DNA of 64,000 nucleotides, taken from assembly GCA_000998425.1 (NCBI GenBank), contig LCDG01000002.1, positions 35,178 through 99,177 on the forward strand, in the 5' to 3' direction. This DNA is from Candidatus Nomurabacteria bacterium GW2011_GWC2_42_20. Lineage in GTDB: Bacteria > Patescibacteriota > Minisyncoccia > Phycocordibacterales > UBA1550. A model generated the notes under the pieces. The model was not told where the DNA came from. It saw only the letters and a list, made by a program, of their open reading frames with translations, and did no database searches. Both the position numbers and the translations under genes were made by a program. Below are positions 1-64,000 of this stretch, piece after piece (positions within the stretch are counted from its first letter, which is position 1; each line of letters starts with the position of its first letter).

Positions 1-289
1 TTATCGTTGTTATTGTCGTTGTGGCCTTGTTCCCGTCTAGAGAGATGATTTCCTGCGCATCAATCGCGTCTAAATTCATTATGCGATACATGGCGTCTTC
101 GCTTCCTGCTTCAGAGAGGTAATACGCGCCTCTTGATCTTTCAAATTCGCGAACTGTTACATACTCGCGAACAACAGGGGATGACATACCTATCGCCACT
201 GTGACGGAAATAATTACAAAAAACATGACTGCAGTGATGAGGGCTGCTCCTCTGTTCTTTGATATAAATGAATTTATTTTGTGCTTCAT
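1..289 (-). CDS. PilX-like type IV pilus minor pilin, 5' part of a paralogous copy (gene runs off the window start)
   Basis: nt 1-310 align at about 85-90% identity with nt 1390-1700. ATG is at complement 287-289. The encoded N-terminus MKHKINSFISKNRGAALITAVMFFVIIS is a PilX_N-type hydrophobic segment. Confidence 0.5.
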   Translation of the reverse strand, partial: MKHKINSFISKNRGAALITAVMFFVIISVTVAIGMSSPVVREYVTVREFERSRGAYYLSEAGSEDAMYRIMNLDAIDAQEIISLDGNKATTTITTI

Positions 290-333
290 AAAATTAAGGA
301 TTGACTATCACACTCTCATCGTATCACGCATAA

Positions 334-1137
334 TTACTGACCCTCCTTCCAATCCTGTATTGTCCATGACCCACCAGGGCCAGATGTAAACAACGCATTT
401 TGTAGACCAGACTGATAGGTAATATTTGCACTGTTTGCAAGTGTAATTTTGTAGCCTGTAACCTCTCTCGCTGATGTGTTGTTCATTAGAAGGATGTCTC
501 CAAGTCGCGCGTATAAAATAACCTCACCGGTTGCGCCATCTTGCACCTCTATCGCTTCACTAATTGTTCCCAATGACGCGCCATTGTTTTCCGAAAGAAG
601 CATAATCCAAGAATTTACACCCGCGCCTTCAAAAACAGGGTTATCGTCTTTTACGTCTATAGTGCTGCTGTTAATTAGGTCACTTGGATTATCAGCAATC
701 ATCACCATGCTTAAGCCCTGTCCAGAAATGGAAGGGTCTACGCGTATAGTCAAATACCCCTCGATGTCTATATTCCCTTTAGCCCACACCGGTCCCATAA
801 GTGTAATAGTTGGAGCATCACCAGGGTCTAATGCTCCTTCAATAGACAGGTCACATTGTATTTCCACTGGACCTAGGTTTCGTGATGAGTTTATTATATA
901 TGTATACTCATACGTACCGTCCCCTTCAAGATGTGATGAGCATTCTGCTTGCGTAATCACCCCACCTGCTGTCGCAGCAGCCTCCCATGATTCTATTTGT
1001 GGACGTTGAATAGGGAGTTCTACTGGTGCTTGTGTCCCCCATGGGTAGGTGCATGAACCACGGTTTGAACCAGAGATTGTGTTACAGGTTACAGTAGTAC
1101 TTGCAATAATAGAGCTGTATATCTTGTTTGCATACAT
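334..1137 (-). CDS. hypothetical protein, possibly the C-terminal portion of the upstream PilX-like gene after a frameshift
   Basis: 267-aa ORF. Its start overlaps the stop of ORF 1089..1682 by 49 nt in the +1 frame, with a TAA 7 codons upstream of the ATG. No recognisable motifs. Confidence 0.35.
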   Translation of the reverse strand: MYANKIYSSIIASTTVTCNTISGSNRGSCTYPWGTQAPVELPIQRPQIESWEAAATAGGVITQAECSSHLEGDGTYEYTYIINSSRNLGPVEIQCDLSIEGALDPGDAPTITLMGPVWAKGNIDIEGYLTIRVDPSISGQGLSMVMIADNPSDLINSSTIDVKDDNPVFEGAGVNSWIMLLSENNGASLGTISEAIEVQDGATGEVILYARLGDILLMNNTSAREVTGYKITLANSANITYQSGLQNALFTSGPGGSWTIQDWKEGQ

Positions 1138-1682
1138 TGATGCAGTACCTCGATATTATCGGTAGCTGATGAGCCGTTGAGGCAGTTAGAGCCAGTCTTA
1201 CCACCTCCGCACACTGGACCAGTTGAGTACAGGTTGCCAGTGATTGAAGACGTAGAACTCATATACACACCACCATCACCTGCCTGCACTCCATAATTAA
1301 ACGATGCGCCACTTACTACCGTGAGTGTAGACTTCACACGACGAGTATTAAAAAGAATATCCCCGATTGAACCAATGGTCTTTTTTATTGCACTTATTGT
1401 TGTTATTGTCGTTGTGGCCTTGTTCCCGTCTAGAGAGATGACTTCCTGCGCATCAATCGCGTCTAAATTCATTATGCGATACATTGCGTCTTCGCTTCCT
1501 GCTTCAGAGAGGTAATACGCGCCTTTTGATTTTTCAAATTCCCTCACTGTCACATAGTCACGGAAAACTGAGGTTGATATCCCAGTCACCACCACAAGTG
1601 AAATAATTACAAAAAACATGACCGCCGTAATGAGGGCTGCCCCCCGTTTTTTTGCAAATAATGAATTTATTTTGTGTTTCAT
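1089..1682 (-). CDS. type IV pilus minor pilin, PilX-like N-terminal domain
   Basis: N-terminus ...KKRGAALITAVMFFVIISLVVVTGIST matches the PilX_N-type leader and hydrophobic helix. It lies at the distal end of the pseudopilin operon. Confidence 0.55.
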   Translation of the reverse strand: MKHKINSLFAKKRGAALITAVMFFVIISLVVVTGISTSVFRDYVTVREFEKSKGAYYLSEAGSEDAMYRIMNLDAIDAQEVISLDGNKATTTITTISAIKKTIGSIGDILFNTRRVKSTLTVVSGASFNYGVQAGDGGVYMSSTSSITGNLYSTGPVCGGGKTGSNCLNGSSATDNIEVLHQCMQTRYTALLLQVLL

Positions 1683-1693
1683 AAAATTAAGGA

Positions 1694-2224
1694 TTAATGT
1701 GCTGATCCACGCAATACTATTGTATCATAAAACTTTGTCGTCTTTATTAATTCTGACCGGGAGTCAGTGATTGTCATTTCTATCTTTACCGCCTTTGATT
1801 TTGGTGTTGTTATCGAGCGAAATACAAGATTTGTAAAAGTTACTCCCTTTGTCACAAGAGGCCCCTTTTCTACACCACCCTCTTTAAGCCTAAGCTGGTT
1901 TCCTGCATCCACGTAAAACTCCATAGTCGTATTGTTGCCACCTGAATCTTTTGTATTAAGGGTAAGTCTCCCAGGACTTGTACCAAAAGTACTCTGCGCC
2001 GAATCAATATCGTACGCATTACGGATTTCACGACCCATTCGCTCTAGCGCGACTGTAGCCGACTGGTTTAAGTTTTGAGTAAGACGCAGAGAGTAAAAAG
2101 ATTTCATCACCATAATGGTCGCATTCACAGCAAGAACTGAGAGTATAGTAAAAAATGCGACATAAATAATCATTTCAACGAGCGTGAATCCGGTGTGTTT
2201 GGAATGATGATTGTTGAATTTCAT
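1694..2224 (-). CDS. pseudopilin with prepilin-type N-terminal cleavage/methylation domain
   Basis: N-terminus ...KHTGFTLVEMIIYVAFFTILSV has G|FTLVE with E at +5. Confidence 0.65.
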   Translation of the reverse strand: MKFNNHHSKHTGFTLVEMIIYVAFFTILSVLAVNATIMVMKSFYSLRLTQNLNQSATVALERMGREIRNAYDIDSAQSTFGTSPGRLTLNTKDSGGNNTTMEFYVDAGNQLRLKEGGVEKGPLVTKGVTFTNLVFRSITTPKSKAVKIEMTITDSRSELIKTTKFYDTIVLRGSAH

Positions 2225-2225
2225 A

Positions 2226-2717
2226 TCAATTATTAAAAATATTTACTACATATGCCTTTACAGCGCGTGTTGTTGTCCCTGCAATAGGGCTACTCCAGGC
2301 TACTGACATTGTAACAAGCTTGATGTCGGGATCATATGTCCCAGAGGATGAAATATCACTGTTTGCGTCCCTCTTTACATCAGTAAGTGTGAATTTACGC
2401 TCAAACTTACCATCAATAAAAGTGTTTGTTGTCGTTGTTGCCCATGTTGTGCCATTCCATGTTAAATAATATGTAGTGGTTGTAGACATATTTTTAAAAT
2501 AATTTGTGTAACCAGTGTCACGAAAGAGCTTCATTGTTTCCATTCCCTCCTCAAGAAGATAGTCGCCTTGGACCAAGGATTGTGTAATGCCACTCGTACG
2601 CAATGTTGATTGAAAAAAATTTGATATACCCAATAGTGCCACCGAGAGAACAGCAGAACCGATGATCATTTCTATTAAACCGAAACCGCTGGTATAGATT
2701 TTTGTTTTATGATTCAT
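2226..2717 (-). CDS. pseudopilin (PilV-like) with prepilin-type N-terminal domain
   Basis: N-terminus ...SGFGLIEMIIGSAVLSVALLG. Confidence 0.65.
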   Translation of the reverse strand: MNHKTKIYTSGFGLIEMIIGSAVLSVALLGISNFFQSTLRTSGITQSLVQGDYLLEEGMETMKLFRDTGYTNYFKNMSTTTTYYLTWNGTTWATTTTNTFIDGKFERKFTLTDVKRDANSDISSSGTYDPDIKLVTMSVAWSSPIAGTTTRAVKAYVVNIFNN

Positions 2718-2725
2718 AGTTTTGT

Positions 2726-3220
2726 CTAATTGATCGTTACAATACCTGTTGGAAGAACCAATATTGTCGTACTCGATGTAGTGCCAACAACCAATAGAGT
2801 TGTTGTTGCATTTTGACTTGTTGCGCCAGTGATTTTTTCAAAAAGAAGCTCTGATCCGCCACCATTTATAACGATTGGTGACAAAATAACAGCAGTATCA
2901 AACACATGTTCCTCATTTGTAGTTGCACTAGGAGAATATGTATCACCCTGGAAAAGAACCACCTTCCCAGCCTCAAAATGAACCCCAAATTGATCATCAT
3001 ACTTTGACGATACAGAGAGTATGCGCGCTCGGTTAATTATAGAAACTAGCTCCTGCGATTCAGTGTTCAAAAGACTGCTTCGTCTAAAGTTTGTAAAAGA
3101 TGGCAGTATGGTCGCCAAAATAACCCCCATGATAGCTATCACAATCAGTAACTCGAGGGCGGTAAAACCACGACGAACCGAATATTGAATATTGAATGTT
3201 GAATGTTGAATTGCTGGCAT
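2726..3220 (-). CDS. pseudopilin (GspH/FimT-like) with prepilin-type N-terminal domain
   Basis: ...VRRGFTALELLIVIAIMGV. Start preferred at Met14 (complement 3218-3220) because of the upstream AGGAAGTTGAAATG RBS. The longest ORF extends to 3259. Confidence 0.6.
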   Translation of the reverse strand: MPAIQHSTFNIQYSVRRGFTALELLIVIAIMGVILATILPSFTNFRRSSLLNTESQELVSIINRARILSVSSKYDDQFGVHFEAGKVVLFQGDTYSPSATTNEEHVFDTAVILSPIVINGGGSELLFEKITGATSQNATTTLLVVGTTSSTTILVLPTGIVTIN

Positions 3221-3275
3221 TTCAACTTCCTGTCTTGTATTTTTTATTCTATATTCCATATTCTATATTCTACAC

Positions 3276-4496
3276 TTAAATATTGCTCATTACTGAATAC
3301 ATTGGAGAGATCATCGATATCGCAAAAAATCCAACCGCGCCTCCAATGAACACCATAAGGAGCGGTTCAATAACAGTAGACATGTTTTTTGTCGCCTCAC
3401 TAACCTCATTTTCATAAAACAGAGCGAGATTAAGCAACATCTCTGAAAGCTTGCCTGTCTCCTCGCCAACTTCAACCATGTCACCAACCAATAACGGGTA
3501 AATATCATTTCCCATAAATGATGATGAAAGTGGTTTACCTTTTTGTACACTCTCGGCTGCGACATTCATCACCTCTTTATAGTATGAATTTTGCAAAACA
3601 TCCTTCGTTATATTTATTGCCTCTACCATATCAACACCAGAAGCAAGAAGCGACGACAATGTGCGCGCAGTACGAGCAGAATTTGATTGACGAACAAGGT
3701 CTCCAACAACTGGCAAACGAAATGACACCTTTTCAAAAGCTCGACGTCCACCCTTTGTACGAAGAAGCATTATAAAGGCGGTAATAATGCCAATGATCCC
3801 AACGATTCCCAACAAAAGGTTGTTTGTAAGAAAATCAGAGATCCACATAATAATCTTTGTGCTTGTCGGGAGCTCTGTGTTCAGCTCTTTAAATGTTGCA
3901 GCGAGGGTAGGCACGACATAAATGAACATCAGCACACCAATGATAAAGAGTGTTGCAATAACCACCGTAGGGTATATCAGCGCGCCTTTTATTTTCTTCT
4001 TCAATAAGTAGCTCTTTTCAAGCTGGTCTCCGATAACAAGAAGTGATTCTGAAAGTCCACCAGACTCCTCTCCTGCGCGAACCATTGAAACAAAGATTGG
4101 TGAAAAAACTTTTGGGAATTTTGCCATTCCAGCAGAAAGCGTTGACCCCTTGCCAATCTCATCAATCAGAGTTTTTAACGTTTTTTTGAGGGCTGGATTT
4201 TTTGTTTGTCGTTCTTGAATAGATATACCACGAGACAACGACAGCCCTGCTTTCATCATTGAGCTTAGGTTGTGCGCAAATACGATTAACTCTTGTACCT
4301 TTACACGAGAGAGTTTCTCGTTTATCGTGTCCATGTTTATGTTAAAAGTAAGTCCAGTTTTTACTTCCTCTACCGATATCACTGTTTTGCCAGCGCTTCT
4401 CAAATCAGCAGCAACAGTAAAACGATCTGCGCCTTCAACCTCTCCTGTTGCGTCTTCGCCGGATAGTTCTCGTACTTTATATTTAAATTTTGCCAT
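3276..4496 (-). CDS. pilC: type IV pilus assembly platform protein PilC (GspF family)
   Basis: 406 aa. Two T2SSF-like repeats and three TM segments. Sits directly downstream of the PilB ATPase. Confidence 0.85.
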   Translation of the reverse strand: MAKFKYKVRELSGEDATGEVEGADRFTVAADLRSAGKTVISVEEVKTGLTFNINMDTINEKLSRVKVQELIVFAHNLSSMMKAGLSLSRGISIQERQTKNPALKKTLKTLIDEIGKGSTLSAGMAKFPKVFSPIFVSMVRAGEESGGLSESLLVIGDQLEKSYLLKKKIKGALIYPTVVIATLFIIGVLMFIYVVPTLAATFKELNTELPTSTKIIMWISDFLTNNLLLGIVGIIGIITAFIMLLRTKGGRRAFEKVSFRLPVVGDLVRQSNSARTARTLSSLLASGVDMVEAINITKDVLQNSYYKEVMNVAAESVQKGKPLSSSFMGNDIYPLLVGDMVEVGEETGKLSEMLLNLALFYENEVSEATKNMSTVIEPLLMVFIGGAVGFFAISMISPMYSVMSNI

Positions 4497-4604
4497 TGTT
4501 CTTAATAGTATACCAACAAAAAAGTTTGGCGACTAGAAGAATTGATAAATTCAACCAACGGCTCATTCCCGCCAATTTGAGCCTTGGATTCCGGCACACA
4601 TCCT

Positions 4605-4718
4605 CAGAGCGAGCTAAATTGCTTTTTAGGGGGTTGTGAGTGTGTCGACACGAAACAGTTCAGACTTTTTAAAGCTTCAAAAAAGTCGTACCCTAAAAAG
4701 CAATTTAGCGAGCGTCCC
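4605..4718. promoter_or_regulatory. 19-bp perfect inverted repeat (GCTAAATTGCTTTTTAGGG / CCCTAAAAAGCAATTTAGC) enclosing ~60 nt in the pilB-pilC spacer
   Basis: Read directly from the sequence. The loop contains a 10-bp palindrome GTGTCGACAC and an A/T-rich hairpin gacttttt...aaaaagtc. Confidence 0.5.
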
Positions 4719-6467
4719 TTACTCCGACACCACGCGAAGCACCTCCTCTATCGTCGTAACTCCCTGCATTGATTTTATGATTCCATCTTCAAGCATCGTT
4801 GTCATACCCTCCTTCTTTGCCTGAACCTCGATCTCTGTGGCTGTGGCACCTTTAATAATGAGCTCGCGTATAGCTGGCGACATTTTCATTACTTCATGAA
4901 TACCGACGCGTCCCTTGTACCCATCCTCGCTCTCTGAAGATTTTTTAGGGCGATAAAAAGGCACGTCTTTCCATTCATCTGTTGGCGCTATAAGTTTTTC
5001 TTCTTTCAAAACATTTATTATCCGGTCTAGGTCTACGGATTTCCCCAGTATTTCAACCTCTTCCTGACTCAGAAAATATTTTTCTTTTACACTGCAAAGG
5101 CGTCGCACGAGACGCTGCCCAATAATTACATTAACTGTTGAGACAATAAGAAATGCCTCTATGTCCATATCAAGAAGGCGTGGCATTGTTGCAGCAGCTG
5201 AGTTGGTGTGCAGTGTCGAAAGCACGAGATGCCCTGTGAGTGCCGCATTGACTGCAAGAGATGCAGTTTCTGTATCACGGATTTCGCCGACCATAATAAT
5301 GTCTGGGTCTTGACGGACAAGAGAACGAAGTCCATTCGCAAAAGTAAGCCCGATTTCTGATTTAACTTGCGTTTGGTTAACGCGAGTCATTTGATATTCA
5401 ATAGGATCTTCAATTGTAGATATGTTCACGTCTGGTGTGTTTAAAATATCCAAAATCGTATACAACGTTGTAGTCTTACCAGAGCCGGTGGGCCCAGTTG
5501 TTAATATCATTCCAACTCGCTGTTTTGTCGCTTCATAAATACGCTCAAGTCCAAGACCGTGAAAACCGAGACTTTCTAGAGAAAAGCCAGACACTGATTC
5601 TCGGAGAAGACGCATAACTGTTTTTTCCCCAAAATAAACTGGTAATATAGACACACGAAATGCGACCTTTTCACCAGCGGATTCTATTTTAAAACGTCCG
5701 TCTTGTGGGAGTCGCTTTTCATCAAGTTTAAGATTTGCTAGAACCTTGATGCGCGCGACGATGCCAGACGCAGCAGTTTTTGGAAGCGTCATTGCATCAT
5801 GCAGGAGACCGTCGATACGATAGCGAATAACCACCTGCGTGTCCAATGGTTCAATATGAATATCAGAAGCACCTTGTGTAATAGCATGACTCAATAGTGA
5901 ATCTACTATTTTTACAACAGGTAGATCCTCAGCAAGTTTTTTCAGATCATCCTCACTTTGAGGTTCCGCACCGGCTGTAGCTGCTTTTAGTGTGCCTGAT
6001 TCTTTTTCAATAATATCGCCGAACTCGGCCTTTAGGCTCCTTTGATATTGCAAGAGCATTCCTTTAATTGATTCTTCGTCAGTAAGTCTTGGGAGAATTT
6101 TTAATCCGACTTTCTTTTTAACAAAATCTATCGCGGTAAGGTCATCTGTATCGAGCATCGCAACCTCGAGGGCTGTAGGTGTCTTCTTGAATGCGATAAT
6201 ATTATGCTTTCTCGCAATTGGTTCAGGGATAAGAGAAAGGACATCAAACTCAACCTTCTGAGTTTTCAGATTAACAAACGGGATACCAAGAATATACGCT
6301 TCAGTACGACGAAGGTCATCATCAGAAAGTTTCCCTTCGGAAACAAGCATATCACCAAGGTATGTCTTCTTTTCTTCAGCTCGTTTTGCAACTTCATCTA
6401 GTTCCGTGCGTGGCACAAGCCCAGAGTCTGCAATAAAATCTTTAAGTTGTTTGTTGTTGACGGTCAT
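4719..6467 (-). CDS. pilB: type IV pilus assembly ATPase PilB (GspE family)
   Basis: 582 aa. Walker A GPTGSGKTT, Asp/His boxes, and an N-terminal GSPII_E_N-like domain. Confidence 0.9.
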   Translation of the reverse strand: MTVNNKQLKDFIADSGLVPRTELDEVAKRAEEKKTYLGDMLVSEGKLSDDDLRRTEAYILGIPFVNLKTQKVEFDVLSLIPEPIARKHNIIAFKKTPTALEVAMLDTDDLTAIDFVKKKVGLKILPRLTDEESIKGMLLQYQRSLKAEFGDIIEKESGTLKAATAGAEPQSEDDLKKLAEDLPVVKIVDSLLSHAITQGASDIHIEPLDTQVVIRYRIDGLLHDAMTLPKTAASGIVARIKVLANLKLDEKRLPQDGRFKIESAGEKVAFRVSILPVYFGEKTVMRLLRESVSGFSLESLGFHGLGLERIYEATKQRVGMILTTGPTGSGKTTTLYTILDILNTPDVNISTIEDPIEYQMTRVNQTQVKSEIGLTFANGLRSLVRQDPDIIMVGEIRDTETASLAVNAALTGHLVLSTLHTNSAAATMPRLLDMDIEAFLIVSTVNVIIGQRLVRRLCSVKEKYFLSQEEVEILGKSVDLDRIINVLKEEKLIAPTDEWKDVPFYRPKKSSESEDGYKGRVGIHEVMKMSPAIRELIIKGATATEIEVQAKKEGMTTMLEDGIIKSMQGVTTIEEVLRVVSE

Positions 6468-6616
6468 GAAGGTTAATGGAATTTAGGATTACAAATTAGT
6501 ATCATAATTTTCTAAATTCTATATTCTACCAATCTAGTATAGCAAATATATTAATACATAGCTGTGTAAAACTAAAAAGAAAAGGCGACATCACTGTCGC
6601 CTTTGTTTATTTATTT

Positions 6617-6874
6617 TTAGTGGTGCGGTTCGATATACTCAACTGCAACCACTGAGCTAGTGTGAATACTGCCCAGCATCATCCTATGCCCGAGCTCGAG
6701 GTATACATCGCGCCCAGTGACGCTTTCATCAACTGAAACCCGCTTGGATGGCTTTATTGTTTCAATTTTTGTGGCTTTGTATAAAACGACACCTCCATCG
6801 CAAATTGGCTCAACTCTGTATACAGAGTTTTTTGTATGGACATTCATTGGTTCAACAACCTTTATGCGTGCCAT
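6617..6874 (-). CDS. hypothetical small protein
   Basis: 85-aa ORF, no recognised motif. Confidence 0.3.
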   Translation of the reverse strand: MARIKVVEPMNVHTKNSVYRVEPICDGGVVLYKATKIETIKPSKRVSVDESVTGRDVYLELGHRMMLGSIHTSSVVAVEYIEPHH

Positions 6875-7036
6875 AATAATCCTCCTATTTTCAAATATTT
6901 AAAAATAACAAATAAATTTCTAAATTCAACATACAATACTTCTCACAAAGTACCACTTTTAAAAATAAAGTCAAGTTTGACATACTGTAATGATTTAGTA
7001 TAGTGAGTGGGTTAATGTCCGTCCCGAAAGCGGGCT

Positions 7037-7160
7037 TTTTTATTAGCGACGCAGACGAATTAGCAAATTCGCGTCTTGGACGAAGATGAAACAGAAAGTA
7101 ATCACTTTCTCATTTCCGAGCCGACACGTAAGTCAATTTGCTAATTGAGGAGCTAATATT
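7037..7160 (+). repeat. intergenic repeat element, copy A (family ttttATTAGCGACGyAGA...TTCCGAGCCGA...)
   Basis: About 85% identical to the reverse complement of 61059..61180. Shares its 5' module with 55986..56147. Follows a hairpin plus T-run at 7017..7042. Confidence 0.6.
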
Positions 7161-7192
7161 TATTAATATTAGAAAAATCACCAGAAAATATC

Positions 7193-8491
7193 ATGTTAGA
7201 CTTAAAAACACTAGGGTCAGCACTTGAACAACTCGAATCAGAGCGTGGCATTCCTCGTGCAAAAATTATCGAGGCAATAGAGCAAGCTCTCGCGGCGGCA
7301 TATAAAAAAGACTTCGGTAAAAAGGGTCAAATAGTGCGCGCTGTTTTTGATATAAATTCTGGCAAGACAGAGTTCATCCAGGTCAAAATCGTTGTTGACG
7401 AGCAAGCAGTACGCATGCCAGAAGACACAGACGAGGAAGCGGATGCAAAAGAAAAAGCTCTCAACGCAAATGTTTCAGAAGGTGAGGAAATTTCACTACG
7501 ACGGTTCAGTCCTGAACACGATATTCTCCTTGCAGATGCTCGCAGGATCAAGCGTGATGCTGTTTCTGGTGATGAGGTAATTTTCCCACTTGAAGCGCAA
7601 GAGGACTATGGCCGCATTGCAGCGCAGACTGCAAAACAGGTGATTATTCAGCGTATTCGCGAGGCAGAGAAAGTGTCTATTGTTGGCGAGTATGGTGGAA
7701 AGGTTGGCGATATAGTACAAGGATCCGTGCAGAGAATGGAGCGTGGTAACATTTTTGTTGACCTAGGAAAGACAACAGGTCTCCTTGCATACGAAGATCA
7801 GATTCCTAGCGAAAGATACAAGCAGGGCGAACGTATTAGCGCATATTTATACAAGGTTGAAGAAACTCCACGTGGAATAGATGTACGCCTTTCTAGAGCG
7901 CATCCAAAGATGATTGAAAAACTCTTTGCCCAAGAAGCGCCAGAGGTTGCAACGGGAACTGTACAGATAAAAGCGGTTGCCAGAGAGGCTGGATCACGCG
8001 CAAAAGTTGCGGTGGCTTCAAGCGACGAGCATATCGACCCGATTGGCTCATGTGTTGGACAGCGCGGAGTTCGTGTTTCAACTGTGATGAGCGAGCTTGG
8101 TGGTGAAAAAATTGACCTCATTGTATGGTCAGAAGATGCAAAAAAGTTTATTGAGGACTCGCTTTCCCCAGCACAGGTTCAGTCAGTTGTACTCGACGAA
8201 GAGAAACACCAAGCAACCGTAGCAGTTTCTGCCGACCAGCAATCACTTGCTATTGGTCGTGGAGGTCAAAACGTGCGTCTTGCTGCAAAGCTCACTGGGT
8301 GGAAGCTCGATATCGTTGGTCTTCCTGGTGAAATTGTAGCAGAAGCGACAGCAGACGGCGCGGTTACTATCGAAAAGGCAACTCCTGAATCAGCAGACGG
8401 GTCAGCAGAGCCGCTTCTGGAAGCACGTCTGGACGCTGAAGGACTTAGGGTTGTAGAAGAAGGAGCAAATGCCCCTACAGATGCGGAGTAA
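7193..8491 (+). CDS. nusA: transcription termination/antitermination factor NusA
   Basis: N-terminus MLDLK...LEQLESERGIP. S1 and KH regions. C-terminal extension. Confidence 0.9.
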   Translation: MLDLKTLGSALEQLESERGIPRAKIIEAIEQALAAAYKKDFGKKGQIVRAVFDINSGKTEFIQVKIVVDEQAVRMPEDTDEEADAKEKALNANVSEGEEISLRRFSPEHDILLADARRIKRDAVSGDEVIFPLEAQEDYGRIAAQTAKQVIIQRIREAEKVSIVGEYGGKVGDIVQGSVQRMERGNIFVDLGKTTGLLAYEDQIPSERYKQGERISAYLYKVEETPRGIDVRLSRAHPKMIEKLFAQEAPEVATGTVQIKAVAREAGSRAKVAVASSDEHIDPIGSCVGQRGVRVSTVMSELGGEKIDLIVWSEDAKKFIEDSLSPAQVQSVVLDEEKHQATVAVSADQQSLAIGRGGQNVRLAAKLTGWKLDIVGLPGEIVAEATADGAVTIEKATPESADGSAEPLLEARLDAEGLRVVEEGANAPTDAE

Positions 8492-8515
8492 TTATTCATT
8501 TTAATTCAACCCCCT

Positions 8516-9052
8516 ATGAAAATGAACTTATGGCACGATGTTTCTCTTGGTGAAAACGCTCCTGAGGAAATTAATGTAATAGTTGAGATACCAAAAGGCT
8601 CAAAGAACAAGTACGAGATTGACAAGGAGACAGGCCTCATCGCTCTCGATCGCGCTCTTCACACAGCGCAGGACTACCCTTTTGATTATGGGTTTGTACC
8701 ACAAACACTATGGGACGATGGAGACGCCCTCGATGTGGTGTTGCTCACGACATACCCACTGTACCCCGGTATCCTTGTAAACGCTCGCCCTGTTGCCATT
8801 ATGCATATGACAGACTCTGGTGAAGGCGACGATAAGGTTATTGCCGTGCCTGTAGGTGATCCACGCTGGTCGGATGTAAAAGACCTAGCGGACATCAACA
8901 AGCACACACTCAAGGAAATGGAACATTTCTTCACAACCTATAAAAAGATTCAAAATAAGGTAGTTGAGGTCTCTGGATTTGATGGAGTAAGGGAAGCGCG
9001 CGAAGCTGTTACGAAGAGTATTAATTTGTACAAAAAAGAGTTTAGTAAGTAG
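8516..9052 (+). CDS. ppa: inorganic pyrophosphatase
   Basis: 178 aa with family I PPase motifs (DYPFDYGFVPQT, DGDALDVVLL). Confidence 0.9.
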   Translation: MKMNLWHDVSLGENAPEEINVIVEIPKGSKNKYEIDKETGLIALDRALHTAQDYPFDYGFVPQTLWDDGDALDVVLLTTYPLYPGILVNARPVAIMHMTDSGEGDDKVIAVPVGDPRWSDVKDLADINKHTLKEMEHFFTTYKKIQNKVVEVSGFDGVREAREAVTKSINLYKKEFSK

Positions 9053-9060
9053 GAATAGGT

Positions 9061-9097
9061 AAAGCCCCAACCGTTCGGCCGAACGGTTGGGGCTTTA
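9061..9097. terminator. perfect stem-loop terminator
   Basis: aaagccccaaccgttcggccgaacggttggggcttt. Confidence 0.6.
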
Positions 9098-9215
9098 CCT
9101 ATATACACCTCCTTCTATTGTATAGAGGAACAGCCTCTTATATACTATATAGGCGTATGGGAGAATTGTTTAGATTATTAGTAAGCCATATACTGTGGCA
9201 TTTTAAAATAGAATT

Positions 9216-10172
9216 ATGAATAAAAAGATTAACATCGCGCTTATCGCACTCATGGCATTCAGCGCGGGAGCAGTAAGCGCAGAAACAAATAGTGATGCCG
9301 TTGTCTGTACAGCAGACGCAAAAGTATGCCCTGATGGGACATCCGTTGGTAGAACAGGTCCAAACTGTGAATTTGTTTGCGGTTGGACAACAGCAGGTAC
9401 AATAACCAGCAACATTCCAACATTCACCGCAGAGGATAAAATGCGTGGGTGGTACTACGGTGACAAGAATCAAAGGAAGCCAGGCACCCCAGAAAATTGG
9501 CTAGTTCGCAACGCAGGAACACGAAGCGCACAGTGGTATTATCCGGGATTTACATCAACAAAACCAATTGATACTACCAATTTGCCACAAAAGCCAGCGA
9601 TTGGAGTTCCTCCAATCCCCCGCCCAGAAATCCGTAAGGATGGCATAAATAATCGCGAAGAAATGGAGTCGCGCGCAAAAGCTCTCCGTGCTTCAACAAC
9701 AGCTGCTAACCAAAAAATAAAGGACGTGGCGCAGAAAAAGCGTATTGAAGTAGCGCGCAAGCAAACTGAGATTGTAAACAAGCGTTTGGAAGCAGCAATA
9801 GATCGTGTACAAAAACTTTCTGACCGTGTTTCAGAAAAGCTAAATAGCCTCGAAAAAGAAGGCGTTGATGTAAGTGTTTCACGTTCGCATATCGCAGATG
9901 CAAAAACGAAACTTGATGAAGCTCGCATAAAAGCAGCTACCTTAAAACTCACAATTGAAACAGCATTCGCAAATGTAATAGCAAATGTATCGTCAACCAC
10001 AACACTAGGCACCGCACCCAAAAATGCTATGAAGGATGTTCAGGAAGCCGTAAAAGAAGTTGCGAAGGTAATTCAAGAAGCTCACAAGCATGTTGCTCTC
10101 TCTATTTCAACAGTAAAGCCTGGCCAGAACAAGCCTCGCCCAGCAGCCACAAGCGCAACAACTACTCAGTAG
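9216..10172 (+). CDS. secreted protein with signal peptide, Cys-rich N-terminal region and coiled-coil C-terminus
   Basis: MNKKINIALIALMAFSAGAVSAE signal peptide. Function unknown. Confidence 0.5.
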   Translation: MNKKINIALIALMAFSAGAVSAETNSDAVVCTADAKVCPDGTSVGRTGPNCEFVCGWTTAGTITSNIPTFTAEDKMRGWYYGDKNQRKPGTPENWLVRNAGTRSAQWYYPGFTSTKPIDTTNLPQKPAIGVPPIPRPEIRKDGINNREEMESRAKALRASTTAANQKIKDVAQKKRIEVARKQTEIVNKRLEAAIDRVQKLSDRVSEKLNSLEKEGVDVSVSRSHIADAKTKLDEARIKAATLKLTIETAFANVIANVSSTTTLGTAPKNAMKDVQEAVKEVAKVIQEAHKHVALSISTVKPGQNKPRPAATSATTTQ

Positions 10173-10202
10173 GAATTATTAGCTGAACTAATAAACACAA
10201 AT

Positions 10203-10496
10203 ATGGACCAGAATACTAACAATGGTGCGCAAATGCCAGAAAAAAAATCTACTGGCGTAGTCATAAGTATAATTATCATTGTACTTGTTCTTGCATACGG
10301 CGCATTCTATTTCTCAAAGCAAGTTCCTTTGCCGACAGAAAAGGAGGTCTTAGCTCCGTCAGAAATACAAGTAGACCAAACAATATCCTCCCTATCTAAA
10401 CAAGGTACATCTACAGACCTTGCAGACATTCAGAGAGATCTCGAGGCAACAGATTTCTCAGGGCTTGATGCTGGGCTAAGCGACATCGCAATCTAA
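10203..10496 (+). CDS. small single-pass membrane protein, hypothetical
   Basis: One TM helix (VVISIIIIVLVLAYGAFYF), followed by a terminator. Confidence 0.4.
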   Translation: MDQNTNNGAQMPEKKSTGVVISIIIIVLVLAYGAFYFSKQVPLPTEKEVLAPSEIQVDQTISSLSKQGTSTDLADIQRDLEATDFSGLDAGLSDIAI

Positions 10497-10513
10497 CAAT
10501 CTCTCCTCTCCTA

Positions 10514-10546
10514 AAGGGCGACGACCAAATGGTCGTCGCCCTTTTT
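10514..10546 (+). terminator. rho-independent terminator
   Basis: agggcgacgaccaaatggtcgtcgcccttttt. Confidence 0.65.
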
Positions 10547-10584
10547 GTTGCAGAAACCAAGTAAACATAGTATCCTAAGCGCCT

Positions 10585-11601
10585 ATGACTGACATTAAAA
10601 CAACATTAAAAGAATTACCAGATAGCCTTGTAGAAATTACATGCGAAATTTCTGCTGAGTCGTTCGAAAAGGAGCGCCCAATTGCTTTGAAAAAGGTTGG
10701 TGAGGAGATTTCTTTGCCAGGGTTCCGCAAAGGGCACGTGCCTGAATCAATGATCGCCCAGAAATTTGGTGAGGCTTTCATTCTTGAAGAGATGGCAAAC
10801 CTTGCTATGGATAGAGCGTACAGCGAGATTTTAGGTCGCCACAAAATTCACGCAATAGCTATGCCTACAGTACAGGTAAAAAAACTTGCAAAAGGTAATC
10901 CTTTTGAATTCACTCTTACATTTCAGGTAATGCCGGAAATAAAACTCCCTGATTATAAAGCGATTGCAAAAGAAATAATGGCTGTTGAGGAAACAACTGT
11001 TGTCGAAGACAGTGAAGTTGAGCAAGCATTGAACGAGCTCCGCAAACAGTTTGCAACCAAGAATGATGCAGGAGATGAGGTACTTCCAGAAGTTACAGAT
11101 GAGCTTGCGCAAAAGTTTGGACCATTCGCAAATGTAGATGAGTTTAAGGCAAAAATTCACGAATCAATAGCGCACGAAAAGACGACTCGCGCGCGCGAAA
11201 AGAAACGTATGCAAGTAATGGAGAAAATTGCTGATGGGATTACCGCAAAACTTCCTCAGGTGCTCATTGAGGGCGAGCTTGAGAGAATGATTGGCCAATT
11301 CAAACATGATGTAGAACAAATGGGGATGAAGTTTGAAGACTACCTAGCAACAACAAAAAAGACTATTGAGGAAATGCGCAAGGAATGGACTGCTGACGCG
11401 GAGAAACGCGCCAAGGTACAAATTGCTCTAAACGAAATCTCTCTTCTAGAAAAAATCGAGGTTCTCAAAGATGACTTGGAGCGTGAATCAAAATTCTTTA
11501 TGGACAAATACAAGGACGCCGACCCAGGCCGTGTACGTATGCATCTAGAAATGATGCTCGCGAATGAGAAAGTCTTCCAGTTCCTAGAGTCACAAAAGTA
11601 G
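10585..11601 (+). CDS. tig: trigger factor, short form (N-terminal ribosome-binding and C-terminal chaperone domains; PPIase domain apparently absent)
   Basis: GFRKGHVP signature motif. 338 aa, compared with ~430 aa for canonical trigger factor. Confidence 0.75.
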   Translation: MTDIKTTLKELPDSLVEITCEISAESFEKERPIALKKVGEEISLPGFRKGHVPESMIAQKFGEAFILEEMANLAMDRAYSEILGRHKIHAIAMPTVQVKKLAKGNPFEFTLTFQVMPEIKLPDYKAIAKEIMAVEETTVVEDSEVEQALNELRKQFATKNDAGDEVLPEVTDELAQKFGPFANVDEFKAKIHESIAHEKTTRAREKKRMQVMEKIADGITAKLPQVLIEGELERMIGQFKHDVEQMGMKFEDYLATTKKTIEEMRKEWTADAEKRAKVQIALNEISLLEKIEVLKDDLERESKFFMDKYKDADPGRVRMHLEMMLANEKVFQFLESQK

Positions 11602-11605
11602 CCAA

Positions 11606-11638
11606 CAAAAACCCTAAATTTGGTGATTTAGGGTTTTT
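11606..11638 (+). terminator. rho-independent terminator
   Basis: aaaaaccctaaatttggtgatttagggttttt. Confidence 0.65.
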
Positions 11639-11708
11639 GTTGGCTTGCATTTTTTCTAAAAGTATGGTATAAGTATGGTTGTTCCAACAATTATAGGAGT
11701 TCTTTATT

Positions 11709-11891
11709 ATGAAGGCCAAAATTAATGATTTCCCAATCCTTATATCAGAAGAGGACATCCCAGATGAAGTTACCTGCGAAGAAGCAGCTGAGCGAAAGCG
11801 TCAGATTCTGCAATTTGGACGCGATTTCAAGCAGACGCTAGGCCGAGCAGTCGTCGACGCAAACCCAAGTATTTTCGACAAAGTGCACTAA
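11709..11891 (+). CDS. hypothetical small protein
   Basis: 60-aa ORF followed by hairpin aagccgaccagttcttggtcggcttttt (11913..11942). Confidence 0.3.
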   Translation: MKAKINDFPILISEEDIPDEVTCEEAAERKRQILQFGRDFKQTLGRAVVDANPSIFDKVH

Positions 11892-11964
11892 AAAGCGTCT
11901 ATCCGATGACACAAAAGCCGACCAGTTCTTGGTCGGCTTTTTACTTTTGAGTAGCAAGATTTAC

Positions 11965-12486
11965 TTATCGACTCCCTTGGGCGTGTTTCAACGCATCTTC
12001 TGGAGTCTCCCCAGATGCGATAACATTCTCTGTTTTATCAACAGCGACATACACATCTTTCACTCCATTCTTTGCTGAAGCCCTCTCTTTTATCCATTCG
12101 CTAAAAGGCACGTTGCTCTCGCGCACCATATTAATCTCAGCATCAGTCAAACGATACCCATTGCGCACATAGTAAACAGATTGAATAGCCTCGTCCGACA
12201 TCGCCTTAAGCTGTTCGTCGCCGATTTTTCCTATATGCTCCATACGATCCACATACGCCCCTAAAATGATAGACTTTGTGGAAACAGGCGTGTCAGCATT
12301 TGCTGCCAAATATGCTGCGCGATTTCTCACAGCGTCAAAGTCCTCTGGGGTTATAATGTCGCCCTCATTTACAACGTTTCCTGAAGCTAGCATGTCACGG
12401 ATTTCTGCATTTCCTAATTCGTTAACTTCCTCAATAGCAGGATTTTCTTGAGTATTATTCGCACCAAAATTTTCTAATCTGTTCAT
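11965..12486 (-). CDS. hypothetical protein
   Basis: 173-aa ORF, acidic, no recognised motif. Confidence 0.4.
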   Translation of the reverse strand: MNRLENFGANNTQENPAIEEVNELGNAEIRDMLASGNVVNEGDIITPEDFDAVRNRAAYLAANADTPVSTKSIILGAYVDRMEHIGKIGDEQLKAMSDEAIQSVYYVRNGYRLTDAEINMVRESNVPFSEWIKERASAKNGVKDVYVAVDKTENVIASGETPEDALKHAQGSR

Positions 12487-12521
12487 ATGCTCATTATATA
12501 CAAAAAATACTTAAAATAAAA

Positions 12522-13208
12522 TTAAATGATTGCTAACGCAAGTGCGACAATGGCGGCCGTTTCTGCGCGGAGGATTTGAGTGCCGGTTGTGACAATTGGG
12601 ATGTTCCTCGAGTGAAACGATTCAATCTCGGCATCAGTGAAACCTCCTTCGGGGCCGATGAGGAGTGAGACGGGAGCAGTAGTGTGCTCTGTGAAATACT
12701 CCCGCGCAGAAATTTGTCCGCGTGGGTCAAACACAACAACTCCGTCTGGGATTTTTTCAACAGAAATAATCTCGCTTATTGCTGGCACTGTTGCGCGCCC
12801 AGACTGCTCCGATGCTTCACGCAAAATCTTTTGCGCGCGTTCATAGTTCACACCCTTTTTCTCGCTACGGGCCGCTTGTACAGGGACAATACGTGATACA
12901 CCAAGCTCTGTTGCCTTTTCTAATACCATTTCAAAATTTTCTTTCTTAATGAGCGCAATGTAGAGCGTCATCTCGCGCGCAGGTACGAGACCTTTATTTG
13001 TTTCAAGCACTTTGAGTAACGCATTCTTTTTTGACAGTGAAACAAATTCACAGAGTGATTCGCTCCCATCACCATTAAAAAGAATAGCGCTGCTTCCCTC
13101 TTCCATACGCAAAACATTCCGCCATTGGTTGAGTAACGTTTCATTCGTAACAGAAAACTCACCACTTGCAGGAATTTTATTTTCAACAAAAAATCTATGT
13201 AATCGCAT
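12522..13208 (-). CDS. rsmE: 16S rRNA (uracil1498-N3)-methyltransferase RsmE
   Basis: C-terminal LLIGPEGGFTDAEIE motif. Start chosen at MRLHRFFV; the ORF track extends to 13253. Confidence 0.75.
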   Translation of the reverse strand: MRLHRFFVENKIPASGEFSVTNETLLNQWRNVLRMEEGSSAILFNGDGSESLCEFVSLSKKNALLKVLETNKGLVPAREMTLYIALIKKENFEMVLEKATELGVSRIVPVQAARSEKKGVNYERAQKILREASEQSGRATVPAISEIISVEKIPDGVVVFDPRGQISAREYFTEHTTAPVSLLIGPEGGFTDAEIESFHSRNIPIVTTGTQILRAETAAIVALALAII

Positions 13209-13280
13209 ATTTACAGTATGCACAAACATCCTGGATGGTGCAAACCTTGCCACTAAACAAAATTATGCTAGTATGACCTT

Positions 13281-13877
13281 ATGTCATATTTAATTCCAAC
13301 TGTTATTGAAAAGTCATCGTCTGGCGAGCGCGCCTACGATATTTATTCACGCCTTCTAAAGGAGCGTATTATTTTCCTTTCTGGGGCAATCGATGACGAT
13401 ACGGCAAATATCACCATCGCTCAACTTCTTTTTCTTGAATCTGAGGATCCAAAGAAGGATATTTATTTGTACATTAACTCCCCTGGCGGATCGGTTTCAG
13501 CGGGAATGGCGCTTTACGACACCATGCAACACGTTAAGCCAGATGTTTCCACTATTTGTGTTGGAATGGCAGCATCGATGGGGGCGGTGCTTCTCTCTGC
13601 TGGTGCAAAGGGAAAGCGCTTCATTCTCCCAAACGCAGAGGTTATGATTCACCAGCCACTTGGCGGTACCGAGGGACAAGCGTCAGATATTGCCATCACC
13701 GCAAAACACATTTTGAAAATTAAGGAGAATCTAAACAAAATTCTCTCAAAAAATACTGGCAAGCCGCTCACACAAGTAGAAAAAGACACGGATCGTGACT
13801 TTTTTATGTCAGCAGATGAAGCAAAAAAGTATGGATTAGTAGACGAGATTTACAAACCAAAGAATCCTCGAGCATAA
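13281..13877 (+). CDS. clpP: ATP-dependent Clp protease proteolytic subunit
   Basis: [18 protein letters not shown]...[19 protein letters not shown] is the canonical ClpP sequence. Confidence 0.9.
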
Positions 13878-13887
13878 CAAAACAAAA

Positions 13888-13928
13888 ATCACCCAGCCTA
13901 ACTATTAGGCTGGGTGATTTTTGTTTTG
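13888..13928 (+). terminator. rho-independent terminator
   Basis: aaaatcacccagcctaactattaggctgggtgattttt. Confidence 0.65.
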
Positions 13929-14149
13929 TTATGCTTGTGCTGAAGGTTAAAAGTGTAAATTTGAAAGGTAGCCTAGAAACCAGACGGTTTCTAGGCCTTA
14001 ACCTTACAGACCATCGGCTTTATGGACTTTTGACTTGTTTAAGAGTATTCTAAAAGTGTTCTTACTTTAAATTTAAATTGACACATTTTATTGGCATTAG
14101 TATCCGACGATACGAAGGAAACACCTAAGGTTTCCAAGGATTTTCGGAC

Positions 14150-15688
14150 TTGCATATGGATATTAACATTGCACTCACGCTTGGTGGCGTGATGGCAATC
14201 CTAGTCGGTGCGGCACTCGGCTACCTCTTGCGCTGGTTCGTTGCAGTTTCAAAGCGTGGTTCTGTCGAGCTCGAAGTAAAACAGGTGCTTCTGTCTGCAA
14301 AAGAAGAAGCGCAAAAAATCATTGAGGAGGCCGACAGGAGAGCCGAAGTATATGGGAGAGAGCTCCATGAGGAAGAGCGAGAGCAAAATGAGCGATTCAA
14401 AAAGCTTGAGGAACGATTGCTCAAAAAGGAGGAATTCTTGGACAAAAGACAAGCAGATATAGATGATGAAATTTCCCACATAAAGGAAAAGGCTGACGAA
14501 CTGAAAATTATTCGCGATAAAACAATCAAAGAAAACGAGTTGGCGCAACGCGAACTTGAACGCGTAGCACACCTTGGAGAGGAGTCTGCTAAGGAGGAGC
14601 TTCTGAAACGTGTAGAAAAGCGATACGAGGAGGATATCCTGAATAGGATTAAAAAGCTTGAAGCTGATGGTGAAGACAGACTAGCGCGCACAGCGCGAGA
14701 TATTCTTGCTACTTCTATCCAGCGACTCGCAACGTCAACTGCCTCAGAAATGATGGTGACCTCTGTACAAATCGCTTCAGACGAAATAAAAGGAAAGATA
14801 ATCGGAAAGGAGGGCAGAAATATACGTGCTTTTGAACGTGCAGCTGGGGTTGAAGTCATTATCGATGACACCCCTGGATCAATTGTTATTTCGTCTTTTG
14901 ACCCAATTCGTCGACAAATCGCGCGCGTGGCGCTAGAAGCATTAATAGAGGACGGCAGGATACAGCCTGCAAAAATAGAGGAAGCTGTGGAAAAGGCGCG
15001 TGAAGAAGTGAACAAAATTACAAAAGAAAAGGGGGAGCAAGCTGCGTATGAGTGTGGTGTGTTCAACCTTGACCCGCGAATTATTGCAATTCTTGGGCGT
15101 TTACATTTCCGTACAAGCTACGGCCAGAATGTCCTGCAACACTCCGTAGAAATGGCGCATATTGCTGGAATGATAGCAGAAGAGATTGGCGCAAATGTTG
15201 CTATTGCAAAAGCTGGCGCACTCCTCCACGATTTAGGAAAGGCGATAGACCATGAGGTTGAAGGCACACACGTAGAAATAGGCCGCAAGATTATGCAAAA
15301 ATTTGACGTCGACAAGCGTATCATTCAGGCCATGCAATCACACCATGAAGAATATCCTTATGAAACACTTGAATCCATCATAGTGCAAACGGCAGACGCA
15401 ATTTCCGGAGGTAGACCAGGTGCGCGTAGAGATTCAGCAGAAAACTACCTAAAGCGTCTTGAAGACCTGGAAGGCATAGCAAAATCCTTCCAGGCGGTCG
15501 AAAAAACATACGCAATACAAGCAGGAAGAGAGCTTCGTGTGTTTGTGAAACCAGAAAAAATCACCGACCTTGAATCAAAATCACTTGCGCGGGACATAGC
15601 TATCCGCATTGAAAAGGAGCTTAAATATCCGGGTGAAATCAAGGTTGCTGTCATTCGAGAATCACGAGCAATCGAGTACGCAAGGTAG
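14150..15688 (+). CDS. rny: ribonuclease Y
   Basis: N-terminal TM helix, long coiled coil, KH domain (IGKEGRNIRAFE), and HD domain (LLHDLGK...). Confidence 0.9.
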   Translation: MHMDINIALTLGGVMAILVGAALGYLLRWFVAVSKRGSVELEVKQVLLSAKEEAQKIIEEADRRAEVYGRELHEEEREQNERFKKLEERLLKKEEFLDKRQADIDDEISHIKEKADELKIIRDKTIKENELAQRELERVAHLGEESAKEELLKRVEKRYEEDILNRIKKLEADGEDRLARTARDILATSIQRLATSTASEMMVTSVQIASDEIKGKIIGKEGRNIRAFERAAGVEVIIDDTPGSIVISSFDPIRRQIARVALEALIEDGRIQPAKIEEAVEKAREEVNKITKEKGEQAAYECGVFNLDPRIIAILGRLHFRTSYGQNVLQHSVEMAHIAGMIAEEIGANVAIAKAGALLHDLGKAIDHEVEGTHVEIGRKIMQKFDVDKRIIQAMQSHHEEYPYETLESIIVQTADAISGGRPGARRDSAENYLKRLEDLEGIAKSFQAVEKTYAIQAGRELRVFVKPEKITDLESKSLARDIAIRIEKELKYPGEIKVAVIRESRAIEYAR

Positions 15689-15927
15689 CGATTTGTGCAG
15701 AAATTAAGCAACATGCTTCGAATTCTAGCAATATTCCGAACTATCCTTGTATCTATTGCGTAAAAAAACCTAGGGGGGTATACTATTTAGTAAGGAGGTC
15801 TGACCCGCACCGTGTGGGGAAACTCCCCTTTCGCTATGTAATACGTAACGTGGCAAAAGGTTAGTTGCGGGTGAGAAACTCGTTTTAGTATTAAAAGAAT
15901 TAACAGAAAGCGCTAATAAAAAACATT

Positions 15928-16203
15928 ATGAACAAAGCAGCTATCGCTGAAATTATTCACGAAAGGATGGGTGGAACAAAGGTATCAGCAGAGCAAACAC
16001 TTGATGCAATCCTCGAGGCTATGGTAAGTACTCTAAAGAGCGGTGATGAAGTATCAATTGCAGGCCTCGGCATCTTTTCAGTAAAACCTCGCGCAGCTCG
16101 CACAGCTCGCAACCCAAAGACTGGTGAGTCTATCCAGGTAAAGGCAACAAAAGTTCCAAAGTTCCGCGCAGCAAAGGCGCTCAAGGATGCAGTAGCAAAA
16201 TAA
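15928..16203 (+). CDS. hup: DNA-binding protein HU
   Basis: 91 aa. GLGIFSVKPRAARTARNPKTGE is the HU beta-arm signature. Confidence 0.9.
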   Translation: MNKAAIAEIIHERMGGTKVSAEQTLDAILEAMVSTLKSGDEVSIAGLGIFSVKPRAARTARNPKTGESIQVKATKVPKFRAAKALKDAVAK

Positions 16204-16223
16204 GCTATTTGATCTTTCAAATA

Positions 16224-16266
16224 AAAACCACCCAGCCACTCTAGAGTGGCTGGGTGGGTTTTATTT
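16224..16266. terminator. stem-loop terminator
   Basis: aaaaaccacccagccactctagagtggctgggtgggtttt. Confidence 0.65.
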
Positions 16267-16273
16267 GAAAGAG

Positions 16274-16344
16274 TGCGGGATGGGAGAATCGAACTCCCGA
16301 TTTCAGTTTGGAAAACTGAAGTTATACCATTTAACTAATCCCGC
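16274..16344 (-). tRNA. tRNA-Trp (anticodon CCA)
   Basis: Cloverleaf folded by hand: acceptor stem GCGGGAT/ATCCCGC, T-arm GGGAGTTCGATTCTCCC, anticodon loop tTCCAaa. No 3' CCA encoded. Confidence 0.8.
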
Positions 16345-16407
16345 GATTAGAATGACAATAACAAAAAAAGCTTATTTTAGCAATTACTAAATAAATTATT
16401 GTGGTGT

Positions 16408-17301
16408 TTACCCAATAAGAGTGCGAACCTTTGTCACAATCTCATCAAGTGTGAAGTTCGCCTTCACCATAAAATCTTTTGCGCCAAGATTCATCGCTCT
16501 TTCTAGATCCTCTTTTTGACCGAGGTTGCTTAGCATAACAACAGGAACATCTATTAGCTTTGGGTCCTCCTTGATTCGTCGAAGAATCTCGAATCCATCA
16601 ACCCCTGGTAAAATAATGTCGCATAAAATTATTTTTGGTTTGCGTTCTGCTAAAATAATGAATGCGGCCTCAGCATCAATTGCATTTTTAACATCAAACC
16701 CTTCCGCAGAAAGCTTTCTTACCAATAATTCACGGAGGAACTTGTCGTCTTCAATAACTAGGATAAAGATCTTCTCCTCTGCTATAGTGGCTGTGGAAAC
16801 ACTTGTTGCAGCCTGCACTACTGGTGCATTTTCTACCACAGGATGCTCTACTGCTCCAGATACAGTTACATTTTGCGTACGGACACCCCATTCACCCTGT
16901 GGAGCCATTGCACTCCCTGCAAGCACCTTTCTTACTTTTTCAAGTACCTCATTTGGGTCAAACACCGCCTTTATTAAAAACTCTTTTGCGCCAAGCTCTT
17001 GTGCGCGCTTTATTTCTACTGGTTGACCAGAATTTGAAATGATAATAATTGGAAGACCACGAAGACTATCATCAGCATGTATCTCCTCCATTACCTCAAT
17101 ACCACTCTTTCGTGGCATTAAAATATCCAAAAGAATACAGTCTGGCCTAACTGCGCGAATTCTTTCCATTGCAATAACCCCATCCTGCGCTATGTCCACG
17201 ACATACCCGCTCCTTTGAAGTTTTTCGGCAAGCACATCACGAAGAACAGTGTCGTCCTCCACAATGATAATTCTCTTTTTTTCGTCCATAGTTGTTTCCA
17301 T
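16408..17301 (-). CDS. response regulator with two tandem receiver (REC) domains and no output domain
   Basis: Two copies of the D-D...D...K receiver pattern (IIIVEDD...LLDILMP; ILVIEDD...ILCDIILP). Confidence 0.8.
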   Translation of the reverse strand: METTMDEKKRIIIVEDDTVLRDVLAEKLQRSGYVVDIAQDGVIAMERIRAVRPDCILLDILMPRKSGIEVMEEIHADDSLRGLPIIIISNSGQPVEIKRAQELGAKEFLIKAVFDPNEVLEKVRKVLAGSAMAPQGEWGVRTQNVTVSGAVEHPVVENAPVVQAATSVSTATIAEEKIFILVIEDDKFLRELLVRKLSAEGFDVKNAIDAEAAFIILAERKPKIILCDIILPGVDGFEILRRIKEDPKLIDVPVVMLSNLGQKEDLERAMNLGAKDFMVKANFTLDEIVTKVRTLIG

Positions 17302-17325
17302 TATATTACAATGCTCGCAATTTTA

Positions 17326-19269
17326 CTAGGATGTCTTTGCGTTACTATCACCTTCGGTAAGCTCCACTGTTCTACCCTCCTCGTCCTCCTTTGGTAAGAG
17401 GTTTGCAACAACAGGTATAACGACAGTGAAAGTTGTTCCCTTACCTTCAACAGAATCAACCCATATCTGCCCGCCGTGTCGCATAATGATACTCTTAACA
17501 ATAAAGAGGCCGAGCCCAGATCCATCTGTTTGCAAATGAATCACGTTTGAAGCACGGAAGAATTTTGAAAACAGCTTTGCGAGATCGGCCTGCGGGATAC
17601 CGACTCCTGTGTCTGAGATCTTGACCTCTATATAATCTCCCTGTCTTTGGACAATGATGGTTACTTTACCTCCTGGCAACGTATATTTCATCGCATTGTC
17701 AACGATATTTTGCAATGCAATAAGCAGTTTCTCTGGGTCGAACAAAAATTCTGGAATTTCTCCTATACGATTTTCGAGTCGAACCTCAATGTTGCGCTCT
17801 TTTGATGGGAGTACGGTGTTCTCAATAAGCGTATTGAGAAGTTTAATAAAATCATTCTTAACAAAATTATAACCAAACTTACCATTCTCAATACGTGATA
17901 CATTTAGAAGGTCGTTCACAAGCTGAATCATTTTTTCGTTCGTTTCGAATCCACGCTTTAGCATACCTTTCTGATCCTCGGTCACAGCACCTAAATCGCC
18001 ATCGAGAAGCAGTTTGAGCACCCACTTAACACCAGAAAGGGGTGTGCGGAGCTGGTGTGCGGCAACAGAAATAAAGTCTGACTTTAATTTGTCGAGTTCA
18101 CGCAAATTCACAACCATCGAATTAAACACTGCTCCAAATTGGCCAATCTCATCGTTTGTAGTATGCTCAACAACCTGAGTTAAGTCTCCGTCAGCAATCT
18201 TTTTAGCAATAACGGAGTAGCGACGAATTGGCCCAACAACCTCACGCTCAAGAATAGCAGACAGGACCATAACGAAGACTGCCGTAAACACAATACCTAG
18301 ACCAAACATGCGCAGCTTGAGTGCCGTGATCTTGTCTGTATAGGAAGAGGTAAGGATATGTACCTCTTGTAGCCCTATAATTTTATCACGCCCTTCAACC
18401 ATAAACTTAATAGGCCTTACGTTGATCATCACTTCGTGCTCGCCATGAACAACACTCTTATAGTCTGCAACTTCTATTTTGCCAGATAGCACATCGTTTC
18501 GGTATTTGTTGTGCTCCGCTGTATCATCATCAAATTCTCTGTCATCCTTGTCTGTGTTTGCGATAATATTCAAATTTGCATCACTAACAATAAAATCGTG
18601 GAAAATGCGCCCCTTGCCATCCTCTTTTTCCAGACCAAAATTTGCCACGCTTTCAGTAATCAACCTAATCGCTTCTAGGTCCTCCTCGCGTGTAACAATA
18701 ATAGATCTAGCTGTTTGCTCAACACTAGCAGAAATTGCAAGCAAGAGACTTTCTGCTTGAGCTATATCTGATGAACTTTTTGAGTCTGTCGCCACCTCAA
18801 CCTCAATTACATTAATTATCTCGGAATTGTCGTCTGAGTAAATTTTATAAATTGGTATCCACTGCTCAAGTTCGTAAAAAGTTCCCTTATCTTTCAGGGC
18901 CTTCACTTTTTGCCTTTTTGTTTTTACCTCCTCAATAAAACTAATATTTCGTTCTGGCAGCTTAGTCCCCATCAGATTTTTCGTTGATGCTGTGACGACT
19001 CCATCCATACCAGCCACGTTGATATAAACGACTCCCTTAATTTTCCCAAGTTCATCTACAGTATCCTGCAGTCGTACTTGCTGATCGTACACCTGCTTAA
19101 ACATGCGCTCGATCTCTTTGTGAAAAATTTCTGTTGAAACTCTTGCATTGTTTAGGACTTGATTTCTTGTTGCATTGGCTTCTATGCTAACAATAATTCC
19201 AAAAGCAGCAGTCAAGACAACTAATGTTACAAGAATCAATACGAGATTTATTTTTGCTCCGAGTTTCAT
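17326..19269 (-). CDS. sensor histidine kinase (TM sensor, HAMP, HisKA, HATPase_c)
   Basis: H-box AAHQLRTPL, then N, G1 (DTGVGI) and G2 (GSGLGL) boxes. Confidence 0.85.
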   Translation of the reverse strand: MKLGAKINLVLILVTLVVLTAAFGIIVSIEANATRNQVLNNARVSTEIFHKEIERMFKQVYDQQVRLQDTVDELGKIKGVVYINVAGMDGVVTASTKNLMGTKLPERNISFIEEVKTKRQKVKALKDKGTFYELEQWIPIYKIYSDDNSEIINVIEVEVATDSKSSSDIAQAESLLLAISASVEQTARSIIVTREEDLEAIRLITESVANFGLEKEDGKGRIFHDFIVSDANLNIIANTDKDDREFDDDTAEHNKYRNDVLSGKIEVADYKSVVHGEHEVMINVRPIKFMVEGRDKIIGLQEVHILTSSYTDKITALKLRMFGLGIVFTAVFVMVLSAILEREVVGPIRRYSVIAKKIADGDLTQVVEHTTNDEIGQFGAVFNSMVVNLRELDKLKSDFISVAAHQLRTPLSGVKWVLKLLLDGDLGAVTEDQKGMLKRGFETNEKMIQLVNDLLNVSRIENGKFGYNFVKNDFIKLLNTLIENTVLPSKERNIEVRLENRIGEIPEFLFDPEKLLIALQNIVDNAMKYTLPGGKVTIIVQRQGDYIEVKISDTGVGIPQADLAKLFSKFFRASNVIHLQTDGSGLGLFIVKSIIMRHGGQIWVDSVEGKGTTFTVVIPVVANLLPKEDEEGRTVELTEGDSNAKTS

Positions 19270-19359
19270 TTCACTTTACAGTATACACTATTAATAAAAA
19301 AAGTAATCACTGATCTGTGGAAAAGTATTTTTAATTTCATTACGACACGATTGCAGGTT

Positions 19360-20400
19360 TTAGTTTATCTCTATGTCGATGTGGCGCACAGATGGAATTT
19401 CTTTTTGAATACGCGCTTCAAGCTCGTCTATCCGTGTACCAATCACGCGTGGCACACGATCGGTATAATCTACAATGTAACGAACAAATTCTTGATAGTC
19501 GCCTTTGATTGTATCGTAGTCGTCCTTAAGCATCTCACCATTTGATAGTTCTCTAAAGAGTGCAGTCCCGTTCACCTCCACCTCACACTTAGCGCGGTAT
19601 TTCCCAAGCTCAACAACAGATGATTTAAAATCATACACACGCTCAATCATTGGGTCAGCCGATAATATCTCAATGATTTGCTCTCTCACATCTTCTGGGA
19701 TAGACTTCTCTACAAGAAACCGCTTATTTTTTAGAATAAGAGTCATTGCGACCCACGCCAAAAGCGCCCCAATAATTATAGACCCTGTGGCATCCCAAAC
19801 TGGGCTCCCAGTTATTTGAGAGAGTCCTATCGCAAAAGTAGCAACAATAACACCAAGGAGAGCTACGCCATCTTCATAAACCACAGCAATAACAGTTGGG
19901 TCTCCGCTTTCAAGCATTTCTCGAATTGTCTCATTACCACCTTTATTACTCCATAACTCACGAAACGCAATGTAGAAGGTAATGAACTCAACTACAAATG
20001 AAATGATTAGTATCATAAACACCTCGGGCCGAAAAACTAGTTCCTCTGGATTAAGGAGGGTGTGTACACCGTGGTATACAGTAACCCCGGCACCAATAAA
20101 GAAAACGCCACATGCTGAAATAAGGGCCCAAAAGAAGCGTTCTAGCCCATAACCATAGGAAGAGCTCTCGTCTGGGGCGCGCCGGCTTTTGACAATGCCG
20201 ACCATAAGTAACGCTTGGTTTGAAGTGTCTGCAAAACTATGCACCGCCTCCGAAAACAACGAGCTCGAACCCGATACAACAAAACCGATAGTTTTAAGTA
20301 TCGTAATAGTAAAATTCCCAACAAGAGCTGCGGCAACCGAGGCAAACCCTGGCTCTCTGTTGTAAATGAACCCTTTATTAGATTTTTCTATATTAGTCAT
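19360..20400 (-). CDS. cation diffusion facilitator family transporter
   Basis: Six TM helices, HSFADTSNQ motif, C-terminal cytoplasmic domain. Confidence 0.8.
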   Translation of the reverse strand: MTNIEKSNKGFIYNREPGFASVAAALVGNFTITILKTIGFVVSGSSSLFSEAVHSFADTSNQALLMVGIVKSRRAPDESSSYGYGLERFFWALISACGVFFIGAGVTVYHGVHTLLNPEELVFRPEVFMILIISFVVEFITFYIAFRELWSNKGGNETIREMLESGDPTVIAVVYEDGVALLGVIVATFAIGLSQITGSPVWDATGSIIIGALLAWVAMTLILKNKRFLVEKSIPEDVREQIIEILSADPMIERVYDFKSSVVELGKYRAKCEVEVNGTALFRELSNGEMLKDDYDTIKGDYQEFVRYIVDYTDRVPRVIGTRIDELEARIQKEIPSVRHIDIEIN

Positions 20401-20436
20401 GAGACGCCCTTACTGGGCCATGCGTCAAAATCCCTG

Positions 20437-20507
20437 TCGGGGTGCCGAGAATCGAACTCGGCCTATCTGCTCCCAAAGCAGACGTACTACCGATATACTA
20501 CACCCCG
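20437..20507 (-). tRNA. tRNA-Pro (anticodon TGG)
   Basis: Acceptor stem CGGGGTG/CACCCCG, T-arm GCCGAGTTCGATTCTCGGC, anticodon loop tTTGGGa. No 3' CCA encoded. Confidence 0.75.
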
Positions 20508-20541
20508 ACAAGAATTTCGACTTCGAAAAATTGTCACTAAA

Positions 20542-20982
20542 CTATAGCACAATATTATCTAAAAATCTAACTCGAGCTCGCCTGTTGTAAATATCGAGCT
20601 TCACTGTTATAGCGTCAAAAACCCAGTCTGGCTCATCCCCTCTATATTTTTCAATCAAATACATCTGTATTGTGCGAGCTAAACGCTTTAGTTTATATGG
20701 ATGAATATTGTCCTCTGGTCTATAGCTATCTGTTTCTGAATTAGCAAATTCATGTCTTTGAAGCATAGAAACATTTTTACCAATGTTTTCACGTGTAACT
20801 GTTTTTACTTCAATAAAATGCAGTATTTTGCCCTTTTGGGCAATAATGTCGATTTCACCGCACTTTTTTCGGTAATTTTGGCAAATTACAGAAAAACCCT
20901 TATTTTCTAAGTATTTTTTTGCAACATCTTCCCCAATTTTACCAATTTTCTGCTTTTCTGTAGGCTCCGCCATTAAAACCAT
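20542..20982 (-). CDS. YraN/UPF0102 family endonuclease-like protein
   Basis: ...GEIDIIAQKGKILHFIEVKT... is the family core. Confidence 0.7.
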   Translation of the reverse strand: MVLMAEPTEKQKIGKIGEDVAKKYLENKGFSVICQNYRKKCGEIDIIAQKGKILHFIEVKTVTRENIGKNVSMLQRHEFANSETDSYRPEDNIHPYKLKRLARTIQMYLIEKYRGDEPDWVFDAITVKLDIYNRRARVRFLDNIVL

Positions 20983-21363
20983 TGTACCACCTGGCGGTGT
21001 TTCTCGTGAAACGCCCCAATTTGCGCTATTTTTTATGCCGAGAATGAGTCATTCCCTGTGAAACCTATGCGTAACAAGGGTTTTCTGAAGTTATGGCTGC
21101 TGTCTTTTAGAGTTTGTGGCTGTTCGCACAAACTATATTTGTGTCCTTTATCAACACTATCCCCATAGTTATCCACAGTTTTGAGCATTTTACGCCATAT
21201 TTTTCTATTTTTGGCGTTGACAGAGTGTGTAAAAATAGTGGTTTATGTCAAAAAATGTCCTTTACAAACATAAATGTCATTTAAGTTGTCTTTAGTATAA
21301 GAAAAAGCCGAGCATTACTCGGCTTTAATGAATGTGATCATTCAGGAACTGGAAATATTTGCC

Positions 21364-21705
21364 TCACGGGCATGTTACCGCCCGCCCAAAAAAATATTTT
21401 ATTAAAAAGCTTTTCCTTATTGAGGCCTTTTTGTCTACAAGAAACAAAATGTTATTCTTTTGGCGGTGCCCGTAAACTGTGATCCACTCACCACATCGAG
21501 GGCACATGAGTGCGTGCGTTGTACTCATTCCTCCGAACTGCATAAGACACCAGCCCTTCAACTGACTTCCTTCATTGCAGTGGGAACAATTTACAACTTG
21601 CCTTCTTGTAAGCAAAACTTGCTGTTCTTGAATCGAGTTTCGTAGGACATCAAATTGCTGTGTTGCATTCGCAAGTTTACGATTCAATGCCTGAAGTTTG
21701 TTCAT
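21364..21705 (-). CDS. hypothetical zinc-ribbon protein
   Basis: CSHC...CPRC spacing. 113 aa. Confidence 0.4.
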   Translation of the reverse strand: MNKLQALNRKLANATQQFDVLRNSIQEQQVLLTRRQVVNCSHCNEGSQLKGWCLMQFGGMSTTHALMCPRCGEWITVYGHRQKNNILFLVDKKASIRKSFLIKYFFGRAVTCP

Positions 21706-21810
21706 TTTTCACTTCCTCCGAAGAATTAAAAGGATCGTACCTACTTTTAACATTAGCACAATAAAAATTAAACACAATAACACCAAAACCTTTATTTTGG
21801 TGTTATTTTT

Positions 21811-21884
21811 TGGTGCGGGTAGGGAGAATCGAACTCCCGTCTCGTCCTTGGCAAGGACGCATTCTACCACTAAACCATACCCGC
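21811..21884 (-). tRNA. tRNA-Gly (anticodon GCC) with encoded 3' CCA
   Basis: Acceptor stem GCGGGTA/TACCCGC, T-arm GGGAGTTCGATTCTCCC, anticodon loop tTGCCaa. A hairpin plus T-run follows at 21781-21810. Confidence 0.8.
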
Positions 21885-21924
21885 AAATATAAACATTAGT
21901 ATACAGATTTTTAATTTTTTGGGA

Positions 21925-22078
21925 AGTGGTGCACAGGCCAGGATTCGGCCCCGAGTTACTAATTCACTTTGTTCATAAGTACTCGCGGACTAGGATCGCT
22001 GTCGCCATGCGACATACTCCGCCTTTCGAATCCTGACACAAGCCAAATAGTTGGCTTACCTGGCCCTGGTGCATACTG
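21925..22078 (-). ncRNA. candidate structured ncRNA between tRNA-Gly and tRNA-Arg, identity unknown
   Basis: About 150 nt closed by a ~12-bp terminal helix (ggtgcacaggccagg...cctggccctggtgca). Internal hairpins gtcgc-atg-gcgac and ggat(t)cg...cgatcc. A GUCAGGAUUCGAAAGGCGGAG segment loosely resembles SRP RNA domain IV. Confidence 0.2.
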
Positions 22079-22107
22079 CAAGAATTCGCCGTGAGGCGAA
22101 TTCGCAT

Positions 22108-22180
22108 GTGCCCAGGCCAGGATTCGAACCTGGAATAACGGTTTCGAAGACCGTCGTGATATCCATTTCACTACCAGGGC
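22108..22180 (-). tRNA. tRNA-Arg (anticodon TCG)
   Basis: T-arm CCAGGTTCGAATCCTGG, anticodon loop cTTCGaa. One T-T mismatch in the acceptor stem. No CCA encoded. Confidence 0.7.
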
Positions 22181-22299
22181 GTTGCTTGCCTGCATAACTT
22201 TCTAAAAGTTTGGCAGGTTTCTCATGAAACTTCTTTTCTACCAATTGAGCATACCGCGAATTAGTAAAAAAGCCAAAAATACAATAGACTATAACGTAT

Positions 22300-23790
22300 A
22301 TGACAACTGCAGAAACAAAAGAGAAGTTTTCATACAGCATTCCCAAAGAGGTTTCACATGTAACAGAAACCTTGAGGAATGCTGGTTTTGAGGCGTATCT
22401 TGTTGGTGGATGCGTGCGTGACATTTTACAGAATATAGATCCAAAGGACTGGGACGTAACCACAAATGCGAAACCAGACCAAATTCAAGCTCTTTTTGAT
22501 GAAACATTTTATGAGAATGACTATGGCACTGTTGGTGTAGTGAATCAAACAGAAGATGAAACACTAAAAGTGGTAGAAGTAACCCCATACCGCACAGAGG
22601 GCGCATACACAGATAAACGCCGCCCAGACAGCGTTTCGTTTCACGCGAAACTAGAGGATGACTTGAAACGTAGGGATTTTACAATCAATGCCATTGCCTA
22701 TGATGAATCTAAAGGACATTTAACTGACATTCATTGTGGCCTAAAGGACATAAAGGACAAAGTAATTCGTACTGTAGGCAACCCCGTAGAGAGGTTTAAT
22801 GAGGATGCGTTGCGTGTTCTTCGCGCAGTACGCCTTGCCACAGACCTTGGTTTCACAATCGAAATAGAAACCCAAAATGCAGTAATAGAGAAGGCTTCTG
22901 AACTGAAGCATATTTCTATGGAACGTATTCGTGACGAATTTACAAAAATGATAATGACAAAGAACCCGATGATTGGTGTTGTAATGTGCCAAAAGCTTGG
23001 TCTTCTCAAATATATTGCGCCAGACATAGAACGTGGGATAGGGGTTGAGCAGAACGGTGATCATATTTACACTGTATGGGAACACAACTTGCGCGCTCTG
23101 CAACACTCTGCAGATCGTGGTTGGCCACTCCATGTGCGCCTTGCAGCACTGTTTCATGATGTTTCAAAGCCAGAAACAAGACGTTGGTCTGAAGAAAAAA
23201 GCGACTGGACCTTTTACGGCCATGATGTCGTCGGGGGCCGTGTTTCACGTAAAACGCTTGAACACCTTAAATTCCCTAAAAAAATAGTGGATGTTGTTTC
23301 ATCCCTTGTGCGTTACCATCTTTTTTTCTCGGATATTGAGAAAATTACACTCTCTGCTGTGCGTCGGATAGTCAAAAATGTTGGGCCTGATAATGTCTGG
23401 GACCTGATGAAGGTCCGTGCTTGTGACCGTATTGGAATGGGGCGTCCAAAGGAAGCACCGTATCGTTTGCGTAAATATGAATCAATGATTGAAGAAGCTA
23501 TGCGCGCCCCCGTGTCTGTAGGGATGCTCAAGATTGACGGACAAAGGATTATGGAGGTTACTCGTGAAACACCTGGGCCAAAGCTAGGTTTTATCCTCCA
23601 TGCGCTTCTTGAGGAGGTGCTTGACGACCCAGAACGCAACACGGAAGAGTTTCTCGTGAAACGCACACTCGAACTTGCAAAACTACCTATTGATGAATTA
23701 AAAAAACTCGGGGAGGAGGGGAAAGAGAAAAAAGAGGAAGCCGAGGAGAAGGAACTAGCGGTGATTCGAAAAAAACACGGAGTTAAGTAG
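22300..23790 (+). CDS. cca: CCA-adding tRNA nucleotidyltransferase / poly(A) polymerase family with HD domain
   Basis: GGCVRDILQN...DWDVTT nucleotidyltransferase head, HD motif ...FHDVSKP. Confidence 0.85.
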   Translation: MTTAETKEKFSYSIPKEVSHVTETLRNAGFEAYLVGGCVRDILQNIDPKDWDVTTNAKPDQIQALFDETFYENDYGTVGVVNQTEDETLKVVEVTPYRTEGAYTDKRRPDSVSFHAKLEDDLKRRDFTINAIAYDESKGHLTDIHCGLKDIKDKVIRTVGNPVERFNEDALRVLRAVRLATDLGFTIEIETQNAVIEKASELKHISMERIRDEFTKMIMTKNPMIGVVMCQKLGLLKYIAPDIERGIGVEQNGDHIYTVWEHNLRALQHSADRGWPLHVRLAALFHDVSKPETRRWSEEKSDWTFYGHDVVGGRVSRKTLEHLKFPKKIVDVVSSLVRYHLFFSDIEKITLSAVRRIVKNVGPDNVWDLMKVRACDRIGMGRPKEAPYRLRKYESMIEEAMRAPVSVGMLKIDGQRIMEVTRETPGPKLGFILHALLEEVLDDPERNTEEFLVKRTLELAKLPIDELKKLGEEGKEKKEEAEEKELAVIRKKHGVK

Positions 23791-23795
23791 AACAA

Positions 23796-24569
23796 TTATT
23801 TTTCTTCTATTCCCAGCACAATAGGGCAATGGTCGGAGCCGTAGAAGTCGCTCATCATTGTGACTTGTTTCACACGTGGAAGTAAGTCGGTAGTGATAAA
23901 AAAATAGTCAATGCGCCAGCCGACATTGCGATCGCGAGCGGAAGTTTTCATATCCCAGTAGGTGTATACATCCTTTGTGTTTGGGTGTAGGTGTCTATAA
24001 ATATCAATATAGCCATGATAGATGAGCTCATCTACCCACGCGCGCTCTTCGGGAAGAAAACCTGTGTTCTTTTCGTTTTCTTTTGGGCGCGCAAGGTCTA
24101 TAGCCTCGTGAGCAGTATTCACGTCTCCACAAATAATAATCTTATGCCCCTTTTTGCGGAGTTTCTCTGTGAAACCAAGAAATGCGTCATAAAAATCCAG
24201 TTTATATTTCAATCTGGCAGGCCCGCCACCGCCGTTTGGGAAGTAGCAATTCAAAAGGACAAAGTCGTGGTAATAAAGGACAAGGAGACGACCCTCCTGA
24301 TCCATGTCCTTTAGATTCATTCCTTCCTCCACCTTTTCGGGCTTTATTTTACTGTAAACTGCAACACCGCTATACCCCTTGCGCATTTTTGAGTGTGAAA
24401 AGTACGCGTAATAGCCCTTTGGTGCTCGAACCTCATCGGGAAGTTGTTCCGCCTCTACTTTTGTTTCTTGCAAACACAGGATATCAAAATCTTTTTTAAG
24501 GATTTCATCAAAATTTCCTTTTTTATGAATTGCGCGAAGCCCGTTTACGTTCCATGAGGCTAGTTTCAT
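23796..24569 (-). CDS. xth: exodeoxyribonuclease III
   Basis: MKLASWNVNGLRA start. C-terminal ...SDHCPIVL. Confidence 0.9.
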   Translation of the reverse strand: MKLASWNVNGLRAIHKKGNFDEILKKDFDILCLQETKVEAEQLPDEVRAPKGYYAYFSHSKMRKGYSGVAVYSKIKPEKVEEGMNLKDMDQEGRLLVLYYHDFVLLNCYFPNGGGGPARLKYKLDFYDAFLGFTEKLRKKGHKIIICGDVNTAHEAIDLARPKENEKNTGFLPEERAWVDELIYHGYIDIYRHLHPNTKDVYTYWDMKTSARDRNVGWRIDYFFITTDLLPRVKQVTMMSDFYGSDHCPIVLGIEEK

Positions 24570-24739
24570 ACACACAGTATATCTAAGTGAGTGAGTGAAG
24601 TGCAAATACGGACTTTACACTTCCGAGCGAACGCAAGATATATTGTACATAGTTATATAGCGAACCATTGTACATTTTACGAATAGATAATAGACTTACT
24701 TATAGATATAGAGAACATTCAAAAGAAAGGAGGTGTATC

Positions 24740-24964
24740 GTGAGCACTTTTTCTACATATGATGAAGACGAGCAATACAAAATAGCTCTGCAACAATTCC
24801 AAACACTGCAGACGAGTGTAGTTGACCTGCGAAGGGCAGTAATTTTGTTAAGAGGCAACACATTGATAGCGTTGCAACGCTACAGACAAACAAAAGCCCA
24901 ACTCAAGAAATGTGAGGCTGAACTTACTCACATGCACAGAGTTCTTCATGGTGACGAGGAATAG
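24740..24964 (+). CDS. hypothetical small protein (GTG start after AAAGGAGGTG RBS)
   Basis: Strong RBS. Terminator hairpin at 24970..25013. Confidence 0.3.
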   Translation: MSTFSTYDEDEQYKIALQQFQTLQTSVVDLRRAVILLRGNTLIALQRYRQTKAQLKKCEAELTHMHRVLHGDEE

Positions 24965-25017
24965 TCTCAAAAAACGCGCCGGGCAATTATCCACCAGCGC
25001 GTTTTCTTTTTTTGCTG

Positions 25018-25992
25018 TTATTTACCCTTTCCGTGAAATTTTTTATGAACACTGCGAAGCTCGCTGTCAGTAATATGTGTATAAATCTGCGTCGTGGAAA
25101 TATTTGAATGACCAAGCATCATCTGCACCGAACGAATATCTGCACCATTGTATAGCAAATCGGTCGCAAACGAGTGGCGCAAAATGTGCGGAGTAACCTT
25201 GTCCATAATGCCGGCCTTTGCTGCGTAAAATTTCACCATTCGCTCTATTGAGCGTGGTGTGAGGCGCATTGATTCTCCGTCAGAAAAGGACCGCCCTTTT
25301 TGAATCCCCAAGGGCGATCCTTTTTCGAGTCCGCCAATGCGCACAAAGAGAGCGTCGTCCATATCTGTTCGTTTTTTCAAATATGCAGATACAGCTTTTT
25401 TTGCATCCTCTGAAAGAAACACCACCCTAACTTTTTCACCCTTTCCACGCACTGATATTTCATCACGGGTAAGGTCGATATCACGAGAGAGCGCACACAA
25501 CTCTGAGAGGCGAAGCCCAGTAGAAAAAAATAATTCAAGAATCGCTTTGTCGCGAAGTTCTTTTACAGAATCTCCATTAGGTGCATCGAGTAGCCTACGC
25601 AAATCCTGTGGAGTTAATAAATCAATCGTACGTTCTGCAATCTTTGCCAGTTCTATCTTTTCTGGCGCATATGACTCGACCCCACGCTTTCGCAAATATT
25701 TTAGAAAACTCCTGATTGCAATGAGGTAATAATTTTGTGTTTTCTTTTTAAGAGTTTCTTGACGCCCTTCACGCACCCCAGCATTTTGTCGATTTAGCCA
25801 CAACCGAAAAGAGCGTATCATTTCATCATCAATGTCAGCCGGCTCCTTTGCCCCACTTGCTGCCAAAAAACGAGTGATGTATCTCTCATAGTTTTCAATA
25901 GTTTTCAGGCTTCTCCCGCGCTCGATTTCCAAATATTCTAAGTACTGCCTCGCAAGGACACCTAGCGTTGTCTGTTGGATATTGTGCGACAT
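25018..25992 (-). CDS. tyrosine site-specific recombinase XerC/XerD family
   Basis: C-terminal catalytic motifs ...HILRHSFATDLL...LGHSNISTTQIYTHI. Confidence 0.85.
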   Translation of the reverse strand: MSHNIQQTTLGVLARQYLEYLEIERGRSLKTIENYERYITRFLAASGAKEPADIDDEMIRSFRLWLNRQNAGVREGRQETLKKKTQNYYLIAIRSFLKYLRKRGVESYAPEKIELAKIAERTIDLLTPQDLRRLLDAPNGDSVKELRDKAILELFFSTGLRLSELCALSRDIDLTRDEISVRGKGEKVRVVFLSEDAKKAVSAYLKKRTDMDDALFVRIGGLEKGSPLGIQKGRSFSDGESMRLTPRSIERMVKFYAAKAGIMDKVTPHILRHSFATDLLYNGADIRSVQMMLGHSNISTTQIYTHITDSELRSVHKKFHGKGK

Positions 25993-26158
25993 ACAAACAG
26001 TATAACGCGTGAGCAAAAAGATGCGAAACAGCAGTCACAACAAAACACGACATTCCCATAGGCATTACGTACCGTACCGCAGTACCTATTGACACCCGTA
26101 CTCAAGTGTGCTAGCATGCAATTACTAGCGATTGGCTAGGATTTTTGAGGGGTACAAA

Positions 26159-26275
26159 ATGAAATATCGTTTAATGATGTCAAGAGGCTGTTCACACAGC
26201 GGCCCTTGTGGTACAAAATACCACTCAAACAGTGGGCACGGATGGTGTGCTCGTTGCAGGAAGTGCAACCCATGA
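26159..26275 (+). CDS. small Cys/His-rich protein (38 aa), not in the ORF track
   Basis: MKYRLMMSRGCSHSGPCGTKYHSNSGHGWCARCRKCNP. GAGGGG RBS 6 nt upstream. Followed immediately by terminator 26284..26318. Confidence 0.45.
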   Translation: MKYRLMMSRGCSHSGPCGTKYHSNSGHGWCARCRKCNP

Positions 26276-26283
26276 GGCAATGT

Positions 26284-26318
26284 GGGGAGATGGTTAATTC
26301 CGTCTCCCCCCTTTTTTT
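26284..26318 (+). terminator. rho-independent terminator
   Basis: ggggagatggttaattccgtctcccc + cc + ttttttt. Confidence 0.7.
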
Positions 26319-26505
26319 ATTTCGACTAGCGAGGCGCGTGTGGACGAGTACTCTCGCAGACAGCGTCCGAGCGACGACGAAATATAGGTCAATACCGCGT
26401 GGTCTCAGCGTCCAAGACGTGAATTTGCTAATTCAGCCACGCTTTTGTACGAGCTAAGCGAGTTCCAAGTATTGCACTGCGGTCTCTGCAGTAGGGGCCT
26501 ATATT
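26312..26505 (+). repeat. intergenic repeat element, copy C (long form with aatataggt...acctatatt terminal inverted repeats)
   Basis: Shares aataccgcgtgg...cacgcttttg(c/t)acgagc...ctgcggtct(t/c)tgc...cctatatt with 55986..56147. Carries the gaatttgctaattc unit also seen at 7037..7160 and 49550..49573. Confidence 0.6.
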
Positions 26506-26578
26506 ACCGAGGTAATTCGCAATTCAAATTCTATGAGCAAACCCAGTAGTTTACCTCATTGATCCTCAAAACCTACTA

Positions 26579-27880
26579 CTAATCCTGAAAGAAAACTCTC
26601 TGTTCGAGTCTATTAAGCCCATTGTCTTGAGGAAAATGTTTTTCAAAAAGTCTTATGGCCGGGTCGCCAGAATATTCATTGTGGCGTGCTGCATAATGCA
26701 TGGCGAGAATCATTTCTTCAGGCTCCCCAACACAATCAAGAGGCTTAAATCCTTCAATGCCAAGAATGCGCTCAAAGAGAGGCAGGAGGCTCTTTTTGGC
26801 ATAAAGATTAGCACCAAAGATACTCATTACTTCTTTTTTGGGTAAAAATGCTGAAAAAGACGCAAAGAGGAACACGCATTTCGGACATCGATTGCACCAG
26901 TAGTTTTTACGCAAGAGGAGCTGTTGAATACGCGGAAGCCAAAAATAAGTATTACAGCTCGTAAAGGCGTGTAGATATTGTGGGTAGCGGATAAAACGCT
27001 TCACAATCTCCAACTCACTGTATTCACGCAAGAGCGAGCGTGTCGAAATGTCCGGTGTTATAAAGGCTTGTATATAGTCATTAATCATTTTTTCAGCCTC
27101 TGATGATTTGCACCACTGATGATTCACTGGCAATCCAAGGTAGTCGAGATTACCAAAATCAGCACTGCGCTCATTGGAAAAAATTATTGAGTCATAGCCG
27201 AGAAGCTCCGCCATCAGTGTTGCAGTAAAAGTGAAAGTGGATACCGACGGGTATGCGCCTGGGAAAAAATAGTCGATCCATGGATCACGGCGACGAATAA
27301 CGCTGATGGTTTCTGCGCCTACTAGTTTTGCAATATTCTTGTGCGCGGGCGTTGGAGCAAAAGCGAAGAAGTCGAACTGCGTTCCCGACGATTTTAATAT
27401 TTCAGCGGATAGAACAGAATCTTTCCCCGCTCCGTTCAAAAGAAGTGCTCTTGCTGGACGCTCGAACCGTGCAGGAGTATGGGCAACAGCAGAATCACTA
27501 TACGGAAATGCAATGAGGTTGCGGAAATCAATCTTCATGAGATAGAAATATTCTGCTAGCCCATTTAAATAAAGCGAGTTCCAAAAGCGCGCCTGTTCTC
27601 GCGTAAGAGTAAAGCCCTCAATGCGCATGTTGCTCGTTGGAAAAGCAGACCAGTAATTAATACCAATCATTAGAAGAAGTGCCTGTAGCGTTGGCTCCAA
27701 TACAGCGGTAGGTACTTTCTCCCATAACTCTGGTTTTATGTTTTTTAGATAAAGTCTATCTATAAAGGTCTTACTTATGCCGAAATTAAATTCAACATGG
27801 TACGTAAATGTGACGATTGAAAGGTTGGTATCGACCTTGTATGTGCCAAAAGTAAACGATGAGACTTGTAACATTTTCAT
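26579..27880 (-). CDS. hypothetical protein with a central PP-loop-like ATP pyrophosphatase motif
   Basis: ...ALLLNGAGKDSVLSAEIL... resembles the SGGxDS P-loop. C-terminal CNRCPKC...C cluster. Confidence 0.45.
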   Translation of the reverse strand: MKMLQVSSFTFGTYKVDTNLSIVTFTYHVEFNFGISKTFIDRLYLKNIKPELWEKVPTAVLEPTLQALLLMIGINYWSAFPTSNMRIEGFTLTREQARFWNSLYLNGLAEYFYLMKIDFRNLIAFPYSDSAVAHTPARFERPARALLLNGAGKDSVLSAEILKSSGTQFDFFAFAPTPAHKNIAKLVGAETISVIRRRDPWIDYFFPGAYPSVSTFTFTATLMAELLGYDSIIFSNERSADFGNLDYLGLPVNHQWCKSSEAEKMINDYIQAFITPDISTRSLLREYSELEIVKRFIRYPQYLHAFTSCNTYFWLPRIQQLLLRKNYWCNRCPKCVFLFASFSAFLPKKEVMSIFGANLYAKKSLLPLFERILGIEGFKPLDCVGEPEEMILAMHYAARHNEYSGDPAIRLFEKHFPQDNGLNRLEQRVFFQD

Positions 27881-28039
27881 GGTGTCTACATAATGGTTAT
27901 CTTATATCAGTTTAGTAAGCCTTCCGTTTAGGTTGCTTTTTTGATTCGATTGCTAGCTGCTTATGATACCATAAAAGGTCCCTACCGCCGAAAGTCACAA
28001 TTATTAGACTTTCAACCATCTTTGCGTTAAACTTGTGCC

Positions 28040-28294
28040 ATGAGCTCATCAGATGATTATATTGTTATTACTGAATCACACGATATGAATGATGATTCAA
28101 GTGATTCAGATATCAAAACCCCTGTAGAAGGGGAGGAGGTTTCGCGTCGAACACTCGAGGATCAGGGGATTTCTATTCTCGGCGAAGACGGTGGCCCAGA
28201 AAAAGTTGGGGATATTGACCAATTCTCTCGCGAGCTTATGGATGAAGGTGGGATAGAAATTGTTTCAGGAGATGAAAAGGATTTATTCTTATAA
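28040..28294 (+). CDS. hypothetical acidic small protein
   Basis: 84 aa, D/E-rich. Confidence 0.3.
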   Translation: MSSSDDYIVITESHDMNDDSSDSDIKTPVEGEEVSRRTLEDQGISILGEDGGPEKVGDIDQFSRELMDEGGIEIVSGDEKDLFL

Positions 28295-28324
28295 ATTAGC
28301 TTACGCGCGCAGGTCAACAATGAC

Positions 28325-29761
28325 TTGCGCGTTTCATTTTATATGGTAGCAACATTCGTACTTGTATATATGTTAATGATGATACCTATTGGTATCTATG
28401 CTTCACGCAAAGTTAAATCCTCACAGGATTTCGCTCTCGCAGGACGTCATTTGCCATTTTCTATGGCTCTCGCAACTGTTTTCGCGACATGGTTTGGCTC
28501 AGAAACATTTCTTGGGGCTGGGTCCCGCATGGCCGAGGGTGGCTTCCTCTCGGTTATCGAAGATCCTTTTGGCGCAGGTCTCTGCCTCGTTCTTATCGGT
28601 CTATTTTTTGCGAAAAAACTTTATGCGAAGCACAATCTAACTATTGGAGACTATTTTCATGAGCGATACAACAAAACAGTCGCAACACTTCTTTCTATAG
28701 CGATAATTCTCACATATTTTGGGTGGGTTGCGGCTCAGTTTGTGGCGTTAGGGATAATTATAAATATGCTTCTTGGGATACCTGCAATTACTGGGATGTT
28801 GCTGGCAGCTATTATTGTCGTTATCTATACATATATTGGCGGTATGTGGTCCGTATCCATTACAGACACAGTACAAATGGGGGTCATAGTGGTTGGTCTG
28901 TTTGTTATTTTAGGAGAAGTCCTTTGGCAAATTGGTGGGATTGGAACAGTTTTTGCAAATACACCTGCTGAGTTCTTCAGGGTTACTCCACCAGATGCTA
29001 CAACAAAAGATTGGCTTGCATGGATTGCTGCTTGGATGACGATAGGTCTCGGATCTATTCCGCAACAGGATGTATACCAGCGTGTGATGTCTGCAAAGAC
29101 TGCGGCGATAGCGAAATGGGCGTCAATCTCGGCTGGAGTCCTTTATTTTACTATCGCTCTTATCCCACTCACTCTTGGTCTCATCGCTAGAATAAAATAC
29201 CCTGAACTTGTTTTAAGCGACCCACAACATCTTCTCCCTACTCTCATTATGGACAACACGAGTGTTATAACTCAAGTCTTTTTCTTTGGCGCGCTTCTGT
29301 CAGCTATTATGAGTACTGCGTCTGGCGCCCTTCTCGCTCCCGCAACCCTGCTTGGTGAAAACGTTATCAAGCCATTCTTTAATAACATTACTGATAGGGT
29401 TCGGTTGTCAATTATTCGTTCTTCAATAATTATTATTGCGCTAGGTGGTTTAATGCTGGCTTCCTCGCAGGGGAGCATCTACGAACTTGTTAGCGGAGCA
29501 TACTCAATCACTCTTGTTTCTGCATTTGTGCCACTTGTGATGGGTCTCTACACAACAAAGGCAAATAGCCTAGGCGCGCTTCTTGCAATCATCCTTGGCG
29601 GAGCAGGGTGGCAGTTTACCGAGCTGTATATCGTGGATCCTTTTATACCAGCGACATTAGTAGGACTTGGATTAAGCTTTATTGGGATGGTCGCTGGTAT
29701 ATTCACAGAGAAACACATACACAGATTATCTAGACATATTAAAAAACTACCTAAAATATGA
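28325..29761 (+). CDS. sodium:solute symporter family transporter
   Basis: About 13 TM helices. SSS-family pattern GSETFLGAG... Confidence 0.8.
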   Translation: MRVSFYMVATFVLVYMLMMIPIGIYASRKVKSSQDFALAGRHLPFSMALATVFATWFGSETFLGAGSRMAEGGFLSVIEDPFGAGLCLVLIGLFFAKKLYAKHNLTIGDYFHERYNKTVATLLSIAIILTYFGWVAAQFVALGIIINMLLGIPAITGMLLAAIIVVIYTYIGGMWSVSITDTVQMGVIVVGLFVILGEVLWQIGGIGTVFANTPAEFFRVTPPDATTKDWLAWIAAWMTIGLGSIPQQDVYQRVMSAKTAAIAKWASISAGVLYFTIALIPLTLGLIARIKYPELVLSDPQHLLPTLIMDNTSVITQVFFFGALLSAIMSTASGALLAPATLLGENVIKPFFNNITDRVRLSIIRSSIIIIALGGLMLASSQGSIYELVSGAYSITLVSAFVPLVMGLYTTKANSLGALLAIILGGAGWQFTELYIVDPFIPATLVGLGLSFIGMVAGIFTEKHIHRLSRHIKKLPKI

Positions 29762-29821
29762 CAATTATGGTCGTGGCGCATGCTCTTGCATTATTAGGCA
29801 AGATATGCTAGAGTAATAGCA

Positions 29822-30085
29822 ATGATTACGACAAAGCAGAAACAGAATATTATCAAGAAAGCGCAGATTCACGCCACAGACACTGGCTCGCCAGAAGCTC
29901 AGGTTGCACTCCTTTCAAAGAGTATTGACGAACTCGCTATCCATTTGAAGAAAAACCACAAGGACAACCACTCTCGTCGTGGTCTTCTGCAGATGGTTGC
30001 GGATCGTCGCACACATTTGAACTACCTCAAACGCAAGAGCAAGGTTCGCTACGAATCTTTGGTTAAAAAGATTGGTTTGAAATAA
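29822..30085 (+). CDS. rpsO: 30S ribosomal protein S15
   Basis: ...DTGSPEAQVALLSKSI...HSRRGLLQMVADRRTHLNYLKRK is the S15 signature. Confidence 0.9.
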   Translation: MITTKQKQNIIKKAQIHATDTGSPEAQVALLSKSIDELAIHLKKNHKDNHSRRGLLQMVADRRTHLNYLKRKSKVRYESLVKKIGLK

Positions 30086-30094
30086 GATAAACAA

Positions 30095-30130
30095 GAAGGC
30101 CCCTAAGAAGGGGTCTTCTTGTTTATCTTT
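30095..30130 (+). terminator. rho-independent terminator
   Basis: caagaaggcccctaagaaggggtcttcttg followed by a T-rich run. Confidence 0.65.
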
Positions 30131-30221
30131 GTTCATGAGATAATACAAAAGTAGAACACGTTAATCATTTTTATAAATTAAAAACATGTATCGCATGCTC
30201 AATGCGTGCCCATTTTCATAT

Positions 30222-30815
30222 ATGGCAATCATCAAACAAAAGGAACAGCGTGTCGCGATGTTTATTGACGCGCAGAATCTTTACCATAGCGCCCGTAATC
30301 TTTATGGAGCAAAAGTAAACTTCGGAGCAGTGCTCAAGGAGGCTGTCGCTGGAAGACACCTCGTACGCGCAATAGCATACGTTATCACCACTGAAGGAGA
30401 GGAGGAAAAAAGTTTTTTTGACGCTTTAAATAGTCTTGGTATCGAAACGAGAACAAAGGATCTTCAAATATTTTTTGGTGGAGCAAAAAAAGCCGACTGG
30501 GACGTAGGCCTCGCGGTAGATGCGATACGCATAGGGTCCAAGGTTGATGCTGTAGTTTTGGCGTCAGGCGACGGAGATTTTGTGCCACTGGTTGAATATT
30601 TAAAGTTTATGGGGACACAGGTTGAAATTATTACCTTCGGACGCTCAGCATCTGGGAAACTTCGCGAGGTATCAGACGACTTTATTGATATGTGCGATGA
30701 TCAGCGTAAATACCTTCTTGGTTCGCGTGGTGGGAACATAAATGTTGGGAACCCGCGTCGCGTAGCTCGCAAACAGGCGCCACGTCTGCGAAAGGAAAAC
30801 CAAAAGGGAGAGTAA
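30222..30815 (+). CDS. NYN/LabA-like domain protein
   Basis: VAMFIDAQNLYHSARNLYG...VVLASGDGDFVPLVE. Start preferred at MAIIKQ; the ORF track begins at 30186. Confidence 0.65.
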   Translation: MAIIKQKEQRVAMFIDAQNLYHSARNLYGAKVNFGAVLKEAVAGRHLVRAIAYVITTEGEEEKSFFDALNSLGIETRTKDLQIFFGGAKKADWDVGLAVDAIRIGSKVDAVVLASGDGDFVPLVEYLKFMGTQVEIITFGRSASGKLREVSDDFIDMCDDQRKYLLGSRGGNINVGNPRRVARKQAPRLRKENQKGE

Positions 30816-30880
30816 GAAAGCTGTCACCAAACAACCTTTCTGTTACAATTTTCAGTTTTTGACTACGACAAGCATAATTA

Positions 30881-30910
30881 AAAGCCCGACATTTTATGTC
30901 GGGCTTTTGT
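30881..30910. terminator. stem-loop terminator
   Basis: aaaagcccgacattttatgtcgggctttt. Confidence 0.65.
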
Positions 30911-31254
30911 TTACACAAGAATGGGCGTTAACCGTAGAAATGATGGCTGGTGCAGGCCATACCCATGGAAAGGTCTGCTTTTTTTACACCTTTCTCTCCA
31001 GCTACTTGGTCGCCAGATGGTACAGCCCCTGGATGGCGAAAACCTGAGGAACCAGGACTTGTCTGGGCGGTTGATGCCATAGCCCGAGCTCGAAACGAAC
31101 CACTTTTTGAGGAATGCTGTTCATTCTTGTTCATTTTTCTTTTCTCCGTATATTAAGTTGAAGGACAAAAACCAGCCCGCACACTACCACAGGATGTGTG
31201 AAATTGCAACACAAGCTTGGACAGGTTGAGATAGAGCAGGTATACTAAACAGTA

Positions 31255-32259
31255 ATGGAACAAACTGCTCCTAATAAAAAACTAGAACCTGGAGTTTACC
31301 AAGGAACCCCAGAGTCTCCTGATCAAAAAAAGCTGCCATCTCAACGTGTCATTCGCACAATGCAAAATGACGCTGAAGAAGCGATAAAGACACAAAATGA
31401 AACAGCTGTGTCTATCGCTCTTGCAGAGGAAAAGAAACGAGCAGTTCTGCAGGCAAAACTTGCAGCAGAAAAACAAATACAAAACGGGACATCTGGTGGC
31501 GCGCCAAAGCGATTTGGGCGAACGTTCGTCATTTTCATATTAGTATTAATTATTATTTCTGTGGCACTCTTATTTATTTTTGTGTTGCCAAAAATAAAAA
31601 ATATCACATTACCAACAACATCTCCGACGATTAGTGTACCAGCTAAAACAATCACTCCCATACAAGAAACCCCGAAGACAGAGTCACTCGCTCCCTCTCT
31701 TATCTCTGTACAGTCCGAAAAACGTTTCAATATAGCAAATGAAACCCCAGAAAAGATATTTGCTGAAATTTCTAATGAGCGCAAGTACGGGATCTCAGCA
31801 TCATCCATTAAAAATTTCTACATTTATGAAGATGGTGGCGCTGACGCAAAGGCTATATCGGTGAATCGATTTATTAGTTTTACTAATACCCAAGTGCCAG
31901 AAATTTTTGTTCGCTCGCTCGAAAACCAATTTATGGTCGGTTTCTTTGGCGAGTCCAATGGCGGGACTGCTCCGTTTATTATCATCAAAGTTTCTGATTA
32001 TGAAACTGGACTTGCTGGAATGCTAGAGTGGGAAAAGGATTTGCCGCGCTTTTTTGATACTGTGTTTGGAACAAATATTATGAATGGTGTAACAACAATA
32101 AAATTTAACGACATTGTCGTAGGTGGGAATGATGCACGGTATCTTAATGTTGTTTTTGGCAATACTATCGCGTATGCATTTGTAAACAAAAACACTCTTG
32201 TAATAGCGAGCAGCCTAACATCACTCAAGGAGCTCCTGCCACTTGCGGGGAAAAACTAA
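31255..32259 (+). CDS. single-pass membrane protein, hypothetical
   Basis: TM helix FVIFILVLIIISVALLFIFVL, extracytoplasmic C-terminal domain. Confidence 0.5.
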   Translation: MEQTAPNKKLEPGVYQGTPESPDQKKLPSQRVIRTMQNDAEEAIKTQNETAVSIALAEEKKRAVLQAKLAAEKQIQNGTSGGAPKRFGRTFVIFILVLIIISVALLFIFVLPKIKNITLPTTSPTISVPAKTITPIQETPKTESLAPSLISVQSEKRFNIANETPEKIFAEISNERKYGISASSIKNFYIYEDGGADAKAISVNRFISFTNTQVPEIFVRSLENQFMVGFFGESNGGTAPFIIIKVSDYETGLAGMLEWEKDLPRFFDTVFGTNIMNGVTTIKFNDIVVGGNDARYLNVVFGNTIAYAFVNKNTLVIASSLTSLKELLPLAGKN

Positions 32260-32277
32260 ACACGTTACACTATACAC

Positions 32278-32637
32278 ATGACAAATATTTCTGATCTTAA
32301 AAATATGCTTCTGGAGGAAAAAGTTCGCCTTACAAACGAGCTTTCTATGGTTGGCCACAAAAATCCTGAAATAGAAGGAGACTGGGAGCCATCTGCTCCA
32401 GACCTAAATAACCCAACAGCAGACGTAAACGATGTCGCAGACAGCATTGAAGCGTTTGAAGGAAACTCGGCGATAGAAGTAGAACTTGAAGCGCGCCTCC
32501 TTGAGGTAGACACTGCTCTCGCTCGCATTGAGGCTGGTACATATGGTATTTGTCGTATATGTGGCGCAAAAATAGAAGACGCTCGCCTACACGCAAACCC
32601 AGCAGCCCCTACCTGTATCGCACACAGAGAAGGATAA
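32278..32637 (+). CDS. DksA/TraR family C4-type zinc-finger protein
   Basis: C-terminal CRICGAKIEDARLHANPAAPTCIAH. Confidence 0.7.
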   Translation: MTNISDLKNMLLEEKVRLTNELSMVGHKNPEIEGDWEPSAPDLNNPTADVNDVADSIEAFEGNSAIEVELEARLLEVDTALARIEAGTYGICRICGAKIEDARLHANPAAPTCIAHREG

Positions 32638-32655
32638 ACTCGCTCGTATGCGAGA

Positions 32656-34200
32656 ATGACTATGCAATTTTCAAAACTATTTTCTGCTCAAATAGTCGGT
32701 CTCGTAGCTCATATTATCGATGTTGAAGTTGATCTTTCCAAAGGTCTCAATGCTTTTTCTTTGGTTGGACTTCCGAGCGCATCTGTAGATGAATCGCGTG
32801 ACCGCGTAAGTGCTGCTGTAAAAAATTCTGGTTTTACTTCACCTAAACAAAAGAACCAAAAAGTTGTAATTGCGCTAGCCCCAGCAGAGCTCAAAAAGGA
32901 AGGGTCTCATTATGACCTAGCGATTGCACTCGCATACCTGATGGCCTCAGGTGAAACGAGGTTTGACCCAAAGGGTAAATTGTTTCTTGGAGAGCTGTCA
33001 CTTGATGGGGTCGTTCGACCTATTCATGGGGCGCTCCTAATAGCAAACGCAGCAAAAAAAGCAGGATTCTCTGAAATATTTTTACCTGAAAAAAATATGC
33101 GTGAAGCTGCGTTGGTAAGTGACATAAAGGTTTACGGCGTGCGCAATCTTTCTGAAATCTTGCAACATCTAGACAAGAATCAAAAATATAAACTTGCACC
33201 GCATATAAATACTGACACAAACAACGCAGAAATAATTTTAGATAAAACAATAGTTGATCTTTCTCATATCAAGGGGCAGGAGTTTGCAAAGCGCGCTCTC
33301 GAGATCGCTGCAGCAGGCAACCACAATCTAGCAATGTGGGGACCACCTGGAACAGGGAAGACGATGCTTGCGCAGGCCTTCCAACATATTCTTCCAGACC
33401 TACACAACGAACACTCTCTAGAGGTCACAGGAATCCACTCGGTAGCTGGAACACTCCGTGAAAATATAATGACGCGACCACCACTTCGCGCGCCACACCA
33501 TACAGCATCGTACCCTGCAGTGATTGGCGGAGGGGCGATACCAAAACCAGGAGAAATTACCCTTGCGCATCGTGGCGTGCTTTTTCTTGATGAATTTCCG
33601 GAGTTCGACCGCCGCGTTATTGAGTCTTTGCGTGAACCGCTTGAGGAAGGGCACATTCGCATCACGCGCGCAAAGGGTCACGACACTTTTCCAGCTCGTT
33701 TCATATTGCTCGCTGCTATGAACCCTTGCCCGTGCGGTAAATACGGAAGCGAAGATAGGTGTATATGTATGCCGGGGACTCTCGCATCATATACACGCAA
33801 GGTTTCAGGACCAATAATGGATCGTATTGAGCTCTGGGTAAAAGTTTCTCATATGAGTCATGATAAACTAGCAGAAGCTAGTACTGGTGAAACAACAAAG
33901 GATGTGTGTGCGCGCATAACAAGGGCCAGAGGGATGCAGGAGGCGCGATTTGCAAACCATGCGCGTAAAATAACCACCAATAGTGAAATGCGGGCTGATG
34001 ACATAGAAGTTTTTATAAAACTAACACCAAAACTTCGCACTCTTTTTAATACATCTGCGGAGCGTTTAAAATTATCACCTCGCGCTCACCATAAAACAAT
34101 AAAAGTTGCTCGCACTATTGCTGACCTGGATAGCTCTGATGACATACAAGAAAAGCACATCCTTGAAGCACTTGCGTACCGCCCGACAGAACTCAAATAG
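32656..34200 (+). CDS. Mg-chelatase-like AAA+ ATPase ComM/YifB family
   Basis: N-terminal Lon-like subdomain, Walker A GPPGTGKT, Walker B LFLDEFPEF, C-terminal Mg_chelatase_C. Confidence 0.9.
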   Translation: MTMQFSKLFSAQIVGLVAHIIDVEVDLSKGLNAFSLVGLPSASVDESRDRVSAAVKNSGFTSPKQKNQKVVIALAPAELKKEGSHYDLAIALAYLMASGETRFDPKGKLFLGELSLDGVVRPIHGALLIANAAKKAGFSEIFLPEKNMREAALVSDIKVYGVRNLSEILQHLDKNQKYKLAPHINTDTNNAEIILDKTIVDLSHIKGQEFAKRALEIAAAGNHNLAMWGPPGTGKTMLAQAFQHILPDLHNEHSLEVTGIHSVAGTLRENIMTRPPLRAPHHTASYPAVIGGGAIPKPGEITLAHRGVLFLDEFPEFDRRVIESLREPLEEGHIRITRAKGHDTFPARFILLAAMNPCPCGKYGSEDRCICMPGTLASYTRKVSGPIMDRIELWVKVSHMSHDKLAEASTGETTKDVCARITRARGMQEARFANHARKITTNSEMRADDIEVFIKLTPKLRTLFNTSAERLKLSPRAHHKTIKVARTIADLDSSDDIQEKHILEALAYRPTELK

Positions 34201-34282
34201 AATGTTGAATGAGTAAAAAAGAGCGCGCGTGACCTACGGCCATGCGCGCTCTTCAATATTCTAAATTCTATATTCCACCCAA

Positions 34283-35359
34283 CTAGAACGGATTCTTTGC
34301 GCCACGAACCTCAAAGTGAAGGTGCGGGCCTGTTGACTTCCCAGTATTACCAACCTCTCCAATCGGTTGACCCTTATCGACACGTGCGCCTATTGGTGTA
34401 TAAACAGCGCTTAGGTGCCCGTACAGTGTTTGCGTCCCATTTGGGTGCTCAATAACTAAGTAGTTTCCATAACCACCAAACCATGGGTTGGAGAGTGTTT
34501 GGAAACGACTTACGATAACTGCCCCTTCTGCTGAAGCATATACTGGTGTACCTATTGGTGCGCCATAATCTACACCATTATACCCATGAATCCCCTGTGT
34601 CTTATGCCCATCTGGTACTGGGTGTGAGTAATAGCCACCAATAGAAGGGTACGCAGCAATCACTTTGGAGCGACTTACATTAGCCTTGCCAGACAGTGCT
34701 ACTGAGGCCTCCTTCCCGTTAGGGATAATCACTACATCACCAATAGAAAGTTTCTGATCAACAGTGATATTATTAAACTCTAGAATTTCATCAATGTCCC
34801 CTTTGTACTTTTTTGCTATATCTTTAAGCGTGTCCCCCTTTTTTACAACATGTTGAACTCCATCTATGGGTAGAATAACCAAATGCTGTCCTACACGTAG
34901 GCTTGCGCCACGAGAAATGTCGTTAGCCCAGAGAATTGTGTTAACGGTTACATCAAACATTTTTGCTATTTGCTCAATCGTGTCTCCTGAGCGTACAACA
35001 TATAGACTAACCTTGCCTTGCCGGCTACTTGATTCGATATCTGCAATGGTGCCAGACGGACCAACTTCGGAAGAAAAAGCTTGATCATCCATCGTAATAT
35101 CACCACCGCCAGTAGCTTTTTTCGTATCAAAATTTACAACACCCTCCAAAAAGGCGATTGTCTGAGAATTTTGTGCTTCTGCGCGCGCGGGTGGAGTCTC
35201 GACGCTCTCAGACCTGATAAATTTACTAAACAAATACGACGACGTACGAGCCTGCGCTTGGGCTATTGGCATACTTAGCCCAAATAACACAAAGGTTAAA
35301 ACGAGTCCAACGCTCGTGAACTTCGAAAAATGTGTATATTTCGCCCAGCCTGCTTTCAT
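34283..35359 (-). CDS. M23 family metallopeptidase with signal peptide and two LysM domains
   Basis: LysM repeats YVVRSGDTIEQIAKMF / HVVKKGDTLKDIAKKY. M23 motifs HxGxD...HLHFE. Start chosen at MKAGWAKY. Confidence 0.85.
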   Translation of the reverse strand: MKAGWAKYTHFSKFTSVGLVLTFVLFGLSMPIAQAQARTSSYLFSKFIRSESVETPPARAEAQNSQTIAFLEGVVNFDTKKATGGGDITMDDQAFSSEVGPSGTIADIESSSRQGKVSLYVVRSGDTIEQIAKMFDVTVNTILWANDISRGASLRVGQHLVILPIDGVQHVVKKGDTLKDIAKKYKGDIDEILEFNNITVDQKLSIGDVVIIPNGKEASVALSGKANVSRSKVIAAYPSIGGYYSHPVPDGHKTQGIHGYNGVDYGAPIGTPVYASAEGAVIVSRFQTLSNPWFGGYGNYLVIEHPNGTQTLYGHLSAVYTPIGARVDKGQPIGEVGNTGKSTGPHLHFEVRGAKNPF

Positions 35360-35657
35360 CTGCCCTCGGCTGAGGTCCTTTATTTTTGTAGAAATGGTTA
35401 TATGAAATATGTATCCTCCTGTCGTGCAGCCGTGTCGGGAAATATCGTCTTTTCTGTAAACCTGGGGCCTATCCCCGAGATTACCTAAATCGTAGCACGA
35501 AATAGTATTTTTTGGGAGTGGGTTGGGTAAAAACTGTGGATAACTCAAAACCACCCAAAAACCATTGACTTTTGGGTATAAATTAGGTATAATTAAAAAG
35601 TAGTAATTTTATTTTGATTGTACGCAATTACAGAATTGTGCAATAATTCACTAAACA

Positions 35658-38615
35658 ATGAAACACCTAGTTGAAAAACAAATTGACAATGAAGCGACAG
35701 GCGGTTTTAGTGGGACTCGCTCCACAGATACGCCTAACAAGGAGATTCGATTAGGAAGAACTAGTGAGGACTCTCCAGGGGTTGGCGCTTTTACAGCAGA
35801 AATGATCGACTCCGAGCGTGCCTTTGCAAAGAGAGAGGGCACAGAGAAATGGGATAGCTCGAAATTTGAGGACAGGGATGAAGCTGAAATAAAAAGGAGG
35901 ATTTATAACCTTAAAGAAAGGCGCCCACTACCTCAAAAGGAAAAGGAGGAGCTTGAGGAGCTCTATTTTGAGCTTGGGAAAATAAAAGAATCAAGGGGAA
36001 AAAGGAGAGCCAAGCCAGAATTAAGCACAGAACAACGTGATTTGCTCCGTGAAACGATTGGGCAGGTAAATGCGACCAGAGAAGAACATGCCTCATTAAG
36101 AAGCAGTGGCGATATTATGTCGTTAAATGACAAATTAGCTAACAATATTGATAAATTAAAAAATATAACCAGCGAACTTGGTGGTGTGGATGGTAGTGAA
36201 ATGCGTGACGCCAAAAAACTGCTTGACTCTTTACGCGTAGAAAAAAGAAACCTAGAAGACTTAGCTACTGGGTACAAACCATCAGGGAGCCTTACGCGTG
36301 AACAATTTCTTGTGCAGAAGCTTGTTGAAGCAACACAAAGCCGCGGAGATGCTCACAGTAATGAGATCAAAAAAGTTGCACCGAGTATTTTTGAATTAGA
36401 CATTGCAAACAAAACAATGCAGAAAGACATGGACAGACTTTCTGTTCAAGACAAAGCGGGATCTGCTATACTAAATGAAACACCTTTTGAAGAAAAAAAT
36501 ATGAAACAAGAACTACCACCACTTGAATTCACACATACCGACGAGCAGCCGAAGGAAAAAGAGTCTTTCAGCCCTATTGAATTGCGCGAGAAAGAAATCA
36601 TTGAGAGGCAAAAAGAAATCGCAAATAAAACTGATATCGCTTCCATCGAAGAAAAAGTTGAGCTTGAGAAGGAACTCTCTTCTATAGCAAAAAGACTCGA
36701 GGAAAATGCATCTGAGGCGATAATAAGCCATGGGAAGCAAGGCTCCGATGTAGCAAAGATTATTCTCGAGGAAAGGGTGCGCATTATTGAGGGTGGAGAA
36801 GAGCCAGTTGCTAAATTCATTAACGCAGACGAAGGTACAGCAGAACCAGTTGGCATGCCTACAAACTCAAGTGAGGCAATCACAAAGATGGAGAGCAAAG
36901 CGATAAGTATAATAGACAAGCTGGATAAAAAAGTAGAGGCGCGCGCAGAAAAGATTGGTGCACTTGATAAAGTGCGCGCAGTTGGCAAAAAATGGAATAG
37001 TCTCCCAAGGCACTACAAGCTTCTATTTACTGCAGGGCTTGTTCTTTCTGGCACAGGAGCGGCAATAGTTGGGTCTGCTGTAGCAGGCGGGGCAGTCGCC
37101 ACACTTGCAGCTGGTTCGCGAGCTCTAGCTGGGGCGGGGCTCTTTGCGTCATTTGAAGAGCTTATGCGCAGGTCACACGAGCGCAAAATAGGTGAACCAA
37201 TCACAGAAGCGACTGCTGCAAGGCAGGCAGTTCTTGCAGGGACTCTCGCTATACTTATGGTAAGCATGCTCCCAGCCGCAATGCACAACGTACTGGAAGG
37301 AACCGGCGCGACAGAAGTGCTTGCTTCAGCAAAAATAACTGGTGCAACTGAACCAACTGGAGAAAAACATTTGTCACCAATCTTGCCTGACGAGCTACTA
37401 AATAATGCGTTAAGTTCAGAAAATAAAGGCCTCTCTGAAATTGCACAAGCTATGCAAACTGGAGATGTTGAAGCGGTTCGATTGACCGAGGAAACCCTTG
37501 GTATCACACACGAGGAAGCCCTGAGGCTCATAGATGAGCGTAAAATAGTGACACAGCTAGAGACGCCAGCTTCAGCAAACCTCTCTGACCAGGCTAGCTA
37601 TATCGAGACAGCAAAAGCTGGTGACTCTGTTTGGAAAATGTCTAGTGAGCAACTCAAGGCACACTACGGAGAAAAATTTACAGGGCTGCCAGAGGACCAG
37701 CAAACTCGTATAATTGATGCCATAAAGGATAGGATTGTGAAGCACCCAGAATTGATCGGGTTAGAGGACGCTGACAAACTTGCAGTAGGTCAAAGTGTGG
37801 ACTTTGGAGGCATACTTAATGACATGGAATTCATGGATGCGCAATTTTCTGATGTTGAGCAAGTTGCTACGCAGGAAGATCTTCATGACACAACGACAAG
37901 TGCAACAATCGAGCAACCAAAGCAGGGCGAGTGGCTGAATCAATTTAACGCGCGACTCGCTGAAAGAATGACAGCTGACGAGGCTCAGGCCTTCGGCAAT
38001 GAGATAGGAAAAGCCTTGGCGGTAAATGATATGGAAAAGGTTTTTGAAATTGAAGGCAAGATGGGAATAACACACGACGAATTCCTTCGCCTCGTTGAAG
38101 AGACCAAAAAAATAGAGGGTGCGCCCAAGGTAAATATCCCAGAGGCACCGATACAAGATGTTCTTATTTCAGAAGCAGAAACAGTTACCGCAGAGGTAGG
38201 CAAGTTACTACAGGAGCCAAACACAGAACCTCAAGTAAGCACCCCTAAGGATCCGCAAGTACTAGCCTTTGCGGACAAACAGGTACACGAGCATGTCAAC
38301 AGTATGTTTGGAACAAGAGGGTTCCTTGGGTTTGGGTCAGAAACGGGGATTGACTCAGCACATTGGAAGCATCCGCAAGTTGGTTTTAGTACAAAAACTG
38401 TTGGAGAAATAATGACTGCGGAACCAAAAGTATTATATGAAGACGGTTCGAAGCATTTTGGTATAGAGGATTCATCTGCTACTGAAAAAATGAGAGACTA
38501 TCTCAAGGCGCTGTTCAAAGAAACAGGGCTTCAGCCAAAACAAGGAATTACTGTTGAAAACTATATTAAAGACGCAGAGGCAATAAAAATTGGCAAACTA
38601 ATGAATAAAGCATAA
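35658..38615 (+). CDS. large (985 aa) acidic coiled-coil protein with central hydrophobic segments and internal repeats
   Basis: Gly/Ala-rich hydrophobic stretch at aa ~450-540. Repeated ...GITHEEALRLIDERK / ...GITHDEFLRLVEETKK modules. Confidence 0.55.
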   Translation: MKHLVEKQIDNEATGGFSGTRSTDTPNKEIRLGRTSEDSPGVGAFTAEMIDSERAFAKREGTEKWDSSKFEDRDEAEIKRRIYNLKERRPLPQKEKEELEELYFELGKIKESRGKRRAKPELSTEQRDLLRETIGQVNATREEHASLRSSGDIMSLNDKLANNIDKLKNITSELGGVDGSEMRDAKKLLDSLRVEKRNLEDLATGYKPSGSLTREQFLVQKLVEATQSRGDAHSNEIKKVAPSIFELDIANKTMQKDMDRLSVQDKAGSAILNETPFEEKNMKQELPPLEFTHTDEQPKEKESFSPIELREKEIIERQKEIANKTDIASIEEKVELEKELSSIAKRLEENASEAIISHGKQGSDVAKIILEERVRIIEGGEEPVAKFINADEGTAEPVGMPTNSSEAITKMESKAISIIDKLDKKVEARAEKIGALDKVRAVGKKWNSLPRHYKLLFTAGLVLSGTGAAIVGSAVAGGAVATLAAGSRALAGAGLFASFEELMRRSHERKIGEPITEATAARQAVLAGTLAILMVSMLPAAMHNVLEGTGATEVLASAKITGATEPTGEKHLSPILPDELLNNALSSENKGLSEIAQAMQTGDVEAVRLTEETLGITHEEALRLIDERKIVTQLETPASANLSDQASYIETAKAGDSVWKMSSEQLKAHYGEKFTGLPEDQQTRIIDAIKDRIVKHPELIGLEDADKLAVGQSVDFGGILNDMEFMDAQFSDVEQVATQEDLHDTTTSATIEQPKQGEWLNQFNARLAERMTADEAQAFGNEIGKALAVNDMEKVFEIEGKMGITHDEFLRLVEETKKIEGAPKVNIPEAPIQDVLISEAETVTAEVGKLLQEPNTEPQVSTPKDPQVLAFADKQVHEHVNSMFGTRGFLGFGSETGIDSAHWKHPQVGFSTKTVGEIMTAEPKVLYEDGSKHFGIEDSSATEKMRDYLKALFKETGLQPKQGITVENYIKDAEAIKIGKLMNKA

Positions 38616-38624
38616 GATACAACC

Positions 38625-38930
38625 ATGAATAACCCAGAACTTCGAGAAGCATTAATAAAAGAACTTGGTATTGGCGAACTCCCAACTGAAACGCAGGATG
38701 AAATTGTGGATAAGCTTGGCGAGGTTATTTTTAAATCTCTTACGGTTTCAATATTTGAAAAACTTTCAGATGCTGCGCGTGTTGAATTTGAAAAGATTAG
38801 CGCAACAGGCGACAATTCCTTGATACAAAAATTCCTAGAGGAAAATATCCCTGACATGCAAGCGCTGATGGAGGAGGAAATAAAAAAGACAATGCGAGAC
38901 CTCGCGGAGATAAAAGAAGAAAGTAAGTAG
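38625..38930 (+). CDS. hypothetical acidic protein
   Basis: 101 aa. Long hairpin terminator at 38938..38990. Confidence 0.4.
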   Translation: MNNPELREALIKELGIGELPTETQDEIVDKLGEVIFKSLTVSIFEKLSDAARVEFEKISATGDNSLIQKFLEENIPDMQALMEEEIKKTMRDLAEIKEESK

Positions 38931-39004
38931 CACAAAAAAAATGTAAAACAGCGCGCATGGATAATCCCTGCGCGCTGTTTTACATTTTGTGCTAAAGTGT
39001 CTCG

Positions 39005-40948
39005 ATGGAACATCTCAGTCACCTAAACAGCAAACAAAAAGAAGCGGCTACTCATAAAAATGGCCCTATTCTTATAATCGCCGGGGCTGGAACAGGCAAA
39101 ACCAGCACCCTTACACACCGTATCCTAAATCTCGTAAAGGAGGGTGTCGCACCAAATGAAGTTCTCGCAATCACATTCACAAACAAAGCAGCAAAAGAAA
39201 TGCAGGATCGCGTGAACGACCTCCTCGCAAAGCACGGTTTCGATGCAGGGATGCGCTACGGAGACGCGCGCCCATTCATTGGTACTTTTCACTCGCTCGG
39301 CGTTCATATTCTCCGCGCGCATGCGCACGTTTTTGGTCTCACAAAGCACTTCACAATTGTAGACAAAAATAGCGCTAGCTCCCTTATAAAAGAAGCAGTA
39401 AAAGAGCAGGGAATAGACTCGAAACAATTTTCTCCAGACCGGATTGCGGGAGTTATTTCCCGCCAAAAAGGCGCGCTCGTAACACTTTCGCAATATAAAA
39501 ACGATGTTGGAAATGCATACTTCCCAATGATCGTTTCTGCCGTGTGGGAAAGATACGAAAGACTTCTTGCTCGCGAAAAGGCGCTTGATTTTGATGACCT
39601 TATATTAAAAACTGTTATACTCCTGCGTGACAATCCTGATATTCGCAAGGAATACCAGAACAGGTGGAAGTATATACATATTGATGAATACCAGGACACA
39701 AATGCTGTGCAGTATGAAATGGCACGCCTACTTGCTGGAGAAGCAATGAACATTTGCGCAGTAGGTGACGGTGACCAAAATATTTACAGCTGGCGCGGGG
39801 CAAATCTGCAAAATATTTTAAACTTTGAAAAAGATTATGCCGGCGCGCAAACTGTACTCCTCGAGGAAAACTACCGCTCAACGCAAACAATTCTCGCTGC
39901 CGCAAACGATGTCATTAAAAAAAATACTGTCCGAAAAGAAAAGAATTTGTTTACAAAAAATATCGAAGGCGACAAAATCTCCCTCATAGAAAGCTACGAC
40001 GAAGGTGGGGAGGCTCGCGCTGTTGGTGAAAAAATAAAAAATCTCATATGTAGTGGCACGGACCCAGAGGATATTGCAGTGCTCTATCGAGCAAACTTCC
40101 AGTCACGTGCACTAGAGGAGGCATTTCTCTTGATGGAGATACCATATCAAGTTCTCGGTGTGCGTTTTTTTGAACGCAAGGAAGTTAAGGATATTTTGTC
40201 ATACATACGTGCTGGATTAAACCCTGAAAGTCTATCGGACATTAAACGCATTATTGATTCTCCCCCACGAGGTATCGGCAAAGCAACACTTATGAAAATG
40301 TTTGCGAAGGATGAGGATAGCTTGCCGCCTGCTGGGAAAAAGCGCGTCGCGGAGTTTTGGGCTCTTCTTGGATCAGTAAAGGAATACGCACTCACAGAAA
40401 AAACATCAAATCTTATTAAATTTGTTTCAGAGAAGTCAGGACTGGAAACATCTCTAAAGACAGGTAGTGACGATGACAACGATCGTCTTGAAAACATTCA
40501 CGAGCTTGTAACACTCGCAACCAAGTATGACATTTTACCACCAGAGGAAGCGGTTGAAAAACTTTTGGGCGATGCGGCTCTCGCTAGCGACCAAGACTCG
40601 ATGATGAAAAGCTCTAGTGCTGTTAAACTCATGACAGTGCATGCGGCGAAAGGCCTCGAGTTCCCCTATGTATTCGTTACTGGCCTTGAGCAAGACCTGT
40701 TTCCTCATAAACGAATGGGGCCAGGCACGGTATCAAAGGAAGATGGCGAGGAGGAGCGTCGTCTTTTCTACGTTGCAATCACGCGCGCAAAGAAAAAACT
40801 TTATCTTTCATGCGCATCAGTGCGCACCATTTTTGGACAGCGACAAGTAAATGCTCCATCAGAATTCCTTTCTGATATTGATAACGCATACATCGAACGC
40901 GAGGTGGGGGATAGTGACAACGAACCGATAATAAACATACGGTGGTAA
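39005..40948 (+). CDS. ATP-dependent DNA helicase UvrD/PcrA/Rep family
   Basis: Walker A AGAGTGKT, helicase motifs DEYQDTN, VGDGDQNIYSWRGA, YRS. Confidence 0.9.
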   Translation: MEHLSHLNSKQKEAATHKNGPILIIAGAGTGKTSTLTHRILNLVKEGVAPNEVLAITFTNKAAKEMQDRVNDLLAKHGFDAGMRYGDARPFIGTFHSLGVHILRAHAHVFGLTKHFTIVDKNSASSLIKEAVKEQGIDSKQFSPDRIAGVISRQKGALVTLSQYKNDVGNAYFPMIVSAVWERYERLLAREKALDFDDLILKTVILLRDNPDIRKEYQNRWKYIHIDEYQDTNAVQYEMARLLAGEAMNICAVGDGDQNIYSWRGANLQNILNFEKDYAGAQTVLLEENYRSTQTILAAANDVIKKNTVRKEKNLFTKNIEGDKISLIESYDEGGEARAVGEKIKNLICSGTDPEDIAVLYRANFQSRALEEAFLLMEIPYQVLGVRFFERKEVKDILSYIRAGLNPESLSDIKRIIDSPPRGIGKATLMKMFAKDEDSLPPAGKKRVAEFWALLGSVKEYALTEKTSNLIKFVSEKSGLETSLKTGSDDDNDRLENIHELVTLATKYDILPPEEAVEKLLGDAALASDQDSMMKSSSAVKLMTVHAAKGLEFPYVFVTGLEQDLFPHKRMGPGTVSKEDGEEERRLFYVAITRAKKKLYLSCASVRTIFGQRQVNAPSEFLSDIDNAYIEREVGDSDNEPIINIRW

Positions 40949-40984
40949 AGTAGGGTTCGAGATAAAATACGTTATACTTCTATA

Positions 40985-41782
40985 ATGGTTCACGCAAAGA
41001 AATCCCTAGGGCAGAATTTTTTGAATTCCAAAACTGTCGCGAAAGAAATTGTGCGAGCGGGTGAGCTTTCGTCTGTTGACACAGTACTCGAGATTGGGCC
41101 AGGGAAAGGATTTTTAACCTCAGAGCTCCTTGCATCAGGAGCGCATGTTATAGCGGTTGAAAAAGACGATCGCATGATTCCACTTCTGTCGGAAAAATTT
41201 GCAGATGAAATCAAAAATGGAAAGCTCACACTCCTCCATGGAGATATTCTTGAAAAAATTGAGGATGGCAAAATCGCACTGCCTCTGCGTTATAAACTTG
41301 TCGCAAACATCCCATACTATCTCACTGGGCAAATTATTCGTATGTTTCTTGAGGCGGAATTAAAGCCGGAGAGAATGATCCTCATGGTGCAAAAAGAGGT
41401 TGCGACTCGTATTGTCGCGCGAGATAAAAAAGAAAGCATCTTGTCGATTGCGGTAAAAGTGTACGGATCTCCTCACATCATAAAAAAGGTTCCTGCGCGC
41501 TATTTTACCCCGGCTCCAAAAGTAGATTCGGCGATTCTATCTATTGAAAATATTTCTGCAAAAAGTTTCCAGGGCCCAGTAAGCGAGAAATTATTCTTTG
41601 ATGTTGTTCGTGCTGGTTTTGCTCACAAGCGTAAAGTTCTTGCCGGAAACCTAAAGGACCTTTTTGGAGAAAAAATAATTTCAATTCTTGAAGAAGTATG
41701 TGTGCCTACAAATGCGCGCGCGGAAGATCTATCATTAAAAAACTGGCTCGATATCACATCGATGTACCAGCCTCAGAAATAG
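40985..41782 (+). CDS. rsmA: 16S rRNA (adenine1518/1519-N6)-dimethyltransferase RsmA/KsgA
   Basis: KKSLGQNFL start, LEIGPGKG SAM motif, NIPY motif. Confidence 0.9.
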   Translation: MVHAKKSLGQNFLNSKTVAKEIVRAGELSSVDTVLEIGPGKGFLTSELLASGAHVIAVEKDDRMIPLLSEKFADEIKNGKLTLLHGDILEKIEDGKIALPLRYKLVANIPYYLTGQIIRMFLEAELKPERMILMVQKEVATRIVARDKKESILSIAVKVYGSPHIIKKVPARYFTPAPKVDSAILSIENISAKSFQGPVSEKLFFDVVRAGFAHKRKVLAGNLKDLFGEKIISILEEVCVPTNARAEDLSLKNWLDITSMYQPQK

Positions 41783-42149
41783 TCCCAATAGGAGGAGCTG
41801 TTGTGAAATCTGGCAAACAACAAGGGGACCACCCGCAAGAGTACCACGACAAGCAGGACCCCCCTGGTGTGTACGAACCTAGAACCCATGGTCCTGGCCT
41901 AAAAAGTTGGTAGAAAGAATAAACCATCCCAGAGCCGTCATATGTAAAGACCCCTCCATTTGGAGCCCCCACAGTAATCGCAAGGTTGGCACTGCATGTG
42001 CAATATGTGACGTTTAAAATTTGCCCTCCGAATGGGATAATTGCCTTACCTGATTTTACCCTCATCACAAAAGAAGTGGCTATTAAAAAAAGCACGACAA
42101 TGAGGCTTGTCACAATATAGTGTTTTTTTGCGAGTAGAAAAAGTTTCAT
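41754..42149 (-). CDS. small secreted Cys-rich protein, hypothetical (distal gene of the minus-strand VirB2-like operon)
   Basis: N-terminal TM/signal segment, 8 Cys. Confidence 0.4.
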   Translation of the reverse strand: MKLFLLAKKHYIVTSLIVVLFLIATSFVMRVKSGKAIIPFGGQILNVTYCTCSANLAITVGAPNGGVFTYDGSGMVYSFYQLFRPGPWVLGSYTPGGSCLSWYSCGWSPCCLPDFTTAPPIGTISEAGTSM

Positions 42150-42199
42150 ATGCTTTATTGTTCCACACTAGTGTACGATCTGCAAACTACGAGCTGTAC

Positions 42200-43162
42200 T
42201 TATAATTCCAAATCAAAACTTTTCCCATTACTGACTCCATTTTCATTAACAATATGAACCCAAACTGGTAACGAAGCTTTTTTTGAATTTGCAGGTGTTG
42301 TTGTTGAAACAAGAAAACTTGACTGAGCTTTAAATAATAAAGTAGCGCCATCCACCGATGGTATATTTTCAAAAACACTTGTTCCTGTGCGTATCATATT
42401 TCCTTTTAGTGAAAAGCCGGACCCCTTGATAGTTATCGTTTCATTATTATTTGCTCTTGATGGACCCACGTTTTCTATTGTCGGTTCAGGTGTTACACCG
42501 TCAGTCACCACAAAGAAAGCATCCTTATTACTTTCTCCGCGCGCGTTTTTTACAAACAGTGAGTAGTTGCCTTTTGGTATTGCAGGAATCTTAAAACTAA
42601 TTGACTGTCCATTCCATGATTTTGCTTTTTCAACAGCATGTCCTTCGCCAAAATAAATCGTATTATCAGTTGAGGTAAAACCAGCGCCAGAAATCGTTAT
42701 AGTTGTCCCTGCCTTGCCCGAGTATTGGGATGGAAACATAACTACCACCTGACCCTTTGGTACAGCGGTGGAGCTTGATGCTGCGAAAGAAACAGAGGTG
42801 GCTGTATTTTTTAATGCAATTACTTTTGCGCGAGTACCTGAACCAAAAAACCCTGTTCCCACTGACAACCCTGCCGGCGTTAGCACCTCCGCACGGTATT
42901 TTTCTTGAAATTTTATAACTGCGCGCCTTGTCGCAGGACCAAAATAATCTGTCTCCTTTCCTATAGACCCTACACCAGATGTCGCAACAGTTGTGTCACT
43001 GTCTATATTGAGAAATTTTTGAAGCGCCCGCACATCTTCGCCTCGCGAACCAAGCGATAGCGTTCGTGTAAAATCTACAGTCGCAGAAAAAAGAAAGTTT
43101 GGTAATAACAGCAACCCAACGCAAAAAAATATTTTTATCTTCATCAGGAGCAATTGTACCAC
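42200..43162 (-). CDS. secreted protein with peptidoglycan-binding (PG_binding_1-like) domain and Ig/TIG-like repeats
   Basis: Signal peptide. SRGEDVRALQKFLN...YFGPATRRAVIKFQEKY. Confidence 0.55.
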   Translation of the reverse strand: MVQLLLMKIKIFFCVGLLLLPNFLFSATVDFTRTLSLGSRGEDVRALQKFLNIDSDTTVATSGVGSIGKETDYFGPATRRAVIKFQEKYRAEVLTPAGLSVGTGFFGSGTRAKVIALKNTATSVSFAASSSTAVPKGQVVVMFPSQYSGKAGTTITISGAGFTSTDNTIYFGEGHAVEKAKSWNGQSISFKIPAIPKGNYSLFVKNARGESNKDAFFVVTDGVTPEPTIENVGPSRANNNETITIKGSGFSLKGNMIRTGTSVFENIPSVDGATLLFKAQSSFLVSTTTPANSKKASLPVWVHIVNENGVSNGKSFDLEL

Positions 43163-43173
43163 GCAAATAATAA

Positions 43174-44784
43174 CTACTGTAAATTAACAATTCCATCCCC
43201 ATTAAAATCAAGTTGGGTCGCCAAATCATTAAATACTGCAAGGTCTGCAGCGCTCACAACCCCATCCCCATTGAAGTCTGAACCTCCGCAATTTTCAAAA
43301 GCTTTGTGACCGATGCAATAGTTTATAATCTGCTTGTCAGAATACCCAGTCGTGTCAAAAAATCTAGACTCAAACCAATCTAGCTTCCAACCAAAAGCAA
43401 GCCCTGGCCCACTAAAAAGGTCGTTCGCAAAAGCAAGATCACGATTGTCGATCGTACCATCCTCATTAAAATCTGCCTGCGCGCAGATCCCTGAGATTGG
43501 TGACGCTTTACACGAATTAAACACTGCCATATCTGCGCCTGCTGACCCAAAATCAGCTAGCCCGTCATCGTTTAGGTCATATTGCGCAATTGTTGCGTAT
43601 GTTATCTTGCCAAGAATGTTCTCAAAATACGGCTGCACCGGCGGCCCATCGTCGTATGCCTGCTGTCTGTTAAAAAATGTTTTTGAGAGCAGTGTGCGCA
43701 AGTCAACAACACTGCCATTTGATGCGCTCGTTACCCATGTTTTGAAATTACTATATTGTCCATCACTCCCTGCCTCACCAGGAGACACGCCATCTGCTCC
43801 CCAAACAAAACCAAAGGCCATATTTAAATAGCCATTATCTGCAGCACACACACTTCCAAGCACAGTTGACCTCAACCATGTTGCACCATTACATGCAACG
43901 GTTGGCATTAGCACTCTCCCTGCTGGCCCACCACACGGTGTCGTCTGAGCTGGGATGTCCTCCTGCTGTGTCTGTTGCGGATGAGGGAGCAAGCTACGGA
44001 CGTTTGCTGTTGATATTTTAAAGAAACAAGACTTTGCAGATTGTGGGGTGTCGTTTACAAGCTCTAATGTTGTGTTTTGGTTTACATTAAAAGTGTATCC
44101 TTTTGTCCTAAAAAGTCCTACGTCAGCGGTGTCTGTTTTCCCGTCACCATTTAAGTCGGTCTGCGCGCATAAATCGTATGTCGTGCTCATTATGCAGTGA
44201 GAAATAATCGAGTAGTCATTATTGCGATCAATCAACGCATTTATTTGATCCTGCGCTTGAGTGTTTGCTGCCACAATAGCAGCGTTGTTATCAATTGGCG
44301 CCGCTACACCGTAAACATCTGGCTGAACGAGTGGTGTTGTCGGTAGAGAAAGAGGAATATGTACACCACCACCTGCTGTAGTAGGCGCCGGCGACGTCCC
44401 TATTGGGGGTAAGCTAAAATTAAACTGCACCAGGCCTGGGTTGATAGAGTTTAAAATGAGATATGACGTCAAAACGAGAGTAAGCCCAATTAGGGCGTTC
44501 AAAATACGCTCCTTTGCGTCTTGTTTTGCGCTGGGAGCTATCCCTGCAACGACATATTGAGTACCTCCAATAATTGCGACAAGTATCGAGACTCCCGCAC
44601 CGAGAGCGATGAGAAGCTTGAGCATCCCACCTAGGTATGTGGAGAGGTTGGTTGTTTCTGAGCCAGTAGCTCCAGTAAATGTACCTGGGAGAGGTGCTAG
44701 TGGGGTGTAGTCTTGGGCGTGGGTAAACGAGGCAAACACAAAAAACGTTGCCATAAGAGAGATAAATATAACAATCTTTTTCAT
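43174..44784 (-). CDS. VirB2/TrbC-like pilin module fused to a large extracellular domain with dockerin-like Ca-binding repeats
   Basis: Signal peptide, then two hydrophobic helices separated by SAKQDAKER (GGMLKLLIALGAGVSILVAIIGGTQYVVAG...ILNALIGLTLVLTSYLIL). C-terminal D(L/F)N(G/D/E)DG...D repeats, four copies. Confidence 0.5.
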   Translation of the reverse strand: MKKIVIFISLMATFFVFASFTHAQDYTPLAPLPGTFTGATGSETTNLSTYLGGMLKLLIALGAGVSILVAIIGGTQYVVAGIAPSAKQDAKERILNALIGLTLVLTSYLILNSINPGLVQFNFSLPPIGTSPAPTTAGGGVHIPLSLPTTPLVQPDVYGVAAPIDNNAAIVAANTQAQDQINALIDRNNDYSIISHCIMSTTYDLCAQTDLNGDGKTDTADVGLFRTKGYTFNVNQNTTLELVNDTPQSAKSCFFKISTANVRSLLPHPQQTQQEDIPAQTTPCGGPAGRVLMPTVACNGATWLRSTVLGSVCAADNGYLNMAFGFVWGADGVSPGEAGSDGQYSNFKTWVTSASNGSVVDLRTLLSKTFFNRQQAYDDGPPVQPYFENILGKITYATIAQYDLNDDGLADFGSAGADMAVFNSCKASPISGICAQADFNEDGTIDNRDLAFANDLFSGPGLAFGWKLDWFESRFFDTTGYSDKQIINYCIGHKAFENCGGSDFNGDGVVSAADLAVFNDLATQLDFNGDGIVNLQ

Positions 44785-44880
44785 TCACTTTATAATACCA
44801 CAAACATATCCACAGGAGATGGAGTTTACTCTATATCTTATTAGTAGTCTCTGCTATAATATAATGGCGGAGAAATATAT

Positions 44881-45666
44881 ATGGACCAGCAATTTAAAAA
44901 AATATTTTCTGTCGCACTTGCGGTTATTGTTGGGGTTGGAATTATTTTCTTTGCGTTGAGGGGTATTGGTTTGCGCGACAATAAAGTTTCTTTCGAACCG
45001 ACGATAATAGATGGCAGTTGGAAGGACTCCTTGCTCACCATCCCATCATCAAAAGCACTGGATGTATTACAAAATAACCAGATTATTGAGGCCACAACAA
45101 CAGCTGACATTATTGCGCGCGAGCTAGTTGCAAACTATGCGCTTGTACAGCAAAGCAGGGCAACAACAACGCTGAGTGATACCGACGCGCAATCTATTGC
45201 TCAGATGCTAGTTGATAAAATAGACATACCAAAGGGTACTATTTATTCAGCAAATGATACCAGAACTTCGAACGACAATAGTAGCGCCGCAATCACAAAT
45301 TACATAAATAATGTTAGTGAAATAATGCAGAATTTTTCATTATCGCACAAAACGAATGAAGTAGTTATTTTCAAAGAGTCACTCGCATTAAAAGACGAAA
45401 CAAAACTTCAGGGTCTCGCGTCAATCGCTATAGAGTACAAAAACTTGCAAAAAAATCTTCTAGCAGTTTCAACCCCCTCCACAATGGCTTCTCTTCATCT
45501 CCGCCTTGTGCAGAGTTATTCAAACATAGAATCAGCAGTTACATCAATGCAAAAAATATTGACCGACCCAATACTTGGACTTGCCGCCTATACTCAATAC
45601 AAAAAAGAAAACGATGTACTTAGCGCGCTTGATACAGAATATCAAAGTTATGGCTCCCTGCGGTAG
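44881..45666 (+). CDS. membrane-anchored protein, hypothetical (T4SS-like cluster)
   Basis: N-terminal TM helix IFSVALAVIVGVGIIFFAL. Confidence 0.45.
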   Translation: MDQQFKKIFSVALAVIVGVGIIFFALRGIGLRDNKVSFEPTIIDGSWKDSLLTIPSSKALDVLQNNQIIEATTTADIIARELVANYALVQQSRATTTLSDTDAQSIAQMLVDKIDIPKGTIYSANDTRTSNDNSSAAITNYINNVSEIMQNFSLSHKTNEVVIFKESLALKDETKLQGLASIAIEYKNLQKNLLAVSTPSTMASLHLRLVQSYSNIESAVTSMQKILTDPILGLAAYTQYKKENDVLSALDTEYQSYGSLR

Positions 45667-45692
45667 CTTAAAATTCTAACAATAATTTTATT

Positions 45693-46559
45693 ATGAGACA
45701 TTCTTTCAATCTTCAAAAAAAACTACTCTTGCCTCTCTTTTCGGTGATATTTTTCTTTTCTGTTGGCACTCAGCGCGCCGATGCCCTTGTTTTTGTACCA
45801 GTTAACGACGCAGCACTAAACATAACAACTGATCTGCATGCTGGCTTCCAGGATGTAGCAAAAATGGGTCTAGACAGTGTTATGTACGCCGTAGGGCAAC
45901 AGCTGTTAACGCAGCTTACGGATAGTACAGTAAACTGGATCAAGAGTGGGTTCAATGGCAACCCGTTATATGCCATTGACCCAACAAAACTCTTCCTTGA
46001 CACAGCAAATGTTGTTTCAGGTGGGATGGCAAATCAAATCCGTGGCATAGCAACATGTAACTTCACCCCAAACTTCAACGCAAACCTTGCAAACAGAATA
46101 GAGTTATCAACACGAACTGGTGCAAACGCAAGGTTTAGCGACCAAATAACCTGCCCTTTCCCAACCAATGTAAACCCAACAGCTTTTTATAGCGACTTTA
46201 GTCAAGGGGGATGGAGTGCTTTTGAAGCATCGCTTTCTGACAGTGGCAACCCGTTTGGGGTTAACCTACTTGCTAGCCAAGAGCTTGCTCTTCGACAAGC
46301 TGAAGCACAAAGTCTAATGGACCAGAAACTAAACTGGGCGAATGGCTTTCTTTCTATGGAAGCTTGCTCCGGAACAGACCCTTACACCGGCATCCCCACA
46401 GACTGCAAAACCACAACACCTGGTAAGGTCATATCTGACACATTATCAAAAAGCATAGGCACTGATATGGACCGTATGGGCTTTGCTGACAATATGAACA
46501 AGGTCATTTCAGCGTTTGTCGCTAGCCTCACAAGTAGTGTGACTAGTGGTATATTTTAG
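45693..46559 (+). CDS. secreted protein, hypothetical (T4SS-like cluster)
   Basis: Signal peptide LLLPLFSVIFFFSVGTQRADA. Confidence 0.45.
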   Translation: MRHSFNLQKKLLLPLFSVIFFFSVGTQRADALVFVPVNDAALNITTDLHAGFQDVAKMGLDSVMYAVGQQLLTQLTDSTVNWIKSGFNGNPLYAIDPTKLFLDTANVVSGGMANQIRGIATCNFTPNFNANLANRIELSTRTGANARFSDQITCPFPTNVNPTAFYSDFSQGGWSAFEASLSDSGNPFGVNLLASQELALRQAEAQSLMDQKLNWANGFLSMEACSGTDPYTGIPTDCKTTTPGKVISDTLSKSIGTDMDRMGFADNMNKVISAFVASLTSSVTSGIF

Positions 46560-46570
46560 ATAAGAACTAA

Positions 46571-48718
46571 ATGCCTAGATCTCTACCAAAAATTATTGCA
46601 GCGATTCTTCTCGGGTTTGTTTTTCTGCTTGGTGGAGCAGAAGTGGCGTCGGCGCAGGCTCCTGTTTCTCCTGCCCTCGTAACACAGGATGCGATACTAG
46701 AAGGACTTAAATGTGGCGTTAATAACCCAATTACAAACCACAAACTCACAGATTGTGTACCTGTTTTTACTTATTATATACTATACATCCCAGCATCTTG
46801 GATGCTAGTTGGTGGTGCTTATGTTTTTGACGCTATGCTTATGTTGAGCATAGACAGCAAATTTGTTCAGCAGGATTTCATAGACACATCGTGGAAAGTT
46901 GTAAGGGATTTTTCTAATATGGCGTTCATTTTTGTGCTCTTGTACACAGGCATATCAACAATGCTCGGCACACCAGGGTGGGCAAAGACGGTTCGCAATG
47001 TCATAATAATAGCGCTTCTTATAAACTTCAGTCTTTTCTTTACCAAAGTAATAATTGACGCAGGGAATATTCTCGCTGTTGGCATATACGAAGCGATTGG
47101 CCAACCAAAGACAGCGAATGATGCTCATGTCGTTGCTGGGAAAAGTAGTTTAGACGAGAGGGATATTTCATTCAGGCTAGCTGAGAAGTTCCATCCACAG
47201 TCATTCATACGTACTACTGGTGAAATCCCTGCAATGGAGGCAACTGTTGTTTTTATTATAGCTGCCATTGTAAGTGTTTTCGCGGGATATATATTTTTTA
47301 AGGCTGCGCTTTTGTTTATCGGGCGCCTCCTTGCCTTTTGGTTTCTGATGATCATTTCTCCTTTTGCTTTCATTTCAATAACTTTTCCAAAGGGTAACAA
47401 GTTTCAAGGATGGCTAGATGCTCTCGTATCACAGGCGTTTGTGGCACCAGTATTCCTTTTTCTTGTCTACCTGATTATGCAGGTCATAAACTCAGGGGTT
47501 CTTAATGACCTAATAAATGATCCTGACTCAGCAAACACAGCAGGCTTCACTTTTGACAAGGTTCTTATGCCTGTAATTGTAGCAACGCTCATAATAATGG
47601 CGCTTAAATTCGCGTTGGAATTCTCAGAGAAAATGGCTGGGGATTTTGGTAAACTTGGAGCATCAATGGCTGGAGCAGTAATTGGTGTTGCTGGAGGGCT
47701 TGCTCTCGGGGGAACAGCTATCGCTGGGCGCGCAATTGGTGGCAAGCTTGCAGCTAAAGCATTTGAGGGTGGCACCATGCAGAAATGGGCAGCTTCTGAG
47801 AAAACTGGGCTTCTTGGCGCAGCACAACGCAACCTTGGAATGAGGGGCACAATGGCGCTCGATACAGCACGCAGCGCAAGCTGGGATGCTCGTAATGTTG
47901 GGCTAGTATCAAAAGGCATCAAATCAACAGGAGTTGATGTCGGTAAGGCTGGTGGCAAGGGCGGGTACGTACAAGGGCAAAAAGATTGGTTAAAAGAGCA
48001 AAAGAAAAAAGCAACATTGATGGAGCTTACGTCTGACGAAAAGGAGGCAATTAAAAAAGAGGCTCAAGCAAAGGTAGAAGCTGCTGGTGAAAAAACAGTG
48101 GGGGCAAAATTACTGGTAGCTGACGCCAAGGAAAAACATGATAATTCCGATGGTGCGCGCCTTGTTGCCACTCGAACAAAGCAATTGGAGGATGAGAGGA
48201 ATAAGCTGGAGGAGGCAAAAAAGAGCACGATGGCTGCTCAGGTAGCGTTTGATACAGCTAAAAACTCAGGGCGTCTTGATCCTTCACTCAAAGCTGCTAG
48301 GGATGCAGCAGAAAAAGCAGAGGAAGAAACTATGAACAGATTAAAGGAGACAGAGTCTGACCTTGCGAAGGCTACTGCAGACCATGCAAACTCAGCAACA
48401 GCCTCTGCCTTAAAAACGGTTACCGATTCTTTAACAGCAGCGCAACAAGATGAAGCAAAGGCTATTGACGCACTAAAAAATGTGGGCAATAAAATAAAAG
48501 AGGAGGACGAACGTAGACGTGGCGCTTACGGCGAACAAGTAACAACCGTACATGAGCCATTATCAATGGTATCAAAAACTGCTGAAGCTCGACGTAAAAA
48601 ATTAGTTGAGTCAATTCGCGCTGAAAAATCTGACGAAGATAAGAAAAAAGAAGAAAAGGCAAAGCTTCTAAAAGAGCTTGCCGAGGAAGTGAAAAAGAGC
48701 GGGGAGAGCGACCACTAA
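46571..48718 (+). CDS. VirB6/TrbL-like polytopic membrane protein with Gly-rich linker and long C-terminal coiled-coil
   Basis: Signal/TM start, at least 6 predicted TM helices in the first ~380 aa, then a hydrophilic K/E/A-rich tail. Confidence 0.5.
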   Translation: MPRSLPKIIAAILLGFVFLLGGAEVASAQAPVSPALVTQDAILEGLKCGVNNPITNHKLTDCVPVFTYYILYIPASWMLVGGAYVFDAMLMLSIDSKFVQQDFIDTSWKVVRDFSNMAFIFVLLYTGISTMLGTPGWAKTVRNVIIIALLINFSLFFTKVIIDAGNILAVGIYEAIGQPKTANDAHVVAGKSSLDERDISFRLAEKFHPQSFIRTTGEIPAMEATVVFIIAAIVSVFAGYIFFKAALLFIGRLLAFWFLMIISPFAFISITFPKGNKFQGWLDALVSQAFVAPVFLFLVYLIMQVINSGVLNDLINDPDSANTAGFTFDKVLMPVIVATLIIMALKFALEFSEKMAGDFGKLGASMAGAVIGVAGGLALGGTAIAGRAIGGKLAAKAFEGGTMQKWAASEKTGLLGAAQRNLGMRGTMALDTARSASWDARNVGLVSKGIKSTGVDVGKAGGKGGYVQGQKDWLKEQKKKATLMELTSDEKEAIKKEAQAKVEAAGEKTVGAKLLVADAKEKHDNSDGARLVATRTKQLEDERNKLEEAKKSTMAAQVAFDTAKNSGRLDPSLKAARDAAEKAEEETMNRLKETESDLAKATADHANSATASALKTVTDSLTAAQQDEAKAIDALKNVGNKIKEEDERRRGAYGEQVTTVHEPLSMVSKTAEARRKKLVESIRAEKSDEDKKKEEKAKLLKELAEEVKKSGESDH

Positions 48719-48726
48719 TATAAAAT

Positions 48727-49413
48727 ATGGACAACGAAACAACGCAAATTTTTATGGAACAACTAGGTAAACTACCGAGCACGGTTGTCGATTTCATTTC
48801 ATCTTCAAGTTGGGATGCTGATCTAGACGAAATAGGGTCTATGTATAACCTGCATGAGGAAGATCTTGTTAAGTTTAAACAGGAAGTAACTCTTGTACTT
48901 GCTGGACTAATACACCCAGATGAGTTTCGTGGCACACTAGAGCAAGAGGTTGGTTTACAAGGAGCTGTACTCGACGCGATAGTCAGTGCTACAGAAGAAA
49001 AAATCTTTGCGCAGGTTCGCCCCGCACTCATGGAGTTTTTTGAACAGGAGTCAAGCCAGTATGAAAGTCAAACGGAAGAATTACAAACTGCCCAGCCTGC
49101 ACAAGAAATCCCAAGAGCCCCGCAACGAGTATGGGAAAAAGAGCCTGATATCGTCCCAGACAACCTACCAACCGATGAAGAACCGGAGTCATTCCTCCCA
49201 CCAATTCCTCCAAAGGCACCAAAGGCGGAAGCCGATATTCCAAGCTGGGACATCACACCAGCACACCCATTTGAAGAAAAAATGAAAAAGGTATTTACCG
49301 CAGGGCAACAGTCTATGGGGGATCTAACGATAGAGCCTGCCACACCACAGGTCGCACCACCAGACACTACGCGCACATACCACGCAGACCCATACAGAGA
49401 GCCGATAGAGTAG
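48727..49413 (+). CDS. acidic Pro-rich protein, hypothetical
   Basis: 228 aa, pI acidic, PxxP-rich C-terminus. Confidence 0.4.
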   Translation: MDNETTQIFMEQLGKLPSTVVDFISSSSWDADLDEIGSMYNLHEEDLVKFKQEVTLVLAGLIHPDEFRGTLEQEVGLQGAVLDAIVSATEEKIFAQVRPALMEFFEQESSQYESQTEELQTAQPAQEIPRAPQRVWEKEPDIVPDNLPTDEEPESFLPPIPPKAPKAEADIPSWDITPAHPFEEKMKKVFTAGQQSMGDLTIEPATPQVAPPDTTRTYHADPYREPIE

Positions 49414-49586
49414 AATGTGGAATATGGAATTTTGAATATTGAATAGTGGGCACGGATTCCTGTATTAATTTTGGTGTTCATATTCCGCACAATACGGTAT
49501 AATATTTAGGTGGATAAAGAATATTTATTTAGATTATTCCAAAATTCATGAATTAGCAAATTCACGCCTGGCGCTATTCTACCCTT

Positions 49587-50042
49587 ATGCAATTTCATAT
49601 TCCTCAATACATCGACATAGAAGATAAGCTCTTTGGCCCACTCACACTCAAACAGGCTGTCTATGTCGCTGGCGGTCTCGGTGGGGCGTATCTTGTTTAC
49701 CGTATTATTCCATATACGGTGATAAAGGGTCCAATTATTTTGGGTATCGCGGGACTCACGTGGGCTCTGGCTTTTTACCCAAAAGAAAAGCTTGGTAAAC
49801 CTTTTATCGAGATCCTTGAAGCAGCTTTCAACTACATGGTGCGTGACAAACTTTACACCTGGAAAAAGACCACAAAAGAAGCCACCGCTGGGAAAGAAGA
49901 GGATTTCATTAAGTCGCAGTCTTTTTCCACGCCAACTGTTCCAACAGGAAAACTGTCTAGCACCTCATTCAACCTTGATGTGCGCGGAAAAGAAGAACCC
50001 GAAGAAAAAGTATTGGGAGGAGATGATACAATATTCAAATAA
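49587..50042 (+). CDS. VirB3/PrgI-like two-helix membrane protein
   Basis: MQFHIPQYIDIEDKLFGPLTLKQAVYVAGGLGGAYLV...IILGIAGLTWALAF. Sits immediately upstream of the VirB4-like ORFs. Confidence 0.5.
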   Translation: MQFHIPQYIDIEDKLFGPLTLKQAVYVAGGLGGAYLVYRIIPYTVIKGPIILGIAGLTWALAFYPKEKLGKPFIEILEAAFNYMVRDKLYTWKKTTKEATAGKEEDFIKSQSFSTPTVPTGKLSSTSFNLDVRGKEEPEEKVLGGDDTIFK

Positions 50043-50047
50043 TTAAT

Positions 50048-50704
50048 ATGGCAGTCAAATCAAAAGCAGCACAAGATTTTGTTCCAATCAAGGAAATTCG
50101 CGACGGTGTCGTGATTTTAAAAGACGGAACCATCCGTATGCTTCTCATGGCATCGTCGGTCAACCTAGCGCTTAAATCAGCAGACGAGCAACAGGCTGTT
50201 TTAATGCAATTTCAAAGTTTTCTAAACTCTCTTGAATTTTCAACACAAATTTTCATCCAATCACGCAGGCTAGACATTCGTCCATATATCATTCTGCTTG
50301 AGGAGCGTCTCAAGGAAGAGGTGAACGAGCTTCTAAAAATTCAGATTCGCGAATACATGGGCTTTGTGCAGACCATCGCGCAGTCGACAAACATTATGAG
50401 CAAACTTTTCATTATTGTTGTCCCTTATGCGCCGCCGAAATCTGTCACAAGTAGCTCTCCATCAAGTAGTGGCTTTACAGGACTCTTTGGTAAAAAAGGT
50501 CCTGTAAACACTAAGCCGTCCCAAAGCGCAATTGAAGCCTTCGAGGAAGCTCGAACACAGCTTGAGCAAAGGGCTGGTGTCATTAGTCACGGGCTTGCGC
50601 GTACTGGGGTACGCATAGTCCCGCTTGGCACTGAGGAGCTAACAGAACTCTATTACCGCCTTTTTAATCCAGGGGAGTCAGAGAAGAACGCAAACATTGG
50701 ATAG
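50048..50704 (+). CDS. VirB4-like N-terminal domain encoded as a separate ORF
   Basis: ...DFVPIKEIRDGVVILKDGTIRMLLMASSVNLALKS... resembles the N-terminus of Gram-positive VirB4/TraE/TcpF ATPases. Stops 17 nt before the ATPase ORF, which is in a different frame. Confidence 0.5.
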   Translation: MAVKSKAAQDFVPIKEIRDGVVILKDGTIRMLLMASSVNLALKSADEQQAVLMQFQSFLNSLEFSTQIFIQSRRLDIRPYIILLEERLKEEVNELLKIQIREYMGFVQTIAQSTNIMSKLFIIVVPYAPPKSVTSSSPSSSGFTGLFGKKGPVNTKPSQSAIEAFEEARTQLEQRAGVISHGLARTGVRIVPLGTEELTELYYRLFNPGESEKNANIG

Positions 50705-50720
50705 CTTTTAGCACACTATT

Positions 50721-52556
50721 ATGATCAATTTTTTTGGAAAAACACAAGCCACACAAACTGACACGAGTAAAAACTCCGTGCCAGTACTACCGCAAGATCT
50801 TTACGCGGATGCAGGTCTAAACCTAGCAGATATTATCGCACCATCTGCTGTAAAAGTAGAATCGAAACAGCTAATTTTGGGTGAAAAATTTGTGCGCTCA
50901 TTTTTCATTACCTCATACCCTAGTGTTGTTTCTGACAACTGGCTTTCTCCTCTCATAAATCTAGATAAAGTTTTTGATATTGCAATATATATTCACCCAG
51001 TCGACACTGCGGCGATTATGAAAAAATTTGAGAAGAAGGTTGCTGAAGTACAAAGCCAGATCAATGTGCGCGAAAGTAAGGGTTTTGTGCGCGACCCAAT
51101 GCTCGAGTCAGCATATCGTGACCTCGAGGAGCTCCGCGACCGCCTCCAGCAGGCACAGGAAAAAATGTTTGATGTTGGCCTTTATTTATCACTCTACGCC
51201 GATACAGAAGAAGGGCTTGGTCATGCAGAAGCGGAAATCAAATCGATGCTCGAGTCGCGTCTCATCTATGTGCGCCCAGCTCTATTCCAGCAAGAAGAAG
51301 CTTTCCAAAGTATTATCCCCGTGAACGAAGACAAAATCGTGGTTACAAAAAAAATCAACTCTGAACCACTTTCGAGCTTCTTCCCATTTGTGTCCTTCGA
51401 CCTTACCTCAGACAAGGGTATTCTGTATGGGATAAATCGCCACAATTCTTCTCTTGTCCTTTTTGACCGTTTCTCTCTAGAGAATTACAATTCGGTTACT
51501 TTCGCAAAATCCGGCTCTGGAAAATCTTTTGCCACCAAGCTAGAAATATTAAGGAGTCTGATGTTTGATGTTGATGTTATTGTTATTGACCCTGAGCGCG
51601 AATATGAATCTATGGCAGAGGCGGTGGGCGGGCGATATTTTAATATTTCTCTCAATTCCAAGCACCACATAAATCCATTTGACCTTCCTGTCCCACGTGA
51701 GGACGAGTCGCCAGCAGACGTCCTCCGAGCTAATATAATTTCCCTTGTTGGGCTTTTTCGCCTCATGCTATCTGGGCTTACCCCAGAGGAAGATTCTATT
51801 GTAGACCGCGCGATCGCTGAGACATACGCGCTCAAAGATATTACCCCTGACTCCGACTTTTCTGCAATCGAACCACCACTGCTCTCAGACTTTGAAATGG
51901 TCCTCTCTGGGATGGAAGGCGCGGAGTCAATCCTAACAAAACTCACAAAATACACTCGTGGCTCGTGGGCAGGGTTTATCAACCAGCCGTCAAACGTTGA
52001 CATAAACCGAAAATTTATCGTTTTTTCAGTGCGTGATATGGAGGACGACCTGAAGCCAGTTGCAATGTATCTAGTTACGCACTTTATTTGGAATGCTGTT
52101 CGTCGCACTCTCCGCAAACGACTTCTCGTAGTAGATGAAGCGTGGTGGATGATGAAGTCTGACGATACTGCCGCATTTCTATACGCTCTTGCAAAGAGAG
52201 GCCGCAAATACTACCTCGGTATTTCTACAATCACCCAAGATGTAACAGACTTCCTAAAATCCCCATATGGTCTGCCTATTATGACCAACTCTTCCATCCA
52301 AATACTTTTAAAACAATCTCCTACATCTATTGACGCGGTCCAAAAAGCATTCAATCTAACGGACGAAGAAAAATTCCTCCTTCTGGAGTCTGGTGTTGGG
52401 GAAGGGATCTTTTTCGCAGGAATGAAACATGTTGCTATCCGAACAATAGCATCCTACACAGAGGAGCAGATTATTACGTCGGACCCGTCACAAATTCTCG
52501 CTATTAAAAAGGCAAAGCGTGAACTTGCTGAAGCAGAGGCAAAAACAGGTCTATAG
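50721..52556 (+). CDS. VirB4/TrbE-like type IV secretion ATPase (C-terminal ATPase domain)
   Basis: Walker A FAKSGSGKSF, Walker B LLVVDEAWWMM, C-terminal ...GISTITQDVTDF. Confidence 0.8.
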   Translation: MINFFGKTQATQTDTSKNSVPVLPQDLYADAGLNLADIIAPSAVKVESKQLILGEKFVRSFFITSYPSVVSDNWLSPLINLDKVFDIAIYIHPVDTAAIMKKFEKKVAEVQSQINVRESKGFVRDPMLESAYRDLEELRDRLQQAQEKMFDVGLYLSLYADTEEGLGHAEAEIKSMLESRLIYVRPALFQQEEAFQSIIPVNEDKIVVTKKINSEPLSSFFPFVSFDLTSDKGILYGINRHNSSLVLFDRFSLENYNSVTFAKSGSGKSFATKLEILRSLMFDVDVIVIDPEREYESMAEAVGGRYFNISLNSKHHINPFDLPVPREDESPADVLRANIISLVGLFRLMLSGLTPEEDSIVDRAIAETYALKDITPDSDFSAIEPPLLSDFEMVLSGMEGAESILTKLTKYTRGSWAGFINQPSNVDINRKFIVFSVRDMEDDLKPVAMYLVTHFIWNAVRRTLRKRLLVVDEAWWMMKSDDTAAFLYALAKRGRKYYLGISTITQDVTDFLKSPYGLPIMTNSSIQILLKQSPTSIDAVQKAFNLTDEEKFLLLESGVGEGIFFAGMKHVAIRTIASYTEEQIITSDPSQILAIKKAKRELAEAEAKTGL

Positions 52557-52573
52557 ATACTTGTGTAGATTAT

Positions 52574-53749
52574 TTGATGTGCAAATTTGTTGGACTTCCA
52601 GCTGGTGTTCGCGGTATACTAAGTCATATGTATTCAATGCGTAGTGTTGCACTAAGCGCTCTTTTAGGTGGTTTTATTTTTACGCCGTTATTTGCCTTTG
52701 CTCAAACATCCACAACAACAGCAGAGCAGCCTGTGAGCCAGCTTCAACAACAGATAGACCAGCTTATTCGTGATCGCATGAATTCCATGCCAACGACAGA
52801 GGAGATTCGCGCAAGCTCTATTCGTAATTACCTAGAGGTAAAAACGATTCCAGAAACCCCTGGGCCATCAGAAATGGTGCGCGTTTCTATCGAGAGCTAC
52901 CTCACCGACCTTAACAAGGCCACAATAAGCTGGTCTCTCAACGGGAAGGTTGTTGATCGTGGAGTTGGTAGAAAATCATTTTCTTTTCAGAACGGTCCTT
53001 CCGGTAAAACCACCCGCTTAACCATCTCGATTACAACAAATGCTGGTGAATATATAACGAAGGAATTTTCTTGGAATCCTGTCGGCCTCACAATTCTTTG
53101 GGAAGCAGACACATACACGCCTCCTTTTTATAAAGGAAAGGCTCTACTGACCGCACAAGCAAACGTAAAAGCTGTTGCAATCCCTGACAATACCGATGGG
53201 CAAAACGCTCTAAGTGCTGGAAATTTTGTATATGTTTGGGAAAAGGATGGTGTGGTGGTATCCGAATCTTCTGGCTATGGAAAAAACTTTTTTTCATTTA
53301 CAGCACCAAAACCTTACGGGGACGCGAAAGTAAAAGTTAAAGCTTCTTCAGTAAACAACTCAATAAACTCCGAGACTCGAGTTAATCTTTCCCTTTCCCA
53401 GCCAGTTATTTTATTCTATGAAAAAAACCCCCTATTAGGTGTTTTGTACAATCAACCATTTGGCACAGAAACAACATTGAATAAAAAGGAATTTACTGTC
53501 GTTGCGGAGCCATATTTCTTTTCAAGAGAAGCGAGTGAGACGCCAGCTTTCAAATATGACTGGGCTGTCAACAACAAAGCAACTCAGAGTTACGGTCGAT
53601 CAATAACACTTAGAAATGACACTGGTGTAAAAGGAGAGTCTGCCATTTCTCTATCAATGCGTGGACTTAAACAAACCTTTCAAAATGCGAGCAAAGAACT
53701 TAGGGTTCAATTTACTGGCGGAGAGACCTCAGACCGTCCGATATTTTAA
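52574..53749 (+). CDS. secreted beta-rich protein, hypothetical (T4SS-like cluster)
   Basis: Signal peptide ...FTPLFAFAQTST. Confidence 0.45.
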   Translation: MMCKFVGLPAGVRGILSHMYSMRSVALSALLGGFIFTPLFAFAQTSTTTAEQPVSQLQQQIDQLIRDRMNSMPTTEEIRASSIRNYLEVKTIPETPGPSEMVRVSIESYLTDLNKATISWSLNGKVVDRGVGRKSFSFQNGPSGKTTRLTISITTNAGEYITKEFSWNPVGLTILWEADTYTPPFYKGKALLTAQANVKAVAIPDNTDGQNALSAGNFVYVWEKDGVVVSESSGYGKNFFSFTAPKPYGDAKVKVKASSVNNSINSETRVNLSLSQPVILFYEKNPLLGVLYNQPFGTETTLNKKEFTVVAEPYFFSREASETPAFKYDWAVNNKATQSYGRSITLRNDTGVKGESAISLSMRGLKQTFQNASKELRVQFTGGETSDRPIF

Positions 53750-53755
53750 ACTACC

Positions 53756-54601
53756 ATGAAATACGTATTATCAATTTTTATTGGAATCATCTTTACAACT
53801 CTCTTTGGAGTATTTGTCGCCCACGCCCAAAACTACACCCCACTGGCGCCACTCCCACTTGGTGAAGGCGGTACACCACTTACTACTTACACAATTAGCT
53901 CATACCTCGGTGGGATGCTCAAGCTACTCATCGCTCTCGGTGCGGGAGTCTCGATACTTGTTGCTATCATTGGTGGCACTCAATACGTTGCTGCGGGTAT
54001 AGCTCCTAGCGCAAAACAGGACGCAAAGGAGCGTATTTTGAACGCACTAATTGGGCTTACTCTCGTTTTGACGTCATATCTCATTTTAAACTCTATCAAC
54101 CCAGGCCTGGTGCAGTTTAATTTTAGCTTACCTCCAATAGGGACAAGTCCGATGGCTACGACGACGCCCATAGTAGCAGAACCATGGCCAGACGATGCCT
54201 CAGAGCGCGCGCAGCTTGCAAGTAAAAATATTATGGTCACGGGAACAAAGACATCTACAACTTGCAAAACAATATGGGAAAAAGGGTGCACAAGTGTTTA
54301 TCAATTAGGGTCAGGTGCGATAAGTGGTCTTTTATCCCTAAAAGATTCGTGTTTGAGTTGTGCTATTGTTGTTACAGGTGGTACTGAATATTGGAGCCAT
54401 AGCGTGAACACAGCACATAGGCCAGGAAACTCGGTGGTTGACATTGATAATGGCAGTTCCGCACTTAACCAAAAAATTAGGTCCGGGACATCTCTAGGTG
54501 TTCAGTCCTCATGCAGTAGTCTTGGTGTTGCATATCGGCTTACTGGTCCAGGAGCGGGTCTATATGTGGACGAGGGAAACCACTGGCATGTTTGTTACTA
54601 A
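53756..54601 (+). CDS. VirB2/TrbC-like pilin module fused to a Cys-containing C-terminal domain (paralog of 43174..44784)
   Basis: aa 49-132 are identical to the other copy. The underlying DNA is about 93% identical in inverted orientation. Confidence 0.5.
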   Translation: MKYVLSIFIGIIFTTLFGVFVAHAQNYTPLAPLPLGEGGTPLTTYTISSYLGGMLKLLIALGAGVSILVAIIGGTQYVAAGIAPSAKQDAKERILNALIGLTLVLTSYLILNSINPGLVQFNFSLPPIGTSPMATTTPIVAEPWPDDASERAQLASKNIMVTGTKTSTTCKTIWEKGCTSVYQLGSGAISGLLSLKDSCLSCAIVVTGGTEYWSHSVNTAHRPGNSVVDIDNGSSALNQKIRSGTSLGVQSSCSSLGVAYRLTGPGAGLYVDEGNHWHVCY

Positions 54602-54610
54602 AATACAATT

Positions 54611-55930
54611 ATGAACCGAAAAACACTTATTATCATAATCTCACTTATCATCCTTGTTAGTATTGGAGGATATTTCTTTTTGTCTAAAAAAGCTCCTGTG
54701 GCCACACCGATAGATGGCACTTTCCCTGGGGGTGGTGGTTCATTTACTGGAACAGGCAGTATGGGTGGCGACGATACTCTATCAGGCGGTGATGCATTCA
54801 TCCCAGGGTCAAGCATGCCTCTCCCACGCCTTTATGAGCTACATAAGGTTCCAGTAGCTGGTATAGGATTTATAGAGGAAGGAAAGAGCCCAAACAACAC
54901 TATTGTTGCCCGCTATATTGAGCGCGGACTTGGGCATATATACGAGACTCAGCTTGCCACACTTGTTGAATCTCGTATTGTAAACGAAACTCGTCCACGT
55001 ATTATGGAAGCATTGTGGGGTAATGGTGGTAAAAGTGTTGTTGTTAGATTTATTGACGACAAAGATGGTTTCTCAGTTGTAAAAACAAATATCGTTAACG
55101 TTGGAGGGATTACCACATCATTTGCTCGTAGCACATCAACAGAAATGATATCTGATTTTATAACGACAGAAGAGACAAGCCTCCCCGACCATATCCCATT
55201 CATGGCGACGGTTGAGGATGGTGGAAATAAAATTTTTTATCTCGAGAACGGAGTTAATGCTTCTACTGGGGCCCTAGCGACATTTAATGATTTTAGTGTT
55301 TCGACAATATTTAGTTCCTCTTTTACAGAGTGGCTTCCTCAGTTCCCAAACCAAAACCTTATTACACTAACCACAAGACCTTCAGCAAAAGTAGCCGGAC
55401 ATCTTTTCTTTATAAGCCCAAAGAATAAATCGGTTACAAAAATTCTTGGCGGAATAAATGGCCTCACCACACTCACTAGTCGTGACGGGAAACATGTCCT
55501 CTTTGCGGAGACGATGGGGGATGCGCCAGAACTCTCTGTGTATGATGTCGCAAACAAGAACACCAATCATTTCCTACTACACACACTTCCTGAAAAATGT
55601 GTGTGGGGTTCCAAAAATTCAACTATGGCATACTGCGCTATCCCTCAAAGCATCCCCGTAGCGACATACCCTGACCAGTGGTACCAAGGTCTTGTAGCAT
55701 TTTCAGATGCTTTGTGGAGTATAGACACAGAGACAGGTGATGTTGCAAAGATTATGACTCCTGGCGACTATAGAGCCGCTAATCTTGATATGATTAACCT
55801 AGCTCTTTCGTCAGACGATTCACATCTCGTATTTATGAATAAAACATCTGGGACACCATGGGTGTATCGTATTGCGGAAATATCTACACCCACGACAGAT
55901 ATATCAACAACAACTGTTTCTGGTATGTAG
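54611..55930 (+). CDS. membrane-anchored extracytoplasmic protein, hypothetical
   Basis: N-terminal TM helix LIIIISLIILVSIGGYFFL. Gly-rich linker. Confidence 0.45.
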   Translation: MNRKTLIIIISLIILVSIGGYFFLSKKAPVATPIDGTFPGGGGSFTGTGSMGGDDTLSGGDAFIPGSSMPLPRLYELHKVPVAGIGFIEEGKSPNNTIVARYIERGLGHIYETQLATLVESRIVNETRPRIMEALWGNGGKSVVVRFIDDKDGFSVVKTNIVNVGGITTSFARSTSTEMISDFITTEETSLPDHIPFMATVEDGGNKIFYLENGVNASTGALATFNDFSVSTIFSSSFTEWLPQFPNQNLITLTTRPSAKVAGHLFFISPKNKSVTKILGGINGLTTLTSRDGKHVLFAETMGDAPELSVYDVANKNTNHFLLHTLPEKCVWGSKNSTMAYCAIPQSIPVATYPDQWYQGLVAFSDALWSIDTETGDVAKIMTPGDYRAANLDMINLALSSDDSHLVFMNKTSGTPWVYRIAEISTPTTDISTTTVSGM

Positions 55931-55952
55931 AGACTTGCGTAGCCAGAAAATA

Positions 55953-55990
55953 AAAACACCTAGACAATCTAGATTGTCTAGGTGTTTTTA
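55953..55990 (+). terminator. rho-independent terminator
   Basis: aaaaacacctagacaatctagattgtctaggtgttttt. Confidence 0.7.
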
Positions 55991-56147
55991 TTAGCGACGT
56001 AGAGCGAGCGAAGTGAGAATGTACTCATTCACACTTCCGAGCCGAGGAGTTAATATAGGTAAATACCGCGTGGTATCTGCCACGCTTTTGCACGAGCGAA
56101 ACGAGTCCAAACATTACCCTGCGGTCTTTGCCGCAGGGACCTATATT
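55986..56147 (+). repeat. intergenic repeat element, copy B
   Basis: ttttattagcgacgtagagcgagcg...ttccgagccgagg...aatataggt...ccgcgtggtatctgccacgcttttgcacgagc...ctgcggtctttgccgcagggacctatatt. Confidence 0.6.
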
Positions 56148-56157
56148 TTCTGGTTGC

Positions 56158-56886
56158 TTAGTCTTTGATCTCCTCTGCTTTTCTCTTTACATAAAGCTCG
56201 TGTCCAATTGAAAATAGATTGCTTGTTGTCCAATATAGAGCCACTGCTGCTGAAATAGAGTAGGAGATACCGAAAACTATCACAGGCAACATATATCGCA
56301 TCTGTACATTAAAACTCCTTGCAAAATCATCTTTAAACGACGGTTTTGCCCCTTTTTCAGCTGGCGCCATTGGGGGAATAGAAAGCTTAATCTGATAATA
56401 CTGAGTGATTGCCGCAAGCAGTGCGAGGATTATGCTTTTTTTAGAGAGAACAATTCCCAAGAACATCATGCTGACGACTGAAGGCACATGAACGAATGAG
56501 TATAGGTGTTCTGGGTTGAGGTTTGGTAGACCTTTGAAAAATACAAAGTAAAGCGCAAAAATAACTGGAAGTTGTATTAAAACAAGAAGACACCCAGAAA
56601 ATGGATTTATCCCGTGCTCCTTGTAGAGCTCCATTGTTTTGCGAGCCTGCTCTTGCTTGTTGTCCTTATGTTTTTCTTTTAGTTTCTCGAGATGTGGCGC
56701 AAGAGATCGCATTTTTGCTTGCGACACAACAGACTTATGAGACAAAGGAAGAAGCACTGATCGCACAACAACAGTAAGTATAATAATGGCAACCCCAACG
56801 TTTGCCCCTGGAACAGCTGCAAGTATTAAAACAAGTGTATTATATAGGGGCTTATAAAAAACCGTCGAAAAAAATCCTGATTCCAT
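56158..56886 (-). CDS. yidC: membrane protein insertase YidC (short form)
   Basis: Five TM helices, YidC/Oxa1 core. Follows yidD, rnpA and rpmH. Confidence 0.85.
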   Translation of the reverse strand: MESGFFSTVFYKPLYNTLVLILAAVPGANVGVAIIILTVVVRSVLLPLSHKSVVSQAKMRSLAPHLEKLKEKHKDNKQEQARKTMELYKEHGINPFSGCLLVLIQLPVIFALYFVFFKGLPNLNPEHLYSFVHVPSVVSMMFLGIVLSKKSIILALLAAITQYYQIKLSIPPMAPAEKGAKPSFKDDFARSFNVQMRYMLPVIVFGISYSISAAVALYWTTSNLFSIGHELYVKRKAEEIKD

Positions 56887-56952
56887 TTGAGTATACTAGC
56901 GTAAATAGTTCTTTTTAGGAAGAGGTAAAATATCCTGCTCTATGACTTGTGG

Positions 56953-57183
56953 TTAGTGAAGTGGGTCTATATGATTCTTTTGCCATGGGTGGCAACGGAG
57001 GATGCGACGGAAGCCCATAAAAAGCCCTTTAGTTGCTCCATATTTAGACACAGCCTGCTTTGTGTATTCTGAGCATGTTGGATAAAAAACACAAGTTGTT
57101 CCTTTCTTAAGAGAAAGTACCCCAGTGTCTAGGGATAGAAACTTTTGATAAAAGTTTATGGTGGAAATAACAATTTTTCGCAT
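56953..57183 (-). CDS. yidD: membrane protein insertion efficiency factor YidD
   Basis: ...CVFYPTCSEYTKQAVSKYG... Confidence 0.85.
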   Translation of the reverse strand: MRKIVISTINFYQKFLSLDTGVLSLKKGTTCVFYPTCSEYTKQAVSKYGATKGLFMGFRRILRCHPWQKNHIDPLH

Positions 57184-57188
57184 AAATG

Positions 57189-57560
57189 CTATTTAATTAA
57201 CTTCGCCAACCTAAACGCTTTTTCTACTTCTCGGCTTAACTCCTCAAAAGTTGCTTTGTGCGCATCAATCTTGGGATAAACAACAATTGTTGTTGGTGTA
57301 AGTAATTTTTTAAAGTTTTGATCTAACAATTCATAAAACCTACGTCTTAGCCTGTTTCTTACAACAGCAGTTTTGGCTGTTTTTTTTGAGACTACTACCG
57401 ACGCACGACTTTCTAAGCCACATCGTTCGCATCCTGATGGTATTCCTTTGTTGCTGGGCTTGTAGAAAACCGCTGAAAAAAACGGTGAAAAGGTCCTAAA
57501 CCCCTGCATCTTATGTGTAGGGAAGTCCTTTCTTAGGATGCGGTTCTTGCTAGGAAGCAT
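57189..57560 (-). CDS. rnpA: ribonuclease P protein component
   Basis: 123 aa, basic. ...VVSKKTAKTAVVRNRLRRR... motif. Position between rpmH and yidD. Confidence 0.8.
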   Translation of the reverse strand: MLPSKNRILRKDFPTHKMQGFRTFSPFFSAVFYKPSNKGIPSGCERCGLESRASVVVSKKTAKTAVVRNRLRRRFYELLDQNFKKLLTPTTIVVYPKIDAHKATFEELSREVEKAFRLAKLIK

Positions 57561-57650
57561 TTAGATTGAATTTTGAATGTAGGATATTGGATATCGAATG
57601 GATGTGGGCCCAATTCTACATTCTAGCTTCAATATTCAATATTCCACCCC

Positions 57651-57788
57651 CTACACCGTAGTTACACGCTTGCGCCCTTTTTGGCGACGCGCTTTCAAGA
57701 TATCGCGACCGCTTTTTGTTTCTGAGCGAACAAGAAAACCATGGGTTGTAGCGCGCTTTTTCTTCTTTGGTTGGTATGTTTGAGACAT
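57651..57788 (-). CDS. rpmH: 50S ribosomal protein L34
   Basis: Hand translation: [45 protein letters not shown]. Not in the ORF track; overlapped by a spurious ORF. Confidence 0.85.
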
Positions 57789-57946
57789 AGTAGATACACT
57801 GTACACTATTTCTATAAAAAATCAAGATTGGTTCTATAGGCTTGCCCTCTTGTTTTTTTAGTATTCTAATATGTACTAAATTTCCTAAATAGTGCTCTTT
57901 GACATACAATACGCTGGTTAAGGTGTCAGAAAGCTGTGAGCTTTTA

Positions 57947-57966
57947 ATATCCACATGTTATCCACA
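57947..57966 (+). promoter_or_regulatory. two adjacent DnaA boxes upstream of dnaA
   Basis: aTATCCACAtgTTATCCACA. Confidence 0.7.
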
Positions 57967-58047
57967 CTGAATTCACCAACTCTTCCACTGTTGCACCTTT
58001 TTATATTTGCCTGACTCAGAATATAATAGAGTGACTGAAACAACCCT

Positions 58048-59406
58048 ATGACAAACAATACACAACTTTGGGAAAAAACATTATTTGAACTCGAGAGGGA
58101 GCTATCTCGTGCAAATTTTAGCACTTGGTTTAAAAACACGTCTATTTTAAAACAAGACGATGGTGTTGTTATTGTTGGTGTGCCTAATGAATTTGTAAAA
58201 GATTGGCTACAAAACAAATTCCACAAAACCATCCTTCGTTCTCTTCGAAATCTTTCTGAGAATGTCCGCGGAGTAGAATACACTGTTTGTAAAACAGAGA
58301 CACAAAAACCAGACCAAGGTGTTATTGAGAAGGCTATACACACCCAAACTACAGAACTCCCTTTAGTAAACCTTTACACAAACAAGGAAGATGGATTAAA
58401 CCCTCGATACACTTTTGACGATTTCATCATTGGATCGTTCAACGAACTCTCATTTGCCGCATCACAAGCTATCCTTAAAAAAGTAGGTACTAATGTTTAT
58501 AACCCGCTTTTTATTTATGGAAACACCGGCCTTGGAAAAACACATCTTATCCAGGCGATAGGTAACGAGGTTAAAAAACACTACCCAAACAAACGTGTTT
58601 TTTACACAACTTCCGAAAAATTCTCTGTTGATTATATAAACTCGGTTGGTCAGGGCTCCAAAGCTATGGCTATTTTCAAAAATAAATATAGACATTACGA
58701 CCTGCTTATTATGGATGATATACAATTCTTATCTAACAAAGAAAAGACCCAAGAAGAGCTTTTTCATATTTTTAATGAGCTTTACCATAACAATAAACAA
58801 ATAATCTTTTCTTCTGACAAGCATCCAAATTATATTCCAGCTCTTGAGGCTCGTTTAAAGTCGCGTTTTAGCGCTGGAATGATTGTTGATATTCAAGAAC
58901 CTGAATATGAATCTCGTCTCGCTATTTTGCGCGCAAAAGCTAAGCATCAAAAATTTTTCCCTCCTGAGGAGATTATTGAGTACCTTGCTTCCTCTGTTCA
59001 AGGGAACATCAGGGAGCTTGAAGGTCTTTTAAATGGTATTATTTGCCAATCTGAACTTAAAAACCGTAACCTTACACTGAGTGAGATAAAACCTTTTATT
59101 AAAAACACTTCAAAACCAAAAAAACTTTTAGCCGTGAAAGATATCGTAAAAGTTATTTGCGAGTTTTATAATATAGAAGAATCCTTTATTTATGAAAAAA
59201 CGCGAAGGAAAGAGATTTTAAAACCTCGCCAAATAGCTATGTTTATACTTCGTGAGGATTTTAATATTTCCTACCCAACAATTGGCCAAAAGTTGGGTGG
59301 TCGTGATCATACCACCGTGATGCATTCGTGTGAAAAGGTAAAAATTGATATAAAAAATGATTTATCTCTTATGCAGGAAGTTGATCAGATACGAGCGATG
59401 TTTTAA
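58048..59406 (+). CDS. dnaA: chromosomal replication initiator protein DnaA
   Basis: Walker A GNTGLGKTHL, Walker B LLIMDDIQF, C-terminal DNA-binding helix ...IGQKLGGRDHTTVMH. Confidence 0.95.
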   Translation: MTNNTQLWEKTLFELERELSRANFSTWFKNTSILKQDDGVVIVGVPNEFVKDWLQNKFHKTILRSLRNLSENVRGVEYTVCKTETQKPDQGVIEKAIHTQTTELPLVNLYTNKEDGLNPRYTFDDFIIGSFNELSFAASQAILKKVGTNVYNPLFIYGNTGLGKTHLIQAIGNEVKKHYPNKRVFYTTSEKFSVDYINSVGQGSKAMAIFKNKYRHYDLLIMDDIQFLSNKEKTQEELFHIFNELYHNNKQIIFSSDKHPNYIPALEARLKSRFSAGMIVDIQEPEYESRLAILRAKAKHQKFFPPEEIIEYLASSVQGNIRELEGLLNGIICQSELKNRNLTLSEIKPFIKNTSKPKKLLAVKDIVKVICEFYNIEESFIYEKTRRKEILKPRQIAMFILREDFNISYPTIGQKLGGRDHTTVMHSCEKVKIDIKNDLSLMQEVDQIRAMF

Positions 59407-59636
59407 AGGTGTGGATAAAGTGTTAGTAAGTAAAAAAATTTATGTTAATAATTACTAATAAATCTATTATAAAAAATTATGAATAAATCTTATAAACAGT
59501 TTTGTAAAACTTATCCACAAAATATTAATATACTTATCTTTAGTAAAGACTTATTAATTAATGATATTATTAAGTTATCCACATATCCACATATACAATA
59601 TTAATAATAAGTATTTATATATTAATAATAAACAAC
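59407..59636. promoter_or_regulatory. oriC: AT-rich dnaA-dnaN spacer with four DnaA boxes
   Basis: Boxes at 59410-59418 (reverse), 59512-59520, 59576-59584 and 59585-59592. Very AT-rich unwinding region. Confidence 0.75.
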
Positions 59637-60737
59637 ATGAACTTCACTTGTAATAGAACTGATTTACAAAAATGTATAATGAACGCTGAGAGAGTAACTA
59701 ACAAGAACTCGTCTTTACCAATTCTTAATTCAGTACTTCTAGCAACGAATAATAATACACTAATCATCCGTGCGACAAACCTAGAAGTAGGTGTAGAGTT
59801 TCAAATTCCAGCTGAAATAAAAACAGAAGGGAGTATCGCAGTTTCAGGGTCACTCATTTCAAATATTCTAATAAGCATCCCAGACGAAGAAAAAATAAAT
59901 ATCTCTGTAATAAATAATGTTTGCAAAATAACAACAAAAAATAAGAATATTACAGTTAAAGGGTTTATTCCAGATGATTTCCCAACAATACCGATTATAA
60001 ACGACGGGGAAAGTTTCACAATACAACCACAAAACTTGATTCATGGTATTAAGTCAGTGCTTATGAGTGCTGCAATATCTGATATAAAACCAGAGATTTC
60101 GAGTGTTTATATATATCAAAAAGAAAAATCATTAGTATTTGTAGCCACTGACTCTTTTAGATTGGCTGAAAAAAAAATAAATTACACAGGAGAAAGTATT
60201 TCACATGGAGTAATCATCCCTATAAAAAATATTATTGAGATAGTAAAAGTCTTTGAAATAATAGAAGAAAATATTTTATTTAAAATAACAAAGACACAAA
60301 TTTCATGTACAAGTAAATCAGTGTATATAACATCCAGGGTTATTCAAGGTATATACCCAGACTACGAACAAATTCTACCAAAAAACAACACAACAGAAGT
60401 TGTTATTTTGAAACAAGATTTGATTAATACTTTAAAATTATCAACACTATTCTCTGATAAATTTAATAAAATACAGTTTATTGTAGAACCAAAAGATAAA
60501 AAATGTTTAATTACAACAAAAAATTCTGATATAGGGGAAACAGAATCAAATTTAACTGTAACAATGTCAGGTGAGCCAATAGAGATTTTATTTAATGGTA
60601 AGCACTTATTTGATTGTTTAAATATAATAAACCAAGATAGTGTAATCATTCAATTTAATGGATTTAATAAACCAGCCGTGATCCGAGGTTTAGGAGATCA
60701 GTCATTTACTTATTTAACAATGCCACTCACTAAGTAG
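59637..60737 (+). CDS. dnaN: DNA polymerase III beta sliding clamp
   Basis: 366 aa directly after dnaA. ...LKLSTLFSDKFNKIQF... three-domain length. Confidence 0.9.
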   Translation: MNFTCNRTDLQKCIMNAERVTNKNSSLPILNSVLLATNNNTLIIRATNLEVGVEFQIPAEIKTEGSIAVSGSLISNILISIPDEEKINISVINNVCKITTKNKNITVKGFIPDDFPTIPIINDGESFTIQPQNLIHGIKSVLMSAAISDIKPEISSVYIYQKEKSLVFVATDSFRLAEKKINYTGESISHGVIIPIKNIIEIVKVFEIIEENILFKITKTQISCTSKSVYITSRVIQGIYPDYEQILPKNNTTEVVILKQDLINTLKLSTLFSDKFNKIQFIVEPKDKKCLITTKNSDIGETESNLTVTMSGEPIEILFNGKHLFDCLNIINQDSVIIQFNGFNKPAVIRGLGDQSFTYLTMPLTK

Positions 60738-60739
60738 AA

Positions 60740-60994
60740 ATGCTTAAATTAAACCAACTACTTGAGCGATTCAAGAATCTTACGAATAACGAAAAGGTAA
60801 GAAAACAGCTAATTGTTGAGGTTTTAGTAAATAATGAAATACCAATAAACATAAACCAGATATCAATATCAAAAAATACTATATTTATTAAAACAAAACC
60901 TATTATAAAAACAGAAGTTTTATTAAAAAAAGAAAAAATACTTAAACAGATAAAAGAAATCGGTTGTTTGTCTTTTATTTCAAATATTCAATAA
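60740..60994 (+). CDS. hypothetical small protein downstream of dnaN
   Basis: 84 aa, K/I-rich. Confidence 0.35.
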   Translation: MLKLNQLLERFKNLTNNEKVRKQLIVEVLVNNEIPININQISISKNTIFIKTKPIIKTEVLLKKEKILKQIKEIGCLSFISNIQ

Positions 60995-61058
60995 AAGCGG
61001 TGTTTACCATGGGTCCAGAACATACTAGTTCGTATGTGTCTCTAATATAACTGGATAC

Positions 61059-61180
61059 AATATTAGATCATCATTTAGCAAAATGACTTACGTGACGGCT
61101 CGGAAATGAGAATAGGTACACTCTTTAAAGTCTTCGTCCAAGACGCGAGTCTGCTGACTCGTCTACGTCTATAATAAAAA
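61059..61180 (-). repeat. intergenic repeat element, copy D (inverted orientation)
   Basis: Its reverse complement aligns with 7037..7160 (tttttatta[t]agacgtagacga...cgcgtcttggacgaaga...ctcatttccgagccg.cacgtaagtca.tttgctaa.tga...ctaatatt). Confidence 0.6.
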
Positions 61181-61183
61181 CTA

Positions 61184-63712
61184 CTACTGTTCTATTTGTA
61201 GTTGAGTTGTGTGAACACCCTTATTGAAGATTGAATCATAAACAACGACAGTAATAATATTATTCACCAACACAGAAGTAAGAGAGTTTGGTGTAAAAGA
61301 TATAGAGAAGGGCTCAGATGTTTTCTGTTCTAAAAGTTCATTATTCACAAAAAATTCAACGCGATTAACTGGATATTTACTTGCGACTGAAACAGAGATT
61401 GTAACAACCTCATCTATTTTGTGTACCGTGCTAAAGTCTGTACCAAATAAAGATATTACTGGGAGAGATTCAGGTGTGCGACTCGTATCATAATCACTTG
61501 GGATGCTACTACGATCACCCTCATTAATACTTTGTGTTAACACCCACTCACGAACAGGTATTTCCCATAATGCGTATTGTGGGTCATTTTGAGGGGTTAA
61601 GAGAGGTAGACCCCTTGGTGCACTTTTATTAATCCAATGAAGAATATTGTGTACGTCTGACACCACTTCAACACTCTTCATTTCAACAGGTGTTGATTGT
61701 GTTGCCAGATTACCAGAAGCCTTGTCAATAATATACTTTTCACCACCTTTCCATATTCCTTGAAGTGGGGCAGGGAGAGCTGTTAGATCCTCAGTCTCTG
61801 GTTGGATAAAGCGTTCTGATGGGGTAAGCTTCATTGCTTCTACCATAAAATCATGCCAAACAGGTGTAATTATAAAACCAGCTATATTTTTATGTAAAGG
61901 AGTGTTGTCGTTATTGCCAGCCCACATACCAACCGCGATATGTGGTGTGTATCCAACTGTCCAAACATCACGAAAATCGTTCGTTGTACCCGTCTTCACG
62001 GCAACATCTTTACCAGGGAAATATAGTGCAGAATTAGCGCCAAACTCGGGTGTTCTAGCAACATTATCTGCCAAGATATTAGTAACCTTGCGCGCAATCT
62101 CGCTTGGGACTACTTGCTCGCTCGCCTGTTTGTACTCCTCAATAATTTTACCCTCTCTGTCTTCTATTCGAAGGATTCGTGTTGTTGGGTTTCGCACACC
62201 ATCGTTTGCAAAAACCCCATAAGCGCTCGTGAGGTCAAGCAGTGAAACCTCACCACCTCCAAGAACAAGGGTTAGACCGTATTGATTTGCCCCACCAAGA
62301 CTTTCTATTCCCATACGACGCGCCATTGTTAGTGAATCGGTAATACCTGCGAGGTAAAGGGTTTTTACCGCTGGAATATTTAGAGACTGAGCAAGAGCGT
62401 CACGCATCGAAACAGGACCACGATATTTACCGTCATAGTTTTCAGGCATATAACAATCTTCAGGCTTTATACCAGGAGAAAGGGGGGTTCCTTTGGCGTC
62501 GCAATTTGTACTAAAGTTTGTCGGTAAATCAAAAAGTGTTGTTTCTGGCGTGTACCCCTTCATAAAGGCAGTTCCGTATACAAAAGGTTTGAATGTCGAG
62601 CCTGGTTGTCTGTGTGCGAGTGTTACATTAAAATTACCCTCTTTTTCTACGTTAAAATAATCTCGTGAACCAACCATAGAGAGAACCTGCCCACTCGTAG
62701 GACTTATGGCGACTATCGCCATATTCGTTGCCTGAAAGTTTTTTTCAATATCAGGACCGCGGCTAACAATTATTTCCTCAGCCTTTTTTTGTAGTTCATA
62801 ATCAAGCGTTGTGATGACACGATAGCCGTTTTCCTCGATCGCAAGCTCGCCATATTTAGTAACTAAATACTCCTTCACCCACTCAACAAAATGCGGTGCC
62901 TTGATACCATATTTTTCACGAGGAAGAAATTCAACCTTTTCTATTTTAGCCTCGGCGTACTCATCGCTAGTAATGAAACCAAGAGCGTGCATCCGCTTCA
63001 AAACAAGCTCTTTGCGTTCATCCAGTTTGTCGCGGTGATTGCCGTAAGGAGAGAAGTAGGTTGGAGCGTTTGGTATTGCAGCTAGATATGCTGCTTGTGC
63101 AAGGGTAAGGTCGCTTGGGGTTTTGCCAAAAAAAGCAGCGCTAGCTTCACCTACGCCATAAATACTCCCACCATATGGAATCTCGTTTAAATAAAGAGCC
63201 AAGATTTCATACTTTGTAAAAGCTTGTTCAAGCCTGAATGAAAGAATAATCTCCTTCATTTTACGAGTGATAAGTTTTTCGTCTGTGAGAAGTGTTTTTT
63301 TAACAACCTGTTGCGTGATGGTTGATCCTCCACCGCGAGTGCCTCCATAAAGCACAGCGCGCGCTATCCCACGCAAGCTAATACCCATGTGTTCATAAAA
63401 AGCGGTATCCTCAATAGCCACAACAGCTTTTTTAACTAAAGGAGATATTTCTTCGAACGGAACAATTGTGCGTTTGATGTTTTGGTGTACGTCATAAAGG
63501 AGAATCTCGCCAGTGCGGTCATAAATTTTTGTTGACTGAGCTATTTTTCGTTCATGAAAACCTGCAAAATCCGGGAGCTTCATAAATGATGCCCAAAGAA
63601 TAATGGTGCTAGCAAAAAGAAAAGCGCTCCCAATAAAGAAAAGAAACACTGTTTTTAAGTGATGCAAAAAAGATCTAATTCTTTTTTTACGAGAGTGGGT
63701 GCGACGCGCCAT
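61184..63712 (-). CDS. class A penicillin-binding protein (transglycosylase + transpeptidase) with C-terminal extension
   Basis: N-terminal TM helix. GT51 motifs ...AVVAIEDTAFYEHMGIS...RGGSTITQQ.... TP motifs STFKPF, SLN, KTGT. Confidence 0.9.
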   Translation of the reverse strand: MARRTHSRKKRIRSFLHHLKTVFLFFIGSAFLFASTIILWASFMKLPDFAGFHERKIAQSTKIYDRTGEILLYDVHQNIKRTIVPFEEISPLVKKAVVAIEDTAFYEHMGISLRGIARAVLYGGTRGGGSTITQQVVKKTLLTDEKLITRKMKEIILSFRLEQAFTKYEILALYLNEIPYGGSIYGVGEASAAFFGKTPSDLTLAQAAYLAAIPNAPTYFSPYGNHRDKLDERKELVLKRMHALGFITSDEYAEAKIEKVEFLPREKYGIKAPHFVEWVKEYLVTKYGELAIEENGYRVITTLDYELQKKAEEIIVSRGPDIEKNFQATNMAIVAISPTSGQVLSMVGSRDYFNVEKEGNFNVTLAHRQPGSTFKPFVYGTAFMKGYTPETTLFDLPTNFSTNCDAKGTPLSPGIKPEDCYMPENYDGKYRGPVSMRDALAQSLNIPAVKTLYLAGITDSLTMARRMGIESLGGANQYGLTLVLGGGEVSLLDLTSAYGVFANDGVRNPTTRILRIEDREGKIIEEYKQASEQVVPSEIARKVTNILADNVARTPEFGANSALYFPGKDVAVKTGTTNDFRDVWTVGYTPHIAVGMWAGNNDNTPLHKNIAGFIITPVWHDFMVEAMKLTPSERFIQPETEDLTALPAPLQGIWKGGEKYIIDKASGNLATQSTPVEMKSVEVVSDVHNILHWINKSAPRGLPLLTPQNDPQYALWEIPVREWVLTQSINEGDRSSIPSDYDTSRTPESLPVISLFGTDFSTVHKIDEVVTISVSVASKYPVNRVEFFVNNELLEQKTSEPFSISFTPNSLTSVLVNNIITVVVYDSIFNKGVHTTQLQIEQ

Positions 63713-63783
63713 AAAGTAAATATGTTATAACACAAAATTAGCTTATGGGCGAGCGTTGATTCTTGTGATAAAATAGTTTCAAT

Positions 63784-64000
63784 ATGACAAAAGAGGAGAA
63801 AATTGAAGAAATATTAAAGCGAGGGGTCGCAGAAGTAATACATTTAGACATTCTGCGAGCAAAACTTCTCTCTGGAGAACCTCTTCGAATAAAGTTTGGA
63901 ACCGATCCGACGAGCCCCAATATACATCTCGGGCGCGCAACCGCTATTTGGAAACTTCGTGACCTGCAAGACCTTGGGCACAAAATTGTATTTATCGTAG
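63784..64000 (+). CDS. tyrS: tyrosine--tRNA ligase, N-terminal fragment (runs off the window end)
   Basis: ...KFGTDPTSPNIHLGRATAIWKLRDLQDLGHKIVFIV matches the class I HIGH region of TyrRS. Confidence 0.65.
   Translation, partial: MTKEEKIEEILKRGVAEVIHLDILRAKLLSGEPLRIKFGTDPTSPNIHLGRATAIWKLRDLQDLGHKIVFIV

Follow-up and report, generated by a model that had tools for sequence, protein, structure and literature searches.

Why does one short heptameric motif recur beside the type IV pilus genes, between rpmH and rnpA, and at other gene boundaries of an uncultivated bacterium, and at what level might it act? To our knowledge almost nothing is known about the control of gene expression in uncultivated CPR/Patescibacteria, and a literature search returned no paper on such elements in CPR bacteria. 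Here we describe the motif in a 64,000-nucleotide stretch of DNA from Candidatus Nomurabacteria bacterium GW2011_GWC2_42_20 (hereafter the window), which matches contigs of the Rifle aquifer groundwater metagenome and three NCBI assemblies (e.g. GCA_000999475.1), and whose closest named relatives are Candidatus Yonathbacteria of the Parcubacteria/Paceibacteria group (CPR). A first, sequence-only reading had noted heptamer arrays at several sites and proposed a promoter or regulator-binding array that the pilus operon would have in common with other genes. Our analyses instead favor gene-boundary RNA stem-loops that would act post-transcriptionally, with the 7-nt period as a signature of slippage, a reading that could as readily prove wrong as right and in which transcription, folding and any effect on mRNA are predicted from the DNA.

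Inverted heptamer arrays at five gene boundaries

The five strings quoted in the sequence-only reading were all recovered at their coordinates, and their recurrence is real and non-random. Within the 64-kb window TTCNATATTC has 13 matches against 0.68 expected, a count reached in none of 100 shuffles; a three-unit heptamer pattern has 15 matches against 0.03 expected; and GAATNTNGAAT has 19 against 0.95 expected, 18 of which fall within five loci. Tandem Repeats Finder reports period-7 arrays at these five loci only (2.4-4.7 copies each), and a custom scan of the window gave 8 arrays with at least three heptamer units. On one strand the unit that repeats reads GAATNTN. What had been seen is only half of each site, the other half being an inverted array (3177-3211, 6470-6500, 34197-34218, 57561-57600 and 49465-49492), such that every site is an imperfect palindrome of the form 5'-(GAATNTN)n, loop, (NANATTC)n-3', with 3-5 heptamer units per arm. 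The TTCCACC said to end the arrays is present, but read as its reverse complement it belongs to a G-rich 5' boundary, GG(Y)(R)GAAT, located immediately after the stop codon on the coding strand.

Gene identities around the sites were confirmed by Pfam. Site A lies on the minus strand, downstream of pilC (T2SSF; 3276-4496, stop codon 3276-3278), and extends into a prepilin gene (2726-3217 or 2726-3259, depending on which of two candidate starts is taken). Its 5' arm (3243-3275; coding strand GTGTAGAATATAGAATATGGAATATAGAATAAA) directly follows the pilC stop and holds an in-frame ATG at 3259-3257; its A-rich loop (3212-3242) carries an SD-like AGGAAG and a second in-frame ATG at 3217-3215; and its 3' arm (3177-3211), made of 4.6 copies of ATTCAAC/ATTCAAT, falls in the prepilin leader codons (..PAIQHSTFNIQYSVRRG↓FTALE, the arrow marking cleavage). 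This 3' arm has no stop in any of the three frames, and codon 3169-3167 supplies the G of the cleavage motif. Site B (6470-6530, minus strand) is a predicted 5'-UTR hairpin of pilB (4719-6467), with 5' arm GGTAGAATATAGAATTTAGAAAAT, a loop at ~6501-6506 and 3' arm TAATTTGTAATCCTAAATTCCATTAACC, which terminates 2 nt ahead of the pilB ATG (6467). Site C (34197-34282, not assigned to a strand) separates the convergent ComM-like (32656-34200, stop at 34200) and M23/LysM peptidase (34283-35554, stop at 34283) genes, its heptamer arms (34197-34218 and 34252-34282) enclosing a GC-rich terminator core with a T-run (34219-34253). Site D (57561-57650, minus strand) is the whole spacer between rpmH (57651-57788, stop codon 57653-57651) and rnpA (57189-57560, ATG at 57560), with the 5' arm at ~57612-57650, the apical loop at ~57601-57611 and the 3' arm at 57561-57600. 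Site E (49411-49492, plus strand) has a 5' arm (49411-49447) that overlaps the TAG stop of a 228-aa ORF and a 3' arm at 49465-49492, and is followed at ~49494-49501 by a -10-like box, GGTATAAT, ahead of a PrgI-like gene (49587-50042).

Sites A and D thus span the interval from a stop codon to the next start within operons, site A running from the pilC stop into the prepilin leader, while sites C and E lie at gene 3' ends, C between convergent genes. Stops are found in all three frames of the GAAT arms and in no frame of the ATTC arms of sites A and D, as would be expected if the upstream arm is placed behind a stop codon and the downstream arm adjoins or runs into the ORF that follows. All five loci are gene-boundary loci, and the sole reach into leader codons is one arm of site A; the earlier suggestion of a non-random cis-element family common to the pilus operon and other genes is upheld, and its members always lie at gene boundaries. 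The nearby ComM-like and pilus genes also brought to mind a DNA-uptake sequence, which was rejected because the motif is rare, is confined to the five gene-boundary loci and has a unit sequence that changes between close lineages.

Two further features of these regions were recorded. A 25-nt motif, TTAGCAAATTCNCNCNTGGCGCTAT, at 49553-49577 in the leader of the PrgI-like (type-IV-secretion-like) gene recurs in another species (related loci L135/L138, 3975-3999) inside the loop of a pilB 5' hairpin, with zero chance matches expected. GC content falls to ~32% at 58000-62000, a stretch holding dnaA-dnaN with a 230-nt dnaA-dnaN spacer, against ~43% elsewhere, and is a plausible origin region.

Folding, promoters and prepilin leaders

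As palindromes at gene boundaries, the five sites look like transcript stem-loops and not like a shared promoter. Their predicted stem-loops range from -14 to -36 kcal/mol, with site C reaching -36.3 kcal/mol (z -4.7) and the other four sites giving modest z-scores against dinucleotide shuffles (-1.0 to -2.0). RNAalifold applied to five rpmH-rnpA orthologues returned one compensatory pair and a positive covariation term, with a pairing register that is ambiguous in the repeats. In a strand-asymmetry test based on G·U pairs, sense and antisense folding energies were indistinguishable (6 against 8); both strands fold equally well, and RNA is thus not singled out over DNA as the acting molecule. 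An Rfam search of the window gave no family match to the elements and only four tRNAs above the gathering threshold, and a permissive search of sites A and D gave nothing credible.

The elements share with intrinsic terminators the position of a stem-loop right after a stop codon, and site C encloses a true GC-stem and T-run terminator. They differ in that their stems are AU-rich and mismatched, and canonical Rho-independent termination was rejected as a general identity, since sites A, B, D and E lack a T-run and only the core of site C qualifies; a terminator scan of positions 1-20000 listed no site at A or B. Ordinary GC-stem and T-run terminators are present elsewhere in the window, which indicates that the elements are a separate class. 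At 13852-13926 a 24-nt tandem repeat (2.1 copies) overlaps with a long, perfect palindrome that resembles a bidirectional terminator and is located after clpP.

We propose that the elements would be transcribed and would fold into AU-rich stem-loops serving as 5'-terminal, intercistronic or 3' stabilizing or processing structures, and that they may also couple the translation of adjacent genes. The hairpin would be the property maintained, the 7-nt period would be the mark of slipped-strand expansion, and the arms would be kept alike by selection for pairing and/or by template switching from arm to arm. The inverted arrays at all five sites, the RNase Y encoded in the window and the paucity of SD sites speak for stem-loops, while the modest z-scores, the scant covariation and the lack of a strand difference in folding energy are the weak points of this reading.

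The original promoter idea, extended so that the TAGAAT units are -10 hexamers and TAGAAT-N7-ATG launches a leaderless pilin mRNA, draws on the expression signals of the host. An SD-like motif is found in only 6 of the 58 genes of the window, and a TAnnnT hexamer ends exactly 6 nt before the start codon in 13 of the 58, often with a TGn extension (gene starts surveyed include those of 11965-12486, 13281-13877, 39005-40948, 40985-41782 and 56158-56886), which suggests that leaderless mRNAs may be widespread in the source genome. The typical promoters of this genome are of the TGnTAnnnT type. In keeping with the promoter idea, boxes of the TAG type (TAGTAT, TAGAGT) occur at other genes, TAGAAT-N7-ATG is found in 7 of 13 pilin junctions, where the ATG is often the sole in-frame start, and a promoter scan at pilB also reads TTGCTA-18-TAGAAT. 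As a general explanation, however, the idea fails, and we consider it decidedly unlikely. Because the elements are palindromic, a -10 reading would place face-to-face promoters at every site; site C is convergent and surrounds a canonical terminator; read as promoter arrays, C, D and E lack a downstream ORF, and no ORF begins within the 5' arm of D or E; the units are without the TGn extension, reading GGTAGAAT instead of TGnTAnnnT; and the units of other lineages contain no TAnnnT at all. Furthermore, the pilB element kept in three species is an extended -10 upstream of the array, TGCTATACT (6544-6536, minus strand), which lies 6-7 nt before the array and is conserved as TGCTATACT or TGCTATAAT in L138 and L137 (L-numbers denote related loci, of which a metagenome scan with PilC gave 80), whereas the TTGCTA-18-TAGAAT spacing is kept in neither. 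With the predicted pilB transcript start at ~6529, the first base of the array, this conserved -10 implies that the array would begin the transcript and not drive its transcription. The likeness of TAGAAT-N7-ATG to the TAnnnT-N6-ATG geometry of the host is the part of the proposal that stands, and on this basis the arrays may serve as local promoters at pilin genes.

The pilin junctions also bear on what site A encodes. The array at 3246-3275 had been placed upstream of the pseudopilin start, which is probably not simply so, as an in-frame ATG (3259) lies inside it and its partner array lies within leader codons; ATG 3259 and ATG 3217 are both candidate starts of the window prepilin. Upstream of the G↓F(T/G)xxE cleavage motif, all 13 of the 13 pilin junctions keep the pilin frame free of stops over 90-255 nt, while the other two frames average ~2.5 stops each. 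It would follow that translation runs through the element and yields a long prepilin leader, and that selection acts on the elements, at least at pilin junctions. A single in-frame ATG is found in 9 of the junctions, mostly inside the 5' arm (GAAT ATG GAA TAT AGA ATA, read as MEYRI...), and in other pilins the ATG stands directly ahead of the 3' arm (e.g. MKFNIQYSIFNIQHSTRRG↓FT). Leaders among 117 orthologues are mostly 8-10 aa long, with a subset of 15-62 aa that carry repeats of the IQYSTFNIQHS or PNSKFQIPNS type. Judged from these reading frames, the arrays are absorbed into the cleavable leader-coding region of prepilins: the element would be embedded in the leader-peptide coding sequence, with the ATTC arm and often the whole element translated, lengthening the leader from ~8 aa to 15-60 aa, and such an insertion would be tolerated since the leader is cut off by prepilin peptidase. 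A consequence for annotation is that prepilin starts are ambiguous in such genomes, the 7-nt arrays being translated into leaders of this length. The layout of site A, with AGGAAG and ATG 3217 in the loop, resembles that of L224, where a near-perfect hairpin of -44.7 kcal/mol presents a strong SD and an ATG in its loop. Should pilin transcripts instead begin at the ATG in the 5' arm, a hairpin would lie over the start codon, an arrangement that is usually inhibitory and would count against the stem-loop reading.

Arrays whose unit length is not divisible by three, set between the start codon and the mature part of surface-exposed pilins (site A and 12 related junctions) and varying in unit type and copy number between species, might also form a phase-variation switch, in which gain or loss of 7-nt units in the prepilin leader would shift the frame and turn pilins on or off in the manner of the phase-variation repeats of Neisseria opa (CTCTT) and H. 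influenzae hmw. We regard this as very improbable. Alignments totaling 862 kb between assemblies that share at least 95% identity (10 over sites A and B; 7 over site D, 4 of which reach site E) revealed no indel with a length of 7 nt or any multiple of it, in consensus sequences that would mask minority variants; all 13 pilin junctions are in frame, with no out-of-frame alleles; and the same elements occur at rpmH-rnpA and between convergent genes, where switching would be senseless. A length difference of another kind is found at 1150/1151, where the window is without 64 nt carried by 9 of the 10 other assemblies checked, splitting a 470-aa ORF into ORFs of 197 and 267 aa; LCGC01 (L210) differs from the window by just 5 nt here, and an ~85% identical copy lies just downstream, which makes recombination or mis-assembly between paralogues likely.

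Heptamer units and pairing among relatives

Among the related loci, GAAT-type arrays occur only where PilC identity is at least 63% and are essentially absent below this level. They occupy the same junctions as in the window, often before each successive pilin gene (L133, L137) and also before pilB (L137, L138), and their polarity is invariant in this clade (17 GAAT-then-ATTC clusters, none reversed). Orthologues of the rpmH-rnpA element can be recognized in relatives with RnpA identity as low as 59%, and L222 has inverted AAAGTCT-type heptamers, as a pair, in its place. Other heptamers likewise appear at like positions, in pilin leaders and in the rpmH-rnpA spacer, namely (AAAAGTC)4, (TTCGACT)3, (AATTTTC)4 and AAAGTCT-type inverted pairs (L130/L144, 7215-7260; L132; L173, 7209 and 8719; L222, ~9870-9990). 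In more distant Parcubacteria, with PilC ~50% identical, the same architecture is built from the units AATTTCT, AAGTCGA, AGCTTTT, AATTTTC and AAAAGTC, and the elements often begin just after a TATAAT box (e.g. L165, L170) or fill a stop-to-start gap (pilB-pilC). The window and 86 related loci together contain 112 arrays of period 7, compared with 3 of period 8 and 2 of period 9; an inverted partner lies within 160 nt of 42 of the 102 non-redundant arrays, against 2 in a reversed-sequence control; and 79 of the 102 are at gene boundaries, with the remainder mostly in pilin leaders. The type-IV-secretion-like operon of L220 contains an inserted gene (8731-9081) from the family of 23S rRNA intervening-sequence proteins (PF05635).

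The period and the self-complementarity are therefore kept while the sequence is not, which argues against one shared sequence-specific regulator and makes pairing the likely object of maintenance, with the 7-nt period left as a signature of mutation. A single genome may even hold several unit families that do not pair with one another: the hairpins of L165 have own-arm pairing energies of -28, -18 and -27 kcal/mol, with cross-pairing no better than -10. Such a variety of units is not what a single shared regulator site would lead one to expect. In a broader form of the idea, a DNA- or RNA-binding protein (S1, a cold-shock protein or a repeat binder) could recognize the arrays as tandem sites and control transcription or SD-independent translation. 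The five window elements do belong to one unit family whose arms cross-pair between sites, the arrays lie right against start codons in a genome with few SD sites, and the same proposal has been made for the TAACTGA repeats of Beggiatoaceae and the TTTTGAA repeats of Nostoc (PMC4679880; bioRxiv 10.1101/2022.06.06.494920). Such a platform nevertheless sits poorly with the unrelated unit families of one related genome, each matching only its inverted partner, and we give it little credence; no candidate binding protein was found, and the neighboring regulators have no DNA-binding domain detectable by Pfam, the response regulator consisting of two receiver domains only and the other protein being a DksA/TraR zinc finger of the RNAP-binding type. 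The two-receiver response regulator, which has no output domain, adjoins a HAMP histidine kinase (16408-17301 and 17326-19269), and the pair is flanked by tRNA genes at 16273-16344 and 20436-20507.

A more general challenge to any function is that the arrays are a neutral by-product, with slippage arrays gathering in unconstrained sequence (spacers and disposable leader codons) and template switching copying the arms. According to the summary of Mrazek (2007) given in PMC4679880, no long simple-sequence repeats are commoner in prokaryotes than heptanucleotide ones, which are put down to polymerase slippage. The units differ freely between lineages, 23 of 40 GAAT-type clusters are unpaired, site E is missing in L219, and the structural statistics described above are weak. 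We nonetheless find neutrality unlikely, if easier to credit than a protein platform. These genomes are streamlined with very short spacers; the elements have a precise stop-to-start extent, or a start just after a -10 box, and a fixed polarity; and the open frame at all 13 pilin junctions shows selection at least there. The rpmH-rnpA element also persists at one junction while dnaA synonymous sites are near saturation: spacer identity is 0.72 between orthologues, 0.62 between non-orthologous elements and 0.54 in shuffled sequence, with dnaA four-fold sites at 0.36-0.62. Since repeats and low-complexity sequence align easily and inflate identity, these values lend weak support to a possible constraint on the spacer.

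Known heptamer repeats and wider meaning

In general, the feature belongs with heptamer simple-sequence repeats and REP-like palindromes, and what is unusual about it is the paired-array architecture and the translation as a prepilin leader. The heptanucleotide repeats of cyanobacteria (STRR arrays), of Nostoc and of Beggiatoaceae are likewise tandem 7-nt units in 3-6 copies, overwhelmingly intergenic and often beside start codons, in hosts that are also SD-poor. The TTTTGAA/TTCAAAA repeats of Nostoc PCC 7120, noted near start codons (bioRxiv 10.1101/2022.06.06.494920), are built on a rotation of GAATTTT, and (GAATTTT)n arrays were found in many Nostocales among the matches listed in our own scan. 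Unlike these repeats, the window arrays occur in inverted pairs of fixed polarity that form a hairpin, whereas the Beggiatoaceae TAACTGA repeats comprise 169 direct sets and only one 'indirect' set (MacGregor 2015, PMC4679880). Moreover, the window units are degenerate (GAATNTN) and not exact, some are translated as a prepilin leader, and comparison of consensus assemblies showed no length instability of the arrays between close strains.

The nearest experimentally studied analogue is the hairpin of hmw1A in H. influenzae, where a heptamer repeat is one arm of a functional 5'-UTR hairpin cut by RNase III (Rapun-Araiz 2025, PMC12721329). There, too, one arm of a long hairpin at the 5' end, ahead of a gene for a surface structure, is made of transcribed 7-nt repeats (transcription of the window elements being predicted), and it is the hairpin, and not the DNA repeat as such, that controls expression, as we propose here. 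The two systems differ in that hmw1A pairs one repeat arm with a G-rich region, while in the window both arms are repeats; in addition, the hmw1A repeat number is highly polymorphic and drives phase variation (PMC12721329), and no polymorphism was found in the window or its relatives.

REP/BIME elements resemble the window elements as short, imperfect palindromes between genes and at the 3' ends of operons that are recurrent and lineage specific, and they are thought to act as mRNA stem-loops. REP arms, in contrast, are not tandem repeats and REPs are spread by RAYT transposases, while the window elements stay and diversify at orthologous junctions and one of them overlaps coding sequence. No Y1 (IS200/IS605-like, RAYT) transposase was detected among the 40 window ORFs scanned with Pfam or in the Pfam annotation of the dnaA-T4SS region, and this result and the retention of elements at orthologous junctions make REP/RAYT mobility improbable. 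Binding sites of the TRAP or HutP type are repeats of UAG/GAG triplets, and these were rejected, the conserved core here being GAAT at a 7-nt period.

Beyond the Parcubacteria, a cross-phylum scan for (GAATNTN)3GAAT, with one genome per species, gave at least 120 loci, and the matches listed include Nostocales, Bacteroidota, Acidobacteriota, Planctomycetota, Elusimicrobia and other Patescibacteria. Among these listed matches, 36 of 121 arrays (~30%) have an inverted partner, against 3 in the control, and both polarities occur. An Elusimicrobia MAG (L116), from an unrelated groundwater phylum, carries two GAAT-heptamer hairpins (808-900 and 5854-5960) very like those of the window, one lying immediately upstream of an AGGAG SD and ATG and one matched on both strands.

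We raise, as a tentative and rather unlikely idea, that inverted heptamer arrays are a widespread and so far undescribed class of gene-boundary RNA in SD-poor bacteria (Parcubacteria, Cyanobacteria and Bacteroidota). If so, lineage-specific 7-nt 'alphabets' would build self-matching stem-loops that set mRNA stability or the translation of neighboring genes, and in Parcubacteria they would have come to lie in the cleavable prepilin leader, which would thereby act as a 5' UTR that is translated in otherwise leaderless pilin mRNAs. The pairing of such arrays into hairpins, which recurs in phyla unrelated to this one, gives a fresh approach to the long-standing question of the role of bacterial heptamer repeats, and a structured element at the junctions of type IV pilus, type-IV-secretion-like and rpmH-rnpA genes is a candidate for post-transcriptional control in these bacteria.

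Follow-up and report, generated by a model that had tools for sequence, protein, structure and literature searches.

Patescibacteria (CPR) represent a large share of bacterial diversity, and their tiny genomes are thought to be poor in mobile elements. Among the described systems closest to the elements reported here, IS608 reads its cleavage sites by base pairing with guide sequences (PMC3201880, PMC5934647), and its hairpins are located 19 nt and 10 nt from the cut sites (PMC3201880). In the REP unit, an imperfect palindrome of 20-40 nt, GTAG directly adjoins the 5' side of the hairpin foot, and the mobilisation of REP/BIME sequences is attributed to one domesticated gene acting in trans (PMC3333891). 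TIGR arrays, which have been reported in CPR, consist of long regular tandem dual-spacer units beside a Nop-domain Tas gene (PMC12045711).

The window analysed here is a stretch of 64,000 nucleotides from a Candidatus Nomurabacteria contig. Its look-alike intergenic stretches are members of a large, apparently undescribed family of small hairpin-folded mobile DNA elements. We describe below their anatomy, their distribution and their insertion sites, and we weigh the ways in which they could have spread.

Copies of the element in the window

Five copies and two solo mini-modules were found in the 64 kb of the window (Table 1). The four copies and the fragment of the preliminary description are all present where it placed them; the loci stand, but family-wide evidence moves the edges of A, B, C and D. 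Copy C matches the family model R1 with 84.5 bits (E = 1.3e-22). The fifth copy, E, is a weak match to the family model (15.3 bits, E = 0.077), and its sequence and right-end module match short forms in L052, L135 and copy D. A repeat finder paired A with D (54 nt at 91%, 50 nt at 86%) and B with C (38 nt at 82%, 36 nt at 83%), with 84% and 77% identical alignment columns, respectively. Module counts were tested against dinucleotide-preserving shuffles: TTCCGAGCCGA had 3 matches vs 0.55 expected, GAATTAGCAAATTC was present at 5 sites (10 strand matches) vs 1.12 expected, and CGCGTCTTGGACG had 4 matches vs 0.64 expected.

Table 1. Element copies, their parts and solo mini-modules, in order of position in the window.
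Feature	Position	Strand	Form and structure	Context
Insertion context of A, outside the element	7017..7043	+	leader hairpin GTCCGTCCCGAAAGCGGGC, then T-run ending TTAT	
Copy A	7044..7169	+	short form: 5' domain plus P3 hairpin	between nusA leader hairpin and nusA start codon; left flank TTAT at 7040-7043
Copy A, secondary mini-module insertion	7056-7082	forward		
Copy A, secondary mini-module insertion	about 7125-7148	inverted		
Second solo mini-module	20736..20769	+		within yraN/UPF0102 coding sequence
Copy E	24581..24658	+	degenerate short copy, fifth in the window, beyond the four described before; retains P1, P2, CCGAGCG, right end ...TTGTACATAGTTATAT	
Copy B	26321..26504	+	long form, 5' domain diverged	left flank TTAT at 26317-26320, after terminator of small ORF
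Copy B, mini-module	26409-26434	inverted	in loop of hairpin P4	
Solo mini-module	49550..49573	+	GAATTAGCAAATTC plus ACGCCTGGCG	upstream of PrgI-like ORF at 49587
Copy C	55992..56146	+	canonical long form	absent from related strain L020
Copy C, P1	55990-55995 with 56049-56054			
Copy C, joining strand	55996-56008		GACGTAGAGCGAG	
Copy C, P2	56010-56037			
Copy C, strand after P2	56037-56048		CCGAGCCGAGGA	
Copy C, P3	56055-56060 with 56139-56144			
Copy C, P4	56068-56085			
Copy C, P6	56117-56138			
Copy C, terminal AT	56145-56146			
Copy D	61045..61173	-	same sub-lineage as A; both mini-module insertions present	3' of TTAT (61177-61174, minus strand), just past 842-aa penicillin-binding-protein stop codon

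At copy A, a promoter-like site (6977-7004) is located upstream of the leader hairpin, and this hairpin is also found upstream of nusA in L031 and L203. The hairpin preceding A had been taken for a gene-end hairpin and belongs instead to a promoter-proximal leader. The nusA-upstream site holds an element in three relatives whose NusA proteins are 88-100% identical, and relative L203 carries the same element as A at the orthologous site, without the two insertions of A. The orthologous regions of four other samples were 100% identical and therefore uninformative for comparison.

Anatomy and covariation

The element is about 75-270 nt long. It starts two nucleotides ahead of an invariant GCGACGTAGAGCGAG (NN-GCGACGTAGAGCGAG), which is followed by hairpin P2, conserved in structure and free in sequence. 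P2 is succeeded by an invariant (C)CGAGCCGAGGA and then by the strand GC-N'N'-R, whose pairing with the first four bases of the element closes helix P1. The rest is helix P3, with a variable complement of 0-3 hairpins inside it, and a terminal ...TTAY. P2 is AT-rich and the 3' hairpins are GC-rich, with unrelated sequences. An invariant GTAG is found 7 nt from the P2 foot, within a longer invariant strand; 18 nt separate the left cut site from the P2 foot, and 8-9 nt separate the foot of the last hairpin from the right end. The sequences aatataggt and acctatatt, first interpreted as terminal inverted repeats, form the internal helix P3 and are not transposon TIRs.

The unpaired joining strands, about 24 nt in all, are almost invariant, and P1, P2, P3 and P4 covary. 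The preliminary description had proposed a conserved covarying single-strand structure, and this is borne out family-wide: P2 shows changes on both sides at 12/12 pairs, 93.7% of its cells pair, and the observed covariation values were reached in 0/500 shuffles. In P1, counted with its flank positions, pair 6-34 is UA in 60 and CG in 23 sequences, pair 7-33 is UA in 65, AU in 15 and GC in 7, and pair 8-32 is AU in 58 and GC in 22. Strand specificity was seen at the G-C pair of P1, with 19 G-U vs 1 other non-pair, and in the hairpin loops, where G(CTTG)C occurs 10 times vs 0 for its reverse complement and C(TCT)G 14 times vs 1. Within P2, the counts of G-U vs A-C showed no clear asymmetry (24 vs 32 in the MAFFT alignment, 26 vs 17 in the model-fitted alignment).

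A separate mini-module

The hairpin of about 26 nt GAATTAGCAAATTC...CTTGGACG is a separate mini-module, inserted secondarily into elements and, apparently, at other sites. The compensatory change first noticed between A and D is real (CGAATT-AGCA-AATTCG vs CGAGTC-AGCA-GACTCG), and a second A/D hairpin compensates too (TCAATT-TGCT-AATTGA vs TCATTT-TGCT-AAATGA). The highlighted hairpin is not the core of the element but this secondary mini-module, which the L203 copy at nusA lacks. The solo mini-module upstream of the PrgI-like ORF is identical in related strain L020. The one located within yraN matches the module of B at 29/34 positions, and the ORF around it matches PF02021.

Distribution across CPR

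A genome scan with TTTTTATTAKMGACGYAGA gave at least 117 matches, and the independent core GAGCCGAGG was found at the expected distance in at least 70 of them. The core-bearing matches listed with a title came from MAGs labelled Patescibacteria/CPR or unclassified "bacterium"; two short contigs binned to Gammaproteobacteria were also listed among the core-bearing matches. Matches outside the family were KM-variant matches in other phyla. Among the matches listed, the family is present in many CPR lineages and classes, with more than one copy in several MAGs, and an independent metagenome scan also recovers it among the matches listed. That the copies might be unique to the window, an outcome the preliminary description had allowed for, is thus contradicted by both the genome and the metagenome scans, in which the family is spread over Patescibacteria.

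Scans of viral contigs with two patterns returned only chance matches within coding sequence, and the family was not found in phage and plasmid record collections. Rfam 15 at gathering thresholds identified only 4 tRNAs in the whole window; a permissive search with copy C gave sub-threshold matches only, mostly over the upstream terminator hairpin. Nothing relevant was found in the full-text literature, including by a search with the element's own sequence.

Insertion sites and mobility

Elements are located directly 3' of TTAY in T-rich DNA, the main subfamily using TTAT and one subfamily TTAC. In 121 listed copies, a set picked without regard to the flank, T is present at -6/-5 in 87-95% and A at -4 in 97%, followed by Y at -3. 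The Y of the left flank is associated with the Y of the right end (T-T 69, T-C 12, C-T 5, C-C 18; odds ratio 20.7, p = 2e-8), the right ends having been called for this count by a uniform regular-expression rule and elsewhere by direct reading. The internal purine R, together with the bases that follow, is able to pair with the flanking TTAY, extending P1, and equally with the terminal TTAY of the element, extending P3. The P1 counts give strong support to pairing between the flank and this internal stretch. The Y of the flank, the internal R and the terminal Y vary in concert.

Copies C and D are missing from related strain L020 (GCA_004299265.1; region 93-95% identical). With the junction written as a slash, the empty site of D in L020 reads TTTTTAT/TAG and the filled site TTTTTAT/TATAGACG...GTTATAT/TAG. 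Target duplication is not evident at this one clean empty site, which is also compatible with a 3-5 bp duplication (TATTA). Tandem copies share the junction ...TTAT/TAGCGACG. The proposal of a MITE-like mobile repeat fits as far as mobility goes, given the absence of C and D from the related strain, the tandem copies and the many unrelated gene contexts, but not for a classical MITE, since the ends are asymmetric, with a left end TAGCGACG and a right end ...CCTTTAT that are unrelated, and neither terminal inverted repeats nor an evident duplication are present.

In many copies, though not in all, this TTAY context belongs to the T-run of an intrinsic terminator. Elements had been said to come always right after a gene-end hairpin; D, however, follows a stop codon without a terminator-like hairpin, and E has no T-run. 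Family-wide, a strong hairpin abuts only 34% of copies vs 22% of chance pattern matches, and terminator-dependent insertion was rejected on these figures. With the origin placed by inference at dnaA (58048), the written strand is on the leading-strand template in 5/5 window copies (n = 5), unlike the active strand of IS608-type elements, which is found on the lagging-strand template; GC skew across the window was flat and uninformative for replication-linked orientation.

Gene context and search for a mobilising enzyme

We found no recurrent neighbour gene: the ORFs within 3 kb of 70+ copies belong to scattered housekeeping families. The orientation of the downstream gene is random (24 co-oriented vs 31 convergent), and no conserved promoter was found for the elements. 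A tblastn search of the 1.6 Mb around elements with IS200 and IS608 TnpA queries detected no TnpA of either type. Only 2-3 RAYT-like Y1 ORFs were present in the 1.6 Mb of flanking sequence, two of them near copies, at a distance of 1.2-2.8 kb. As partners, the intact RAYT-like ORF in L044 was rejected for being flanked by its own unrelated inverted repeats, and the RAYT-like ORF in L049 for having no element copy in its flanks. No ORF-bearing "autonomous" version was seen among the copies examined by eye, automatic right-end calling being too noisy. A tyrosine-recombinase gene of the window (25018-26016) lies between copies E and B.

Possible mechanism and alternative explanations

We give about an even chance to the reading that the window copies are small, non-autonomous, hairpin-structured mosaic elements, found Patescibacteria-wide and mobile now or recently, which would move as single strands. 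The element would then be mobilised as a folded single strand, with both cleavage sites presented through pairing to one internal guide, and a trans-acting enzyme would cut and rejoin 3' of TTAY. Such a mechanism would resemble the "peel and paste" of IS200/IS605 and the REP/RAYT relationship. We only infer it, because no transposase was found in the 1.6 Mb around elements. Selfish DNA seldom has unpaired strands that are near-invariant across a superphylum; catalysis or a conserved cellular partner would fit them equally well. An improbable but consequential extension is that the elements form a new class of guide-directed mobile nucleic acid, whose joining strands would be a catalytic or universally recognised core and in which a single guide would pick the TTAY target as well as the end of the element itself. 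Movement would then depend on a universal CPR host enzyme or on self-catalysis, that is, ribozyme- or DNAzyme-like cleavage and ligation without a dedicated transposase. Either would account for the superphylum-wide invariance and for the absence of an associated gene.

The invariant strands also bear on another, rather unlikely reading, in which the copies are genes or cis elements of a structured non-coding RNA with a cellular function (for example a protein-binding, 3'-end-associated or small catalytic RNA), DNA mobility being secondary or absent. About 24 unpaired nucleotides near-invariant in very distant CPR lineages, with covarying helices, are the classic signature of a functional RNA, and the 19 G-U at one P1 pair, the element retained upstream of nusA in three relatives (NusA 88-100% identical) and the variable peripheral hairpins, which recall expansion segments of structured RNAs, point the same way. 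Independent hairpins are repeatedly closed by G(CUUG)C, a known stable RNA tetraloop type. From an RNA gene, however, one would not predict that left-flank Y and terminal Y match, that tandem junctions share TTAT or that strains differ in the presence and absence of copies. The elements lack a conserved promoter and start after T-runs, where upstream transcription should end; the random orientation of the downstream gene (24 vs 31), the lack of a gene association and the lack of an Rfam family match add to this.

Base pairing with the flank could instead reflect the guide RNA of a transposon (TnpB/IscB omega-RNA, IS110 bridge RNA or similar), of which the copies would be relics or trans-acting forms; the element would be the scaffold, and a guide would extend into the flank or base-pair with the core of the target. 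This origin, already suggested in the preliminary description, would suit features specific to the written (top) strand, an internal sequence that pairs with the target flank, and a left T-rich TTAY similar to the target-adjacent motifs of IS200/IS605 (PMC3201880). We nevertheless consider it highly improbable. The paired "guide", just 3-7 nt long, does not differ among most copies and hence is not programmable; at about 75-85 nt, the shortest copies would hardly accommodate a known omega-RNA scaffold; and neither a recurrent protein gene within 3 kb of 70+ copies, nor an IS200/IS605 TnpA in 1.6 Mb, nor an Rfam omega-RNA or HEARO family match was found. Integron attC sites and CTX-phage hairpins recombine as folded single strands, and the elements might likewise be substrates of a site-specific recombinase (Xer-like or integron-like), with folded single strands or small circles recombining at a TTAY core. 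The same short core at the left junction, right end and empty site, the tandem arrays, a structure-based recognition that, as for attC, suits the free sequence of P2, and the tyrosine-recombinase gene between E and B are all consistent with this. It appears decidedly improbable, as no recombinase recurs beside elements elsewhere, the gene in the window could simply be the chromosomal Xer, and neither attC R'/R'' core sites (GTTRRRY) nor a cassette organisation is seen.

Significance

Whatever its mode of spread, the family is present in many CPR classes with several copies per genome, despite the supposed scarcity of mobile elements in these bacteria. If it is a relative of single-strand transposons, a single internal guide reading the target as well as the terminus of the element would be a new arrangement, and a mobilising enzyme shared by CPR would be implied. 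Should the family be an RNA, it would rank among the most widespread unannotated structured RNAs in CPR. The copies offer a ready marker of strain-level variation and are a likely source of assembly breaks in CPR MAGs. They are also a candidate programmable insertion system, because base pairing seems to determine which target is chosen.

Comparison with known systems

Integron attC sites have RYYYAAC and GTTRRRY core sites at cassette boundaries and come with an integron integrase. They were rejected as a counterpart, the family consensus being without such cores and the flanks being ordinary housekeeping genes. Bacterial class C group II introns offer a functional analogy only: their insertion sites are just 3' of intrinsic terminators, the flank upstream is recognised through a short pairing with intron-internal sequence, their last two nucleotides are AY, and tandem arrays can arise. 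The elements described here share none of the hallmarks of group II introns, namely a length above 600 nt, six domains, a GUGYG start and, in most cases, an encoded reverse transcriptase. Pneumococcal BOX, enterobacterial ERIC, Neisseria Correia and Rickettsia RPE sequences are, like our elements, short, structured, modular, multi-copy and intergenic, and their mobilisation is obscure or trans-acting. RPEs occur within coding sequences, as the mini-module does in yraN. Correia elements have TIRs and TA duplications, the other mosaic repeats have no defined target, and no sequence relationship links any of them to the elements here; we know of none with guide-to-flank covariation or phylum-level conservation. 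TIGR arrays were rejected as well, since the copies are dispersed, have no recurrent neighbour gene and are not accompanied by a Nop-domain gene in the Pfam calls of the window.

IS200/IS605 insertion sequences and the elements both have asymmetric ends without terminal inverted repeats and insert 3' of a T-rich tetranucleotide that is kept in the left flank, with no evident duplication (PMC3201880, PMC5934647). The target of IS608 is TTAC, and here it is TTAC in one subfamily and TTAT in the main one; subterminal hairpins are 19 and 10 nt from the cut sites in IS608 and 18 and 8-9 nt here. In both, the cleavage-site sequences are complementary to internal sequence and features are specific to one strand. 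The elements differ in that no tnpA/tnpB was found in or near any copy (from ORF clustering, and from tblastn with TnpA only). IS200/IS605 transposases bind hairpins of conserved sequence that are alike at both ends, whereas the sequence of P2 is free and has no likeness to that of the 3' hairpins. IS608 has two guides, each 5' of a hairpin foot, and the elements have a single one at the P1/P3 junction, 3' of P2, which appears to serve both ends. The right end of IS608 is TCAA vs its target TTAC, while here the right end and the target have their tetranucleotide in common. A further difference from IS608 is the long, purine-rich and invariant joining strands of the elements.

REP/BIME sequences share with the elements their form of high-copy intergenic palindromic units, mosaic and modular and often near gene 3' ends (PMC3333891). 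In both, base differences between copies preserve complementarity and an invariant GTAG lies 5' of a hairpin, and RAYT-like ORFs do occur in CPR loci. The GTAG of REP, however, adjoins the hairpin foot and that of the elements is 7 nt away; E. coli REPs are 30-40 nt long, compared with multi-helix units of 75-270 nt here; and REP/iREP form inverted pairs, whereas the copies here are single or in direct tandem. RAYT genes are flanked by REPs, while around the RAYT-like ORF in L044 an inverted repeat of another kind is found. Finally, REP families are confined to narrow taxa, and the family described here spans a superphylum.

Copies of the element in the window

The four copies and the fragment reported in the preliminary description were present, and a fifth, degenerate copy was detected. 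The repeat finder gave A/D matches of 54 nt (91%) and 50 nt (86%) and B/C matches of 38 nt (82%) and 36 nt (83%), and it grouped three copies of the GAATTAGCAAATTC unit; identical alignment columns amounted to 84% for A/D and 77% for B/C. Element modules are over-represented in the window compared with dinucleotide-preserving shuffles: TTCCGAGCCGA had 3 matches (0.55 expected), CGCGTCTTGGACG had 4 (0.64 expected), and GAATTAGCAAATTC had 5 sites, or 10 strand matches (1.12 expected). Copy C is a textbook family member. Exact protein matches assign the window to contig DNTU01000017.1 of MAG GCA_003508085.1, and its genes include those for type IV pili and type IV secretion; taken with the nearest relatives of its elements, this gene content suggests a Patescibacteria (CPR) organism, probably of the Saccharibacteria.

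Coordinates of element copies and other features in the window
Feature	Position	Strand	Remark
Copy A	7044-7169	+	between nusA leader hairpin and start codon
Copy B	26321-26504	+	
Copy C	55992-56146	+	84.5 bits against family model
Copy D	61045-61173	-	
Copy E	24581-24658		degenerate; not in preliminary description
Solo mini-module	49550-49573		identical in window strain and L020
Second solo mini-module	20736-20769		not in preliminary description; in frame within yraN/UPF0102 ORF 20542-20982 (minus); encodes ...MLQRHEFANSE...
nusA upstream region	6977-7043		strong promoter-like TTGACA-16-TATAGT (11/12), ~12 nt, short hairpin, T6
Hairpin ahead of A	7010-7035		
Hairpin ahead of B	26284-26309		
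Tyrosine-recombinase gene	25018-26016	-	
Small Cys-rich ORF	~26160-26270		
AT-rich repeats	3177-3281, 6503-6537, 34252-34286, 49407-49449, 57565-57649		TTCTAAATTCTATATTC / complement GAATATTGAAT
Inverted repeat, 262 nt	44378-44639, 53901-54162		91% identical
Direct repeat, 300 nt	1-300, 1394-1693		87% identity
dnaA	58048		

Distribution of the family

One genome per species was scanned with the pattern TTTTTATTAKMGACGYAGA, which matched at least 117 stretches. At least 70 GC/T-variant matches also carried the independent core GAGCCGAGG, in three groups by displayed record titles. Among the matches listed, most core-bearing ones came from MAGs labelled Saccharibacteria, Paceibacteria/Parcubacteria, Minisyncoccia or Patescibacteria group, with Doudna-, Yonath-, Vogel-, Falkow-, Shapiro- and Nomurabacteria as further labels; some were in unclassified “bacterium” MAGs and two on short contigs binned to Gammaproteobacteria. 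The matches listed also included partial or variant copies in Taylor- and Wolfebacteria MAGs, and at least three contigs each from several MAGs. Those from other phyla were other pattern variants only, inside coding sequence and without the core GAGCCGAGG. An independent metagenome scan with GCGACGTAGAGN{30,60}GAGCCGAGGAG returned at least 120 loci, with groundwater and sediment as the main sources. These pattern scans showed that the family is spread across CPR and its copies are not window-only. The species of the window is present in several groundwater and other metagenomes, and the nearest relatives of its elements lie in MAGs labelled Saccharibacteria (locus L100). Scans of IMG/VR viral contigs and of phage and plasmid records showed no copy of the element. 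No Rfam 15 family matched the element, and full-text searches of the open-access literature, including the conserved sequence itself, returned nothing relevant; an earlier description may exist outside open access.

Structure and covariation

The 5' domain reads (TTA-Y)|N-N-G-C - GACGTAGAGCGAG - N - [P2 hairpin, 10-12 bp] - (C)CGAGCCGAGGA - G-C-N'-N'-R, where Y ends the left flank and R is an internal purine. P2 is free in sequence, with 12/12 pairs changed on both sides. In the model-fitted alignment, 93.7% of the paired cells of P2 and of the closing helix P1 held standard pairs, against 72% in shuffles; the observed values were reached in 0/500 shuffles, and slid controls lowered pairing to 35-62%. 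The two joining strands are (nearly) invariant, also at positions outside the search pattern. The 3' part of short copies is hairpin P3 then A-Y, nothing more. Long copies carry P4 and P6 inside P3, with an AATAC-like sequence before each and a central GCGAGC-rich segment. The “ccgcgtgg” and “ctgcgg” hairpins described earlier correspond to P4 and P6; the supposed terminal inverted repeats are helix P3, inside the element.

The paired change proposed between A and D (CGAATT-AGCA-AATTCG versus CGAGTC-AGCA-GACTCG) is found in their alignment, together with a second compensating hairpin (TCAATT-TGCT-AATTGA versus TCATTT-TGCT-AAATGA). A conserved structure, as suggested in the preliminary description, is also seen across the family, in which P1, P2, P3, P4 and P6 all covary, P4 and P6 according to RNAalifold and P3 through ATAGGTT/GACCTAT, ATAGTCC/GGACTAT, AAAGGGT/ATCCTTT and AAAGGTT/AACCTTT. 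Mismatches in P2 were G-U and A-C about equally often, and the P1 G-C pair was replaced by 19 G-U versus 1 other non-pair. Among independent hairpins, G(CTTG)C loops occurred 10 times on the written strand versus 0 for the complement, and C(TCT)G loops 14 versus 1. This pyrimidine-loop preference and the P1 G-U excess indicate that folding takes place on the written strand; the data fit a DNA and an RNA fold equally.

Ends, target and insertion polymorphism

In the metagenome set, which was selected independently of the flank, GCGACG is preceded by a T-rich stretch and then by T, T, A (97%), Y, N, N. The Y and both N bases pair with internal GC-N'N'-R. At the Y-R pair, 60 sequences have UA and 23 have CG, and the two pairs next to it were UA 65, AU 15 and GC 7, and AU 58 and GC 22; overall pairing was 89.8%, against 21-41% in slid controls. 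At the right end, the P3 3' strand is followed by A-Y. Left-flank Y and terminal Y agreed (T-T 69, T-C 12, C-T 5, C-C 18; odds ratio 20.7, p = 2e-8, uniform rule), and noisier structure-based right-end callers gave the same direction. Of the TTAC-flanked copies read directly, 18/23 end in TTAC. The right end has no second copy of the left-end dinucleotide NN, and tandem copies show the junction ...TTAT|TAGCGACG. The element therefore starts at NN, finishes with TTAY and follows directly on a TTAY.

The R-(T/A)-A following GC-N'N' could pair with the flank TTAY, lengthening P1, or equally with the element's own terminal TTAY, lengthening P3, and the two pairings would be mutually exclusive. One internal guide with alternative pairings would account for the three-way covariation of flank Y, R and terminal Y, and we infer from these sequences that R-(T/A)-A may guide both sites.

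The related strain GCA_004299265.1 (L020) is 99.9% identical to the window over 13.4 kb, then 93-95%. It keeps all the same genes, while neither C nor D is present, which is evidence of mobility; these two intergenic gaps measure 79 and 64 nt there versus 228 and 190 nt in the window. The D site reads GTTTTTAT|TAGTATTAG when empty and GTTTTTAT|TATAGACG...CCAGTTATAT|TAGAGAC when filled, with clean junctions. The C junction is less clear because the inner part of the adjoining terminator also differs. The drop in strain identity lies at the right-arm end of the 262-nt inverted repeat (window ~54144; L019 ~13424), which suggests a recombination breakpoint there; this repeat joins two genes with T4SS-pilin-like Pfam matches.

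Genomic context

Of the upstream genes, 34 shared the orientation of the element and 16 were divergent (median gap 54.5 nt); of the downstream genes, 24 shared it and 31 were convergent. The neighbours are unrelated housekeeping genes. A strong hairpin adjoined 34% of copies versus 22% of chance matches to the same pattern, so the preference is for a T-run plus TTAY, not for terminators as such. The preliminary description placed the element always after a gene-end hairpin; this fails for D and E, and the hairpin at A is a promoter-proximal leader. No conserved promoter was found ahead of the elements. The element 3' end (GC-rich P6 then ACCTTTATTT) scores terminator-like.

The nusA leader hairpin is the same in two relatives, L031 (~3030-3090) and L203 (minus, ~480-560), and the distant relative L299 (~2760-2860) has an analogous promoter, hairpin and T-run with no element there. 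This hairpin and T-run look like a conserved leader terminator (attenuator). The hairpins ahead of A and B share GGTTAAT(G)TCCGTC(C/T)CC in otherwise different stems, possibly by coincidence. The tyrosine-recombinase gene has E on one side and the Cys-rich ORF plus B on the other; region 24581-26504 may be a small module that has integrated, or the recombinase could simply be chromosomal Xer. The AT-rich repeats occupy several intergenic regions, including the rpmH-dnaA spacer, and may be a regulator-binding or origin-related motif. The 300-nt direct repeat lies inside adjacent minus-strand ORFs without Pfam matches, probably paralogous genes.

Mini-modules within and outside elements

The hairpin highlighted in the preliminary description is a secondary mini-module, of the form CGA-NNN-AGCA-N'N'N'-TCG then CGTCTTGGACG. 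At the orthologous site upstream of nusA, L203 (NusA 88% identical) shares the leader hairpin and both element ends with A and carries a canonical 5' domain; neither of A's two hairpin units is present there. At the same site, L031 (NusA 93% identical) has a long version with several mini-module units. Five stems were observed, always complementary (GAATT, GAATC, GAACT, GAGTC, GATTT). Mini-modules occur at several Saccharibacteria-type loci, outside elements and inside them at varied position and orientation. Both insertions are common to A and D, which makes D a descendant of an A-like copy. In other lineages, different small inserts are found at varied positions: a GC-rich palindrome, GCCTGCCTG...CAGGCAGGC, was seen within elements of L022, L042, L074, L118, L123, L126 and L224, and GGAGCGAAGCG-type inserts are located in P2 loops. 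Small hairpins seem to have been inserted into elements repeatedly. The mini-module in yraN (such modules measure ~26-34 nt) matches B's copy at 29/34 positions, and the alignment to 3fov, the sole homologue with a solved structure, ends just before it; by analogy with Rickettsia RPEs, this segment may have arisen when a mobile hairpin inserted in frame.

Mobilisation and comparison with known systems

The earlier observation is confirmed and greatly extended. The analysis established the anatomy and covariation of the element, its target motif, its polymorphism between strains and its distribution. The sequences are best interpreted as a new family of non-autonomous structured elements, spread across CPR, that insert 3' of TTAY and whose internal sequence is complementary to both this target and their own end. 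Such elements would move by single-strand transposition through a putative trans-acting enzyme. No ORF-bearing version was seen among the copies inspected by eye, and tblastn with approximate IS200/IS608 TnpA queries gave no match in 1.6 Mb around elements. RAYT-like Y1 proteins are encoded 1.2-2.8 kb from elements in L044, L049 and, as a fragment, L221. The L044 and L049 genes were rejected as mobilisers of the element: the L044 gene, from a Patescibacteria MAG, lies between the arms of an inverted repeat, AAAGGGTACCTGACCCCCTTT (1869-1895 and 2582-2605), that is unrelated to the element, and the L049 flanks have no element copy. The L044 gene and its repeat appear to form a REP-like system of CPR distinct from the element. 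The folding data suit RNA as well as DNA, and the element may instead have an RNA-level function or self-catalysis, which, if true, would be a more novel outcome than single-strand transposition by an enzyme.

The element lacks the defining features of TIGR arrays, and fails those of integron attC sites, classical MITEs and group II introns. REP/BIME elements combine an invariant GTAG, a mosaic build and trans mobilisation (PMC3333891); the CPR element resembles them in mosaic build and putative trans mobilisation, has an invariant GTAG that lies 7 nt from the P2 foot and not next to it, and differs in size, arrangement and taxonomic range. IS608 inserts 3' of TTAC, which stays in the left flank, with no DNA gained or lost; the distances between its hairpins and the cut sites are 19 nt and 10 nt, its cleavage sites are read via base pairing with guide tetranucleotides, and it acts on one strand (PMC3201880, PMC5934647). 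Unlike IS608, the CPR element has hairpins unconserved in sequence, a different position of the putative guide and no cognate transposase found. It is like IS608 in target type, absence of TIRs, pairing of the flank with an internal sequence, strand asymmetry and hairpin-to-cut distances (18 and 8-9 nt).

Follow-up and report, generated by a model that had tools for sequence, protein, structure and literature searches.

The closest described relatives of the locus studied here are the chromosomal type IV secretion systems (T4SS) of Patescibacteria, whose composition, missing relaxase, pilins, position at dnaA and essentiality in a Saccharibacterium were published between 2023 and 2025. Patescibacteria are bacteria of extremely small size that depend on hosts. 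A 2025 study of 2,417 Patescibacteria genomes described the same architecture, with VirB2-like pilins, without relaxase and coupling protein, and in a neighbourhood of dnaA, dnaN, rnpA and ksgA (PMC12102498). In Southlakia epibionticum, the T4SS is essential for epibiotic growth, and its genes follow the order PrgI-TrsD-VirB4, succeeded by wall hydrolases (PMC10633639). The role of the system has been termed 'completely unknown' even in Saccharibacteria (PMC11665869). For the R388 system, VirB6 was reported to serve as a pilus platform (PMC12857230).

We found a typical copy of this origin-proximal, relaxase-less Patescibacteria T4SS in the window, i.e., the whole 64-kb stretch of DNA that was analysed. 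Its architecture, its absences, its pilins and its position at dnaA were already described for the 2,417 genomes, so that the novelty suggested in a preliminary description does not stand. The locus is likely a Patescibacteria-characteristic chromosomal T4SS, which descends from the monoderm conjugation systems (MPF_FATA) and acts as a host-contact machine rather than in conjugation. All open reading frames (ORFs) named in the preliminary description were recovered at their coordinates in our ORF map (Table 1), intact and closely packed, and each of its family assignments gained support from profile or fold evidence.

Table 1. Features of the T4SS locus (positions refer to the window; a dot marks features without strand).
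Feature	Position	Strand	Remarks
Small membrane-anchored Cys-rich protein, 131 aa	41754..42149	-	accessory, variable slot
Secreted protein, 320 aa, PG_binding_1 and IPT/TIG (Ig-like) domains	42200..43162	-	Pfam; accessory
Pilin A, 536 aa: signal peptide, T4SS_pilin (VirB2-like) two-helix module, 400-aa C-terminal region	43174..44784	-	Pfam
Inverted repeat, left arm (pilin A module)	44378..44639	.	repeat search, pair I1
Divergent intergenic region, 96 nt	44785..44880	.	boundary of minus-strand accessory unit and plus-strand T4SS operon (ORF map)
Bitopic membrane protein, 261 aa, unnamed, fast-evolving	44881..45666	+	one N-terminal TM segment
Secreted protein, 288 aa, unnamed	45693..46559	+	directly upstream of VirB6
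Extended VirB6-like polytopic protein, 715 aa, with 275-aa charged C-terminal tail	46571..48718	+	hydrophobic segments, fold
Acidic soluble protein, 228 aa, unnamed	48727..49413	+	without TM segment, net charge -29
PrgI/VirB3-like membrane protein, 151 aa	49587..50042	+	Pfam PrgI
TrsD-like protein, 218 aa	50048..50704	+	between PrgI and VirB4
VirB4 ATPase, 611 aa, MPF_FATA (CD1110) type	50721..52556	+	NCBIfam and Pfam profiles, Walker motifs
Secreted or anchored beta-rich protein, 391 aa (o391)	52574..53749	+	directly 3' of virB4
Pilin B, 281 aa: signal peptide, VirB2-like helical hairpin, Pro-rich linker, 146-aa C-terminal domain	53756..54601	+	Pfam, AF2
Inverted repeat, right arm (pilin B module)	53901..54162	.	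repeat search, pair I1
Membrane-anchored protein, 439 aa (o439)	54611..55930	+	one N-terminal TM segment
GC-rich hairpin	56117..56138	.	between convergent o439 and yidC; terminator-like, both strands

The plus-strand operon (44881-55930, 11 genes) encodes VirB4, a separate TrsD-like protein, PrgI/VirB3, the extended VirB6-fold polytopic protein and a VirB2-like pilin, together with three strongly conserved envelope proteins (secreted, Ig-like and propeller-like), while a divergent unit of three genes contributes a second pilin and the peptidoglycan-binding protein. A promoter-like consensus match lies at 44768-44796 on the plus strand, with the regional number of matches not above that in shuffled sequence. 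The hairpin downstream of o439 (9 pairs, 7 of them G-C) is suggestive of a terminator at most, as terminator-like sites in the region are no more numerous than in shuffles. The locus is placed between ksgA and yidC-rnpA-dnaA-dnaN, and the gene-order comparison proposed in the preliminary description showed the order ksgA-...-VirB6-PrgI-TrsD-VirB4-o391-pilin-o439-yidC-rnpA-dnaA-dnaN to be kept in dozens of related species. Our comparison set, the best 80 related loci, comes entirely from Patescibacteria MAGs, among them Yonathbacteria at 89-94%, and the organism itself is a member of Candidatus Yonathbacteria/Paceibacteria.

The 611-aa ORF is a VirB4-family ATPase, as had been proposed: it matches the NCBIfam profile conju_CD1110 with 372 bits (6e-111; cut-off 325), as well as Pfam P-loop_TraG (1e-24) and CagE_TrbE_VirB (1.4e-4), and carries both a Walker A (AKSGSGKS, residues 262-269) and a Walker B motif (LLVVDE, 468-473). 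Its match spans positions 181-733 of the 752 in conju_CD1110, and the N-terminal ~180 positions are missing. The adjacent TrsD-like ORF, which the preliminary description overlooked, is, judged from its profile matches, homologous to the N-terminal domain of VirB4 but stands alone: it aligns to positions 2-76 of the CD1110 VirB4 profile and 101-219 of VirB4_plasma, and to NCBIfam TrsD (3.7e-7), each below the curated cut-off. In 80/80 related loci, this protein has its own ORF, about 210-220 aa long, beside virB4. PrgI/VirB3, assigned by Pfam PrgI (4.9e-7, 30.6 bits; cut-off 27), is present in 75/80 of these loci, in each case 5' of TrsD-VirB4; its family had thus been correctly named, but not its position directly upstream of VirB4, since the TrsD-like ORF intervenes. 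The VirB6-like polytopic protein has seven hydrophobic segments and a tail composed to 54% of K/E/A/D/R; fold evidence confirmed its earlier assignment, and it weakly matches mycoplasma ICE transmembrane conjugal proteins, with scores below the curated cut-offs.

The two VirB2-like pilin modules recognized before are both borne out by Pfam T4SS_pilin, with 27.5 bits for pilin A and 26.3 bits for pilin B around a cut-off of 26.6, and 56/56 pilin B homologues match this family (PF18895). The modules are identical in 82/83 residues (dN 0.019, dS 0.31) and lie inverted around the core as arms of a repeat of 262 nt per arm (91%). Pilin A is an extra, lineage-specific copy: its gene is missing from the corresponding position in the related loci L005 and L003, and its C-terminal region, with dockerin/EF-hand-like Ca loops (Dockerin_1 1.5e-5; three D-x-N-x-D-G), has no homologue in the 80 related loci. 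For pilin B, the AF2 model (pLDDT 85.3) predicts helices at 47-79 and 84-114 and a Cys/His-rich alpha/beta C-terminal domain with values above 90. This domain belongs to a family of 525 cluster representatives, is C-terminal in nearly all of them, and has invariant R, 4 Cys, W, H, D, H and H residues; fold and sequence searches gave no informative match. Pilins of this lineage are usually fused to variable C-terminal domains (median 355 aa), and related loci usually carry one such pilin, to which the present locus adds the inverted copy. With C-terminal domains of 150-400 aa, these pilins may not polymerise in the way VirB2 does.

Only the accessory proteins remain without a name, and three of them are conserved: Ig-like, beta-propeller-like and secreted. 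The 391-aa protein, the most conserved unnamed component (78/80 related loci, immediately downstream of virB4), probably consists of tandem Ig-like domains, as weak matches of its homologues to Ig_3 (5/26), BiPBP_C (5/26) and PKD (3/26) and a PDB profile match to Hoc Ig-like (E 0.013) suggest. The 439-aa protein (64/80) is probably a TolB-like beta-propeller (PDB profile TolB, E 0.005; PD40 in 1/25 homologues). The secreted 288-aa protein (44/80), which forms the N-terminal domain of 500-1100-aa proteins in more distant relatives, matched neither Pfam and PDB profiles nor TrwJ/VirB5. Less widespread are the 228-aa acidic protein (29/80; no match in family searches including Pfam and NCBIfam), the 261-aa protein (20/80 at the corresponding position; none in Pfam, NCBIfam and PDB-profile searches) and the 131-aa protein (3/80; N-terminal hydrophobic segment, 6 Cys; none in Pfam and NCBIfam profiles). 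Five of the 'six further' secreted or membrane proteins previously counted hold up (131, 261, 288, 391 and 439 aa), whereas the sixth (228 aa) is soluble. The peptidoglycan-binding-domain protein was confirmed by Pfam (PG_binding_1 4.4e-8, TIG 4.7e-15); it occurs in 9/80 related loci, and no catalytic domain was detected in it.

The locus shares VirB4, separate TrsD, PrgI, VirB6, PF18895 VirB2-like pilins, the lack of a nearby relaxase or coupling protein, the position beside dnaA, dnaN, rnpA and ksgA, and a monoderm host with described Patescibacteria T4SS (PMC12102498; Southlakia SEML1_0006-0019, PMC10633639), and the PrgI-TrsD-VirB4 order is identical in Southlakia. Southlakia differs, however, in six short tandem pilins (103-185 aa) instead of a C-terminally fused pilin with inverted copy, in two very large VirB6-like proteins, in an NTF2-like protein, which we did not find in our locus, and in lysozyme-like and M15B/M23 hydrolases after virB4, where Ig-like and propeller-like proteins but no recognisable hydrolases are encoded here. 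With MPF_FATA systems (CTn2 CD1110 type, pCF10 Prg, pGO1 Trs, mycoplasma ICE), the locus has in common a VirB4 above the CD1110 cut-off, PrgI and TrsD homologues and the absence of outer-membrane core components. It differs in lacking relaxase, coupling protein, PrgL/VirB8-like protein, PrgK/VirB1-like hydrolase and PrgB-type adhesin (the cluster yielded neither a VirB8-like component nor a clear VirB1-like one), and in possessing VirB2-like pilins, which are normally absent from monoderm systems. Unlike the MPF_T VirB/D4 systems (R388 Trw, Agrobacterium VirB), it has neither a VirB7, VirB9, VirB10 core nor VirB11 and VirD4; the secreted protein upstream of VirB6 shows no detectable TrwJ/VirB5 similarity, and VirB6 bears the long charged tail.

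In line with the preliminary description, profile searches covering every ORF in the window from 110 aa upwards detected no VirD4, VirB11 or relaxase families. A coupling protein may, as is common in Patescibacteria, be encoded in another part of the genome. The absence of relaxase and coupling protein, which is also a feature of ComB systems, would fit a ComB- or Ced-like machine for the uptake of DNA or nucleotides, with which an organism unable to make nucleotides would feed on nucleic acid imported from its host. Such a function was raised for Saccharibacteria in a PNAS perspective, on the grounds that they can do without competence but not without the T4SS. We regard it as unlikely here: VirB4 matches the archaeal DNA-import ATPases CedB (1.4e-8, 34 bits) and CedD (15 bits), but far more weakly than CD1110, and the cluster holds no ComEC-like or DNA-binding component. 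Uptake and the host-contact reading differ only in direction and nature of the cargo, on which sequence cannot decide.

That the locus is a working conjugation system whose coupling protein, relaxase and oriT lie in another part of the genome appears very improbable. The family to which VirB4 belongs, CD1110 of CTn2, is indeed conjugative, VirD4-like genes occur commonly in Patescibacteria, usually far from virB4 (PMC12102498), and our search for relaxase and coupling protein covered 64 kb of the genome. Relaxases, however, were found in only 103/3,035 Patescibacteria genomes (PMC12102498), and Southlakia can do without its distant coupling-protein homologue, but not without its T4SS. Moreover, the locus is not a mobile element but a fixed core region close to the origin, with synteny kept across species, a GC content equal to that of its flanks and no adjacent integrase.

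That the locus is a decaying, functionless remnant of an integrated conjugative element, as the missing relaxase and coupling protein and several ORFs without recognisable family might suggest, is effectively refuted by conserved gene order and dN/dS. VirB4 evolves more slowly than DnaA (dN 0.04-0.06 versus 0.075-0.13 between close relatives; dS saturated), and dN/dS is well below 1 for every gene where computable; the locus is under strong purifying selection. The intactness and tight packing of its ORFs and the essentiality of the orthologous Southlakia system also contradict decay. Finally, a type IV pilus locus (PilB, PilC, prepilin; 334-6467) is present in the window, but it lies 35 kb away, and the idea that the ORFs around VirB4 belong to a type IV pilus, to Tad or to a competence pilus is ruled out by their T4SS family assignments: the cluster pilins are PF18895/VirB2-like, the neighbours of VirB4 are PrgI, TrsD and VirB6, and T2SSE ATPase, T2SSF protein, prepilin peptidase and N_methyl pilin are absent from the cluster.

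The small additions of this study to the known Patescibacteria T4SS are the pilin fusions, the nearly identical inverted pilin modules and the three unnamed conserved accessory proteins. We infer that the locus encodes a channel for contact with a host, bearing a surface structure built from pilins; a probable role in host interaction instead of conjugation agrees with the preliminary description and with the published inference (PMC10633639, PMC12102498, PMC12857230). VirB6 would form a platform or channel in the single membrane, powered by VirB4/TrsD hexamers that PrgI docks. On this platform, pilin modules pulled from the membrane could be stacked into a short pilus or a conduit that crosses the wall. 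The Ig-like, propeller-like and peptidoglycan-binding proteins may scaffold the passage through the wall, and the variable pilin C-terminal domains would come to lie exposed on the surface. The machine would work in contact with the host cell, either exporting proteins or importing host molecules, rather than in DNA conjugation.

We found that the type IV secretion-like genes at 41754-55930 form a system that is already known, of which this locus is a typical member. The 611-aa ORF at its centre matches NCBIfam conju_CD1110 (6e-111, 372 bits against a curated cut-off of 325) as well as the Pfam families P-loop_TraG (1e-24) and CagE_TrbE_VirB (1.4e-4), and it contains both a Walker A (AKSGSGKS, residues 262-269) and a Walker B motif (LLVVDE, 468-473). 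Judged by these matches, it is a VirB4 ATPase of MPF_FATA ancestry, which bears out the VirB4-family assignment of the preliminary description. The conju_CD1110 match starts at position 181 of 752, and VirB4 therefore leaves the N-terminal part of the profile uncovered. This absent part is supplied by a 218-aa ORF directly upstream, which matches NCBIfam TrsD (3.7e-7) and the N-terminal positions of two VirB4 profiles, all with scores below the curated cut-offs, and which stands beside virB4 in every one of 80 related loci. A PrgI/VirB3 homologue is also encoded near virB4 (Pfam PrgI, 30.6 bits against a cut-off of 27). The PrgI-like protein noted earlier is thus real, but its placement directly upstream of VirB4 was slightly off, since the intervening TrsD-like ORF had been missed.

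The 715-aa polytopic protein, previously described as VirB6/TrbL-like with a long tail, could be assigned by its fold. Pfam gave no TrbL match for the protein itself and touched TrbL in one of 22 homologues, none of the 120 database homologues listed carries a precomputed or Pfam domain, a PDB profile search returned coiled-coil noise only, and tblastn against plasmids found no match. NCBIfam yielded sub-threshold matches to two transmembrane conjugal proteins of mycoplasma ICEs. A fold search ranked DotA and TrwI/VirB6 first and second, and the family profile aligned with R388 TrwI in hhalign at an E value of 3e-5 (probability 73%). The earlier assignment therefore stands at fold level, and the 715-aa protein is, at that level, the VirB6 homologue near virB4; a protein that profile searches leave unnamed is hereby placed. 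Its 275-aa charged tail makes it an 'extended VirB6' in the sense of PMC12857230.

The ORF map shows 14 intact, tightly packed ORFs (Table). Eleven are on the plus strand, with gaps of 5-26 nt except for 173 nt before the PrgI gene, and three are on the minus strand, diverging from the others across a 96-nt intergenic region. The GC content of the cluster (0.42-0.45) is the same as that of its flanks, which hold the housekeeping genes uvrD and ksgA upstream and yidC, rnpA, dnaA and dnaN downstream. The cluster therefore adjoins the replication origin, a context (dnaA, dnaN, rnpA, ksgA) that has been described for Paceibacteria and is also present in the relatives. Promoter and terminator scans of the region gave no more matches than shuffled sequences, a PHROGs search with ten cluster proteins found no match, and an Rfam search found four tRNAs only, distant from the cluster.

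Table. Features of the locus and its surroundings, in window positions
Feature	Position	Strand	Context
Four small unnamed ORFs, may be minor pilins	334-2717	-	type IV pilus locus
N_methyl prepilin	2726-3259	-	type IV pilus locus
PilC-like T2SSF protein	3276-4496	-	type IV pilus locus
PilB-like T2SSE ATPase	4719-6467	-	type IV pilus locus
Tyrosine recombinase	25018-26016	-	16 kb from cluster
LysM + Peptidase_M23 wall hydrolase	34283-35554	-	~6 kb upstream of cluster
985-aa acidic protein	35658-38615	+	
ksgA	40985-41782		upstream flank
Three cluster ORFs	41754-44784	-	cluster
Slot between ksgA and first operon gene	41783-44880		cluster
Pilin A (536 aa)	43174-44784	-	cluster
Pilin module of pilin A	44378-44639		inverted-repeat arm
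Eleven cluster ORFs	44881-55930	+	cluster
Pilin B (281 aa)	53756-54601	+	cluster
Pilin module of pilin B	53901-54162		inverted-repeat arm
C-terminal domain of pilin B	54161-54598		cluster
yidC	56158-56886		downstream flank
rnpA	57189-57560		downstream flank
Compositional trough	58000-61200		over dnaA and dnaN
dnaA	58048-59406		downstream flank
dnaN	59637-60737		downstream flank

Several further features of the surroundings were observed. The compositional trough lies over the coding sequences of dnaA (35% GC) and dnaN (29% GC; window 42%) and is a lineage feature rather than an assembly artefact, because ten related genomes have the same trough. Close relatives differ in what fills the slot between ksgA and the start of the operon. 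There are three minus-strand genes in the window, two such genes in one relative (L005, 2057-3457) and a single unrelated 586-aa plus-strand ORF in another (L003, 1392-3152). The very acidic, coiled-coil-rich 985-aa protein has a central cluster of hydrophobic segments and no Pfam match, and no homologue was found within 10 kb of virB4 in the 80 related loci. Both uvrD and ksgA lie between the LysM/Peptidase_M23 wall hydrolase and the cluster; hydrolases of this type have been named as possible VirB1 substitutes in a Patescibacteria survey (PMC12102498). The tyrosine recombinase (Phage_integrase with SAM-like N-domain) is probably XerC/D-like and adjoins no recognisable mobile element.

In a scan with one genome per species, 587 of 600 candidate stretches encoded a VirB4 relative. 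The best 80 of these 587 loci are 71-99% identical and all come from Patescibacteria or unclassified MAGs, with Candidatus Yonathbacteria and Paceibacterota at 89-94% and one Minisyncoccia MAG at 99%. We compared every cluster protein with these 80 loci by tblastn and found the gene order conserved as ksgA-(261)-288-VirB6-(228)-PrgI-TrsD-VirB4-391-pilin(s)-439-yidC-rnpA-dnaA-dnaN, where numbers are ORF lengths in aa. Matches to TrsD and VirB4 occurred in 80/80 loci, followed by the 391-aa protein (78), PrgI (75), the 439-aa protein (64), the pilin (60-63), VirB6 (60) and the 288-aa protein (44), down to the 228-aa (29), 261-aa (20), peptidoglycan-binding (9) and 131-aa (3) proteins. Relative to the three closest long loci, a comparison in which synonymous sites are saturated, dN of VirB4 (0.04-0.06) is lower than that of DnaA (0.075-0.13), DnaN (0.11-0.24) and YidC (0.056-0.13), and the envelope proteins (0.32-0.72) evolve 5-15 times faster. 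The cluster thus encodes a core machine under selection, whose exposed parts evolve fast, and does not represent a mobile element in decay.

The preliminary description had read the apparatus as serving host interaction rather than conjugation, and we likewise favour a host-contact conduit. Across the 64-kb window, no ORF of 110 aa or longer matched a relaxase, a coupling protein (VirD4/TcpA) or VirB11, in line with what had been seen before; for the coupling protein this absence applies to the window only, and oriT recognition depends on a relaxase family. Patescibacteria in general have almost no relaxases, and their coupling-protein genes are often far from virB4 (PMC12102498), so that the interpretation matches published conclusions. 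A Tad or competence pilus would place pilus genes among the flanking ORFs, and the window does encode a type IV pilus at 334-6467(-); this is a separate locus well apart from the cluster, and no T2SSE ATPase, T2SSF platform or N-methylated prepilin is encoded within 41754-55930. Given the synteny, selection and family evidence, we reject a Tad or type IV pilus, and likewise a remnant ICE or a stray VirB4.

The peptidoglycan-binding protein reported earlier is a 320-aa minus-strand ORF with PG_binding_1 and IPT/TIG domains, in which Pfam detects no catalytic domain of the kind a VirB1-like hydrolase would carry. Five proteins are unnamed: the 288-, 391- and 439-aa envelope proteins, which are strongly conserved, and the 261- and 228-aa proteins, which are less so. 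There is weak evidence for Ig-like domains in the 391-aa and for a TolB-like propeller in the 439-aa protein, and the searches gave no lead for the other three. We considered the secreted 288-aa protein as a VirB5: Pfam recognised no domain in ten of the long homologues, a PDB profile search gave no match, and hhalign found no similarity to R388 TrwJ. In more distant Paceibacteria (L008, L074, L079 and others) its position is occupied by proteins of 500-1100 aa, to which it corresponds in the N-terminal domain only; their long C-terminal parts contain no Pfam domain. The bitopic 261-aa protein, a candidate VirB8 (PrgL/TcpC, NTF2 fold), gave no PDB-profile match.

Both pilin modules of the preliminary description were recovered as T4SS_pilin (PF18895) matches, at 27.5 and 26.3 bits against a cut-off of 26.6, and all 56 aligned homologues of pilin B, the canonical pilin, match this family, the only one Pfam finds in them. 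In an AlphaFold2 model of pilin B (pLDDT 85.3), a signal helix and a VirB2-like two-helix hairpin are followed by a proline-rich linker of low confidence and, at the C-terminus, by an alpha/beta domain modelled with confidence. Such fusions predominate in this lineage: the related loci contain 65 pilin ORFs (median 355 aa), and 60 of these are longer than 200 aa, whereas Southlakia pilins measure 103-185 aa (PMC10633639). The Cys/His-rich C-terminal domain of pilin B, without Pfam or PDB match, belongs to a family of 525 cluster representatives and is C-terminal in a protein of pilin length or longer in nearly all 150 representatives listed. The domain has R, four Cys, W, H, D, H and H as invariant positions, and the H/D/H/H set together with the cysteines suggests metal binding. 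The pattern H-x7-D ... H-x-H resembles LAS (M15/M23) peptidases, one homologous pilin has a VanY domain in place of the Cys/His-rich domain, and Southlakia encodes an M15B/M23 hydrolase after virB4 (PMC10633639). Two PDB profile searches for this relationship were negative and hhalign against the pilin-VanY fusion gave a probability below 1%; since neither statistics nor fold supported it, an LAS peptidase remains a guess at motif level.

Pilin A, with dockerin-like Ca loops, is an extra pilin in the variable slot between ksgA and the operon, and close relatives have none at the corresponding position. Its pilin module is identical to that of pilin B in 82 of 83 aa (dN 0.019, dS 0.31), and the sequences on either side are diverged or unrelated. 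Together the modules make up an inverted repeat of 262 nt (91%) around the T4SS core, so that 9.3 kb would be inverted if the arms recombined. It is possible, though on balance doubtful, that the VirB2-like 'pilin' is a modular carrier here and not a simple fibre subunit, with a conserved two-helix module that the VirB4/VirB6 machine recognises and that displays exchangeable C-terminal payloads on the cell surface or on a pilus. Such payloads may include the widespread Cys/His-rich putative metallo-hydrolase domain, dockerin-like Ca-binding modules and a VanY peptidase. With near-identical modules that carry unrelated payloads and are inverted around the core, the payloads could diversify and the core might be inverted. 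The pilin as carrier is the one reading with some novelty.

In their survey of 3,035 Patescibacteria genomes, Quinonero-Coronel et al. 2025 (PMC12102498) found VirB4 in 2,417, as a clade nested in MPF_FATA, with TrsD as its commonest companion besides PrgI/VirB3, VirB6 and VirB2-like pilins recognised via PF18895, and with dnaA, dnaN, rnpA, ksgA and rpmH as the Paceibacteria neighbourhood. The present locus has the features of this clade, namely VirB4, TrsD, PrgI, VirB6, a PF18895 pilin, no nearby relaxase and an origin-proximal context. As these features have been published for Patescibacteria, the preliminary description, which holds as a whole after minor corrections, restates published conclusions. 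Patescibacteria systems are considered an established newcomer to the superfamily (2025 review, PMC12857230). Southlakia epibionticum, a Saccharibacterium, shares the order PrgI-TrsD-VirB4, after which wall hydrolases follow (PMC10633639). Its orthologous cluster was found by Tn-seq to be essential for epibiotic growth (Wang et al. 2023, PMC10633639), and it is the only species for which a need for the T4SS in host-dependent growth has been shown.

Our data establish the parts list, operon organisation, conservation and selection of this system, and its mechanism may be sketched from R388 and Dot/Icm structures and monoderm systems. VirB4, with its N-terminal domain from TrsD and anchored by PrgI, would energise a VirB6 platform or channel, on which pilin modules dislocated from the membrane could be assembled, and the route across the wall could be arranged by the Ig-like, propeller-like and peptidoglycan-binding proteins. 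Transport may be outward, with proteins as cargo, or inward, taking up nucleic acid or other molecules from the host.

The T4SS is biologically important: nearly all members of a phylum that accounts for a large part of bacterial diversity have it, and it is essential in the one species tested. The window contains no new kind of system but a clean Paceibacteria example, an instance that leaves existing knowledge unchanged. The VirB6 fold assignment, the conserved trio of unnamed envelope proteins and the pilin-domain fusions could help in designing experiments on the way in which ultra-small bacteria draw on their hosts.
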